From: Deltaproteobacteria bacterium
GTDB taxonomy: Bacteria > Desulfobacterota > Binatia > Bin18
Direction of reading: 5' to 3'
DNA length: 34,094 nucleotides
Assembly (NCBI GenBank): GCA_013140885.1
Contig: JABFSC010000032.1
Span: forward strand, 1-34,094
The notes beneath the pieces were generated by a model, which was not told the DNA's origin, did not search any database, and saw only the letters and a program-made list of their open reading frames with translations. How positions within the stretch are numbered: position 1 is the first letter of the stretch; every line of letters begins with the position of its first letter. A program made the translations under genes and the position numbers. This document shows positions 1 through 34,094 of this stretch, piece by piece.

Positions 1-439
1 GCTTCCAGCTAATGCGTAGCCGGGCCAGGGCCAAACTCACACTTGGTCGCGAGACCTTGATGCCGTGCTCCGTCTCCAGGTAATGGCGCAAGAGCGGCGC
101 CGTCCACACGGTCGCCCGATACCCCACCTCCCGCGGGTCTTGGTCAATGAGCTGATCAATCAGGGGATCAATAATCTCCCGGGCGGTCCGGGGTCGACCG
201 CTCCGCAGACCATCCTCGAGCCGCCGGGCGATCTCCAGTCCTCGGCGCTCCTCAAACCGCGCACTCCAATTGAAAATCGTGCGCCGACTCACCCCCAGCC
301 GCTCGGCCACTTCGCGGGTACTTTCCCCTTCCTCGCGCCACAGCAAGGCTTGCGCGCGGCGCAGGGCTTTCCCATCAGCCGTGTGGGCTGCTACCTCTTC
401 CACGATCCTCCTCGCTCTCTTGGTGAGACTCCCTCTCAT
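1..439 (-). CDS. IS630-family transposase, N-terminal part (partial; ORF runs off the left edge of the window)
   Basis: Absent from the ORF track because it has no stop in the window. Minus-strand translation from ATG (complement of 437-439) stays open for 146 codons down to position 2: MRGSLTKRARRIVEEVAAHTADGKALRRAQALLWREEGESTREVAERLGVSRRTIFNWSARFEERRGLEIARRLEDGLRSGRPRTAREIIDPLIDQLIDQDPREVGYRATVWTAPLLRHYLETEHGIKVSRPSVSLALARLRISWK. It has two consecutive HTH modules (GESTREVAERLGVSRRTIFNW and WTAPLL..HGIKVSRPSVSLALARL), typical of IS630/Tc1-mariner-like bacterial transposase N-termini. AAGGAG (complement of 448-453) lies 8 nt upstream of the ATG. Confidence 0.75.
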   Translation of the reverse strand, partial: MRGSLTKRARRIVEEVAAHTADGKALRRAQALLWREEGESTREVAERLGVSRRTIFNWSARFEERRGLEIARRLEDGLRSGRPRTAREIIDPLIDQLIDQDPREVGYRATVWTAPLLRHYLETEHGIKVSRPSVSLALARLRISWK

Positions 440-495
440 GTTCACTGCTCCTTACCTCCTGGGTTGATGCCTTATGATACCTATGAAAGAATTTT
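1..495 (-). mobile_element. Partial IS630-like insertion sequence (one end only; exact terminus not determinable)
   Basis: Contains the transposase 5' end. The IS terminus must lie between the transposase ATG (439) and the stop of the neighbouring small ORF (496). The other end and the DDE domain are outside the window, so no terminal inverted repeat or TA duplication can be verified. Confidence 0.45.
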
Positions 496-732
496 TTAGA
501 AGCTACTTAATTCATAGTTGACCCGTTCCGCCAGCCATCGCTTCGCGAGTTCTTCCGCGCTTCCTACGCCGTGAAAAACTGCAAGCGTGTGAAGACGTTC
601 GGCGAGGGTGGGTGTCAGTCGGATAGCCTTGGGGCGGACGAGGCCAGTAAAACCCTCAACCGGTGCCCATTGTTCTGGTCGATTGGTCTCAGCACGAAGG
701 CGTGCGATGGTGGTCTTCGTCAATTTGCGCAT
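496..732 (-). CDS. Small BrnA-like / ribbon-helix-helix antitoxin-like protein (orphan)
   Basis: 78-aa ORF with GGAG 7 nt upstream of the ATG (complement of 730-732). The C-terminal half AIRLTPTLAERLHTLAVFHGVGSAEELAKRWLAERV follows the BrnA-type pattern I recall (I-x-LRLP..LLE.IK..A...G.PYQ.LIK.WLAEKV). No toxin-like ORF lies on either side. Confidence 0.45.
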   Translation of the reverse strand: MRKLTKTTIARLRAETNRPEQWAPVEGFTGLVRPKAIRLTPTLAERLHTLAVFHGVGSAEELAKRWLAERVNYELSSF

Positions 733-744
733 ACCATTACTCCA

Positions 745-775
745 GAGGCCATGCGGTAATCACTCGTATGGCCTC
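745..775 (-). terminator. Hairpin downstream of the VWA gene (possible terminator, no U-tract)
   Basis: Perfect 8-bp stem gaggccat (745-752) / atggcctc (768-775) with a 15-nt loop. It sits in the 50-nt gap between the VWA stop (783) and the next minus-strand start (732). Confidence 0.3.
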
Positions 776-782
776 CACCAGC

Positions 783-2411
783 CTATAGCTTGACGAAGAG
801 GTCCTTCACCCCGTCACTCGTCAGCCGCGACACCGTGGTGATCTTGTCGCTAAACTCCTTGAGCGGCCCCAGCGAATTGGAGCCGACATCAATCAGGATG
901 GAAAACAACGAGAAGCCCATCGCCTCCTTGTCCGCCCGGAAATTGTTCGCCCACTCTGGACTCACCTGACATTCCCCGTCGGTGATAAAGACAATGTCCC
1001 CACGCTTGAACCGGGCCTGGCGTAAACAATCGAGTGCCGCATTGAGCGGCATCTCGAAGTCCGTACCTCCACCGGGGAAGTATTCCGCTAGTTTCATCAC
1101 CGTGCCCATGTCCACGCCGTACCGTTCGCGCGGATTTAAGTCGAAGGTCTGGAGCGGTGTCTCGGCGGACGAAAAACAGAGGACCCGAAACATGCGTCGC
1201 TGCCGCCGGGCGATCTCAAGTAAGGTCAGCGTCAGCGCTTTCGCCCAGATTTCCTTGTCTCCCATCATCGACGAGCTGCCATCCAAACAGACAACCACCG
1301 GACCCTTGCCTTTTTCCTCAATGCCTCGGAGTGAGTAGAGCAACAGCTCATTGTCGACAAACCGCCGGGCGAAATCTTTCCGCAACACTGGGTGATTGAG
1401 CGTCAACAGTTCATGGGGCAGCAAGCGGCTCACTTCACTGCCCATGCCCACCTCGAACATTTCCTCATTGGTGCGCTCGAAAATTTTGCGCCGCAGGGCT
1501 AGCGCGTGATCCTTCATGCGACCCACCATCTGCGCCAGTTTCTTGAGCTTCTCATTACCGGCGAGATGTTTGCCGAGTTCGATTTGCCGACCGGGAGCGG
1601 ATTTGCTGTCTCCACCCCCAAGCGCGCGACTCCAGGACTCCGCCTCTTGCGCGGCCTCGTCGAGGTTACGGGCCACCTTGAGCGCTTCGCCGCGAAAGCG
1701 TGTCTCGGCTTCTTGCTGGACCCGCGCCAGGTCGTCGCGCAGTTGCTTGGCTTGTTGTCGTAAGCGGGTCTCTTCCGCGCGCGCTTCACTGGCGAGTTTA
1801 TTCGCGGCTTGCTCCAAGAGGGCTTTCGTCTCCTTTGATAAGTCACTCCGTGACGAGTCACCCTGGTCAGCGAGTTCCTTGGCGATGTCCTTGGCGTTGT
1901 TCGCCTCGCTGATTTTCTCTTGGACGGTCTCTTCCTGCTTTTGCAGGTTCCACAGGTCGAGGAGATCACGCCGAGTGAGGGGTTTTTCCGCCTTGAGCAA
2001 GGAGAGCGCGCCCTCACCGAGTAGGACGGTTGCAAGCCCGGCCTTGCCCTCATCAAGGACCGTTGCCTCACGGAGGAGTTGCGCGAGGTCTCCCTGGTGC
2101 AGCCCAGCCAGCAAGACGCGGTTAAGCGCCGCGCTGGGAAGCACCATCTCTTCCGGGAAGAAGACGACGTTGTGCTTGAAGACAGCACAGAACAAGTCGA
2201 GCAGGAGGGAGTCGAAGCGGGGCACCAGCGCGCCGCCACTTTCTTCTATCTCACGCAGGGACGGAGAGTCTTCCCGGAGTTTCGCATACGCCGCCCGATC
2301 GTAGGCATCGCTCTCGATCCAGCAGGTCCGTTCTGGGATCGGCGCCGGAGGGGGGAGGATAAAGCGAGACTTCTTCTTCGCTGGTACGCGTTTGGGCATG
2401 GGAGTCCCCAT
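783..2411 (-). CDS. von Willebrand factor A (VWA) domain protein, ViaA/CoxE-like partner of a MoxR-class ATPase
   Basis: The track ORF is 783..2531, but its first 40 codons overlap the upstream gene. The ATG at complement 2409-2411 (MGTPMPKRVPAKKK...) lies 14 nt after that gene's stop. The C-terminal ~190 aa form a VWA fold with MIDAS DGSSSM, GGGTDF and FITDGE. The middle is a Glu/Lys/Ala/Arg-rich predicted coiled coil. Confidence 0.85.
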   Translation of the reverse strand: MGTPMPKRVPAKKKSRFILPPPAPIPERTCWIESDAYDRAAYAKLREDSPSLREIEESGGALVPRFDSLLLDLFCAVFKHNVVFFPEEMVLPSAALNRVLLAGLHQGDLAQLLREATVLDEGKAGLATVLLGEGALSLLKAEKPLTRRDLLDLWNLQKQEETVQEKISEANNAKDIAKELADQGDSSRSDLSKETKALLEQAANKLASEARAEETRLRQQAKQLRDDLARVQQEAETRFRGEALKVARNLDEAAQEAESWSRALGGGDSKSAPGRQIELGKHLAGNEKLKKLAQMVGRMKDHALALRRKIFERTNEEMFEVGMGSEVSRLLPHELLTLNHPVLRKDFARRFVDNELLLYSLRGIEEKGKGPVVVCLDGSSSMMGDKEIWAKALTLTLLEIARRQRRMFRVLCFSSAETPLQTFDLNPRERYGVDMGTVMKLAEYFPGGGTDFEMPLNAALDCLRQARFKRGDIVFITDGECQVSPEWANNFRADKEAMGFSLFSILIDVGSNSLGPLKEFSDKITTVSRLTSDGVKDLFVKL

Positions 2412-2424
2412 TGTCACACGATGC

Positions 2425-3528
2425 TCAGGCGTGAGCAGCGGCGATCTGCCACTCTCCACTCCGGCGCAACCGCACCTCTTCCGGATCGAAATGTTCGGGT
2501 AAGGCGTGGGCGCATCGCGCCGCATGCTCAAATGCTTGTTGGTCCTCGAGCCCCAGGGAATTCAACACGGGCTTATGGACCTTCTCTTCGTGAATTTTCT
2601 CGCTGTAGAGATTGGTGCGTTTCACGGACCGCAGATAGGTGCGCACCTTGGGAATGAAGCGTAACGCGGGCATCGAGAACCCAGCGAAGACTTGCGTCAG
2701 CGTATCGCACGTCAGTGACGGAAAATACTTGAGCGCGCTACGCACGATATGCAGAAAAAGACTGTGGTGGGCCAGTTCATCCTGGGTGACAAGCCGACAG
2801 GCTTCCGACGCGCCAATCTCGTAGCCCCGCTGCCGTTCTTCAGGCGTCGGCGCGGGCGGCAACCCATATTCCGCGCGCACGCGCGCGCGAACTTCCTGAT
2901 AATGATAGAAAGTCGCACGCTCCTGGATCATCGCGTAGATGGTCGTGGCCAGCGGGCTCTCGACCCCAGCATGTTGCTGCGGCTGCCAACGCGAGTCACG
3001 AATCTTGTCCAAATACTCGGTCAATTGCGTCTCCGTGCGGGCGTTGGAATGCTTGAGGAGTAGTTCCCACGCCACGCCGTGCCGCGCCTCCTCCGCTCCC
3101 CACTGGAGATGCAGGTTGCGTCGCGTACGGCTCTCACGAAAAGCGACGAGCCCTTCTTGCACATAGTCACTCACGAACTCCTCGACCCCCATGAACCCCT
3201 CAATGAGGTTGGCGGTGTCCTCACTGAGCAGATGGCCACGCGCGCGCATCTCCTCCACGGGCAAATCATGCCACGGCGACCAATTGCGTTGTTTCACCGC
3301 GCGTGTGAAATAGGCGAGGTAGTGTTCGTGGACGGCCTGGTCAAACGCGAGTTGCCGGGCCTCTGAAGTCCACGGGCCAGTCATAATGGTGACCGCTGGA
3401 GGAGTGGGGGAAACGGCGGAAGGGAGAGTTGATTTCATAGTATCCGTTCTGGAGCCCGAGGCTCCGGTAGGGGGACGGTCAATTTCATTCTGATGTATCA
3501 AGTAGGCTCCGAGTTCCCGGATGGGCAA
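2425..3528 (-). CDS. Acyl-ACP desaturase-like soluble diiron-carboxylate protein (ferritin-like fold)
   Basis: All ligand motifs of soluble acyl-ACP desaturases can be read: IEGFMGVEE, WGAEEARHG (ExxH), MIQERATFYHYQ (compare plant SFQERATFISH) and TQDELAHH (ExxH). Start is ambiguous. M1 at 3528 has AAGG 4 nt upstream. Alternatives are M31 (3438) and M49 (3384). Confidence 0.85.
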   Translation of the reverse strand: MPIRELGAYLIHQNEIDRPPTGASGSRTDTMKSTLPSAVSPTPPAVTIMTGPWTSEARQLAFDQAVHEHYLAYFTRAVKQRNWSPWHDLPVEEMRARGHLLSEDTANLIEGFMGVEEFVSDYVQEGLVAFRESRTRRNLHLQWGAEEARHGVAWELLLKHSNARTETQLTEYLDKIRDSRWQPQQHAGVESPLATTIYAMIQERATFYHYQEVRARVRAEYGLPPAPTPEERQRGYEIGASEACRLVTQDELAHHSLFLHIVRSALKYFPSLTCDTLTQVFAGFSMPALRFIPKVRTYLRSVKRTNLYSEKIHEEKVHKPVLNSLGLEDQQAFEHAARCAHALPEHFDPEEVRLRRSGEWQIAAAHA

Positions 3529-3553
3529 TTGCCTTAAGTTAGCGAGTTTCGAG

Positions 3554-3606
3554 TTTCAGGTTCCGAGTTCCCTCTCCCTGCTGGGAGAGGGTTAGGGTGA
3601 GGGGAA
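3554..3606. repeat. Repeat family A copy 1: REP-like hairpin element
   Basis: tttcaggttcc..ccctctccc tgct gggagaggg ttagggtgagggg. Perfect 9-bp stem (3570-3578 / 3583-3591) with a 4-nt loop. A second copy at 23308-23353 has the same stem and flanks. It lies in the gap between the ATPase stop and the diiron gene start. Confidence 0.85.
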
Positions 3607-3646
3607 TCAAGTGATCTTTTCCTTATTATGAGCCCACGTCGTGATC

Positions 3647-4765
3647 TCAGAACTTCGTCAACAACTGTTGTTGGATGCTCTGGACTTCCTGGCGGATGGT
3701 TTCGACTTTTCCTAATGGTCGGCCGAGGTCTTCCACCTTCTGACTGATGTCCTCAATTTTCTTCAAGATATGGCGAATCTTGGTGTGCGCTTCGATCACC
3801 GCGCGGGCCTGCTGTTCCTTGCTGTTCCATTGGCGTTCGGCATAGTCCCGCAGCTCACGAGTCTGGAACAGCAGCTCCTGCACTTCGTCTTCATAGCCAT
3901 GGATAAGCCCATGAATGACAGTGCGCACCTCACCCTGCTCGCCGGGGTCTCTCCACAGAATATGTTCAAGGAAAAAGAGGTCCGACTCGCGCACCGTGGC
4001 TCTACCGTGCAGATAGGCCAACGCCTTGAGCACGCTGAGACTCTGACGATAGCGGCGATCCGACGCGACGATATTTTTCTTTTGTAACTCGCGTCGGATA
4101 TTGCCAATTTCATTGAGAATCGGGTCTGGCAGGGCCACCGCTCGCACCTCGGCCTGCATCTGCTGCAATTCGGCGAGCGTCATGGTGGTACGCTCGCTGG
4201 GCTCCGTGGCCAGCAGCATTTTGAGGAAGCGAAATTCCTCGTTGATATAACCCACGACAAAGCGCAGCAGAAACCGATCATACAACGCTAGCAGTTCATC
4301 ATCCTCAGGCAGTTCATTACTAGCGCCGAACAGGGTCAGCAGCGGGACCCCGGTGACTTGGCGGCCATTATGAAACAGCCGTTCGTTGATGATGGTGAGA
4401 ATGGCATTGAGGATCGACGAACTCGCCTTAAAGACTTCATCGAGAAACGCGATGTGCGCCTCTGGCAGTTTGTGGGCGGTGACGCGACGATAGTCGTCGG
4501 CTTCGAGCGCCTTGAGACTGACGGCGCCAAACAACTCTTCGGGTGTGGTGAACTTGGTCAACAGCCATTGGAAGTAGGTGGCGCCAGTGATGCGGCGACA
4601 GAGTTCATCCGCGAGCATGGATTTCGCGGTGCCCGGTGGGCCAACGATCAATAGGTGTTGCGCGGCCAGAAGCGCGGCAAGGGCACCATCAATCAACTCG
4701 GTGCGTTCGAGGAACATCTGTTGAAGTTCCTCGCGAATAGCGCGCAATTTCTCTTGAGGGGTCAT
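3647..4765 (-). CDS. MoxR-class AAA+ ATPase, RavA-like
   Basis: Walker A LIVGPPGTAKS, Walker B AHIAFLDEVFKASSSILNAILTIINERLFHNG (very RavA-like), sensor-1 FGASNELP, and LALYDRFLLRF. The track ORF extends to 4927, but that extension reads through an intergenic repeat (SFFAHSPIHPLAHSSF). The likely start is MTPQEKLRAIREEL at complement 4763-4765. Confidence 0.9.
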   Translation of the reverse strand: MTPQEKLRAIREELQQMFLERTELIDGALAALLAAQHLLIVGPPGTAKSMLADELCRRITGATYFQWLLTKFTTPEELFGAVSLKALEADDYRRVTAHKLPEAHIAFLDEVFKASSSILNAILTIINERLFHNGRQVTGVPLLTLFGASNELPEDDELLALYDRFLLRFVVGYINEEFRFLKMLLATEPSERTTMTLAELQQMQAEVRAVALPDPILNEIGNIRRELQKKNIVASDRRYRQSLSVLKALAYLHGRATVRESDLFFLEHILWRDPGEQGEVRTVIHGLIHGYEDEVQELLFQTRELRDYAERQWNSKEQQARAVIEAHTKIRHILKKIEDISQKVEDLGRPLGKVETIRQEVQSIQQQLLTKF

Positions 4766-4818
4766 GTGGGTCAGGCTTAGCAGATCGTAAGGCGACGGGG
4801 AACCCTGAAAAGAGGAAT

Positions 4819-4895
4819 GGGCGAGCGGGTGAATGGGCGAATGAGCGAAGAATGAAAAACGTTCTGGCTCCGATTCCCCGATTCGTTCTTTCCCC
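4819..4895. repeat. Repeat family C copy 1 (upstream of ELWxxDGT gene)
   Basis: The core ttctggctccgattccccgattcgttctttcccc (4862-4895) matches 6885-6917, with the first 15 nt identical and the rest similar. It is preceded by gggcgagcgggtgaatgggcgaatgagcgaagaatg, which is partly complementary to the core (imperfect palindrome). Confidence 0.7.
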
Positions 4896-4992
4896 TTCAC
4901 TTGCATGACCGGCAAGAGCATTGTCACTATCGTGGTCCATCTATTCCTGCTACGAGCGCTATTATCTGTTCGCTGCTCTTAGGAGGATGCCG

Positions 4993-6825
4993 ATGCTACT
5001 TTCCCAGTATCGCAGGTTCATCACCCTCTCACTCTTCTTCTTTACCGTTTGGATACCACCAGTCAGAGCGCAGCTCACGCTGGTCAAAGACATTAACCTC
5101 CTTCCTCCGAGCTCCGCTCCTAACGAGCTCGTAGCCATTGGGAACATTGTCTACTTTGTAGCGGAGACTATCGACACCGGTGCGGAGCTCTGGCGGAGTG
5201 ATGGGACGGCGGCGGGCACGGTCCTGGTCAAGGATATCCGGCCTGGCAGCGTCGATTCCCTTCCTCTCAACCTGACCGCCGTCAACGGGGTGCTGTATTT
5301 TACGGCCATTAATAACGCAACCGGCAGGGAGCTCTGGCGCAGTGACGGGACAGCGGTGGGCACGGTCCTGGTTAAGGATATCCGGCCTGGCCGTGGTAGC
5401 TCTACTCCGGTCAACCTGACCGCCGTCAACGGGGTGCTGTATTTTACCGCGAATAATGGGATCACCGGCGTTGAGTTGTGGCGGAGTAACGGGACGGTGG
5501 CGGGCACGGTCTTAGTCAATGACATCCGGCCTGGCCGTGGCAGCTCTACTCCGGTCAACCTGACCGCCGTCAACGGGGTGCTGTATTTTACCGCCATTAA
5601 TAATGCAACCGGCAGAGAGCTCTGGCGCAGTGATGGGACGGCGGTGGGCACGGTCTTACTCAAGGACATCCAACCTGGCAGTGGCAGCTCCAGTCCTGTC
5701 AACCTGACCGCCGTCAACGGGGTGCTGTATTTTAGCGCGAATAATGGGGTCACTGGCGAGGAACTGTGGCGCAGTAACGGGACGGCGGTGGGCACGGTCT
5801 TAGTCAATGACATCCGACCTGGCAGTGGCAGCTCCAGTCCTGTCAACCTGACCGCCGTCAACGGGGTGCTGTATTTTGTCGCGAATAATGGGGTCACCGG
5901 CGCGGAACTGTGGCGCAGTAACGGGACGGCGACGGGCACGGTCTTGGTTAAGGACATCGCGCTTGGCAGCGCTGGCGCTAGTCCTCGTTCCCTGACCAAC
6001 GTCAACGGAGCGCTGTATTTTGTCGCGGATGATGGCGTCACGGGCGCGGAACTGTGGCGGAGTAATGGGACGGCGACGGGCACGGTCCTGGTTAAGGACA
6101 TCCTGCCTGGTAGTGACGGCTCCTTTTCTTTTCTTCCCGACCCCCTCCCTTTCCTGACCGCCGTCAACGGAGTGCTGTATTTTGTCGCGGACAATGGCGT
6201 CACCGGCGCGGAGCTCTGGCGCAGTGACGGGACGGCAGCGGGCACGGTCCTGGTTAAGGACATCCTGCCTGGCAGTGGATGGGCTCTTCCTTTCAATCTG
6301 ACCAACGTCAACGGGGTACTGTATTTTATCGCGGATAATGGCGTCACCGGCTACGAGCTCTGGCGGAGTGATGGGACGGCGGCGGGCACGGTCTTGGTCA
6401 AGGACATTTTGCCTGGCGGTGGGAGCTCTGCTCCTGAATTTCTGACCAACGTCAACGGGGTGCTGTACTTTATCGCGGATAATGGTGTCACGGGCTATGA
6501 GCTGTGGCGCAGTGACGGGACGGCGGCGGGCACGGTCTTGGTCAAAGACATTTGGCCTGGCAGTGGCGGCTCTGCTCCTTTCGAGCTGACCAACGTCAAT
6601 GGGGTGCTGTATTTTAGCGCGTTTGATGACGTCACTGGCACCGAGGTCTGGCGCAGTGACGGGACAGCGGCGGGCACGTTCCTGGTCCAGAACATCAGGC
6701 CTGGTACTGGCGGCTCTATTCCTGCCTTCCTGACCAACGTCAACGGGGTGCTGTATTTTAGCGCGGATGATGGCAGATCCGGGTTCGAGTTATGGCGAAG
6801 TGGGCCGTTCAGGGTTCGGTGGTAA
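4993..6825 (+). CDS. Secreted ELWxxDGT-repeat protein (predicted beta-propeller-like repeat protein)
   Basis: Eleven complete units plus one truncated ~48-aa unit of the form LT.VNGVLYF.A....TG.ELWRSDGTA.GTVLVKDI.PG..S.P, which is the pattern of the TIGRFAMs ELWxxDGT repeat. AGGAGG at 4981-4986 sits 6 nt before the ATG at 4993. The N-terminus MLLSQYRRFITLSLFFFTVWIPPVRAQ looks like a signal peptide. The track ORF (4921) is an upstream extension. Confidence 0.9.
   Translation: MLLSQYRRFITLSLFFFTVWIPPVRAQLTLVKDINLLPPSSAPNELVAIGNIVYFVAETIDTGAELWRSDGTAAGTVLVKDIRPGSVDSLPLNLTAVNGVLYFTAINNATGRELWRSDGTAVGTVLVKDIRPGRGSSTPVNLTAVNGVLYFTANNGITGVELWRSNGTVAGTVLVNDIRPGRGSSTPVNLTAVNGVLYFTAINNATGRELWRSDGTAVGTVLLKDIQPGSGSSSPVNLTAVNGVLYFSANNGVTGEELWRSNGTAVGTVLVNDIRPGSGSSSPVNLTAVNGVLYFVANNGVTGAELWRSNGTATGTVLVKDIALGSAGASPRSLTNVNGALYFVADDGVTGAELWRSNGTATGTVLVKDILPGSDGSFSFLPDPLPFLTAVNGVLYFVADNGVTGAELWRSDGTAAGTVLVKDILPGSGWALPFNLTNVNGVLYFIADNGVTGYELWRSDGTAAGTVLVKDILPGGGSSAPEFLTNVNGVLYFIADNGVTGYELWRSDGTAAGTVLVKDIWPGSGGSAPFELTNVNGVLYFSAFDDVTGTEVWRSDGTAAGTFLVQNIRPGTGGSIPAFLTNVNGVLYFSADDGRSGFELWRSGPFRVRW
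5125..6810 (+). repeat. In-frame tandem coding repeats, period 144 bp (one 162-bp unit)
   Basis: Long near-perfect repeats are present. 5380-5450 matches 5523-5593 with 1 mismatch in ~71 nt. 5674-5733 matches 5818-5877 with 60/60 identity. The gtcaac(c)tgacc(g/a)(c/a)cgtcaacgg(g/a)gtgctgtatttt block recurs throughout. Confidence 0.95.
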
Positions 6826-6884
6826 ACAGAAATCAGGGAATCAGCGAACGGACGATGGAGCGCATGGACGATGGAGGAAAAGCT

Positions 6885-6917
6885 TTCTGGCTCCGATTCG
6901 CCCGCTCGTTCTTCCCC
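6885..6917. repeat. Repeat family C copy 2 (downstream of ELWxxDGT gene)
   Basis: ttctggctccgattcgcccgctcgttcttcccc, in the same orientation as 4862-4895. It starts 59 nt after the ELW gene stop codon. Confidence 0.7.
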
Positions 6918-6988
6918 TGCTCTAGCCTCCCTGCGGCTCGCTGGTCTATAAGGACGACAAAGATAAGTTCTCGCATAAGGAGGGCGTT

Positions 6989-8200
6989 ATGGCTGGAGCA
7001 CTCGATGGGATCAAAATTCTGGAGCTGACTCGTGTGGGCCCTGGGGCTTTTTGCACGATGATGTTGGCTGACATGGGCGCGGAAGTGTTGAAGATCGAAG
7101 CGCCACCGTCAGGCAAGCTGGCGGGCTCCGGCGCGTCGCCGAAACCCGAAGACGCGCGCAAACTCGCCACCAGTTTTACCAATCGCAATAAGAAGAGCAT
7201 GACCCTCAACCTCAAGGACCCGGCTGGACAAGCCATCTTGCAGGACTTGGCGAAGAGCTACGATGTGTTGGTTGAGGGCTTCCGCCCAGGTGTGATGCAA
7301 CGGCTCGGTGGCGATTACGAAACCCTGAAGAAACTGAATCCGCGCTTGATTTACTGCGCGTTGAGTGGCTACGGCCAGGATGGCCCTTATCGTGATTATC
7401 CCGCGCACGACTTGAACTACCTTTCTCTCGCTGGGATGGCGAACCTCATTGGTCCGCCCGAAGGGCCACCGTCCATCCCGCTCAATGTTGTGGCGGATTA
7501 CGCTGGCGCTTCGATGCACGGGGTGACTGGCATCATGTTCGCCCTGTTCGCGCGTGAGCGGACGGGCAAAGGCCAGTTTGTCGATGTGTCTTATCTCGAC
7601 ACCACGATTTCGTTGTTGGCGGCGACGCCGAACGTGCGCGATTATTTCTCGGACGGTGTTATGCCTGGACGCGGCAAGGGCGTGTTCGGCGGCGGGTACG
7701 CCTATTACGGCTTCTACGAAACCAAGGATCACAAGATGATTACCATTGGCTGCACCGAGCCGTGGTTGTGGGAGAATCTGTGTGACGCCATCAATCGCCC
7801 CGACCTGAAAGATTGCGGCATGAAAGCGGGCGATTTCTCCGGCTATACCAACGACCGGCACGTCTACGCGCGAGCCGAGTTACAGAAAATCTTTCTCACC
7901 AAAACGCGTGAAGAGTGGTTCGAGATGCTGACCAAAGCTGATGTCTGTGTCGGCAAGGTGTATGACGTGCCCGAAGTGTTTCAAGATCCGCAAGTGAAGC
8001 ATCGCCAGATGGCGGTGGAGTTAGACCATCCGGTCGCGGGCAAAGTGATGCAAGCGGGCATCGCGGTGAAGCTCTCCGATACGCCAGGCTCGATTCGCTC
8101 ATTCGCTCCAGCATTGGGCGCGAGCACGGACGAGGTGTTGCGCGCCATCGGCTATAACGAGGCGAAGATCGCGGAACTGCGGGAGAAACGAGTAGTGTGA
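6989..8200 (+). CDS. Family III CoA-transferase (CaiB/BaiF / alpha-methylacyl-CoA racemase-like)
   Basis: N-terminus LDGIKILELTRVGPGAFCTMMLADMGAEVLKIE is the hallmark family III start. VVADYAGASMHG...ALFARERTGKGQFVDVS contains the catalytic Asp region. AAGGAGG at 6979-6985 precedes the ATG. Confidence 0.9.
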   Translation: MAGALDGIKILELTRVGPGAFCTMMLADMGAEVLKIEAPPSGKLAGSGASPKPEDARKLATSFTNRNKKSMTLNLKDPAGQAILQDLAKSYDVLVEGFRPGVMQRLGGDYETLKKLNPRLIYCALSGYGQDGPYRDYPAHDLNYLSLAGMANLIGPPEGPPSIPLNVVADYAGASMHGVTGIMFALFARERTGKGQFVDVSYLDTTISLLAATPNVRDYFSDGVMPGRGKGVFGGGYAYYGFYETKDHKMITIGCTEPWLWENLCDAINRPDLKDCGMKAGDFSGYTNDRHVYARAELQKIFLTKTREEWFEMLTKADVCVGKVYDVPEVFQDPQVKHRQMAVELDHPVAGKVMQAGIAVKLSDTPGSIRSFAPALGASTDEVLRAIGYNEAKIAELREKRVV

Positions 8201-8205
8201 GAAAG

Positions 8206-8288
8206 CATTCAGCGATCAGCTTTCAGCATTCAGCCGGACAGGCTCGTCTCTTGTTTTGTTGAAAGCTGACGACTGAGAGCTGACCGCT
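8206..8288. repeat. Repeat family B, upstream inverted pair (gtcagctttcagc core)
   Basis: Left arm cattcagcgatcagctttcagcattcagcc (8206-8235). Right arm ttgaaagctgacgactgagagctgaccgct (8259-8288). The reverse complement of the right arm (cggtcagctctcagtcgtcagctttc) is nearly identical to 9664-9689. The spacer is T-rich (cttgttttgtt). The element ends 7 nt before the helicase ATG. Confidence 0.8.
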
Positions 8289-8295
8289 TGAAGCT

Positions 8296-9654
8296 ATGCG
8301 CCTCTCCTTCGACCTTGGCACCCTGGTCCTGCGCGATCCGCCAGCCGGGTTTCAGCCACCATCTTGCTTTCAGTGGGATGGGCGCGTGGATCGCTGGCGC
8401 GCGCAGGCGTACCACTACCGCGCCATCGTTGAACAATTCAAGACCGACCGCATCCAGTACGAGAACGCCGCTCCCGCCTATCACACCCTCAAACTCGCCA
8501 GCCGTCTGACCCAAACCCCACATCCATTTCAGACTGAAGCCCTCGCGGCGTGGAACAGCGCCGGTCGCCGCGGCGTGATTGTGCTGCCGACCGGGGCCGG
8601 CAAAAGCTACGTCGGGCAGATGGCGATTGAAACAGTGCAACGCGGCACGCTTGTCGTCGCACCCACGATTGACCTGATGAACCAATGGTATGACCTGCTC
8701 TGCGCCGCGTTTGACGCGCAGGTCGGGTTGATTGGCGGCGGTTATTATGAGCCGCAAGATTTGACGGTCACCACTTATGACAGCGCGTACAGTCATGCGG
8801 ACCGTCTCGGCAATCGCTGGGGCTTGGTGATCTTCGACGAATGTCACCACTTGCCCGGTGAGATGTATAGCCACGCCGCCGAGATGTGTCTGGCGCCATA
8901 TCGCCTGGGGCTCACGGCCACGCCGGACCGCACCGATGGCCGCCACGCCTTGCTCGATCACCTGATTGGCCCGCAAGTCTACGTCAAAGGGATCAAAGAC
9001 CTCGCCGGCGATTACTTGGCGGACTATGTGGTGGAGAGAATCAAAGTCACCCTGACACCAGACGAGGAAGCCGAGTACAAACGCACGCGCGGCACCTTCT
9101 CGAATTTCGTCATTGACCACGGGATCGTGTTGGATGGCCTCGCGGGGTGGCACCACTTTGTGCGCGAAAGCGCGAAGAGTACCCAAGGCCGCCAAGCGAT
9201 GCTCGCGCACCAACGCTCCAAGAAACTCGCGCTCGGCACCTCGGCCAAATTGCGCACGCTTGATTTTCTCCTCAAGAAACATGCGCGCGAGCGGGCCATC
9301 ATCTTCACCAGCGACAACGACACGGTCTATGCCATTTCCGCCGCGTTTCTGATTCCGGCGATTACACATCAAACGCCGACTAAAGAGCGCAAGGAGATTC
9401 TCGAAGGCTTCAATCGCGGCGACTATCTCGCGCTGGCCACGTCCAAGGTGCTCAACGAAGGCGTCAACGTGCCAGAAGCGAGCGTGGCGATTGTCTTGTC
9501 TGGCTCCGGCTCGATTCGCGAGCACGTGCAACGCCTGGGGCGCATCTTGCGCAAACGGGAAGGGAAGCAAGCGATTCTTTACGAGGTCATCACCGCTGGG
9601 ACCGTCGAAGAGCGCATCAGCCAACGACGACGACAGCATGATGCGTATCAGTAG
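8296..9654 (+). CDS. XPB/Rad25(ERCC3)-like superfamily 2 DNA helicase
   Basis: Motif I VLPTGAGKS, motif II LVIFDECHHLP, motif III GLTATPDRTDGRH (position of the XPB RED motif, here RTD), and motif VI EHVQRLGRILRK. The N-terminal ~70 aa (MRLSFDLGTLVL...WDGRVDRWRAQAYHY) resembles the XPB damage-recognition-type domain. The 8230..9639 minus ORF is a GC-rich shadow. Confidence 0.85.
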   Translation: MRLSFDLGTLVLRDPPAGFQPPSCFQWDGRVDRWRAQAYHYRAIVEQFKTDRIQYENAAPAYHTLKLASRLTQTPHPFQTEALAAWNSAGRRGVIVLPTGAGKSYVGQMAIETVQRGTLVVAPTIDLMNQWYDLLCAAFDAQVGLIGGGYYEPQDLTVTTYDSAYSHADRLGNRWGLVIFDECHHLPGEMYSHAAEMCLAPYRLGLTATPDRTDGRHALLDHLIGPQVYVKGIKDLAGDYLADYVVERIKVTLTPDEEAEYKRTRGTFSNFVIDHGIVLDGLAGWHHFVRESAKSTQGRQAMLAHQRSKKLALGTSAKLRTLDFLLKKHARERAIIFTSDNDTVYAISAAFLIPAITHQTPTKERKEILEGFNRGDYLALATSKVLNEGVNVPEASVAIVLSGSGSIREHVQRLGRILRKREGKQAILYEVITAGTVEERISQRRRQHDAYQ

Positions 9655-9663
9655 AAAAATAGG

Positions 9664-9798
9664 CGGTCAGCTCTCAGCGGTCAGCTTTCAGCAAGAGCAA
9701 ATGCCCGCGCATCCTGGGGCTTCGGTTCGTATCGGAAGTAAGGAAGCACCTTCCGCGTTTTTGTCTAGCTGACAATTGACTGCTGAAAGCTGACTGCT
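9664..9798. repeat. Repeat family B, downstream inverted pair enclosing a terminator-like hairpin
   Basis: Left arm cggtcagctctcagcggtcagctttcagc (9664-9692). Right arm agctgacaattgactgctgaaagctgactgct (9767-9798). The 12-bp core cagctttcagca / tgctgaaagctg is perfectly complementary. The element begins 9 nt after the helicase stop. Confidence 0.8.
9733..9762 (+). terminator. Candidate intrinsic terminator after the helicase gene
   Basis: Stem cggaag (9733-9738) / cttccg (9750-9755), followed by cg and ttttt (9758-9762). Confidence 0.45.
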
Positions 9799-9864
9799 CT
9801 TCCTTGTATTTTTCCACCGATGTTGATAGCTGAGCGGTCATCGCCATACATAAGGAGGAATTTT

Positions 9865-10263
9865 ATGGGTGCTACGGAAAATAAGCAGTTAATCCAGGAC
9901 GTCTTCGCGGCATGGGCCAAAGGCGACGGCGCGGCGTTCTTCAACATTTTGGCTGATGACGTGCGATGGACGGTGATCGGTAGCAGCCCGGTCTCGCGCA
10001 CGTACACCAGTAAGCAAGCCTTCCTCGAGGGCGCGACTAAACCGTTGAGCGCGAAGCTGGCGGGGCCGATTCAGCCGACCGTGCGCAACATTATCGCCGA
10101 GGGCGACACGGTCGTCTTGCAATGGGAAGGCAAGGCCGCCAGCAAGTCCGGCAAACCGTACAACAACAACTATTGCTGGGTGATGAAGATCGGCAACGGC
10201 AGAGTGACAGAAGGGACGGCGTATATCGACACGGAGTTGGTGTCGGAGTTGTGGAAGTCGTAA
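9865..10263 (+). CDS. SnoaL-like / NTF2-fold protein (ketosteroid-isomerase-like)
   Basis: MGATENKQLIQDVFAAWAKGDGAAFFNILADDVRWTVIGSSP...GDTVVLQW...YCWVMKIGNGRVTEGTAYIDT follows the typical SnoaL-like pattern. AAGGAGG at 9852-9858 sits 6 nt before the ATG at 9865. The track ORF at 9820 is an extension. Confidence 0.75.
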   Translation: MGATENKQLIQDVFAAWAKGDGAAFFNILADDVRWTVIGSSPVSRTYTSKQAFLEGATKPLSAKLAGPIQPTVRNIIAEGDTVVLQWEGKAASKSGKPYNNNYCWVMKIGNGRVTEGTAYIDTELVSELWKS

Positions 10264-10289
10264 GGGCACTGGGATACTGAGCGCTTGAG

Positions 10290-10329
10290 TCATCGGGGCA
10301 TTGCAGGCACGAGCCGAATGCCCTGATGA
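10290..10329 (+). terminator. Long hairpin downstream of the SnoaL-like gene (no U-tract)
   Basis: 13-bp stem tcatcggggcatt (10290-10302) / aatgccctgatga (10317-10329) with one G-U pair and a 14-nt loop. Confidence 0.35.
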
Positions 10330-10368
10330 GTTGACCAGACCGCACCGCTCTACTATTGTCGCCGCACT

Positions 10369-11853
10369 ATGACAGAGCACCAGAACGGGACAATCGGGGT
10401 TCCAGGCACGAACGAACGGCTGGCTCTTGCTGATGTCGAGGAACGACTCCGGCAGGTGCGCGGGCGCTGGAATTTTCATACCGCGCAGCATCATCTGTAT
10501 CGCCTGGGTACTGCGCTCGCTCTCGGCACCGCGCTCCTTATTGTCTGTACCTTCATATTGTCTCCCCTGCTGTTTACCCTCCTCTCTTGGCCAGTTCTGC
10601 TCCTGCTCGCCTTCTGTTTTCTCTTTTTTATTCGCTGTGGAGTTGGCGACTGGGCGGACCTCAATACCATCGCGCGTCGCGTGGACGCGCAGGTGGGCTT
10701 GAAAGAGCGACTCGCGACCCTCGTAGCGCAGCTCACCAGTGGTGTGATCGGCAAACCGTCCCCTTCGCCCCTGTGGCCACATCTCCTCGCCGAGAATACC
10801 CGACTCCTTGACGAATGGGCGGTGAAAAAGGTTGCGCCCTCGCGCATTCCGTGGAGCATGGTGCCATTTCTGCTCGCGCTGCTGCTGCTGGTGTTCACCG
10901 CTTCTATCCCCATGCTTTCGGAACGATCCGTCCAAGCGCCGTTCTCGCCGGAGAATCTCAGCACGGTCTTGGCCGATCTCCCCAACCGCGCCGGTGAGCT
11001 GCTGGATCGGCAACTCTCTTTACTGCCCGATACGCCGAAACAGTGGGGTGGTGGGACTCTATTCGACACGCCACAAAACGACGGAAAAAAACCCCAAGAC
11101 GCGCTTGAACAGGGCAATCCTGAAGATCAACAGCAACCTGAGAATAGTGACAACACCCCCGCGCAGTCGCTCGCCTCCTTGCCGCAAGCGTTGCAAGAGA
11201 AGATTCGTCAGGCGCTGCAAGGGCTGCCAGATAAAACCCCGAAACCGCCAACACCAGAAGACCAAACGGCGGAACAAGATCCGCGCTTGGCGCTGCAAGC
11301 GAACAAGGAGCAGAAAACTCCGGGCGCGCGGATGGAAGGCCAAAGCCCGGAATCAGGTGGGCAGTTGCCGAATAATTCACCGGGACGCGGCGACAAGAAG
11401 AAAGATGGTCCCACCAGCGGCAAAAACTCGGGTTCAGCCATGTCCATGCCTTCGCTCGGCACTGGCCTGCAACAACTTGAACATGCGCAGCTTGAACGGA
11501 AAAATGCCAAAGGGGCTTTTCAACCCGATAGCCCACAGATGCCGGGACGGGGCGGACAAGCCGGAGAAGGCGGTCCAGGCGCTGGCAGTGGCACCGACCC
11601 CCGACTCTATGGTGAGGAAAAGATCACCGGCAAGGGTGGCCAGACTTTTCAGCTCTCGCTGGAAACCACCCATAAGAAGAGCCATGAAGGGGAGACGGAC
11701 CCCAACGAAGAGGACACCGGCGGCATTATCGAGAAATCGACCAAGGGCCTCAATCAAGAGCAGTCGTTTGATGATGCGATTCGCAAGTCGCAAGTGCCCG
11801 CGGAGTACGAGGATATTGTGAAACGTTTATTCGTGCGAGGAGAATCACGGTGA
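10369..11853 (+). CDS. Membrane protein with long Pro/Gln/Lys/Gly-rich low-complexity region; first gene of the Bat-like operon
   Basis: It has a TM hairpin (LGTALALGTALLIVCTFILSPLLFTLLSWPVLLLLAFCFLFFI), a third TM (MVPFLLALLLLVFTASIPML) and ~250 aa of low-complexity sequence. It ends in a conserved-looking tail, SQVPAEYEDIVKRLFVRGE. The stop overlaps the moxR start (GTGA at 11850-11853). No clear SD is visible. Confidence 0.6.
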   Translation: MTEHQNGTIGVPGTNERLALADVEERLRQVRGRWNFHTAQHHLYRLGTALALGTALLIVCTFILSPLLFTLLSWPVLLLLAFCFLFFIRCGVGDWADLNTIARRVDAQVGLKERLATLVAQLTSGVIGKPSPSPLWPHLLAENTRLLDEWAVKKVAPSRIPWSMVPFLLALLLLVFTASIPMLSERSVQAPFSPENLSTVLADLPNRAGELLDRQLSLLPDTPKQWGGGTLFDTPQNDGKKPQDALEQGNPEDQQQPENSDNTPAQSLASLPQALQEKIRQALQGLPDKTPKPPTPEDQTAEQDPRLALQANKEQKTPGARMEGQSPESGGQLPNNSPGRGDKKKDGPTSGKNSGSAMSMPSLGTGLQQLEHAQLERKNAKGAFQPDSPQMPGRGGQAGEGGPGAGSGTDPRLYGEEKITGKGGQTFQLSLETTHKKSHEGETDPNEEDTGGIIEKSTKGLNQEQSFDDAIRKSQVPAEYEDIVKRLFVRGESR

Positions 11854-12899
11854 GTGAAGCACCAGCTACCCAAATGATCGCCGATTTTCAACAAACCGTC
11901 CGCCGCATCGAGACGGAACTGGCCAAGGCCGTGGTCGGTCACGAAGACCTGGTCCGCAATATCTTGATCGCCTTTTTCGCGGGCGGTCATGTGTTGATCG
12001 AGGGCGTGCCCGGCACCGGCAAAACCTTGATCGTGCGGTCGCTCGCCGATGTGTTCAATCTGAGCTTCAACCGCATCCAGTTCACCGTCGATTTGATGCC
12101 CGCCGATATTACTGGCACCCGCATGGTGATGGACCGCGACGAGGGGCGGCGCGAATTCGTTTTCGTCGAAGGGCCGATCTTCTCCCACGTGTTGCTGGCG
12201 GACGAGATCAACCGCTCCACACCCAAGACTCAGGCCGCGCTCTTGGAGGCGATGGCCGAACAACAAGTGACGGTCGCGGGCACCACCTACCGGCTCGCGC
12301 CACCGTTCTTCGTGCTCGCCACGCTCAATCCCATTGAGATGGAAGGGACCTATCCACTGCCGGAAGCGCAGCTCGACCGCTTTTTCTTCAAGGTGCGCCT
12401 CACCTATCCGACGCATAACGAAATTCAGCGTATTATCAACACGACGACCACCACGGTCGTGCCCGACCTCCACCCGGTGTTCGTGCACGCCGAAGCGCCG
12501 GAGAAGGTCATGGCCCTGCGCACGCTGGTGCGCGAAGTGATGGTCGCCCCGCAGATCGAGGAGTACATCGCCGCGCTGATTCATGCCACGATCCCGGCGG
12601 GGGCCAAGTATGTCAACGCCGCGGACACCGCGCGGACCATGCTGCCGAAGGATGACTTCGTCAATCGTTACGTCTCGTTTGGCTCCAGCCCGCGGGGAGG
12701 GCAGACGCTGCTGCTGGGGGCGAAGGTGGCGGCGCTGCTCAATGGGCGCGCCAATGTCAGTTATGAGGATGTGGACCGCGTGGCCGTGCCCGCCTTGCAA
12801 CATCGCCTGGTGCTCAACTTCGCGGCGGAGGCGGAAAATATCGATCCCGCGATCATCGTCGAGCGTATCCTGCAGTCCGCCCGCAAATTGCGCCGCTAG
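11850..12899 (+). CDS. moxR: MoxR-family AAA+ ATPase (AAA_3 type)
   Basis: VVGHEDLVRNILIAFFAGGHVLIEGVPGTGKTLIVRSLA (Walker A), NRIQFTVDLMPADITGT, LLADEINRSTPKTQAALLEAMAEQQVT (Walker B), FFVLATLNPIEMEGTYPLPEAQLDRF, and GSSPRGGQTLLLGAK. GTG start overlaps the upstream stop. Confidence 0.95.
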   Translation: MSEAPATQMIADFQQTVRRIETELAKAVVGHEDLVRNILIAFFAGGHVLIEGVPGTGKTLIVRSLADVFNLSFNRIQFTVDLMPADITGTRMVMDRDEGRREFVFVEGPIFSHVLLADEINRSTPKTQAALLEAMAEQQVTVAGTTYRLAPPFFVLATLNPIEMEGTYPLPEAQLDRFFFKVRLTYPTHNEIQRIINTTTTTVVPDLHPVFVHAEAPEKVMALRTLVREVMVAPQIEEYIAALIHATIPAGAKYVNAADTARTMLPKDDFVNRYVSFGSSPRGGQTLLLGAKVAALLNGRANVSYEDVDRVAVPALQHRLVLNFAAEAENIDPAIIVERILQSARKLRR

Positions 12900-12925
12900 G
12901 CCGAAGAGTTGATGGGGCTGACATC

Positions 12926-13834
12926 GTGGCGCTGACTGATTTTACCTTCTTTCGCCAACTCGACCGCCTGCGCTTGCGGATACGGACCGCGCGTGGCCAC
13001 CGGCCTGGCGAAACCCTGATCCCTCGCGCGACCCAAGCCTGGGGCGTTGAGTTCGAGTCCTATAAGGATTATGTCCCCGGCGATGACTTCCGCTACGTCG
13101 ATTGGAACGCCGTGGGGCGACTCGATCAACTCGTGGTGCGCACCTTCACCGCCGAGCGCGAGATTCCCGTCCATCTCTTCCTCGACACCAGCGCTTCGAT
13201 GGGGGCACCGGCGATAGATCACAAGTTCACGTTCGCCACGGACCTAGTGTCCGCGCTGGGGTACGTGGTGCTCAACAACAACGACCCCCTGCACCTGGTC
13301 GCGCTGGCCGCCCCCAAGTCCGGGCACCAGCCCTTTCGTCCGGCACCCATGTTGCGCCATCGCAGTCAGTTCTCTCGCCTGCCGGCGTTTTTACAGACCC
13401 TCATCCCTGATGGAAAAACCTACCTCCGTGAGACCGTGCGCGCCTACATTGAACAGACCCACGAGCCCGGGGTCGCCACCCTCGTGTCGGATTTCCTCGT
13501 GGAGCCCGCCCAATACGAAGGCGCGCTGACGTTGTTGCAAGCGCGAGGCTACGAGGTGCGCGCGGTGCACATCGTCGGCGCGGCGGAACTCGCGCCGGAG
13601 CGGCTCTTTCGGCAAGGCAAGCTCTATGATGTCGAGGAGCGGACGGAGCGCTGGGTCTCGCTCAGTCGCGCGCATCTCCAACAGTATCAAGAAGCGATGC
13701 AGGCGCACCTTGATGGCCTCCAACAGTTCTGCCATCGTCACCAGATGCTCTACACGCGGGTGACGACGGACACGCCGCTGACGAAAATCATGACCGAGCA
13801 GTTCACCAAGGCCGGGCTACTCGCCTTTCGATAG
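12926..13834 (+). CDS. DUF58 domain protein (MoxR-associated, VWA-like fold)
   Basis: Signature YKDYVPGDDFRYVDWNAVGRLDQLVVRTFTAERE followed by LFLDTSASM. It sits in the canonical position after moxR. GTG start. Confidence 0.9.
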   Translation: MALTDFTFFRQLDRLRLRIRTARGHRPGETLIPRATQAWGVEFESYKDYVPGDDFRYVDWNAVGRLDQLVVRTFTAEREIPVHLFLDTSASMGAPAIDHKFTFATDLVSALGYVVLNNNDPLHLVALAAPKSGHQPFRPAPMLRHRSQFSRLPAFLQTLIPDGKTYLRETVRAYIEQTHEPGVATLVSDFLVEPAQYEGALTLLQARGYEVRAVHIVGAAELAPERLFRQGKLYDVEERTERWVSLSRAHLQQYQEAMQAHLDGLQQFCHRHQMLYTRVTTDTPLTKIMTEQFTKAGLLAFR

Positions 13835-13846
13835 AAAGTACCAACT

Positions 13847-15733
13847 ATGGGCATTCTCAATCCGGCCGCGCTGCCGTTCCTCACCTTGCTTGGCATTCTC
13901 GTCCTGATTTATTTGCGCGAGCGCTGGCGACAACGGATCGAAGTCCCCTCATTCCTCTTGTGGCGGGCGGTGGCGGAAGATAAGGCGCGCATTCGCCGCT
14001 TTCTCCCCGACCTGCTGTTCTTCGCGCAAGCCCTCCTGTTGCTGCTCCTGATTGGCGGACTCCTGCGCCCCTATCGCTCGGAGACCGTCACCGAGACGCA
14101 TGGCAACCGCCATATCTTGGTGGTGGACACCTCCGCCAGCATGCAGGCACGCGAGGGGCGGACCCGCCGGTTCGATCTCGCGTTGGATGAAGCCAAACAG
14201 GTGGTGCGGTCGCTGGGGCCACTGGATGAATCCATGGTGATTAGCATCAGTACCCGCCCGCAAGTCGTGAGCGGCCTCACCAGCGACCACCTGCTGGTGC
14301 AGCATCTGTTGGAGGCGTTGCAACCCGTGGACACCAGCACCAATCTTGATCTCGGTGTCGAGCTGGCCTTGGCGCAGCGGGGGCGGGATGGTCGCCGGGG
14401 GCAGGTGCATGTGTTCACCGACCTCCCACGGAGCGCGCTCAGTCTCTCGCAAGATCAGGTGCGAGAGTTGGCGTATCACCGAGTCGGCACGAACGATGAC
14501 AACGTTGCCTTGGCCGCGTTCCATCTCTACCAGAACCCGTTTCAGACCTACTCGCAGGCGCAGGCGTATATGCTGGTGCGCAACTACGCCTCGCGGGTCA
14601 AGAAGGGAACCCTGACGTTGCAACTGGACGATCAGCCGGTGTTCAAGAAGGAGTTCACGTTGGCGGCGCGCGAAGCGGCGTCGTTCTCGATGAAAGGGTT
14701 TGAGCACGCGGGGAAACTGGTGGCGAAGATTGAACCGAGTGACGCGCTTGCGCTCGATAATCAGGCGCTGTCGTGGCTGGCGGAACGCTCGTTACGGCGG
14801 CTGGTGGTGGTATCTCCCGTGAAAAGTCTGCACGAGGAACTGACCCGCGTGAGTGAGTCGATCCCCGGCCTCGCGATCACCGTCATGACCCCCGAAAAAT
14901 TCTCACCCGAAAGTCTGAACCCCCAGGATGTGGCTTTGTTCCATCAGTTCGTTCCGAGCGTGACGGTGGCGGTGAACAGTCTCTATGTGTTTCCCCCGCC
15001 GGATAATCCGCTGTTCCCCGTGATCGCGGAAGCCGCCGACCTCAGCATTCTCGACTGGCGCCAAGAGCACGATCTGCTGCGCAACCTGCGGTATGTGGAA
15101 GCGTTGCCGCTGAAGAAGGCGCGGGTGCTGGCGCTGCCGCCGTGGGCGCAGGTGCTGATCTCCTCGCGCACCAAGACCAGTGAGGTGCCGCTGGCGCTGA
15201 CCGGCGAGAAGGATGGCCACCGGGTGGTGTGTCTCGCTTTTGATCTCAACAAAGGGAACCTCACCAATTCCGACAACCTGACGTTATTGCTGTTGTTCCT
15301 CAATACCTTGCGGTGGCTCCTGCCCCCGGACCCAGCGCTGCCGCAACTGGTCTCGACGGGCGAGGCATTTTTCCTTCCCCCCGGCAGTACACCTGATTCC
15401 CTGCGGCTTCGTCCGCCACGGGGCGAGGAGCAGTCGGTTGAAACGGACATGGTGGAGGTCGATCAAATCGGGGAATACCACCTGGATGGCAGCCGCTACC
15501 ACGGCATCCTGTACGCCAACTTGTTCGATGAAGCTGAATCCGACATCGCCCGCCGCGAGGAGCAGGAGTCCGCCCCGGCGCAACCGCGCATCGCGCCCGC
15601 CGCCGCGCCACAAGAGGTGACTCGCGAGGTGCCGCGCGAGTTTGGTCGGTCGCTGTATTACGGGGCCGCGCTCATTCTCACCCTCGAATGGCTCTATGCC
15701 TTATGGCGCTATTCCCGCATGAGGAGCGCATGA
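13847..15733 (+). CDS. BatA-like membrane VWA protein (N-terminal double-TM aerotolerance domain plus VWA)
   Basis: N-terminus MGILNPAALPFLTLLGILVLIYLRERWRQRIEVPSFLLW plus a second TM gives the BatA_N-type double-TM anchor. VWA with MIDAS VVDTSASM. C-terminal TM SLYYGAALILTLEWLYALW. Confidence 0.85.
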   Translation: MGILNPAALPFLTLLGILVLIYLRERWRQRIEVPSFLLWRAVAEDKARIRRFLPDLLFFAQALLLLLLIGGLLRPYRSETVTETHGNRHILVVDTSASMQAREGRTRRFDLALDEAKQVVRSLGPLDESMVISISTRPQVVSGLTSDHLLVQHLLEALQPVDTSTNLDLGVELALAQRGRDGRRGQVHVFTDLPRSALSLSQDQVRELAYHRVGTNDDNVALAAFHLYQNPFQTYSQAQAYMLVRNYASRVKKGTLTLQLDDQPVFKKEFTLAAREAASFSMKGFEHAGKLVAKIEPSDALALDNQALSWLAERSLRRLVVVSPVKSLHEELTRVSESIPGLAITVMTPEKFSPESLNPQDVALFHQFVPSVTVAVNSLYVFPPPDNPLFPVIAEAADLSILDWRQEHDLLRNLRYVEALPLKKARVLALPPWAQVLISSRTKTSEVPLALTGEKDGHRVVCLAFDLNKGNLTNSDNLTLLLLFLNTLRWLLPPDPALPQLVSTGEAFFLPPGSTPDSLRLRPPRGEEQSVETDMVEVDQIGEYHLDGSRYHGILYANLFDEAESDIARREEQESAPAQPRIAPAAAPQEVTREVPREFGRSLYYGAALILTLEWLYALWRYSRMRSA

Positions 15734-18372
15734 CTTACGAATTCCAAGGAGTGACGTACATCCTGCTCGCGCCGGAGTGGTTGTGGCTATTGGCGGTGCT
15801 GCCACCGCTGTGGCTGCCGCTGCTGTGGCAACAACGACGGGCCGCGCTGGTGCTGGCGGCCTTGTTACGTACTGGGGCCGTAGTGCTGCTGGCCGGGGCG
15901 CTGGCGGGATTGAGCTGGCAAACCATTTTGTCCGAGCACAAACTCGCGCTGGTCGCGGCTTTGGATATATCTGACAGTGTCGCCAGCGAGGGACGGGCAT
16001 GGATGCAGGAATATCTCACCCGTCTCACGCAAACGTTGGAGCCCGCCGACGAGTTTTCCGTCTTGACCTTCGCCGCCGATGCGCAGGTGTTGATCCCGCC
16101 TGGCCCACCACCTTCATCTGGGTCAAAGACCGTGGTGCCCGCACCCGTGGAAGGGCAAGGGGGGGAGACCAACATCGCCCGCGCGCTTGAGCGGGCCTTT
16201 GCCCTGTATCCCGAAGGTGGAGAGAAGCGGCTGGTGCTGCTGACCGATGGCAATGAAACCCAGGGGCTGGCCAAGCGTGATATCGCCCTGGCACGCCGGA
16301 TGGGGGTCAAGGTCTTTCCGGTGATTCCGCCGAGTGGCCAACACCCGGAGGTTTCGCTGGAGAAATTCGTCGCCCCCCCGTTGGTGCGGGAAGGGAGTGC
16401 CTTCACCTTGCGGCTGGTGGTCCGCAACGGCAATGACAAGGCGCTGCCGGGCCAACTCACGGTTCTGGCGAATGACCAGTCGTTGACCAAGCAAGAGATC
16501 ACCATCGCGCCGGGGTTATCGGTGTTCGAGGTGCCCGCACAGATTTCGCAACGCGGCACCTATCTGTTACGTGGGCAGATCAAAGCGACCCCGGATACCA
16601 TCGCTGGGAACAATCAACAGAACGCGAGTGTCGCCGTGACCGGCAAGGTCCGCGCCTTGGTCATCACTGATAACCAGAAAACGCACCTGGCCCGCGCCCT
16701 GCAAATGAAAGAAGTGGAAGTGGAGTTCCGCCGACCAGAGGGGCTGCCGTCGCAACTTTCGGAACTGCTGGAATACAACTGCCTGGTGTTCGACGATGTG
16801 GGGCGTGGCGGCATCACGCAGCAACAGATGTCCGCCGTGGAATCCTACGTCCGCGATTTTGGTGGGGGCTTCATCATGGCGGGTGGGATGCGCGCCTTTG
16901 GTGACCTGAACTATAAGAACACCACGATCGAGCGGGTGCTGCCGGTCACCTTCCATGAACAGCGGCCCAAGAAGAAGAAGCGGACGCCGATCGCGTTGTT
17001 CATCATTGTCGATCGCTCCAACAGCATGGGGTACAACAGCAAGGTACGCGGCCTGCATGATGGGCAGAAGATGGTGTATGCGCAAAAATCGGCGATTGAA
17101 CTGCTGACGCAACTCAAGGACACCGACTACGCCGGGGCCATCGCCTTCGATTCCGAGCCGTATGAGCTGTCCCCGCTGCTGCGCCTGTCGCAGAATCGCA
17201 CGGACCTCACCAGTAAGATCGCGCGCCTTCAGTATGGTGGGGGCACGGACTTTTACGGTGCCCTGCAGAGCGCCGCCGACCAATTGAGTCAAGCGCGCGG
17301 GGTGATTCGCCACATCCTGCTCATCACCGATGGGGACTCCAACCGCGCGGCGGCGGACCACTATCCCCTGGTGGCGACCGTGGCGCAGAGGCAGATCACG
17401 CTCACCACCATCCGCATCGGGTCCGATACCGTCAACCTGCAACTGCTCTCCGACATGTCGAAACGGACGGGGGGGCGCTTCTATCACGTCGAGGATGTGG
17501 AGATGCTGCCCCAACTGCTCATCAAGGACACCAAGCAGGTCATGCGCGAGAACGATGACGAGAACGAGGACCCCAAGGAAATCCTGCCGAAAATTGGCGA
17601 GCGCGGGCAGATTCTCAGCGGGCTCAATGAGTTCCCGGCGCTTGATGAGTACATGCTCACCAAACCCAAGGACGGGGCGGAGGTGCAGTTGTACACCGAT
17701 GTCCACAAGGACCACGACCCGCTGCTCGCCACCTGGCAATATGGGCTCGGCAAAGTGGTGGTGGTGGCGTTCGATCCCAGTGGCAGCAGTTCCATTGAAT
17801 GGATTCAATGGGAGGGGTTCAGCAAATTTTGGTCACAAGCGGTGCGCTGGGCGATTCGTGACGAGACGCCGTGGGACTATCGGCTGAGCGCCTACCAGCG
17901 GGGGGATCGGACCATTTTGCAAGCCGAGTCCTATGATACGGATGAGGACAGCCTGTTGCAGATTCGCCTGCCGCGCGGGGCGCAGAACGATGAATTGACG
18001 TTGTTGCCCGTGGCCCCTCGGGTCTATGAAGCGACGATTCCTGGGAAGCGGCAGGGGAGTTTCTCGGTGGTGCTGCTGAAACGCAAGGATGGGAAAGTTA
18101 TTAACCAGAAGAACGAGACGGTGATGGTCAGCCGTCTGCCTGGGGAGGCGCTGGACGAGTATCGACAACAACACGCGAACCGCGATCTGCTGCGCGCGCT
18201 GGCGGACGGCACGGGTGGGCGGATCGACCCGGACATGCAGGAACTGGTGTCGCAAAAACGAGAGGGGCAAAAGAAGCTGCTGCATCCGCTCGACAGTTAT
18301 CTCATCACCATCGCGCTCTTTCTGTTGTTGAGTGACATCGCGGTGCGTGTGTTTTTCGGCCCTCCGACCTAA
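15730..18372 (+). CDS. Large membrane protein with two VWA domains and glutamine-amidotransferase-like (class I GATase fold) regions
   Basis: ATGA overlap with the upstream stop (15730-15733), with GAGGAG at 15721-15726. It has a BatA_N-like double-TM N-terminus, VWA1 with ALDISDSV and LLTDGNETQG, and VWA2 with IIVDRSNSM, YGGGTDF and LLITDGDS. GATase-like stretches are RALVITDN...YNCLVFDDVG...GGGFIMAGG and VVVVAFDPSG...WEGFSKFW. A C-terminal TM is present. The track start 15688 is an extension. Confidence 0.85.
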   Translation: MTYEFQGVTYILLAPEWLWLLAVLPPLWLPLLWQQRRAALVLAALLRTGAVVLLAGALAGLSWQTILSEHKLALVAALDISDSVASEGRAWMQEYLTRLTQTLEPADEFSVLTFAADAQVLIPPGPPPSSGSKTVVPAPVEGQGGETNIARALERAFALYPEGGEKRLVLLTDGNETQGLAKRDIALARRMGVKVFPVIPPSGQHPEVSLEKFVAPPLVREGSAFTLRLVVRNGNDKALPGQLTVLANDQSLTKQEITIAPGLSVFEVPAQISQRGTYLLRGQIKATPDTIAGNNQQNASVAVTGKVRALVITDNQKTHLARALQMKEVEVEFRRPEGLPSQLSELLEYNCLVFDDVGRGGITQQQMSAVESYVRDFGGGFIMAGGMRAFGDLNYKNTTIERVLPVTFHEQRPKKKKRTPIALFIIVDRSNSMGYNSKVRGLHDGQKMVYAQKSAIELLTQLKDTDYAGAIAFDSEPYELSPLLRLSQNRTDLTSKIARLQYGGGTDFYGALQSAADQLSQARGVIRHILLITDGDSNRAAADHYPLVATVAQRQITLTTIRIGSDTVNLQLLSDMSKRTGGRFYHVEDVEMLPQLLIKDTKQVMRENDDENEDPKEILPKIGERGQILSGLNEFPALDEYMLTKPKDGAEVQLYTDVHKDHDPLLATWQYGLGKVVVVAFDPSGSSSIEWIQWEGFSKFWSQAVRWAIRDETPWDYRLSAYQRGDRTILQAESYDTDEDSLLQIRLPRGAQNDELTLLPVAPRVYEATIPGKRQGSFSVVLLKRKDGKVINQKNETVMVSRLPGEALDEYRQQHANRDLLRALADGTGGRIDPDMQELVSQKREGQKKLLHPLDSYLITIALFLLLSDIAVRVFFGPPT

Positions 18373-18453
18373 TTGGATATCCCGCGTAGGGTTTGCAATA
18401 CAATCCAATTTCTTCCCATCTTCGTACCTGTAGTGAAGAAAGAAGGAAGAAGT

Positions 18454-19056
18454 ATGATTGGCTCTTACCCTACCACGGACATTCTTCTTGCCAGTACGCC
18501 TCCCGACGACGATACCCGGGTTCGCTTGCGCGCGTATCGACAACACGCTCTCGCCCGTACCGAGCGTGGGGTTTCTGAACGTGTTATTTTTGTTGAGAAA
18601 TTACGAGAAGCCCTGGAACGCCCCTCGCGGTCCGCGCCCGGCTTTGCTCTGCTTCTTGTCCATATTCATACCGTGCTCCTCCGCAACGAGCCCCACGGGT
18701 TTCCAACTGACAGGTACGTGATTGACGCGGTCGCCGCCAAGCTCCGTCGTGGATTGCGCGCGGCTGATTTGCTCGTCCGCTCCGGAAAACAGGGCTTTGT
18801 CGTGTTTCTCGCGAAAGCCTCCGCGGCTGGCGCGAAGGCAGCGGCGGCCAGACTGACCGCGACCATCCACGACACGGATTTCATCCATGAATCGGTGGCT
18901 TTTCAGGTCAACATGGGTGTGACGGTTGCTCCCGTGCAGGCCGAGGATACCGTGGACACGCTCCTCGATCGAGCAGACCGTTTTCTCCTGGAATGGCGGA
19001 GCGAGGAGGAGCTGCTCCGTGATTATCCATTGCAGTCACAAGTGACCGGGGGATGA
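18454..19056 (+). CDS. Stand-alone degenerate GGDEF domain protein (catalytically inactive; RxxD I-site retained)
   Basis: FALLLVHIHTVLLRNEPHGFPTDRYVIDAVAAKLRRGLRAADLLVRSGKQGFVVFLA aligns residue-for-residue with the GGDEF core as I recall it from PleD (SALLIDIDFFKKINDTFGHDIGDEVLREFALRLASNVRAIDLPCRYGGEEFVVIMP). GGEEF is replaced by GKQGF (SGKQGF at 18781-18798, aligning with YGGEEF) and the metal Asp DID by HIH. RAAD (18757-18768) sits in the I-site position. The C-terminal TVDTLLDRADRFLLE matches the usual ..LL.RAD.ALY.AK. Start chosen at ATG 18454 (GAAGGAAG upstream); the track start 18373 is an extension. Confidence 0.7.
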   Translation: MIGSYPTTDILLASTPPDDDTRVRLRAYRQHALARTERGVSERVIFVEKLREALERPSRSAPGFALLLVHIHTVLLRNEPHGFPTDRYVIDAVAAKLRRGLRAADLLVRSGKQGFVVFLAKASAAGAKAAAARLTATIHDTDFIHESVAFQVNMGVTVAPVQAEDTVDTLLDRADRFLLEWRSEEELLRDYPLQSQVTGG

Positions 19057-19183
19057 CTCATCCCCTGACGGGCAGCGAGCGCTTGCCGTCGGAATGCAAT
19101 AAGGGTAGCAGTTATGACATCTTCTTTGCGCACTGGGACAATCGCTGCTGAATGTGCCACATGGACAGATAAGGAGAACGATA

Positions 19184-19786
19184 ATGAAACGCACCTATAT
19201 TACTACAGCTTTGATCGGCTTATTGGGAATAACCGTGGGGGAGAGCCGAGCCCAAGACGTGCGGGATTTCACCACGCGCCAGCCAAGCAGTCAGGAATTG
19301 GTTGAAACCCTGCGACCACGGACCCGTGGGATCGCGATAGCGCCCGTGGCGATCTCGGGAGCTGGGAGTTGCGAGGCGTACCGGCGCACACGTGGCGTGA
19401 CGCCGGTCGCGGACATCGCGGCCCTCCACGTGACCTTCGCGTTCAATTCGGCCGAGATCAGTCCAGAGTCCGTCCCGCTGTTGAAGAATTTAGGAGAAGC
19501 CCTCAAGAGCGCTGAGTTACGCGCGAGTTGCATGCGGATCGAAGGGCATACGGATAGCAAAGGCAGTGACGCGTACAACTTGTCACTGTCGCAACGACGG
19601 GCACAGAGTGTGATCCGCTATCTCTCGAAATCCCTTAGTGTTGAAGAGGACCGTCTCCTTCCCGCCGGCAAAGGCGAAACCGAGCCGATTGCTGACAACG
19701 ACACGGACGCCGGGCGGCAAAAAAACCGGCGCGTGCAGATTCTGAATATCGGCTATGCCAAAGCGGAGACTCAAGGCAAGAACTAG
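19184..19786 (+). CDS. OmpA/MotB-family peptidoglycan-binding protein with signal peptide
   Basis: FAFNSAEISPESVPLLKNLGEAL...RIEGHTDSKGSDAYNLSLSQRRAQSVIRYL...GKGETEPIADNDTDAGRQKNRRVQI is a canonical OmpA_C domain. Signal peptide MKRTYITTALIGLLGITVGESRAQ. AAGGAG at 19171-19176. Confidence 0.9.
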   Translation: MKRTYITTALIGLLGITVGESRAQDVRDFTTRQPSSQELVETLRPRTRGIAIAPVAISGAGSCEAYRRTRGVTPVADIAALHVTFAFNSAEISPESVPLLKNLGEALKSAELRASCMRIEGHTDSKGSDAYNLSLSQRRAQSVIRYLSKSLSVEEDRLLPAGKGETEPIADNDTDAGRQKNRRVQILNIGYAKAETQGKN

Positions 19787-19819
19787 CCTCCTCGTAAAAA
19801 ACACCCGCAGTTCCTGGAA

Positions 19820-19848
19820 GGGCAGCCCAACGCGGCTGCCCTTTTTTT
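19820..19848 (+). terminator. Rho-independent terminator after the OmpA-like gene
   Basis: Perfect 8-bp GC-rich stem gggcagcc (19820-19827) / ggctgccc (19834-19841), a 6-nt loop, then a run of 7 T (19842-19848). Confidence 0.85.
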
Positions 19849-19938
19849 GTTCCTGCGTTCATTCAGCCCGGAGCAATAAAATCCGCGAGTTTTTCCTCTT
19901 TTCTTTGTAACGTAACGTCACATCAAGGGAGAACAATC

Positions 19939-20397
19939 ATGGAAATGGTATTCAGCAAACAACAGAAAGAAGGAACAACACTGAAAGCTCGCGCTGGCGT
20001 ATGGGTGGTCGCGGTTCTATTCATGGTGGCTGGCTGCGCGCAGCCCATGAACAAACGTGAAAAAGGCTTCCTGATTGGTGGTGGCATGGGAGCGGCGACC
20101 GGAGCCATTATCGGTGCCGCGGTCGGTAACCCTGGAGCAGGCGCGGCAATCGGTGGCGCGATGGGTGCCCTTGGTGGTGGCCTTATTGGGGACCAACTGC
20201 ATGGACAAGAAGTCCAACAGGAGGAACAGCAAAAGGCGATGACCATGCAACAACGGGAACTGCAACAACAACGCCTCGAACTGGAACAAATGAAAAAAGA
20301 ACGCGAAGAGATGAAAAAAGAGCGGCAAGAGCGCGAAATCGAAGACCTGCGCGCCGAGTTAGATGAACTGCGGAGCAGTCGTCGCAGTCGAAGATAG
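19939..20397 (+). CDS. Lipoprotein with glycine-zipper segment and C-terminal coiled coil
   Basis: Lipobox FMVAGC. Glycine zipper GGGMGAATGAIIGAAVGNPGAGAAIGGAMGALGGGLIG. Glu/Gln/Lys/Arg-rich helical tail. AAGGGAGA at 19925-19932 precedes the ATG. Confidence 0.75.
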   Translation: MEMVFSKQQKEGTTLKARAGVWVVAVLFMVAGCAQPMNKREKGFLIGGGMGAATGAIIGAAVGNPGAGAAIGGAMGALGGGLIGDQLHGQEVQQEEQQKAMTMQQRELQQQRLELEQMKKEREEMKKERQEREIEDLRAELDELRSSRRSRR

Positions 20398-20685
20398 CCT
20401 CCCTCTCGGTTCAGACCCTCTCAAACATTTAACTCCTACCCCCCCTCTACCCGCCGGGACGGTCGACAAACCCCCTCGGCGGTTTCAAATCTTTAATCAC
20501 CCGCGATGTCCTCATCTATTGTCTCCTCGTAACAAATGGCAAGGGGACAATCAGCGCAAGCGAGAAAGTTCGAGACGCTTTCCACACCCCAAATGTAATT
20601 GAAGCGTATGCCCTGACTATTGGGTTGCACAGGAAGCCACGGCCCGCTACACAAGAACACCTTCACGATACTAAGGCAGAAGCGA

Positions 20686-22592
<1,907 letters not shown>

Positions 22593-22645
22593 ACACGCGC
22601 GAGACATACGGTGAGCATCCCCACCACCCAGGGAAAACGAGCATC

Positions 22646-23224
22646 TTACCGTGGGTCTTCTCCGTTCTCTTTTCCCGCTGCGATTTCCTGTAGCGCTTTT
22701 TGCTCATTGGCGAGCATTTCGGTAAAAGCCTCGGCCTCAGCGGCACGATAGCGGGCGAGCGCGGCGGAAAGTTTTTCGGTTCCTTCTTTCTTCCCTAACT
22801 CGGTGAGCGCCTCGCCCACCCAGGTCAGATGCCAATCTTCATCCACGCGCATCTCGTGCAGGGCTTTCAGCGTATCCGCATCCACATCTGGACGAGTCGC
22901 GTGTTCTTCGTAGCGCTTCCCGGAGCGTTCTTCGACGACGTAGGTTAAGGCGAGCAACTCAAGCAAGGTGGCGGGCACGCCCGCCTTACGGCGCAGGTGG
23001 CGATGATACCCATCCTCAATGCGAACCGGTGCGCCGCCGAGCGCGTGAATGCGCTCGGTCCAGAGCCAGGCATGATTCGTTTCGTCCGCCAGATGGCGAG
23101 CGAGGTTGGTTTGCAACTCCGCGGTGTCGGGTCGGTTGATGAGTCGCAGGATCAAATCCGCTCCGCGTAACTCCGCGTCGCGGTAGTAGCTGAACAGGAG
23201 AATATCGTACGCTTTTTTATTCAT
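22646..23224 (-). CDS. Ferritin-like diiron four-helix-bundle protein of unknown function
   Basis: The pattern E / ExxH / E / ExxH is spread over four predicted helices: DAELRG, LADETNH, VVEERSG, RVDEDWH. Confidence 0.65.
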   Translation of the reverse strand: MNKKAYDILLFSYYRDAELRGADLILRLINRPDTAELQTNLARHLADETNHAWLWTERIHALGGAPVRIEDGYHRHLRRKAGVPATLLELLALTYVVEERSGKRYEEHATRPDVDADTLKALHEMRVDEDWHLTWVGEALTELGKKEGTEKLSAALARYRAAEAEAFTEMLANEQKALQEIAAGKENGEDPR

Positions 23225-23307
23225 GTTGATGTCTACCAGGTGTGAAGTCTTACACTGTCACTGATAGCCTGGCAACCGAGAACGGGGAGGGGAGGGAGCT
23301 GAGGGAT

Positions 23308-23353
23308 TTTCAGGTTCCCTCTCCCGGCTGGGAGAGGGCTAAGGTGAAGGGGA
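23308..23353. repeat. Repeat family A copy 2: REP-like hairpin element
   Basis: tttcaggtt ccctctccc ggct gggagaggg ctaaggtgaagggga. The 9-bp stem (23317-23325 / 23330-23338) is identical to the copy at 3570-3591. It again lies between two co-directional minus-strand genes. Confidence 0.85.
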
Positions 23354-23387
23354 CCAAAATGATGACCGATGATGCTGACACGGGTGA

Positions 23388-23918
23388 CTAGGACTCTTCG
23401 CCGTCTTCGTTGGCGATCACGGTGTCGAGGTCAATAATCTCAGCCTCTTCGTGGTCAAGCAGGTCCTCGTGTTCCTCACTTTCCTCGTGCCCAGCGAAGA
23501 GCGTCCCCGCGGGTTTGCGCTTCTGCGGCTGCCCCCAGGCGCGTTCCCGCCAATGTCCACTGGGCAGCGGCTCATGTAAGCGTGTGTAGTAGGCCATTAA
23601 TGCCTCTTGCGAATCCGCCCGCCCAAACATCATATCTCCCACGCGCAGCTCCCAGCCAGGGCGCATTTTGCCATCTGGTCCCGTGAAAGAGCACGGGACA
23701 AAGGTGAAAGCCGACTGGTCGCCCTCTTGTTTATTATAGGAAGGAGGGCGCTGCCCCTCTTTTGGGAGGGCAGGTGCTTCTTCCTGCCCGTGCCGGGCAT
23801 TCTTTCCTCTGCGACTGGGTTCTTGCGTGCGTGTCGCGGCCTTACGGATTTTTGCTTGCTGCTCTATTTTCGTGACACGGGCGCGGGTCTCGACCGTTTT
23901 GCTTTTTTGTACGCGCAT
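23388..23918 (-). CDS. Hypothetical protein with basic N-terminus and acidic C-terminal tail
   Basis: Open frame 23388..23954. I favour the ATG at complement 23916-23918 (MRVQKSK...), which has an AAGG-like sequence upstream, over M1 at 23954. I recognise no family. It has a Lys/Arg-rich N-terminal third, a core FTFVPCSFTGPDGKMRPGWELRVGDMMFGR, and the tail EESEEHEDLLDHEEAEIIDLD. Confidence 0.5.
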   Translation of the reverse strand: MRVQKSKTVETRARVTKIEQQAKIRKAATRTQEPSRRGKNARHGQEEAPALPKEGQRPPSYNKQEGDQSAFTFVPCSFTGPDGKMRPGWELRVGDMMFGRADSQEALMAYYTRLHEPLPSGHWRERAWGQPQKRKPAGTLFAGHEESEEHEDLLDHEEAEIIDLDTVIANEDGEES

Positions 23919-23966
23919 ACACCTTATCCCCTCGGACAATTCTCGGAGGACCATGTCACCAGACGT

Positions 23967-23995
23967 CGATTGGTCGAGCGAAGATCAACCAATCG
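23967..23995. promoter_or_regulatory. Inverted repeat in the divergent typA / hypothetical-gene intergenic region (possible operator or 5'-UTR hairpin)
   Basis: cgattggt (23967-23974) / accaatcg (23988-23995), a perfect 8-bp inverted repeat with a 13-nt spacer. Confidence 0.2.
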
Positions 23996-24165
23996 TCCCT
24001 CCATGTGCTCTGCATCGGCGAGCAGTGCAAAAGCTTTAGTCTCATCACGCCTCTTCCGCCCCTACTGACTTTATTCAGTAAATTCGGCACAATGAGCAAA
24101 TCTTACAAGCACCGTAACAAGGCCGGAGTTCTCTGGCCCTTTTTCCCTTCCTAAGGAGGAGTATT

Positions 24166-25998
24166 TTGCAGAACGGCACGTCCCGGCGCGACGATATTCG
24201 TAACGTCGCCATTATCGCCCACGTAGACCACGGAAAAACGACCCTGATCGACGCCCTCTTACGCCAAAGCGGCACCTTTCGCGCCAAGGAACATGTTGTT
24301 GATCGTGTGATGGACTCGTTCGCCCTGGAACGGGAACGTGGCATTACCATTTTGGCGAAGAATGCTTCGCTGACCTACCACGGCATCAAGATCAATTTCG
24401 TGGATACCCCAGGCCACGCGGACTTTGGCGGTGAAGTCGAACGGGCGCTCGCCATGGTCGATGGTGTGATGCTGCTGGTCGATGCCTCGGAAGGTCCGCT
24501 CCCGCAAACCCGCTTCGTGCTCAAGAAAGCCCTCGAGGCGCATTTGTCCCCGATTGTCTGTATCAACAAGATTGATCGCCCAGACGCGCGCATCGCCGAG
24601 GTGCTCGACGAAGTCTACGACCTGTTCATTGATCTCGATGCCAGCGACGCACAGCTTGAGTTTCCCGTGGTCTACACCAATGCGCGCGCGGGGATCGCGA
24701 AACTGTCGCTTGACGTGGAGTCGGAAGATTTACGTCCGCTCTTCGACATGATCGTGAGCGCGCTGCCCGGCCCAGCCAATAATCCCGACGGCATTGTCCA
24801 ATTCCAGGTCAATAATCTGGATTACAACGATTACGTCGGCCGCCTAGCGATTGGCCGCATTGTCAGCGGCGTGCTCCACTCGAGTACGATCTATAGTCTT
24901 TGTCGTCTCGATGGCACGCAGGTGCCGTGCAAAGTCACCCAAGTCTACACCTGGCAGGGGCTCAAACGGGTGGAGATCGAGAGCGCCAAGGCGGGCGATG
25001 TCGTGGCCATCGCGGGCATTGAGGAAATCCAAATCGGCGAGACCATCTCTGATCGCGAGAACCCCCAGGCACTGCCGGCCATTCGCGTGGATGAGCCGAC
25101 CATCTCCATGATCTTTGGCGTCAACACGTCGCCGTGGTCTGGGCGTGAAGGACAATTTGTGACCTCGCGGCGATTGCGCGAACGCTTAGGCGCGGAATCG
25201 CGCAAGAATGTCAGCCTCAAGATCGAGGACATGGATTCGCCCGACTCCTTTCGCGTCATGGGACGTGGAGAACTCCAGTTGGCCATTCTCATCGAGACCA
25301 TGCGTCGGGAAGGTTACGAGATGCAGGTCTCGAAGCCGACGGTGGTGACCAAGCAAATCGACGGCAAGCTGCAAGAGCCGATGGAATTGCTGCTGGTCGA
25401 TGTGCCGGAAGAATACATTGGCGTGGTGTCGCAACTGCTCGCCGTGCGCAAGGGCGTGATGAAGAAAATGGAGCACACCGGATCGGGCCGGGTGCGGTTG
25501 GAATTCTCGGTGCCGTCGCGTGGATTGATCGGGTTCCGCTCCCACTTCCTCACCGATACCCGTGGCACCGGGATCATCAACGCCTTATTCAATGGCTACG
25601 AGCCGTGGCACGGTGCGATCCAGAGTCGGGTCAATGGCGCGCTGGTATCCGACCGCGAAGGCGTGGCCGTGCCCTACGCGCTCTTTCATCTGCAAGAGCG
25701 GGGCATCCTTTTTCTGCCGCCGAGCACGCCGGTCTATGAAGGCATGGTGGTGGGCGAGTATTCGCGCAACCGGGACCTGGATGTGAATGCCTGCAGAGAA
25801 AAGAAACTGACCAACATGCGGGCGTCGGGTCGTGATGAAAACATTCAACTGAGCCCACCGCGCCTCATGGGACTCGAAGATGGGTTGGAGTGGATTTCCG
25901 ATGAGGAGTTGGTGGAAGTGACGCCGAAGAACATTCGGCTGCGCAAGAAGGTGCTGCAACAGCATCTGCGACCGAAGCGCAAGGACGTGGAGGAGTAG
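24166..25998 (+). CDS. typA: Translational GTPase TypA/BipA
   Basis: [28 protein letters not shown] (G1), [18 protein letters not shown] (G3) and CINKIDRP (G4), with full-length collinearity to BipA including the C-terminal ...[15 protein letters not shown] start at 24166 with AAGGAGG at 24153-24159. Confidence 0.97.
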
Positions 25999-26097
25999 AA
26001 GGTGGGGGCGGAGAAACGGGGCATGGGAGAATCCGGGGAATGAAAATCCGCGGACTGCTCCCATGACACCGAAGCGCCACGCGAGGGATGGCACCCC

Positions 26098-26931
26098 ATG
26101 AAGACCGACAGCCTTTTCTACCGCCTGTTTCGGAACCATCCTGGGTTAGCGTTGGACTTGCTGGGCTTGAACTATAGCCCGGACAGTTACCGCTTTGGGG
26201 CCGAAGACATTAAACAAACCTCCTTCCGCCTTGATGGTGTGTTCACGCCATTGAGCAGCGATGCGGAGCAGCCCTATATTTTCGCGGAAATCCAGTACCA
26301 GCCGGACCCGGATTTCTATGATCGCTTGTTTAGTGAGATCGCGCTGTATCTGCGGATCAACAAGCCGACTCACCCCTGGATGGCTTTGGTCATTTATCCG
26401 ACGCGCGGGACGGAACGCCCGGCCAACATCGGTTTTCGCCCGTTTCTGACGTTGCCACAGTTACAGCGGGTGTATCTGGAAGATTTTCCCAACCGCGAGC
26501 ACCCGACGCCCAGGTTGGGTTTGCTGTCCTTGATCGCCAGCGACCCGCGCCAGACGCTCGTCTTGGCGCGCGACTGGCTACGCCAGCATGGCGACACAAG
26601 CACGGACACCTTGGATTTCATTGAGACCATTTTAGTGTACAAATTACCGCGCTTGAGCCGAGAGGAGATCAGACTCATGTTAGGGTTAGAAGACACGCAA
26701 TTGAAACAGACTCGGTTTTATCAGGAAGCGAAGGAAGAAGGCGTGCAGCAAGGCGTGCAGCAAGGCGAGAAACTGATTTTGCAACGCCTGCTCGTGCGCC
26801 GGTTTGGGGAGCTGCCTTCCTCCGTGCAGCAGCGATTGCAGCAGGCGAGCCCCGAACAAGTGGAGCAGTGGGCCGACCGTTTTGTCGAGGCCAGCTCTTT
26901 GGAAGCGATCTTCGCGAATGGCGACAAGTAG
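26098..26931 (+). CDS. Rpn-family / DUF2887-type PD-(D/E)XK nuclease (putative transposase-like) with C-terminal DUF4351-like domain
   Basis: N-terminus MKTDSLFYRLFRNHPGLALDLLGL...FRLDGVFTP...PYIFAEIQYQPDPDFYDRLFSEIALYL...WMALVIYP matches the DUF2887/Rpn pattern, with D...E.Q as the nuclease core. The C-terminus GEKLILQRLLVRRFGELPSSVQQRLQQASPEQVEQWADRFVEASSLEAIF matches the DUF4351 pattern. Confidence 0.8.
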   Translation: MKTDSLFYRLFRNHPGLALDLLGLNYSPDSYRFGAEDIKQTSFRLDGVFTPLSSDAEQPYIFAEIQYQPDPDFYDRLFSEIALYLRINKPTHPWMALVIYPTRGTERPANIGFRPFLTLPQLQRVYLEDFPNREHPTPRLGLLSLIASDPRQTLVLARDWLRQHGDTSTDTLDFIETILVYKLPRLSREEIRLMLGLEDTQLKQTRFYQEAKEEGVQQGVQQGEKLILQRLLVRRFGELPSSVQQRLQQASPEQVEQWADRFVEASSLEAIFANGDK

Positions 26932-26992
26932 CTTCCCGGCTTCGTGCGCGTGCTGCTCAGGCAAAAGGCAAAAATAGAAAGTGGAGACGGAA

Positions 26993-27033
26993 ATCCGCAA
27001 TCTCCGATCCGCAATCTCCAATCCGCAATCGCA
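26993..27033. repeat. Repeat family D: 14-nt tandem repeat x3 (atccgcaatctcc-n)
   Basis: atccgcaatctcc g atccgcaatctcc a atccgcaatcgc, located immediately upstream of the SpeD-like start. The 26981 track ORF reads through it (RNLRSAISNPQS), which I treat as an artefact. Confidence 0.9.
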
Positions 27034-27052
27034 AGGGGTGGGAGAAGAATGG

Positions 27053-27409
27053 GTGATTGAGGCGCTGGGCTGCTCAGCCGCGCGGCTGAGCGATCCGCCG
27101 ACGCTGCACGAGGTCTGCGCTCATATCATCGCCGACCTCAACCTCACCGTGGTCGGAGCCGCGCACTGGCACCAGTTCCCGCCTCCAGGAGGGGTTACCG
27201 GCCTCTTCCTGTTGACGGAATCGCACCTCGCCTGTCATACCTATCCCGAAATGGGAATCGCGACGTTCAATCTCTACTGCTGCCATCCACGCGCGGTCTG
27301 GCCGTGGGAAGAGCGCTTGTCCGCGGCGCTCGGAGCAACGCGGGTCATTGTGCGCGTGATCTCTCGCGGCGCGGACAATACTCTCACGATATGTCAGAAC
27401 AGAAAGTGA
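27053..27409 (+). CDS. S-adenosylmethionine decarboxylase-like pyruvoyl proenzyme (small SpeD-type)
   Basis: LFLLTESHLACHTYPE is the class 1 AdoMetDC self-processing/active-site motif (E-S cleavage, H..PE). Start inferred at GTG 27053, with GGAGA at 27041-27045 7 nt upstream. Alternatives are GTG 27038 and ATG 26981. Confidence 0.8.
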   Translation: MIEALGCSAARLSDPPTLHEVCAHIIADLNLTVVGAAHWHQFPPPGGVTGLFLLTESHLACHTYPEMGIATFNLYCCHPRAVWPWEERLSAALGATRVIVRVISRGADNTLTICQNRK

Positions 27410-27416
27410 ATATCTG

Positions 27417-29342
27417 GTGAGTTCCGTTCAAGTCTCTTGCCCATCCTGCGGGGCGGCGGTCACCTTCACCATCAGCTCCGCGCTGGTCGTGGTCTGCGAA
27501 TTTTGCCGTTCCGTGGTGGGGCGTGGCGACCGTCAGCCCGAAGACTATGGCAAAATCGCGGTCCTGGTTGGCACGGCTTCACCCCTCCGGGTGGGACTCA
27601 CCGGCAGCTACAAAAGCCAGCCGTTCACCCTCACGGGCCGCGCGCAATTCGCTCATCAAGCCGGTGGCGTCTGGGATGAATGGTACGCCGCGTTTCCCAA
27701 TGATCGCTGGGGCTGGCTCGCCGAAGCCCAAGGTCGTTTCTATCTCACCTTTCAACGTGACCTCCTTTCGCGGGAGTCGCTCATACCGGCGGATGACCTC
27801 GTGCTGGGTGAGTGGGTGCCCGACATGCCGTCCTTGTCCCTCTACCGGGTCGCCGAGAAAGGCGTTGCGCAAACCGCGAGCGCCGAAGGGGAGATTCCCT
27901 ACACACTGATTCCCGGAGAAACGCATGTGTACGCGGACCTCTCCGGGCCACACGGCGCCTTCGCCACGCTCGACTACAATCAGGAGCCACCCCTGTTGTT
28001 TCTCGGGCATGAAGTGACGTTGACCGAGTTGGGCTGGGCGCACCTCGGTCAGGGGACCGCGTCCACGCCGAAACAGGCCACCGCTGTTCAGCTCGCATGT
28101 CCACACTGCGGCGGCCCCTTAGCCCTGCGGGCTCCCGACAAGACCGAGCGCGTCACCTGTCCCAACTGCGGCTCACTCCTTGATGTGAATCATGGACAAC
28201 TCAAATATCTGACCACCCTGACCCTCAAGGTTACGCCACTCATTCCGCTTGGTGCGGTCGGTACCTTCAATGGTCAGCAATTCACCACCATTGGGTTTCT
28301 ACGCCGTAGCGTGACGTTTGACGGCCTTCCGTATCACTGGGACGAATATCTGTTGTATCAACCGCTGCTAGGGTTCCGCTGGCTCGTGCACAGCGACCAC
28401 CATTGGAACTTCGTCGAGCCGGTACCGGTCGGCATGGTGGAGAGCGCGGAGCGCACGGCCCAATTTCGTCAACGGACATTCAAGCTCTATCAAGATGCCA
28501 GCGCCCGCGTCGAACATGTGCTGGGCGAATGCTACTGGAAAGTGGAAGTGGGAGAAACGGTTCAGACCGCCGATTATGTCCACCCGCCGCTCATGCTGTC
28601 GAAAGAGCAGAACGAAAGTGAGATCAACTGGTCATTGGGGACATACATGCCTCCAGCCGAGGTCGCGCGTATCTTCGCGCTCACGGACATCCCCCAACCT
28701 CAAAAGGTCGCGCCGAACCAGCCGTACCCGCACTCTCAGCTCTTTGCGTATTGGGGATGGCTCCTGCTCGCGGGGTTGGCGCTGGGGCTCCTGTTGTTCA
28801 TCAGCGCGTCATCACGACGAGTGATGAACCAGATCTATCAACTCGAGCCCGCCAAAATCGCCGAAGACTCGGCCGTCTACTTCAGTGAACCCTTCGCGGT
28901 ACGCGCGCGTGAGAACATCCGCATCACCGCCGACGCGCCCATCGCGAACACTTGGGTGGAAATCGACGGCGACATCATCAATCAGGCCACGGACGAGAGC
29001 GTGGGCTTCACGCTGCCGATTGAGTATTACCACGGGGTTGAGGACGGCGAGCGCTGGTCGGAAGGTGGGCAGCGCGGCAGTACCTATCTCTCCGCGCTCC
29101 CGGCGGGCACCTACGTGCTGGGGCTCGACATCCATCGTGAACATTGGCAGCAACCCCTGACGCTGTCGGTCACGGTCGAACAGGGCGTGCCCCGCTTCCT
29201 ACATTTCGTGGGAACACTTTTCCTGCTCTCCCTGATCCCGCTCCTTATGGCCTTTCATTACGCGAGTTTCAATCAAAAACGCTGGGAAGACAGCGAGTAC
29301 AGCCCTTTCAACAGTGCCGAGTCGGATGACTCGGACGACTAA
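27417..29342 (+). CDS. Membrane protein with two [zinc-ribbon + DUF4178-like] modules and two TM helices
   Basis: Zinc ribbon 1 is CPSCG..x16..CEFC. DUF4178-like module 1 is GSYKSQPFTLTGRAQF...GVWDEWYAAFPNDRWGWLAEAQGRFYL. Zinc ribbon 2 is CPHCG..x17..CPNCG. Module 2 is GTFNGQQFTTIGFLRRSV...YHWDEYLLYQPLLGFRWLVHSDHHW. TM1 is YWGWLLLAGLALGLLLFISA, followed by ~150 aa, then TM2 FLHFVGTLFLLSLIPLLMAF and the acidic tail SAESDDSDD. GTG start lies 7 nt after the SpeD-like stop. The DUF4178 assignment is from memory of the family pattern. Confidence 0.7.
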   Translation: MSSVQVSCPSCGAAVTFTISSALVVVCEFCRSVVGRGDRQPEDYGKIAVLVGTASPLRVGLTGSYKSQPFTLTGRAQFAHQAGGVWDEWYAAFPNDRWGWLAEAQGRFYLTFQRDLLSRESLIPADDLVLGEWVPDMPSLSLYRVAEKGVAQTASAEGEIPYTLIPGETHVYADLSGPHGAFATLDYNQEPPLLFLGHEVTLTELGWAHLGQGTASTPKQATAVQLACPHCGGPLALRAPDKTERVTCPNCGSLLDVNHGQLKYLTTLTLKVTPLIPLGAVGTFNGQQFTTIGFLRRSVTFDGLPYHWDEYLLYQPLLGFRWLVHSDHHWNFVEPVPVGMVESAERTAQFRQRTFKLYQDASARVEHVLGECYWKVEVGETVQTADYVHPPLMLSKEQNESEINWSLGTYMPPAEVARIFALTDIPQPQKVAPNQPYPHSQLFAYWGWLLLAGLALGLLLFISASSRRVMNQIYQLEPAKIAEDSAVYFSEPFAVRARENIRITADAPIANTWVEIDGDIINQATDESVGFTLPIEYYHGVEDGERWSEGGQRGSTYLSALPAGTYVLGLDIHREHWQQPLTLSVTVEQGVPRFLHFVGTLFLLSLIPLLMAFHYASFNQKRWEDSEYSPFNSAESDDSDD

Positions 29343-29361
29343 CCACACATAAGGATACCCT

Positions 29362-29544
29362 GTGTTCAGTCGCTTCTATCTTATCTCTGGCATCACCATG
29401 TTGCTCTATTACGGATGGGTCGCGTGGACCGGCACGGAGTTTGGCAGCCCCGCGCGCGAGAGAATTCCCGCCGACGCCCGACAGTCGCCCGGCGGCTACC
29501 GTTCGTTTCACTCAGGCTATTCCGGCTACCGAGGAGGAAAGTAA
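29362..29544 (+). CDS. Small single-TM protein with Gly/Tyr/Arg-rich tail (hypothetical)
   Basis: GTG start with AAGGA 6 nt upstream. TM is FYLISGITMLLYYGWVAW and the tail is SPGGYRSFHSGYSGYRGGK. The stop TAA overlaps the next ATG (TAATG, 29542-29546). Confidence 0.45.
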   Translation: MFSRFYLISGITMLLYYGWVAWTGTEFGSPARERIPADARQSPGGYRSFHSGYSGYRGGK

Positions 29545-29759
29545 TGGTCACGCATCTGTTCGAACAACTGGCGTCTAGCCTGGTCTTTTCACTACTCGGG
29601 CTCGCCTTCTTCGCCTTGGCCTTCTGGCTCATCGTCAACCTCGCGCCGTTCTCGGTCCGCAAAGAGCTGGAAGAGGACCAGAACGTCGCGCTCAGCATCG
29701 TCATTGCCTCGGTCATCATCGGCATGGCGATCATCATTGCCGCCGCGATTCATGGTTAA
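29544..29759 (+). CDS. DUF350 (YjfL-like) small membrane protein
   Basis: 71 aa with two TM helices ([23 protein letters not shown] and [23 protein letters not shown]) separated by [15 protein letters not shown], matching the DUF350 pattern (..P.d...EI..gN.A.al...G..ia.a.I...). GAGGAGGA at 29531-29538. The track ORF 29415 is an extension. Confidence 0.7.
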
Positions 29760-31290
29760 CCTCACGTCTCCGCCCGCGTCCTCCGCTGGGGTGCGGGCCC
29801 CGCTGTTGTTTCTCAATGTCTTGATTATCGCCACGTGCGGGCTCATCTACGAGTTGCTCGCCGGGACGCTCGCGAGTTACGTGCTGGGGGATAGCGTCAC
29901 CCAATTCTCGCTGATTATCGGCATCTATCTCTTTGCGTTGGGGGCTGGAGCCTGGCTATCGCAATTCATCGAGTCCGGCCTCGCACGGCGGTTCATCGAA
30001 ATCGAGTTGGGCGTCGCGCTGCTGGGGGGCGCGTCGGCCCCGCTGCTGTTCCTGAGTTTCGCGCGCCTCAATTATTTTTCCGTCGTGTTGTATGGCATCG
30101 TGTTCATCATCGGCGTGCTGGTGGGGCTCGAGCTCCCGCTGCTCATGCGCATCCTCAAGGATCAACTCGCCTTCAAGGACTTGGTGTCACGGGTGCTGAC
30201 GTTCGACTATATCGGGTCGTTGGTCGCCGCGCTGTTGTTTCCGCTCTTCTTCGTGCCCCGACTCGGGCTCGTGCGCACCTCGCTTATTTTTGGACTGTTC
30301 AACGCAGGGGTCGGACTCTGGGCGACGTGGTTCTTGCAGCCGATGCTCAAAGGCAGCGTCTTCCTGCTCCGCGTGCGCGCGGTGGTCGTGATGGCCCTCT
30401 TAGTGATGGGCATTCTCAACGCCGACCTGCTCACGTCATTGGCGGAAGACGACCTGTTCACCGATCCGATCGTCTACGCGCGCACGACGTCGTACCAACG
30501 CATCGTCGTCACCAACAACAAGGCGGGGTTCCAACTCTTCCTCAATGGTCACTTACAGTTCAGCTCGACGGATGAGTATCGCTATCACGAGACCTTGGTG
30601 CATCCGGCGATGGTCCTGGCCAACGCGCCACGCCGCGTGTTGATTCTGGGAGGAGGTGATGGCCTCGCGCTGCGTGAGGTGCTGCGCCACCCGTCGGTGG
30701 AACAGGTGACCCTCGTCGATCTTGATCCTGGCATGACGCAATTGGCGCATGCGTTTCCCCCGCTGGCCGCGTTGAATCACCAGAGTTTTTCCGACCCGCG
30801 CGTGCACGTGGTGAACCAAGACGCGATGATCTGGCTCGAAGAGACCAGCGAGGTGTTTGACGTGGCGATGATCGATTTCCCCGACCCACACTCATTCGGG
30901 GTTGGCAAACTCTACACCACTCGGTTTTATCGACTGCTCAAGCAACGGCTGACGCCCGAGGGGGTGTTCAGCGTACAGTGCACCTCGCCATTATTCGCGC
31001 GCACGGCGTACTGGTGCATCGTGCGTACCATTGAGGCGGCGGGGTTCACGGTGAAACCGTATCAGGTGGCGGTGCCATCCTTCGGGGTGTGGGGGTTCGC
31101 GTTGGCGCGGCTCACGCCATTTGACCCACCTCAGCGCGCGCCTGACGGGCTCCGGTTTCTCAACAACCACACGATGGCGACCTTATTTCACTTCCCGGTC
31201 GATATGGGGCCGGTGCCGGTGGAGGTGAACCGCTTGGACAACCAAGTGCTCGTACGCTACTACGAGTCGGAGTGGAAGCGGTACGAATGA
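29752..31290 (+). CDS. Polyamine aminopropyltransferase (spermidine-synthase-like) fused to an N-terminal multi-TM domain
   Basis: The N-terminal ~230 aa contain about 7 hydrophobic helices. The C-terminal catalytic domain has [41 protein letters not shown] and [21 protein letters not shown], i.e. the SpeE dcSAM-binding and catalytic Asp motifs. The ATG at 29752 overlaps the DUF350 gene by 8 nt. Confidence 0.9.
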
Positions 31291-31310
31291 CGGAAAGCGG
31301 AAGATAAAAG

Positions 31311-31395
31311 GAATCGGAGAAACGGAGAATCGGAGACAAGACTTTCCGACTCTTAGACTCCCAGACTCCCGGACGCTTAGACTCCCAGACTGTCC
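31311..31395. repeat. Repeat family E: short direct and inverted simple repeats between the SpeE-like and oxidase genes
   Basis: gaatcggaga aac ggagaatcggaga (31311-31337), then cttagactcccagactcc (31352-31369) and cttagactcccagactgt (31376-31393). The two halves are partly complementary: ggagaatcggagac versus the reverse complement ggagtctgggagtc. Confidence 0.75.
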
Positions 31396-31400
31396 CCAAT

Positions 31401-33050
31401 ATGCCCATCCGTCCTCACTTCACCCGTCGTGAAATACTCACCGCCTTTCTTGGTCTCCCGGCGGCACTCGCCGCATGCCGGAGCCACCCCGCTACGCCCA
31501 CTTTCAGCGGATCAATCGTTGGCATGTCCGACACCATAGGCCATCGCATTCGCGATGGCCTGCGCGTACAACCCACGGCGGACCAGTGGCGGCGAGTCCG
31601 CGTCGTGATTGTTGGCGCGGGGATCGCTGGCCTGACCGCCGCGTGGCAATTGCAAAAAGCGGGGTGTGACGATTTCGTGGTCCTCGAACTTGAACGCGAC
31701 CCCGGTGGCACGGCCCGTAGCGGAGTATCCACGGTGGGCTCCTACCCATGGGGGGCGCATTATCTTCCTGTCCCACATCAAGAAAACACCGAGTTGGTGG
31801 CGTTTCTTGAGGAGATGGGTGTGGTCGAAGGTCGGGCGAGCGACGGAGAACCGGTGGTTGCCGAGCAATACCTGTGTCGCGATCCGCAAGAGCGAGTCTT
31901 TTATCGTGGTCGCTGGTACGAAGGGTTGTATTTGTACGCCGGCGCCAGTACCGACGACCTCGCGCAACTTCATGCTTTTGACGCGGAGGTCAATCGCTGG
32001 GTGGCCTGGCGCGACACCCGTGGGCGTCGCGCTTTTGCTCTCCCCCTCGCGACTTGTTCGGATGATGCCGAGGTCACCGCCCTCGATACCATCACCATGA
32101 GTGAGTGGCTCAACCGCCACGGCTGGCACTCGCCACGCCTACGCTGGTTCATCAATTATGCCTGTCGTGATGACTATGGGCTGACACTTGAACAGACGAG
32201 TGCGTGGGCGGGGCTGTTGTACTTCGCGTCGCGGATTCGCCATCCGGGCGATACCGCTCAGCCGTTTATCACCTGGCCGGAAGGAAACGGACGCTTTGTC
32301 GCGTATCTCCACGACAAGATGCGCGCCCAAGTGCGGTTGGGCTTGGCCGCGGTGGACATCATTCCTGATACGAACGATCCGCCCCAACAGGTTGACGTGA
32401 TCGCGATGGACTCAGCGACACAGACCGCGGTCGGGTTTCATGCCGAGGCGGTCATCTTCGCCGCGCCTCAGTTTTTCGCGCGACACCTGATCCAACCCTA
32501 TCGTGAGCATCCGCCGTCACATCTCGGCGCGTTTGAGTACGGGTCCTGGCTGGTGGCGAATCTCTTTTTACGCGACCGCCCGGCGAACCGTGGTTTTCCT
32601 TTGGCGTGGGATAATGTGATCTATGACAGTCCGTCGTTAGGATATGTCGCGAACACGCACCAACGTGGCCTCGATCACGGACCGACGATCCTGACCTACT
32701 ATTACCCACTGTGTGAAGCGGATAGTCGGACGACGCGGAAAAAACTCCTCGGTATGGATTGGGAGAGTTGCGCGGATGTGGTGCTGACGGACCTCCGGCG
32801 GCCTCATCTCGATATGCGCGCGCTTGTCGAGCGTTTGGACATCATGCGGTGGGGTCATGCGATGATTCAGCCACGTCCCGGTTTTATCTGGAGCGCGGCG
32901 CGACACCGGGCATCGGTGCCGTTTCGCCATATCCATTTCGCGCATACCGATTTGAGCGGCGTCGCGCTGTTCGAGGAAGCCTTCGCGCATGGAGTGCGCG
33001 CGGCCCGTGCGGTGCTGGCGGGGAGACCGGAGCTAGGACACGCGGTATAG
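31401..33050 (+). CDS. FAD-dependent amine-oxidase-like oxidoreductase, predicted Tat-exported lipoprotein
   Basis: Dinucleotide fold VVIVGAGIAGLTAAWQLQKAG...VVLELERDPGGTARS. The N-terminus MPIRPHFTRREILTAFLGLPAALAAC has a twin-arginine motif (T-R-R-E-I-L) and a lipobox (L-A-A-C). The C-terminal FAHTDLSGVALFEEAFAHG is typical of flavin amine oxidase ends. Confidence 0.85.
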   Translation: MPIRPHFTRREILTAFLGLPAALAACRSHPATPTFSGSIVGMSDTIGHRIRDGLRVQPTADQWRRVRVVIVGAGIAGLTAAWQLQKAGCDDFVVLELERDPGGTARSGVSTVGSYPWGAHYLPVPHQENTELVAFLEEMGVVEGRASDGEPVVAEQYLCRDPQERVFYRGRWYEGLYLYAGASTDDLAQLHAFDAEVNRWVAWRDTRGRRAFALPLATCSDDAEVTALDTITMSEWLNRHGWHSPRLRWFINYACRDDYGLTLEQTSAWAGLLYFASRIRHPGDTAQPFITWPEGNGRFVAYLHDKMRAQVRLGLAAVDIIPDTNDPPQQVDVIAMDSATQTAVGFHAEAVIFAAPQFFARHLIQPYREHPPSHLGAFEYGSWLVANLFLRDRPANRGFPLAWDNVIYDSPSLGYVANTHQRGLDHGPTILTYYYPLCEADSRTTRKKLLGMDWESCADVVLTDLRRPHLDMRALVERLDIMRWGHAMIQPRPGFIWSAARHRASVPFRHIHFAHTDLSGVALFEEAFAHGVRAARAVLAGRPELGHAV

Positions 33051-33057
33051 CAGATTG

Positions 33058-33099
33058 CCGGAGTAGCTCCGGTCCGAGGGGGCGTTTCGCGCGCCTCTC
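33058..33099. terminator. Two small hairpins in the convergent gap (possible bidirectional terminator)
   Basis: ccggag tag ctccgg (33058-33072) and gagggggcg...cgcctctc (33076-33099, with one bulge). They lie between the + strand stop at 33050 and the - strand stop at 33115. No clear U-tract. Confidence 0.3.
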
Positions 33100-33114
33100 T
33101 CACCCTTCCAAGCC

Positions 33115-33993
33115 TCAAGCTCCAACCGCCAAGCCAATCATCTGTCGTGCTTCCATTGGGCTCGCGGGCTCGCGTCCATTGGCGCGGGCGACTTCGACGG
33201 CCCATTTGACGAAATCCGCGTTACTCGCCGCCAGTGACCCATCGACCAGCGTCGCGCGATCCTCGAAGCCGACACGAATGTGCGCGCCCGTCGTGATGGC
33301 GAGATTGCCGATGGTGAACACACTGTCCTCATATCCGTGCGCGGCCCAAATCGCCCGGGGGAATAGCTCCTTCACGCACTCGGTCATGTAAAAATAACTG
33401 CGTGGCGTCCCAGGCATGATCTGGAACCCATCGCCAAACCGACCGGAGAACTCGACTAACAGATACCGAGGAACGGGCAGCAGCCCGTCTTCAACGAGCG
33501 TGGCGACGTTCGTGAGGAACCCGGTATCTAGTACCGCCGGTTCCGGCACGATGCCTCGTTCACGACAGGCCAGAATGATCTGGCGAATATCCTCGTAGGA
33601 GTTCGGAATCGCGATGCTGCGACGCGAGCCGTTCACCAATGGCGTGTTGAAGACGATGTTGCCAGTGTTGAGCGAAATCATATCCACCGGCTCCGGGGTC
33701 TCGCGCAGGTAGCGAAGAACCTGGTCGATGGTGGCGTCGGGCATGCGCGCGGTCGTGTGGTTGACGACCAGCGAGGTCTGGGCGCGGATGAGGCGATCCG
33801 CTTCGGCGTACCAGGCGGGGTCATAGCTGACCGCGCCTTGCGGGGTGCGCGCATGAATATGGACGATGGACGCCCCGGCATCGAAACAGCGCTTCGCCTC
33901 GGCGGCGATTTCGCTTGGGGTCCACGGCACGTTGGTGTTCTGCTCGCGTCCGCGCGCGCCGTTCAGGCAGGCTTTAATGATGATTTTGTCCAT
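33115..33993 (-). CDS. BKACE-family enzyme (3-keto-5-aminohexanoate cleavage enzyme-like, DUF849)
   Basis: MDKIIIKACLNGARG...NVPWTPSEIAAEAKRCFDAGASIVHIHARTP is the characteristic BKACE N-terminus with the H-x-H zinc ligands. It has TIM-barrel length (292 aa). GGAGA lies 7 nt upstream of the ATG on the minus strand. Confidence 0.9.
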   Translation of the reverse strand: MDKIIIKACLNGARGREQNTNVPWTPSEIAAEAKRCFDAGASIVHIHARTPQGAVSYDPAWYAEADRLIRAQTSLVVNHTTARMPDATIDQVLRYLRETPEPVDMISLNTGNIVFNTPLVNGSRRSIAIPNSYEDIRQIILACRERGIVPEPAVLDTGFLTNVATLVEDGLLPVPRYLLVEFSGRFGDGFQIMPGTPRSYFYMTECVKELFPRAIWAAHGYEDSVFTIGNLAITTGAHIRVGFEDRATLVDGSLAASNADFVKWAVEVARANGREPASPMEARQMIGLAVGA

Positions 33994-34094
33994 TATGAAA
34001 TCTCCCGAGAGCGCGGGCGTCTCGCTCGCGCTGAAAAGTTTGATACCTAAGAGGTGTTCCTTATGCTCGCTTTCCTACCCAACTTGCAAGCGGC

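Follow-up and report, generated by a model that had tools for sequence, protein, structure and literature searches.

MoxR-class ATPases and VWA proteins form pairs that act on metalloenzymes, and one of them, NorQD, inserts iron (PMC9976466, PMC13036017). In the 34,094-nt stretch of DNA analysed here (the window), which comes from a Binatia bacterium of drinking-water biofilters, the genes of such a pair enclose a gene for a diiron-carboxylate protein. This raises the question of whether the enclosed protein is the client of the pair, as proposed in a first-pass annotation that regarded the three genes as a candidate iron-loading or remodelling system. A pairing of such an ATPase and VWA protein with a diiron protein of this type was not described in the literature searched.

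Three genes and their products

All three open reading frames claimed in the annotation were found; they run in the same direction on the minus strand and encode the ATPase (3647-4765), the diiron protein (2425-3438) and the VWA protein (783-2411 or, with the likely true start, 783-2399). The ATPase matched the Pfam models bpMoxR (7e-57, 192 bits), AAA_5 (2e-27) and AAA_lid_8 (7e-22), and its start at ATG 4765 is supported because the orthologues are likewise 372 aa long. Walker A (GPPGTAKS, 4642-4619) and Walker B (FLDEVF, 4447-4430) are present as reported, GASNE and YDRF are found in addition, and the protein has the complete set of AAA+ features, that is Walker A, Walker B, sensor 1, arginine finger and a lid of the RavA type. 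The closest solved structure was that of E. coli RavA (E 5e-54), with residues 5-303 of the ATPase aligned to residues 9-317 of RavA. The NCBIfam RavA model was matched at positions 9-338 of 498 (1e-63), with a score of 216 bits, which is far below the cut-off of 681. The ATPase consists of the AAA+ module, the lid and a C-terminal tail of roughly 70 aa; past residue ~303, beyond the lid, neither Pfam nor the PDB gave a match. The alignment that ends there leaves out the LARA domain of RavA, which binds LdcI. No LARA domain was found in the ATPase, and the protein is not an equivalent of full-length RavA with its LARA domain and C-terminal bundle.

The VWA protein matched Pfam VWA_2 (1.7e-7) and, in its middle region and the VWA domain, the NCBIfam model of ViaA (8.5e-23), again with a score (81 bits) far under the equivalog cut-off of 500. 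At its N-terminus it is helical, a long stretch predicted to be helical follows, and the VWA domain at the C-terminus carries the DxSxS...T...D MIDAS expected of ViaA; the MIDAS residues D377, S379, S381, T450 and D478 are invariant among the homologues. Pfam revealed no fused effector or other additional domains, no relative was found among PDB sequences, and an AF2 model (pLDDT 49) was too poor for a fold comparison. The start of the gene had been placed at 2411, close to the diiron stop at 2425. The gap is indeed short, but the homologues start at M5, the second ATG, at position 2399, which has GGGGA upstream of it; with the VWA protein starting at 2411 or 2399, the gap amounts to 13 or 25 nt.

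The diiron protein (337 aa) passed the gathering score of Pfam FA_desaturase_2 (PF03405; 36.2 bits, cut-off 22.7), no NCBIfam model matched it, and its sequence profile gave E about 0.08 at best against PDB sequences. The motifs GVEEF, EEARH, QERATF and DELAHH were all found, and the six ligands E86, E117, H120, E173, E221 and H224 are invariant among 20 homologues. An AF2 model (pLDDT 82, pTM 0.83) was most similar in Foldseek to the acyl-ACP desaturases of castor and ivy (TM about 0.63, 19% identity). Taken together with M. tuberculosis DesA2, castor delta-9 and ivy delta-4 desaturase share the predicted fold (TM 0.6-0.65) and carry the six ligands in equivalent motifs (TEE/VEE, EENRH/EEARH, QERAT and DEKRH/DELAH), whereas the sequence is only 18-20% identical. 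With gathering score, ligands and fold in agreement, the protein is assigned to a deep branch within the acyl-ACP-desaturase-like family and is predicted to be an O2-activating diiron-carboxylate enzyme, most probably a desaturase or oxidase with a lipid-like substrate. The earlier family calls, RavA-like, ViaA-like and acyl-ACP-desaturase-like, thus stand at that level by Pfam, NCBIfam, PDB and fold searches.

The spacers and a dispersed REP-like element

According to its homologues, the diiron protein starts at ATG 3438 and not at TTG 3528 as first annotated. Because of this start, the spacer between ATPase and diiron gene is 208 nt long (3439-3646) and not 118 nt. It is lengthened by a GC-rich element of about 3541-3619, whose hairpin (3570-3591) had been described as REP-like. 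This assignment was borne out by a second copy in the window (hairpin 23317-23338, element to 23350) and by the metagenome depth, which was 969 in the bin 3469-3619 and about 15 in the flanks, a ~60-fold excess that goes along with many different flanking sequences and loose ends. The element is therefore a palindrome that recurs at many unrelated sites and resembles REP/MITE-like elements in being a short hairpin within an intergenic spacer; unlike in such elements, no RAYT or other transposase is linked to it here. It is missing from the same spacer in the related loci L003-L008. The annotation had also considered that the hairpin might be an efficient terminator, but a T-tract is lacking and a terminator scan was silent. 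Likewise, neither a terminator consensus nor a sigma-70-like promoter was detected anywhere in the ATPase-diiron spacer, with the reservation that Binatia promoters are not characterised.

Among the loci with all three genes (trios), those without the element, L003-L008, have an ATPase-diiron spacer of 50-92 nt; it is 257 nt in L002 and 208 nt in the window. The diiron-VWA gap is 1-25 nt, with values of 1-22 nt next to spacers of 50-92 nt. Where the pair is found alone, the genes for ATPase and VWA protein are 2-17 nt apart or overlap, are separated by about 100 nt with a palindromic element, or have unrelated ORFs between them. Sequences of loci that differ in their spacer become homologous from the start codon of the VWA gene onwards. 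The spacer ahead of this gene can take up inserted DNA of several kinds, namely REP/MITE-like elements, other small ORFs and the diiron gene.

Distribution of the trio and of its parts

The trio was present in nine of the 80 species-level diiron loci from Binatia, Chloroflexota, Rubrobacter and others (L001-L008 and L037). No match to the ATPase or the VWA protein was found within up to 8 kb on each side of the other 71, which take in many complete Binatia chromosomes, a cultured Herpetosiphon and whole phyla, and these 71 loci have no conserved neighbour in common. The diiron family itself is a clade of its own that occurs solely in Binatia, Chloroflexota and a small number of Actinomycetota-like MAGs. 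Seen from the pair, the orthologous genes for ATPase and VWA protein were directly adjacent in all seven look-ups in genomes and metagenomes without the trio, in the window's own neighbourhood, and a metagenome scan gave 61 adjacent pairs and six trios among 67 informative loci (13 further loci were uninformative); one further trio was found on a 101-kb contig. Across 96 loci, no conserved third partner of the pair was detected. In the two other Binatia genomes in which it could be checked, both complete, the diiron protein and the pair coexist at separate loci, at a distance of about 1.4 Mb in OZ252051.1 and about 0.58 Mb in OZ243979.1. The adjacency to the diiron gene on which the annotation had built therefore largely fails in related genomes (9/80 diiron loci, 6/67 pair loci), while its observation that the diiron gene sits in an otherwise adjacent pair was confirmed by the direct adjacency in the relatives. 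By these comparisons the trio appears confined to one Binatia sub-clade; elsewhere the diiron gene apparently stands alone, and so does the pair as a unit of two genes.

The neighbouring genes support the orthology of the loci. A gene for a family III CoA-transferase (6989-8200, plus strand; Pfam CoA_transf_3, 3e-105) is divergent from the ATPase gene in the window and likewise in L081, L082, L085, L086 and L167-L169, and because it is a conserved divergent neighbour of the ATPase, the locus in the window is orthologous to the pair-only loci. A second synteny marker is an XPB/ERCC3-type helicase gene (8296-9654, plus strand; Pfam XPB_DRD, ResIII and ERCC3_RAD25_C), which occupies the same position in L081, L082, L085, L086 and L167. 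Trio and pair contigs are collinear upstream (CBS, ECH, APH, XPB helicase, CoA-transferase, ATPase), the point of difference being the inserted gene. Between ATPase and CoA-transferase, the window has a gene (4921-6825, plus strand) for a protein of ~11 tandem 48-aa units ('ELWRSDGT'; 10.9 copies of 144 nt by TRF). In Pfam it had weak matches only: one to PQQ_2, a beta-propeller-type model, for which no stretch passed by itself, and a likely spurious one to NDUF_B12. Pair-only loci lack this gene and have the CoA-transferase opposite the ATPase with nothing in between; in the window it is a second lineage-specific insertion. ATPase and VWA protein form a MoxR/VWA module of the RavA/ViaA type that consists of two genes, is conserved and complete in itself, and is located on the Binatia core chromosome.

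Evolutionary history and selection

The embedded diiron genes form one clade (95% bootstrap), an indication of a single insertion, and the groups within this clade agree with the tree of ATPase and VWA protein. Pair-only loci fall among the trio loci, with L095 (pair) grouping with L006 (trio) and L088 (pair) with the group of the window (100% bootstrap each), which indicates repeated loss of the diiron gene from a pair that was kept. How many losses there were is uncertain, since neighbour joining was the only tree method and support is 44-75% at several of the deeper nodes. The dN/dS ratios were 0.03-0.07 for ATPase and VWA protein and 0.11-0.12 for the diiron protein, and all three genes can therefore be regarded as functional. 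Divergence among the embedded diiron proteins has brought their identity down to about 59%, and synonymous sites are saturated.

Client, neighbour or passenger

The first-pass annotation had named the diiron protein as the likely client on the ground of adjacency, which is insufficient for a trio that is found in one sub-clade and goes back to a single insertion followed by several losses. A RavA/ViaA-like pair that loads iron into the diiron protein, remodels it or repairs it would fit the tight, long-lived operon with purifying selection on every gene, the intact and invariant MIDAS and the metal insertion known from other MoxR/VWA pairs (PMC9976466, PMC13036017). It could even act in trans in other Binatia, since both partners coexist in the two genomes mentioned above. 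As in NorQ/NorD, CbbQ/CbbO and CoxD/CoxE, a MoxR-class ATPase and a VWA protein with an intact MIDAS are encoded, in the window, in the same operon as a metalloenzyme. For a system of that kind one would expect the client gene to be linked to the pair across lineages; here the linkage arose once, with no independent recurrence, and the embedded gene was repeatedly lost from an intact pair that is itself under strong purifying selection. Moreover, the ATPase falls into the branch of RavA and not into that of NorQ/CbbQ, neither an ATPase nor a VWA match was found near 71 of 80 diiron loci, whole phyla included, no third partner of the pair is conserved, the VWA proteins of trios and of pair-only loci do not differ at the domain level, and the insertion site also takes unrelated DNA. 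Comparative genomics has thus weakened the idea of a client, which we now consider unlikely.

We regard it as somewhat less likely still that the diiron gene is an independent neighbour, transcribed apart from the ATPase gene from a promoter of its own within the upstream spacer of 50-208 nt, in which case the arrangement would have no regulatory meaning. This spacer is never shorter than 50 nt, compared with 2-17 nt or an overlap in pair-only loci, and in the window it contains the structured REP-like element; but the scan for promoters and terminators argues against it, as far as Binatia promoters can be recognised, and with only 1-25 nt between the two genes, expression of the VWA gene would require read-through from the diiron gene. 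Very improbable, finally, is a 'ternary' MoxR-vWA system of conflict or defence with the diiron protein or the repeat protein as third component. The bpMoxR model that the ATPase matches so strongly is named for such systems, and the ATPase adjoins a repeat protein, possibly a beta-propeller. Yet ternary systems require VMAP, iSTAND or a similar third protein (Kaur et al. 2020, PMC7159879), and none of the four proteins was matched by PADLOC. Effector domains fused to the VWA protein are lacking, RavA gives the best alignment with the ATPase, the repeat protein is missing in relatives, and the pair is part of the syntenic core chromosome across Binatia and not mobile.

We consider it probable that the locus reflects lineage-specific operon hitch-hiking, with the diiron gene as a passenger in a conserved ATPase/VWA operon and not as a dedicated client. 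The ancestral arrangement is the two-gene operon also seen in E. coli, ATPase followed by VWA protein, whose direct adjacency is interrupted in the window by the diiron gene. As the comparisons and trees show, this gene was inserted once into the short ATPase-VWA spacer in the ancestor of one Binatia sub-clade and was passed on vertically together with its flanks; afterwards, loss or replacement of the gene occurred several times in loci that retained the pair. In the window it is probably co-transcribed with the pair, since the spacers are short, no terminator signal was found and the REP element was acquired recently. Such co-expression would reflect hitch-hiking and would not speak for a dedicated maturase-client system. 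By analogy to NorQD and CbbQO, the pair may form a hexameric ATPase ring on which the VWA protein is docked, its MIDAS gripping an acidic residue of the target. The long retention of the embedded arrangement is compatible with selection for co-expression.

The ATPase, the diiron protein and the VWA protein

The three minus-strand ORFs described in the first-pass annotation were all present as described. They encode a RavA-like ATPase (3647-4765), an acyl-ACP-desaturase-like diiron protein (2425-3438) and a ViaA-like VWA protein (783-2411) and are referred to as the trio, but two of the start codons had to be revised. Alignment with homologues relocated the start of the diiron gene to the ATG at 3438 and shifted that of the VWA gene, probably to the ATG at 2399; therefore, the spacers amount to 208 nt and 13-25 nt. 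The ATPase (372 aa) matched Pfam bpMoxR (7e-57), AAA_5 and the RavA-type lid AAA_lid_8, and E. coli RavA was its sole close solved relative (E 5e-54, ATPase residues 5-303). On the NCBIfam RavA equivalog model it scored 216 bits (cut-off 681). Its C-terminus lies ~70 residues past the lid and, therefore, the AAA+ module of the protein is RavA-like, but the LARA domain of RavA is absent. The VWA protein carries a C-terminal VWA domain whose MIDAS residues D377, S379, S381, T450 and D478 show no variation between homologues, and matched the NCBIfam ViaA model partially (81 bits, cut-off 500). Its single-chain AF2 model, built on an 11-sequence alignment, had a pLDDT of 49 and was left out of the fold search.

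The diiron protein exceeded the Pfam cut-off for acyl-ACP desaturases modestly (36 bits), and the six diiron ligands E86, E117, H120, E173, E221 and H224 were invariant in 20 homologues. The folds closest to its AlphaFold model (pLDDT 82, pTM 0.83) were the acyl-ACP desaturases of castor and ivy, with a TM-score of ~0.63 at 19% identity, and a sequence profile detected these two enzymes barely (E ~0.08). Judged by sequence and predicted fold, the family is a deep, uncharacterised branch of acyl-ACP-desaturase-like proteins, and a literature search for desaturases of this kind from Binatia or Herpetosiphon found nothing. In Binatia and Chloroflexota the branch has ~110 loci at species level, among them that of the cultured Herpetosiphon (e.g. 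H. aurantiacus DSM 785, CP000875.1), and a cultured host could serve for a study of the substrate. All three genes of the trio are under purifying selection. Against the trio loci L002 and L003, dN/dS was 0.03-0.06 (ATPase), 0.05-0.07 (VWA protein) and 0.11-0.12 (diiron protein).

Gene neighbourhoods of the diiron gene and of the ATPase/VWA pair

The first-pass annotation had suggested searching the flanks of diiron homologues for RavA-type and VWA genes. One genome per GTDB species was scanned, which gave 110 loci of the diiron family, the best 80 of which were examined; they belong to Binatia, to numerous orders of Chloroflexota (Herpetosiphon among them), to Rubrobacter-like MAGs and to other groups. 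Among these best 80 of 110 loci, an ATPase and/or VWA gene was located beside the diiron gene only in L001-L008 and L037, always in the order and orientation seen in the window. The remaining 71 of the 80 loci had no ATPase/VWA match (E 1e-5) within up to 8 kb per side. Clustering of neighbour genes revealed lineage-level synteny around the diiron gene, but no gene conserved beyond it. In another Binatia clade the diiron gene is a lone plus-strand gene amid minus-strand genes; the window and the other trio loci were searched for the neighbours at this stand-alone, putatively ancestral site (clusters c1-c8, c16 and c28) as traces of the donor site, and none matched. The MAG records of L002, L008, L023, L029, L037, L043 and L058 are titled "Klebsiella pneumoniae" or "uncultured Enterobacteriaceae bacterium" despite a Binatia-type locus, evidently a wrong source taxonomy.

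Seen from the pair, the picture was uniform. Long contigs with VWA orthologues of 61-79% identity were inspected, and at all seven loci without the trio the ATPase (372-390 aa) and VWA (529-578 aa) genes were directly adjacent, with gaps of 14-92 nt. The upstream neighbourhood of the window, a family III CoA-transferase gene divergent from the ATPase gene followed by genes for an XPB-type helicase and an APH-family kinase, was kept in five of the seven and differed in the remaining two (L083 and L084). Two of the seven contigs are complete chromosomes, OZ252051.1 and OZ243979.1, on which the pair and a stand-alone diiron gene are ~1.4 Mb and ~0.58 Mb apart, respectively. When metagenomes were scanned with a VWA alignment, 80 loci were recovered: the pair was directly adjacent in 61 (gap -58 to +244 nt), six were trios and 13 had too little upstream DNA. 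Across 96 loci the pair was always a two-gene unit with variable flanks, mostly on the opposite strand, and a search for a third partner in these loci found none conserved. These data document, for the uncultured class Binatia, a conserved core module consisting of a RavA/ViaA-like pair that lacks the LARA domain. Small ORFs recur just 3' of the VWA gene (L007:6861-7175, L099:2603-2950; clusters c11 and c20 also in L089, L098, L105, L107 and L124) which by eye resemble a nucleotidyltransferase/HEPN (MNT/DUF86-like) toxin-antitoxin pair.

Insertion and loss of the diiron gene

Trees were calculated by neighbour-joining on protein distances, with 300 bootstraps for the embedded clade; deep nodes were weak, and many of the loci compared are MAGs or short contigs. 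The embedded diiron genes (n=15) were monophyletic in 95% of the 300 bootstraps and nested in Binatia sequences, and their internal groups mirrored the concatenated ATPase+VWA tree, which indicates a single insertion of the diiron gene followed by vertical inheritance. Several independent insertions, which would have been evidence for coupling, were rejected because of this monophyly. In the ATPase+VWA tree, pair-only loci were nested among trio loci: the trio locus L006 grouped with the pair locus L095 (100%), the pair locus L088 with the group of L087, L003, L002 and the window (100%), and the pair-only loci L091/L094 with the trio locus L004 (65%). The clade uniting these three groups was found with 90%, with the pair-only loci L083/L084 as sister (100%). 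Furthermore, the contigs P0127 (trio, 101 kb) and P0145 (pair) have a common upstream flank (CBS, ECH, APH, XPB helicase, CoA-transferase, ATPase), differ at the inserted gene and diverge 3' of the VWA gene. As read from the nested loci and these contigs, the embedded diiron gene has therefore disappeared on at least three occasions, by loss or by replacement via recombination, with the pair retained each time. The stand-alone diiron genes of L018 and L033, whose contexts are unrelated, adjoined the embedded clade in a first tree and with only 31% bootstrap in a later one; they might represent the ancestral copy of pair-only lineages, or a relocated one.

The insertion site and its other occupants

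When the three spacer states were aligned, homology began at the VWA start codon. The ATPase-VWA spacer of pair-only loci has two forms, either 2-17 nt or ~100 nt occupied by a palindromic element of a different kind, with arms of the type CAGCTCTCAGC...GCTGAAAGCTG (L088:1203-1308, L091:3890-3989, L094:3873-3989, L103:3879-3995); therefore, this spacer was independently hit by another small repeat. Both the ATPase and the diiron gene are absent from the ~700-900 nt 5' of the VWA gene in the metagenome contigs L089 (115-835), L090 (1-907) and L099 (1-689). This region holds two small unrelated ORFs in L089 and L090 and the C-terminal end of a TPR protein in L090 and L099; by their VWA genes, L089 and L090 group with the trio locus L006. 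In these strains, the ATPase and VWA genes may be separated from each other. A HicAB label for the small ORFs was dropped: one gave a sub-threshold HicB-like match (E 0.006) and the other was unmatched, and therefore they are called unrelated small ORFs only.

The window locus carries further lineage-specific insertions. One is a tandem-repeat protein gene (4921-6825, plus strand) with 10.9 copies of a 144-nt unit encoding 48-aa repeats of the type "ELWRSDGTAAGTVLVKDI..PG..", located between the ATPase and CoA-transferase genes and absent from the corresponding position in related loci; its Pfam matches were weak (PQQ_2, beta-propeller type, and NDUF_B12, likely spurious). The other is an IS630-like transposase fragment (2-439, minus strand) just 3' of the VWA gene, which runs past the window start and has the N-terminal HTH region typical of this family (HTH_23, HTH_29, HTH_32, HTH_33).

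The REP-like hairpin noticed at 3570-3591 in the first-pass annotation was confirmed as part of a ~80-nt element (3541-3619) with a second copy at 23317-23350. This dispersed REP/MITE-like element has arms CCCTCACCCTAACCCTCTCCC-loop-GGGAGAGGG, and in a biofilter metagenome it reached a depth of 969 compared to ~15 in the flanks, a ~60-fold excess, with many different flanking sequences. In the ATPase-diiron spacer the element was present in the window and L002 and missing from L003, which is 87% identical to the window, and from L004-L008; the spacer in L003-L008 measures only 50-92 nt. The annotation had also considered that the hairpin might be an efficient terminator. This was rejected for a conserved terminator, since a T-tract is absent, the terminator scan raised no flag and the element is missing in close relatives. 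The element is a recent REP/MITE-like insertion and no conserved regulatory feature, and the diiron gene of the window is predicted to be, probably, co-transcribed with the pair. The sequence-bearing runs were biofilter and drinking-water metagenomes, and a search for RNA runs yielded only runs of very low depth, none of them usable.

Is the diiron protein a client of the pair?

The simplest account is that the RavA/ViaA-like pair is a core two-gene module of Binatia and the diiron enzyme normally independent, and that in one sub-clade the diiron gene landed in a permissive operon spacer; since then, some lines have retained it and others have not. The pair itself would form an ATPase ring and a VWA adaptor, and the MIDAS of the adaptor would grip an acidic residue of the target, a working mode carried over by analogy only from NorQD and CbbQO (PMC9976466, PMC13036017). 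As this case illustrates, a gene enclosed by a chaperone operon can stem from one insertion into a permissive spacer and not from functional coupling.

In the first-pass annotation, the diiron protein had been taken as the likely client, into which the pair loads iron or which it remodels. This reading was weakened by the single origin of the arrangement, the repeated loss of the embedded gene, the missing linkage in 71 of 80 diiron loci (up to 8 kb per side) and the promiscuous insertion site, and we consider it unlikely; it keeps a low weight because the examined Binatia genomes have both partners, the arrangement is old and metal sites are serviced by MoxR/VWA systems. A version in which the pair is a maturation or repair machine acting on the diiron enzyme in trans in most Binatia, with the trio as an operon capture exposing the link, seems unlikely as well; the pair could then, for example, open the four-helix bundle for iron loading or remove a mis-metallated or oxidised cofactor. 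As the annotation had supposed, such a pairing appears undescribed: the literature search yielded neither a link of MoxR/VWA systems to a diiron-carboxylate client nor such a trio. The in-trans reading, if true, would be the first case of a MoxR/VWA system that serves a soluble diiron-carboxylate enzyme and would provide a RavA-type ATPase with a concrete client. The role of RavA-type ATPases is still debated, even in E. coli, and a true client relationship would help to explain it and would extend the short list of MoxR/VWA clients to soluble diiron oxygenases. A defence function in the manner of the MoxR-vWA ternary systems (PMC7159879) was also considered and rejected, since PADLOC gave zero matches, effector domains are missing from the VWA protein and synteny is stable.

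A second MoxR system in the window

A second, unrelated MoxR system is encoded on the plus strand at 11850-18372. It comprises an MRP-type AAA_3 MoxR ATPase (11850-12899), a DUF58 protein (12926-13834), a BatA-N + VWA protein (13847-15733) and a large VWA/GATase1-like protein (15688-18372), and is a Bat (aerotolerance)-like operon.

Follow-up and report, generated by a model that had tools for sequence, protein, structure and literature searches.

A widely conserved six-gene operon that may encode a membrane-embedded system for AdoMetDC-dependent aminopropylation at the cell envelope

What function would unite a SpeD-like proenzyme, a membrane aminopropyltransferase and a putatively exported flavin amine oxidase with three membrane proteins of apparently non-enzymatic nature? 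This question is raised by six co-directional genes, g1 to g6 in that order, found by ORF inspection at 27038-33050 (+) of the window, which is the whole stretch of 34,094 nucleotides that was analysed. We give a probability of about one half to the reading that these genes form an operon of a known, widely conserved kind, encoding envelope-directed aminopropylation machinery that is embedded in the membrane and depends on AdoMetDC. The genes and their junctions are as follows.

26992..27030, +: 14-nt tandem repeat AATCCGCAATCTCC, 2.8 copies (Tandem Repeats Finder and pattern search)
27038..27409, +: g1, class 1b pyruvoyl S-adenosylmethionine decarboxylase-like proenzyme (Pfam AdoMet_dc)
27409 and 27417, +: g1 stop and g2 GTG start, 7-nt gap
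27417..29342, +: g2, 641-aa protein (Pfam DUF4178, two stretches)
29342 and 29362, +: g2 stop and g3 GTG start, 19-nt gap
29362..29544, +: g3 (sm60), 60-aa single-TM protein; TM 29374-29436, GGK tail 29533-29541
29542-29546, +: TAATG common to the g3 stop and the g4 start
29544..29759, +: g4, 71-aa 2-TM DUF350/YjfL-family protein (Pfam DUF350)
29752-29759, +: g4-g5 overlap ATGGTTAA
29752..31290, +: g5, 512-aa membrane aminopropyltransferase (NF002956 (PRK03612), Pfam Spermine_synth)
31291..31400, +: g5-g6 spacer, 110 nt, short tandem repeats
31401..33050, +: g6, 549-aa flavin amine-oxidase-superfamily protein (Pfam Amino_oxidase, NAD_binding_8)

An earlier note on this DNA had described the same six genes, and its gaps of 7 and 19 nt, the shared TAATG, the 29752-29759 overlap and the 110-nt spacer all match. 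It had also assigned the products to AdoMet_dc, DUF4178 (twice), DUF350, Spermine_synth and Amino_oxidase, and all of these score above the curated Pfam cut-offs. The spacer is made of 8-nt and 24-nt repeat units (31311-31336 and 31339-31395, Tandem Repeats Finder); its predicted RNA structure is not significant (fold z-score 0.23), and no Rfam match was found for it. The 14-nt repeat lies 5' of the probable g1 start and probably belongs to the 5' leader of the operon; no Rfam family match was found for this repeat. Genes for PspA, CesT/Tir, the Ctha_1186 lipoprotein and an ATP-grasp ligase are absent in or beside the cluster, which is flanked by DUF2887 and BKACE genes.

The gene set was surveyed in 80 species genomes anchored on g5, with denominators that vary by gene. 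Genomes of Acidobacteriota, Myxococcota, Planctomycetota, Gemmatimonadota and Burkholderiales share the gene order seen here, and it is identical in two Blastocatellia loci, L001 and L002. DUF350 is present in 70/77 of the anchored loci, DUF4178 in 55/62, sm60 in 55/77, SpeD in 42/59 and the oxidase in 49/63; where the flank suffices, all six genes occur together in 32 of 52 loci. An order that returns in this way in different phyla goes far beyond chance; the six genes are one operon. The earlier note had made its reading depend on such co-conservation, which the shared order bears out.

g1 scores 83.5 bits against Pfam AdoMet_dc (cut-off 25) and 67.7 against the TIGR03330 equivalog model, under its cut-off of 75.65. 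Its key motif is the following.

27215..27250, +: g1 motif TESHLACHTYPE, with the self-cleavage Ser (pyruvoyl precursor), the catalytic His and the Pro marking bona fide AdoMetDC

This motif is kept in about 40 orthologues. Bona fide AdoMetDC is recognized by S63, H68, C83 and a conserved Pro (PMC10407285). In alignments with 2iii and 1tlu, the Glu-Ser cleavage site, the His, the Pro-Glu and the Cys are all kept, showing at the level of residues that g1 retains the self-cleavage and catalytic positions of class 1b AdoMetDC. The start codon candidates are 27038 (GTG, MGEEWVIEALGC...), 27053 and 26981 (longest ORF). The earlier note had chosen 27053; 27038 is more probably the start, because it includes the conserved family N-terminus M..G.EW..A.GC.

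g2 is built from repeated modules.

27438-27506, +: zinc ribbon 1, Cys4 C8/C11/C27/C30
27579-28016, +: DUF4178 no. 1
28098-28169, +: zinc ribbon 2, Cys4 C228/C231/C248/C251
28248-28655, +: DUF4178 no. 2
28737-28805, +: TM1
28815-29183, +: predicted periplasmic beta-sandwich
29196-29294, +: TM2, followed by an acidic tail

The match to Pfam DUF4178 reaches 97.4 bits (cut-off 25), accompanied by weak matches to zinc-ribbon families. Both Cys4 ribbons are conserved among 60 homologues, and the AlphaFold2 model (pLDDT 77) has two TM helices; Pfam, Cys4 conservation and model thus agree with the two zinc-ribbon plus DUF4178 modules and two TM helices recognized earlier. g2 has more than 120 full-length homologues at 50-57% identity, and in Bryobacterales and Terriglobales the protein is divided between two genes, one of about 210 aa and one of about 450 aa. 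Foldseek with g2 returned generic beta-sandwiches only. We infer for DUF4178 a scaffolding role, as a beta-sandwich without enzymatic activity.

g3 matched no family of Pfam or NCBIfam. The 60-aa ORF is nevertheless counted as a real gene because a neighbour gene of 58 aa in locus L001 shares 65% identity with it and because it recurs in the related loci surveyed above. The C-terminal Lys of sm60 is invariant (59/59 sequences), and the end is usually GGK. g4 belongs to DUF350, as had been proposed (47.9 bits, cut-off 26), but the match covers only profile positions 2-66 of 133, and the assignment is to be amended to a half-size, 2-TM form. Its conserved charged loop, with a mean of 2.6 K+R versus 0.4 and 0 at the termini, is predicted to be cytoplasmic.

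g5 combines a membrane domain with a catalytic domain.

29797-30417, +: seven TM helices, followed by a linker helix (AlphaFold2 model)
30469-31287, +: SpdSyn-fold domain
30649-30663, +: motif GGGDG
30715-30729, +: motif VDLDP
30871-30888, +: motif IDFPDP

The protein is a full-length match to NCBIfam NF002956 (661 bits, cut-off 472) and scores 131.5 bits against Pfam Spermine_synth (cut-off 22.9); with the NF037959 'fused MFS/spermidine synthase' model it reaches 36.6, just under the cut-off of 40. The family is large, with 1483 matches at E<=1e-30 among 1.84 billion cluster representatives searched, and the nearest PDB relatives are 1uir/3anx and 6bq2. About seven TM helices had been expected ahead of the aminopropyltransferase domain, and the AlphaFold2 model (pLDDT 95.5, pTM 0.90) gives exactly seven. 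Q249, E280, D325 and D357 do not vary among 92 homologues, and D303 and D378 hardly do. Conservation of the GGGDG Asp, a marker of decarboxylated AdoMet use, and of both Asp residues of DxxD shows that the aminopropyltransferase active site is complete in sequence. Both acceptor-binding Asp residues of canonical polyamine synthases are kept, so that a free diamine or polyamine is a possible acceptor. The loops on the N-terminal side carry 10.1 K+R versus 0.52 on the other side, a bias seen in 92/92 homologues. Because of this positive-inside bias and the predicted count of seven TM helices, which together are the basis of the orientation, the N-terminus is predicted to be inside and the catalytic domain in the periplasm.

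g6 begins with a putative export signal.

31422-31478, +: twin-arginine signal and lipobox TRREIL...LAAC (motif)
31611-31634, +: FAD GxGxxG motif

It scores 39.4 bits against Amino_oxidase (cut-off 19.8), a family matched by 28/29 of its orthologues, and 49.6 bits against NAD_binding_8 (cut-off 21.9). A profile search of the PDB matched MAO, L-amino-acid oxidases, putrescine oxidase and SpdH. The Tat signal with lipobox read earlier in this N-terminus (FTRREIL...LAAC) is upheld at the motif level, since 29 orthologues all keep R9 and R10, but Tat-signal profile HMMs give no score on it. Across phyla, 49 of 57 orthologues have the RR motif.

These features suggest how the envelope-directed system may work. 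g1 would supply decarboxylated AdoMet in the cytoplasm, and the 7TM domain of g5, inserted N-in as its positive-inside bias suggests, would place the catalytic domain on the periplasmic face. A conserved polar and acidic track in g5 (E127, D152, N184, E34, Y43, D47) may carry the cationic donor or acceptor across the membrane. We know of no bacterium in which a periplasmic active site is supplied with decarboxylated AdoMet. On the outer face of the membrane, g5 would transfer the aminopropyl group to an amine other than putrescine, and g6, as a Tat-exported lipoprotein oxidase, would oxidise that product, or its excess, in the periplasm. The DUF4178 protein g2, with its cytoplasmic zinc-ribbon/beta-sandwich modules and periplasmic beta-sandwich, would join sm60 and DUF350 as membrane subunits without catalytic activity, serving the machine as scaffold or gate.

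Other readings have to be weighed against this one. g5 could turn a free di- or polyamine into an ordinary free polyamine (spermidine, thermospermine, N1-aminopropylagmatine or norspermidine), with export by the membrane domain and periplasmic back-conversion or homeostasis by the oxidase. The canonical active site with both DxxD Asp residues fits such a role, as do the nearest solved relatives of g5, a broad-specificity triamine/agmatine aminopropyltransferase and a thermospermine synthase, and the oxidase profile, with its hits to putrescine oxidase, polyamine oxidases and spermidine dehydrogenase. However, three conserved non-enzymatic membrane partners would be left without a reason, and bacterial membrane-APT fusions have been found by experiment not to be involved in spermidine or spermine synthesis, according to PMC12803844, which cites Li et al. 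2019 for this. We consider this reading unlikely. Slightly more doubtful is a cytoplasmic g5 domain that aminopropylates a lipid head group, such as that of phosphatidylethanolamine or ornithine lipid, followed by flipping of the lipid and its oxidation or trimming outside by g6. Production of decarboxylated AdoMet by g1 in the cytoplasm would suit it, and so would the conserved polar residues in the TM bundle and an active site that, in the model, directly follows the last TM helix near the membrane surface. Yet seven TM helices with a cytoplasmic C-terminus would leave 10 K+R per protein outside and 0.5 inside in all 92 homologues, and no conserved lipid-handling gene was found in the g5-anchored neighbourhoods.

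g1 itself could be a neofunctionalised pyruvoyl ornithine or arginine decarboxylase that supplies the acceptor instead of the donor. Such neofunctionalisation is widespread (PMC10407285), and g1 does fall under the AdoMetDC equivalog cut-off. What makes this improbable is that g1 keeps the Pro which every bona fide AdoMetDC has and which arginine decarboxylases have lost, and that the partner transferase keeps the Asp specific for decarboxylated AdoMet and hence needs a donor source. Furthermore, Li and colleagues are said to have found AdoMetDCs from such genomes active. Fortuitous adjacency of genes with no shared function has the 110-nt spacer before g6 in its favour and nothing further; the overlapping stop and start codons and the common order in several phyla, with all six genes in 32 of 52 loci, speak against it. 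We regard it as already refuted by the g5-anchored neighbourhood conservation, and its chance as negligible.

The preferred reading, a putative aminopropylation system of the envelope, retains the main proposal of the earlier note, namely an envelope-directed module instead of primary spermidine synthesis. It agrees with PMC12803844 and Ravi et al. 2024, with the twin-arginine signal of g6 and with the predicted periplasmic g5 domain. The novelty implied earlier was overstated, as published work had already linked AdoMetDC, membrane SpdSyn, DUF350, DUF4178 and polyamine oxidase to each other, with partial biochemistry (Ravi et al. 2024; Li et al. 2019). Ravi et al. (mSystems, PMC11237479) described 7TM-SpdSyn/DUF350/DUF4178 operons, with variants that include AdoMetDC and polyamine oxidase, and proposed that other substrates are aminopropylated, in connection with lipoproteins of the cell surface. 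The PspA-associated operons in that work share with the present cluster a 7TM plus spermidine-synthase-like domain, DUF350, DUF4178 and proposed envelope or membrane roles. They differ in that their YjfL/DUF350 has 4 or 8 TM helices, whereas g4 has two, and in that the cluster here is without their Ctha_1186 lipoprotein, as it is without PspA, CesT/Tir and the ATP-grasp ligase. In g2, moreover, DUF4178 occurs twice, in one protein with the zinc ribbons, the two TM helices and the periplasmic domain.

The clusters of Li et al. 2019 (Li, Kurihara, Kim, Liang & Michael, Biochem J 476:2579), as cited in PMC11237479 and PMC12803844, likewise link AdoMetDC, a membrane-protein/SpdSyn-like fusion and DUF350. 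A polyamine-independent role is proposed there for AdoMetDC, and the fusion is proposed to aminopropylate a substrate other than putrescine. The description as cited does not extend to DUF4178, sm60 or the exported oxidase, and the assayed proteins may not be exactly of the g5 subfamily, as g5 is under the NF037959 cut-off. In fungi, NHMT also has seven TM helices followed by a spermidine-synthase-fold domain; it acts on secreted proteins, which are non-polyamine substrates in a secretory compartment, the ER, and its TM domain is needed for activity (PMC10349129). However, in NHMT the GxG(D/E)G position is Ile and SAM serves as the donor of a methyl group, whereas g5 keeps GGGDG and adjoins AdoMetDC; the likeness is one of architecture. 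The soluble T. thermophilus triamine/agmatine aminopropyltransferase (1uir, 3anx) and thermospermine synthase (6bq2) are about 31-34% identical to the g5 catalytic domain, with TM-scores of 0.74-0.79 (target-normalised) and all catalytic residues aligned, but they are cytoplasmic, have no membrane domain and release free polyamines. The enzymes of P. aeruginosa PA4773-PA4775 are soluble, and no link of their genes with DUF4178, DUF350 or an exported flavin oxidase is known. Their likeness to the present system is that these pmrAB-linked speD/speE paralogues are, according to references cited in PMC11107197, an accessory pair for the cell surface and not a housekeeping one.

The six co-directional ORFs at 27038-33050 on the + strand encode, in order, a SpeD-like protein, a DUF4178 protein, a 60-aa protein, a DUF350 protein, a membrane SpeE with seven predicted TM helices joined to an aminopropyltransferase-family domain of the SpdSyn fold, and an oxidase. 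Direct reading of the window sequence bears out the ORFs and junctions that had been called from the sequence alone. The Pfam assignments proposed with them (AdoMet_dc, DUF4178, DUF350, Spermine_synth and Amino_oxidase) all score above the curated cut-offs.

Junctions within the operon
27409/27417, + strand: 7-nt gap between the SpeD-like and DUF4178 genes
29342/29362, + strand: 19-nt gap between the DUF4178 and 60-aa protein genes
29542-29546, + strand: TAATG between the 60-aa protein and DUF350 genes
29752-29759, + strand: overlap ATGGTTAA between the DUF350 and membrane SpeE genes
31291-31400, + strand: 110-nt spacer with short tandem repeats between the membrane SpeE and oxidase genes

The start of the SpeD-like gene, placed at 27053 in the earlier note, is most probably the GTG at 27038 (MGEEWVIEALGC), because orthologues have a common N-terminus, M..G.EW..A.GC. 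With this start, a 14-nt tandem repeat (26992-27030) would fall within the leader. The Rfam scan of the entire window gave no match, and thus no riboswitch is recognized upstream of this gene. The RNA fold of the 110-nt spacer was no better than that of shuffles (z = 0.23), and promoter and terminator scans gave results at chance level. Short tandem repeats with 7-, 8- or 14-nt units lie in several intergenic spacers of the window, at 3543-3569, 8204-8234, 9663-9692, 26992-27030 and 31311-31395, both operon spacers being among them. The operon repeat units have no dispersed copies elsewhere in the window, match no RNA family and form no significant fold.

A DUF2887/DUF4351 gene (26098-26931) lies directly upstream of the operon, and the downstream flank is a BKACE gene on the opposite strand. 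Neither is kept beside the cluster in relatives, and both were rejected as cluster members. PspA and a CesT/Tir-like chaperone, which share an operon in the PspA-linked polyamine systems of Ravi et al. 2024, have no genes beside the cluster. Outside the cluster, the 34-kb window carries genes for MoxR/VWA systems, a helicase, sugar dehydratases, TypA, DUF2887 and BKACE. The region 783-6825 is a MoxR-VWA-beta-propeller ternary system, and 11850-18372 is a BatA-type "aerotolerance" cluster, after which come GGDEF, OmpA-family and glycine-zipper protein genes.

MoxR/VWA genes of the window
783-2531, - strand: VWA protein, MoxR-VWA-beta-propeller system
3647-4927, - strand: bpMoxR AAA+, MoxR-VWA-beta-propeller system
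4921-6825, + strand: 634-aa protein, MoxR-VWA-beta-propeller system
11850-12899: MoxR AAA_3, BatA-type cluster
12926-13834: DUF58, BatA-type cluster
13847-15733: BatA/VWA, BatA-type cluster
15688-18372: VWA/GATase1-like 894-aa protein, BatA-type cluster

At 5184-6774, within the gene for the 634-aa protein, a 144-nt (48-aa) unit is repeated in tandem about 11 times. Two pairs of opposite-strand ORFs overlap in the window. The - ORF at 8230-9639 is probably spurious, since the + ORF at 8296-9654 encodes an XPB/ERCC3-type helicase. In the other pair, neither the 374-aa - ORF (9889-11013) nor the 494-aa + ORF (10369-11853) has a Pfam match.

The SpeD-like protein matches AdoMet_dc (PF02675) with 83.5 bits against a cut-off of 25. 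Its ESH..HTYPE motif and a Cys align to 2iii and 1tlu, the class 1b AdoMetDC structures of T. maritima and A. aeolicus; the alignment shows that Glu-Ser at the cleavage site, the catalytic His, Pro-Glu and the Cys are all kept. The Pfam match and these residues, judged by class 1b criteria (Glu-Ser site, His, Cys and a conserved Pro) taken from PMC10407285, place the protein by sequence among the class 1b pyruvoyl AdoMetDCs. It belongs to a divergent subfamily, which has the conserved motif ESHLACHT.PE...N..CC.

The membrane SpeE matches NF002956/PRK03612 with 661 bits (cut-off 472), residues 15-511 covering model positions 18-521 of 522, and is accordingly assigned to PRK03612, the long membrane form of polyamine aminopropyltransferase. 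Against NF037959 (fused MFS/spermidine synthase), the score of 36.6 bits over residues 29-429 is below the cut-off of 40, so that it is a relative rather than a member of that family. Spermine_synth (PF01564) is matched with 131.5 bits. When the protein is aligned to 1uir, GGGDG corresponds to residues 300-304 and IDFPDP to 374-379. Among 92 homologues, D303, D375 and D378 are nearly invariant, and conservation is complete or almost complete for GGGDG, for the ribose-binding acidic residue and for both Asp of DxxD. The acidic residue in GxG(D/E)G is specific for decarboxylated AdoMet (PMC10349129). With this residue, the catalytic Asp and the second DxxD Asp all present, the predicted active site is that of the Spermine_synth family. 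In the AlphaFold2 model, which is very confident (pLDDT 95.5, pTM 0.90), a linker helix stands between seven TM helices and the SpdSyn fold. A fold search with it returned soluble aminopropyltransferases as the only matches, and no solved structure in this search covers the 7TM domain.

The oxidase matches Amino_oxidase (PF01593; 39.4 bits, cut-off 19.8, residues 75-539) and NAD_binding_8 (49.6 bits), and 28 of 29 orthologues match Amino_oxidase, with a best E-value of 1.9e-27. Together with an N-terminal FAD GxGxxG, the Amino_oxidase match assigns it to the flavin amine oxidase superfamily, as far as family profiles and motifs can tell. Its N-terminus carries the motif TRREIL...LAAC, in which R9 and R10 do not vary among the 29 orthologues, drawn from several phyla. 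In 49 of 57 orthologues, the FAD site has an RR-hydrophobic motif ahead of it. Since the Tat-signal profile HMMs TIGR01409 and PF10518 gave no significant match on N-termini of this type, the Tat assignment is at the level of the motif. Blastocatellia and some others have the lipobox Cys; it is not universal, many orthologues having no Cys.

The DUF4178 protein (641 aa) matches PF13785 in two stretches (97.4 bits, cut-off 25), and zinc-ribbon families match weakly. In its AlphaFold2 model (pLDDT 77), a Cys4 zinc ribbon stands ahead of each of two beta-rich DUF4178 modules. A TM helix comes next, then a beta-sandwich of 120 residues that is predicted to be periplasmic, and finally a second TM helix. 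Foldseek against the PDB gave generic beta-sandwich/jelly-roll matches only, for example to Cry-toxin domains and to the p24 GOLD domain (TM-score 0.62, normalized to the target), with no enzyme fold among them. The model suggests a scaffold or sensor that has domains on either side of the membrane, not an enzyme, and our literature search found no paper that characterizes DUF4178. More than 120 full-length homologues share 50-57% identity, and those named are from Blastocatellia or Acidobacteriota, so that an uncultured member of this class is the most likely source of the window. Exact matches to the protein came from two short Logan contigs only, and these give no context past the window.

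In Bryobacterales, Terriglobales, Gemmatimonadales and others, the counterpart of the DUF4178 protein is encoded by two adjacent genes upstream of the SpeE anchor (loci L049, L053, L055, L058-L060, L062, L064, L065, L068-L070, L072-L075, L077 and L081). The first, of about 210 aa, has a zinc ribbon and DUF4178; the second, of about 450 aa, has a zinc ribbon, DUF4178, a TM helix, the beta-sandwich and another TM helix. The one-gene and two-gene forms reflect a fusion or fission event.

The 60-aa protein belongs to no Pfam or NCBIfam family. Its C-terminus is encoded at 29533-29541 (+ strand), and all 59 aligned orthologues, from several phyla, end in Lys, almost always as GGK; the rest of the tail is variable. 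The tail carries 5.2 K+R on average and is thus predicted by the positive-inside rule to be cytoplasmic. The N-terminus also resembles a signal anchor, however. One role of the invariant terminal Lys could be that of a docking motif, another that of a tethered amine acceptor. The DUF350 protein matches DUF350/YjfL (PF03994; 47.9 bits, cut-off 26) at profile positions 2-66 of 133, and is a single 2-TM unit, half the profile. Its loop is rich in K/R, unlike its termini, and is therefore predicted to be cytoplasmic.

The membrane SpeE found 19,444 matches at E<=0.001 among 1.84 billion cluster representatives, 1483 of them at E<=1e-30, and the best 150 are mostly full-length 7TM+SpdSyn proteins. 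A scan with an alignment of 31 diverse family members, using one genome per species, gave matches in at least 591 genomes. The 80 best loci come from many Acidobacteriota classes, Myxococcota, Planctomycetota and Gemmatimonadales, as well as Burkholderiales and Comamonas, Competibacteraceae, Obscuribacteraceae and Leptospira. Their ORFs were annotated by profiles built iteratively from the window proteins. Partners were counted when they lay in the same order and strand as the membrane SpeE, with the loci having enough flank as denominators. Since the 80 loci are those closest to the window protein, the fractions describe its subfamily, not the whole family.

Partners beside the membrane SpeE
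DUF350: 70/77 loci
DUF4178: 55/62 loci
60-aa protein: 55/77 loci
SpeD: 42/59 loci
Oxidase: 49/63 loci
377-aa protein: 22/56 loci
All six window genes together: 32/52 loci

Two long Blastocatellia contigs carry, in this order, SpeD, DUF4178, a 58-aa gene, DUF350, a 227-aa gene, membrane SpeE, a DUF4177-like lipoprotein, the oxidase, a 377-aa multi-TM protein and two M16 peptidases. Only the six window genes among these have counterparts in the window. In one of the contigs (L001), genes absent from the window lie at 12412-13095, 14843-15511 and 18510-21369; the products of these extra genes are a zinc-ribbon/TM protein whose HEAYH motif is HExxH-like, a protein of DUF4177 repeats that has a signal peptide at its N-terminus, and the two M16 peptidases. 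The 377-aa protein (L001, 17282-18415, and 17 orthologues), which is also absent from the window, is encoded 3' of the oxidase gene. It has no Pfam or NCBIfam family and has four invariant His (H74, H129, H259 and H345); it might work with the oxidase as a membrane partner that binds haem or metal. NCBIfam and Pfam searches with the 377-aa, 227-aa and DUF4177-like proteins gave nothing useful.

Operons combining a spermidine-synthase-like domain fused to an N-terminal 7TM region with YjfL/DUF350, DUF4178 and a lipoprotein have been described, and related operons carry AdoMet decarboxylase and polyamine oxidase (Ravi et al. 2024, PMC11237479). Ravi et al. propose polyamine monitoring or "aminopropylation of other substrates", with reference to Li et al. 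2019, Biochem J 476:2579 (PMC11237479). Both the gene association and its non-canonical nature are thus already published. The earlier note, which proposed an envelope-directed polyamine-type module, is partly supported: it pointed in the right direction, its reading is not new, and its mechanism is putative. In the 2019 work of Li et al., DUF350 is said to cluster with the AdoMetDC and fusion genes. AdoMetDCs from genomes with the membrane-protein/SpdSyn-like fusion were reportedly active, organisms with the fusion reportedly had no spermidine, and the fusion is said to fail to complement an E. coli speE deletion.

We give a probability of about 0.5 to the reading that the locus is a form of this known AdoMetDC/membrane-aminopropyltransferase/DUF350/DUF4178/amine-oxidase operon and aminopropylates, on the outer face of the cytoplasmic membrane, an acceptor other than putrescine. 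The membrane SpeE would place the aminopropyl group on this acceptor, the oxidase would work on the product in the periplasm, and the three uncharacterized proteins would be non-catalytic subunits. An ordinary polyamine whose synthesis is coupled to export is unlikely. The catalytic domain is nearest to the T. thermophilus triamine/agmatine aminopropyltransferase (1uir/3anx, E=1e-39) and thermospermine synthase, and the 29-member oxidase profile matches monoamine oxidases, L-amino-acid oxidases, putrescine oxidase, polyamine oxidases and the P. aeruginosa spermidine dehydrogenase SpdH in the PDB. On the other side, bacterial membrane-APT fusions are reported not to make spermidine or spermine (PMC12803844). 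That the SpeD-like protein is a neofunctionalized ornithine or arginine decarboxylase is very improbable. It falls below the TIGR03330 AdoMetDC equivalog cut-off (67.7 vs 75.65 bits), and it keeps the Pro that is completely conserved in bona fide AdoMetDC and lost in neofunctionalized arginine decarboxylases (PMC10407285). Adjacency by chance has a probability close to nil. The earlier note took adjacency seen only here as an outcome that would refute its reading, and the counts among the 80 loci clearly show otherwise.

The outer-face reading depends on the topology of the membrane SpeE, for which the seven modelled helices and the 92-member alignment were combined with the positive-inside rule. 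On average, 10.1 Lys+Arg fall in the N-terminus plus loops 2-3, 4-5 and 6-7, and 0.52 in loops 1-2, 3-4 and 5-6, a bias present in 92/92 sequences. By this rule, the N-terminus would be cytoplasmic, and with seven helices the catalytic domain would therefore be on the periplasmic side. The twin-arginine pair of the oxidase, the predicted periplasmic beta-sandwich of the DUF4178 protein and the K/R-rich DUF350 loop fit with extracytoplasmic chemistry. In the modelled TM bundle, the conserved polar residues E127, D152, N184, E34, Y43 and D47 are spread across the membrane and could line a path for a cation. Pfam searches of ten longer homologues gave nothing informative on fused domains able to fix the topology. 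The main objection to periplasmic catalysis is that decarboxylated AdoMet must get to the periplasm, for which we know of no bacterial precedent. An alternative is a cytoplasm-facing enzyme with a lipid head group as its acceptor, on the side where the SpeD-like protein would make decarboxylated AdoMet. It runs against the Lys+Arg bias, and we regard it as somewhat less probable than export-coupled synthesis.

A more specific and quite speculative form of the periplasm-facing reading, slightly less probable again, is tethered oligo-aminopropylation of the C-terminal Lys of the 60-aa protein or another envelope molecule. The 7TM domain would hand decarboxylated AdoMet from a cytoplasmic AdoMetDC/DUF4178 platform to the periplasm-facing transferase, which would build an aminopropyl or oligo-aminopropyl chain on a tethered acceptor, not a free polyamine. 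One candidate acceptor is the invariant C-terminal Lys (GGK), and the flavin oxidase, putatively exported by Tat, would trim the chain or turn it into a reactive aldehyde. Should this hold, it would be the first case in bacteria of aminopropylation linked to a protein or to the envelope, and the first reaction in the periplasm to depend on decarboxylated AdoMet. Membrane aminopropyltransferases form a large family that is common in major soil phyla. The identity of the acceptor would explain why many bacteria without spermidine synthesis keep AdoMetDC, and could uncover a new kind of envelope or protein modification. The window offers no unique handle on the acceptor beyond family-level predictions: the predicted periplasmic catalytic domain, the predicted exported oxidase, the small protein with the invariant Lys and the split or fused DUF4178. 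The precedent for a 7TM+SpdSyn-fold enzyme in a secretory compartment is the fungal N-terminal histidine methyltransferase NHMT, whose TM domain is required and which differs from the membrane SpeE in having Ile at the position of the GGGDG Asp (PMC10349129).
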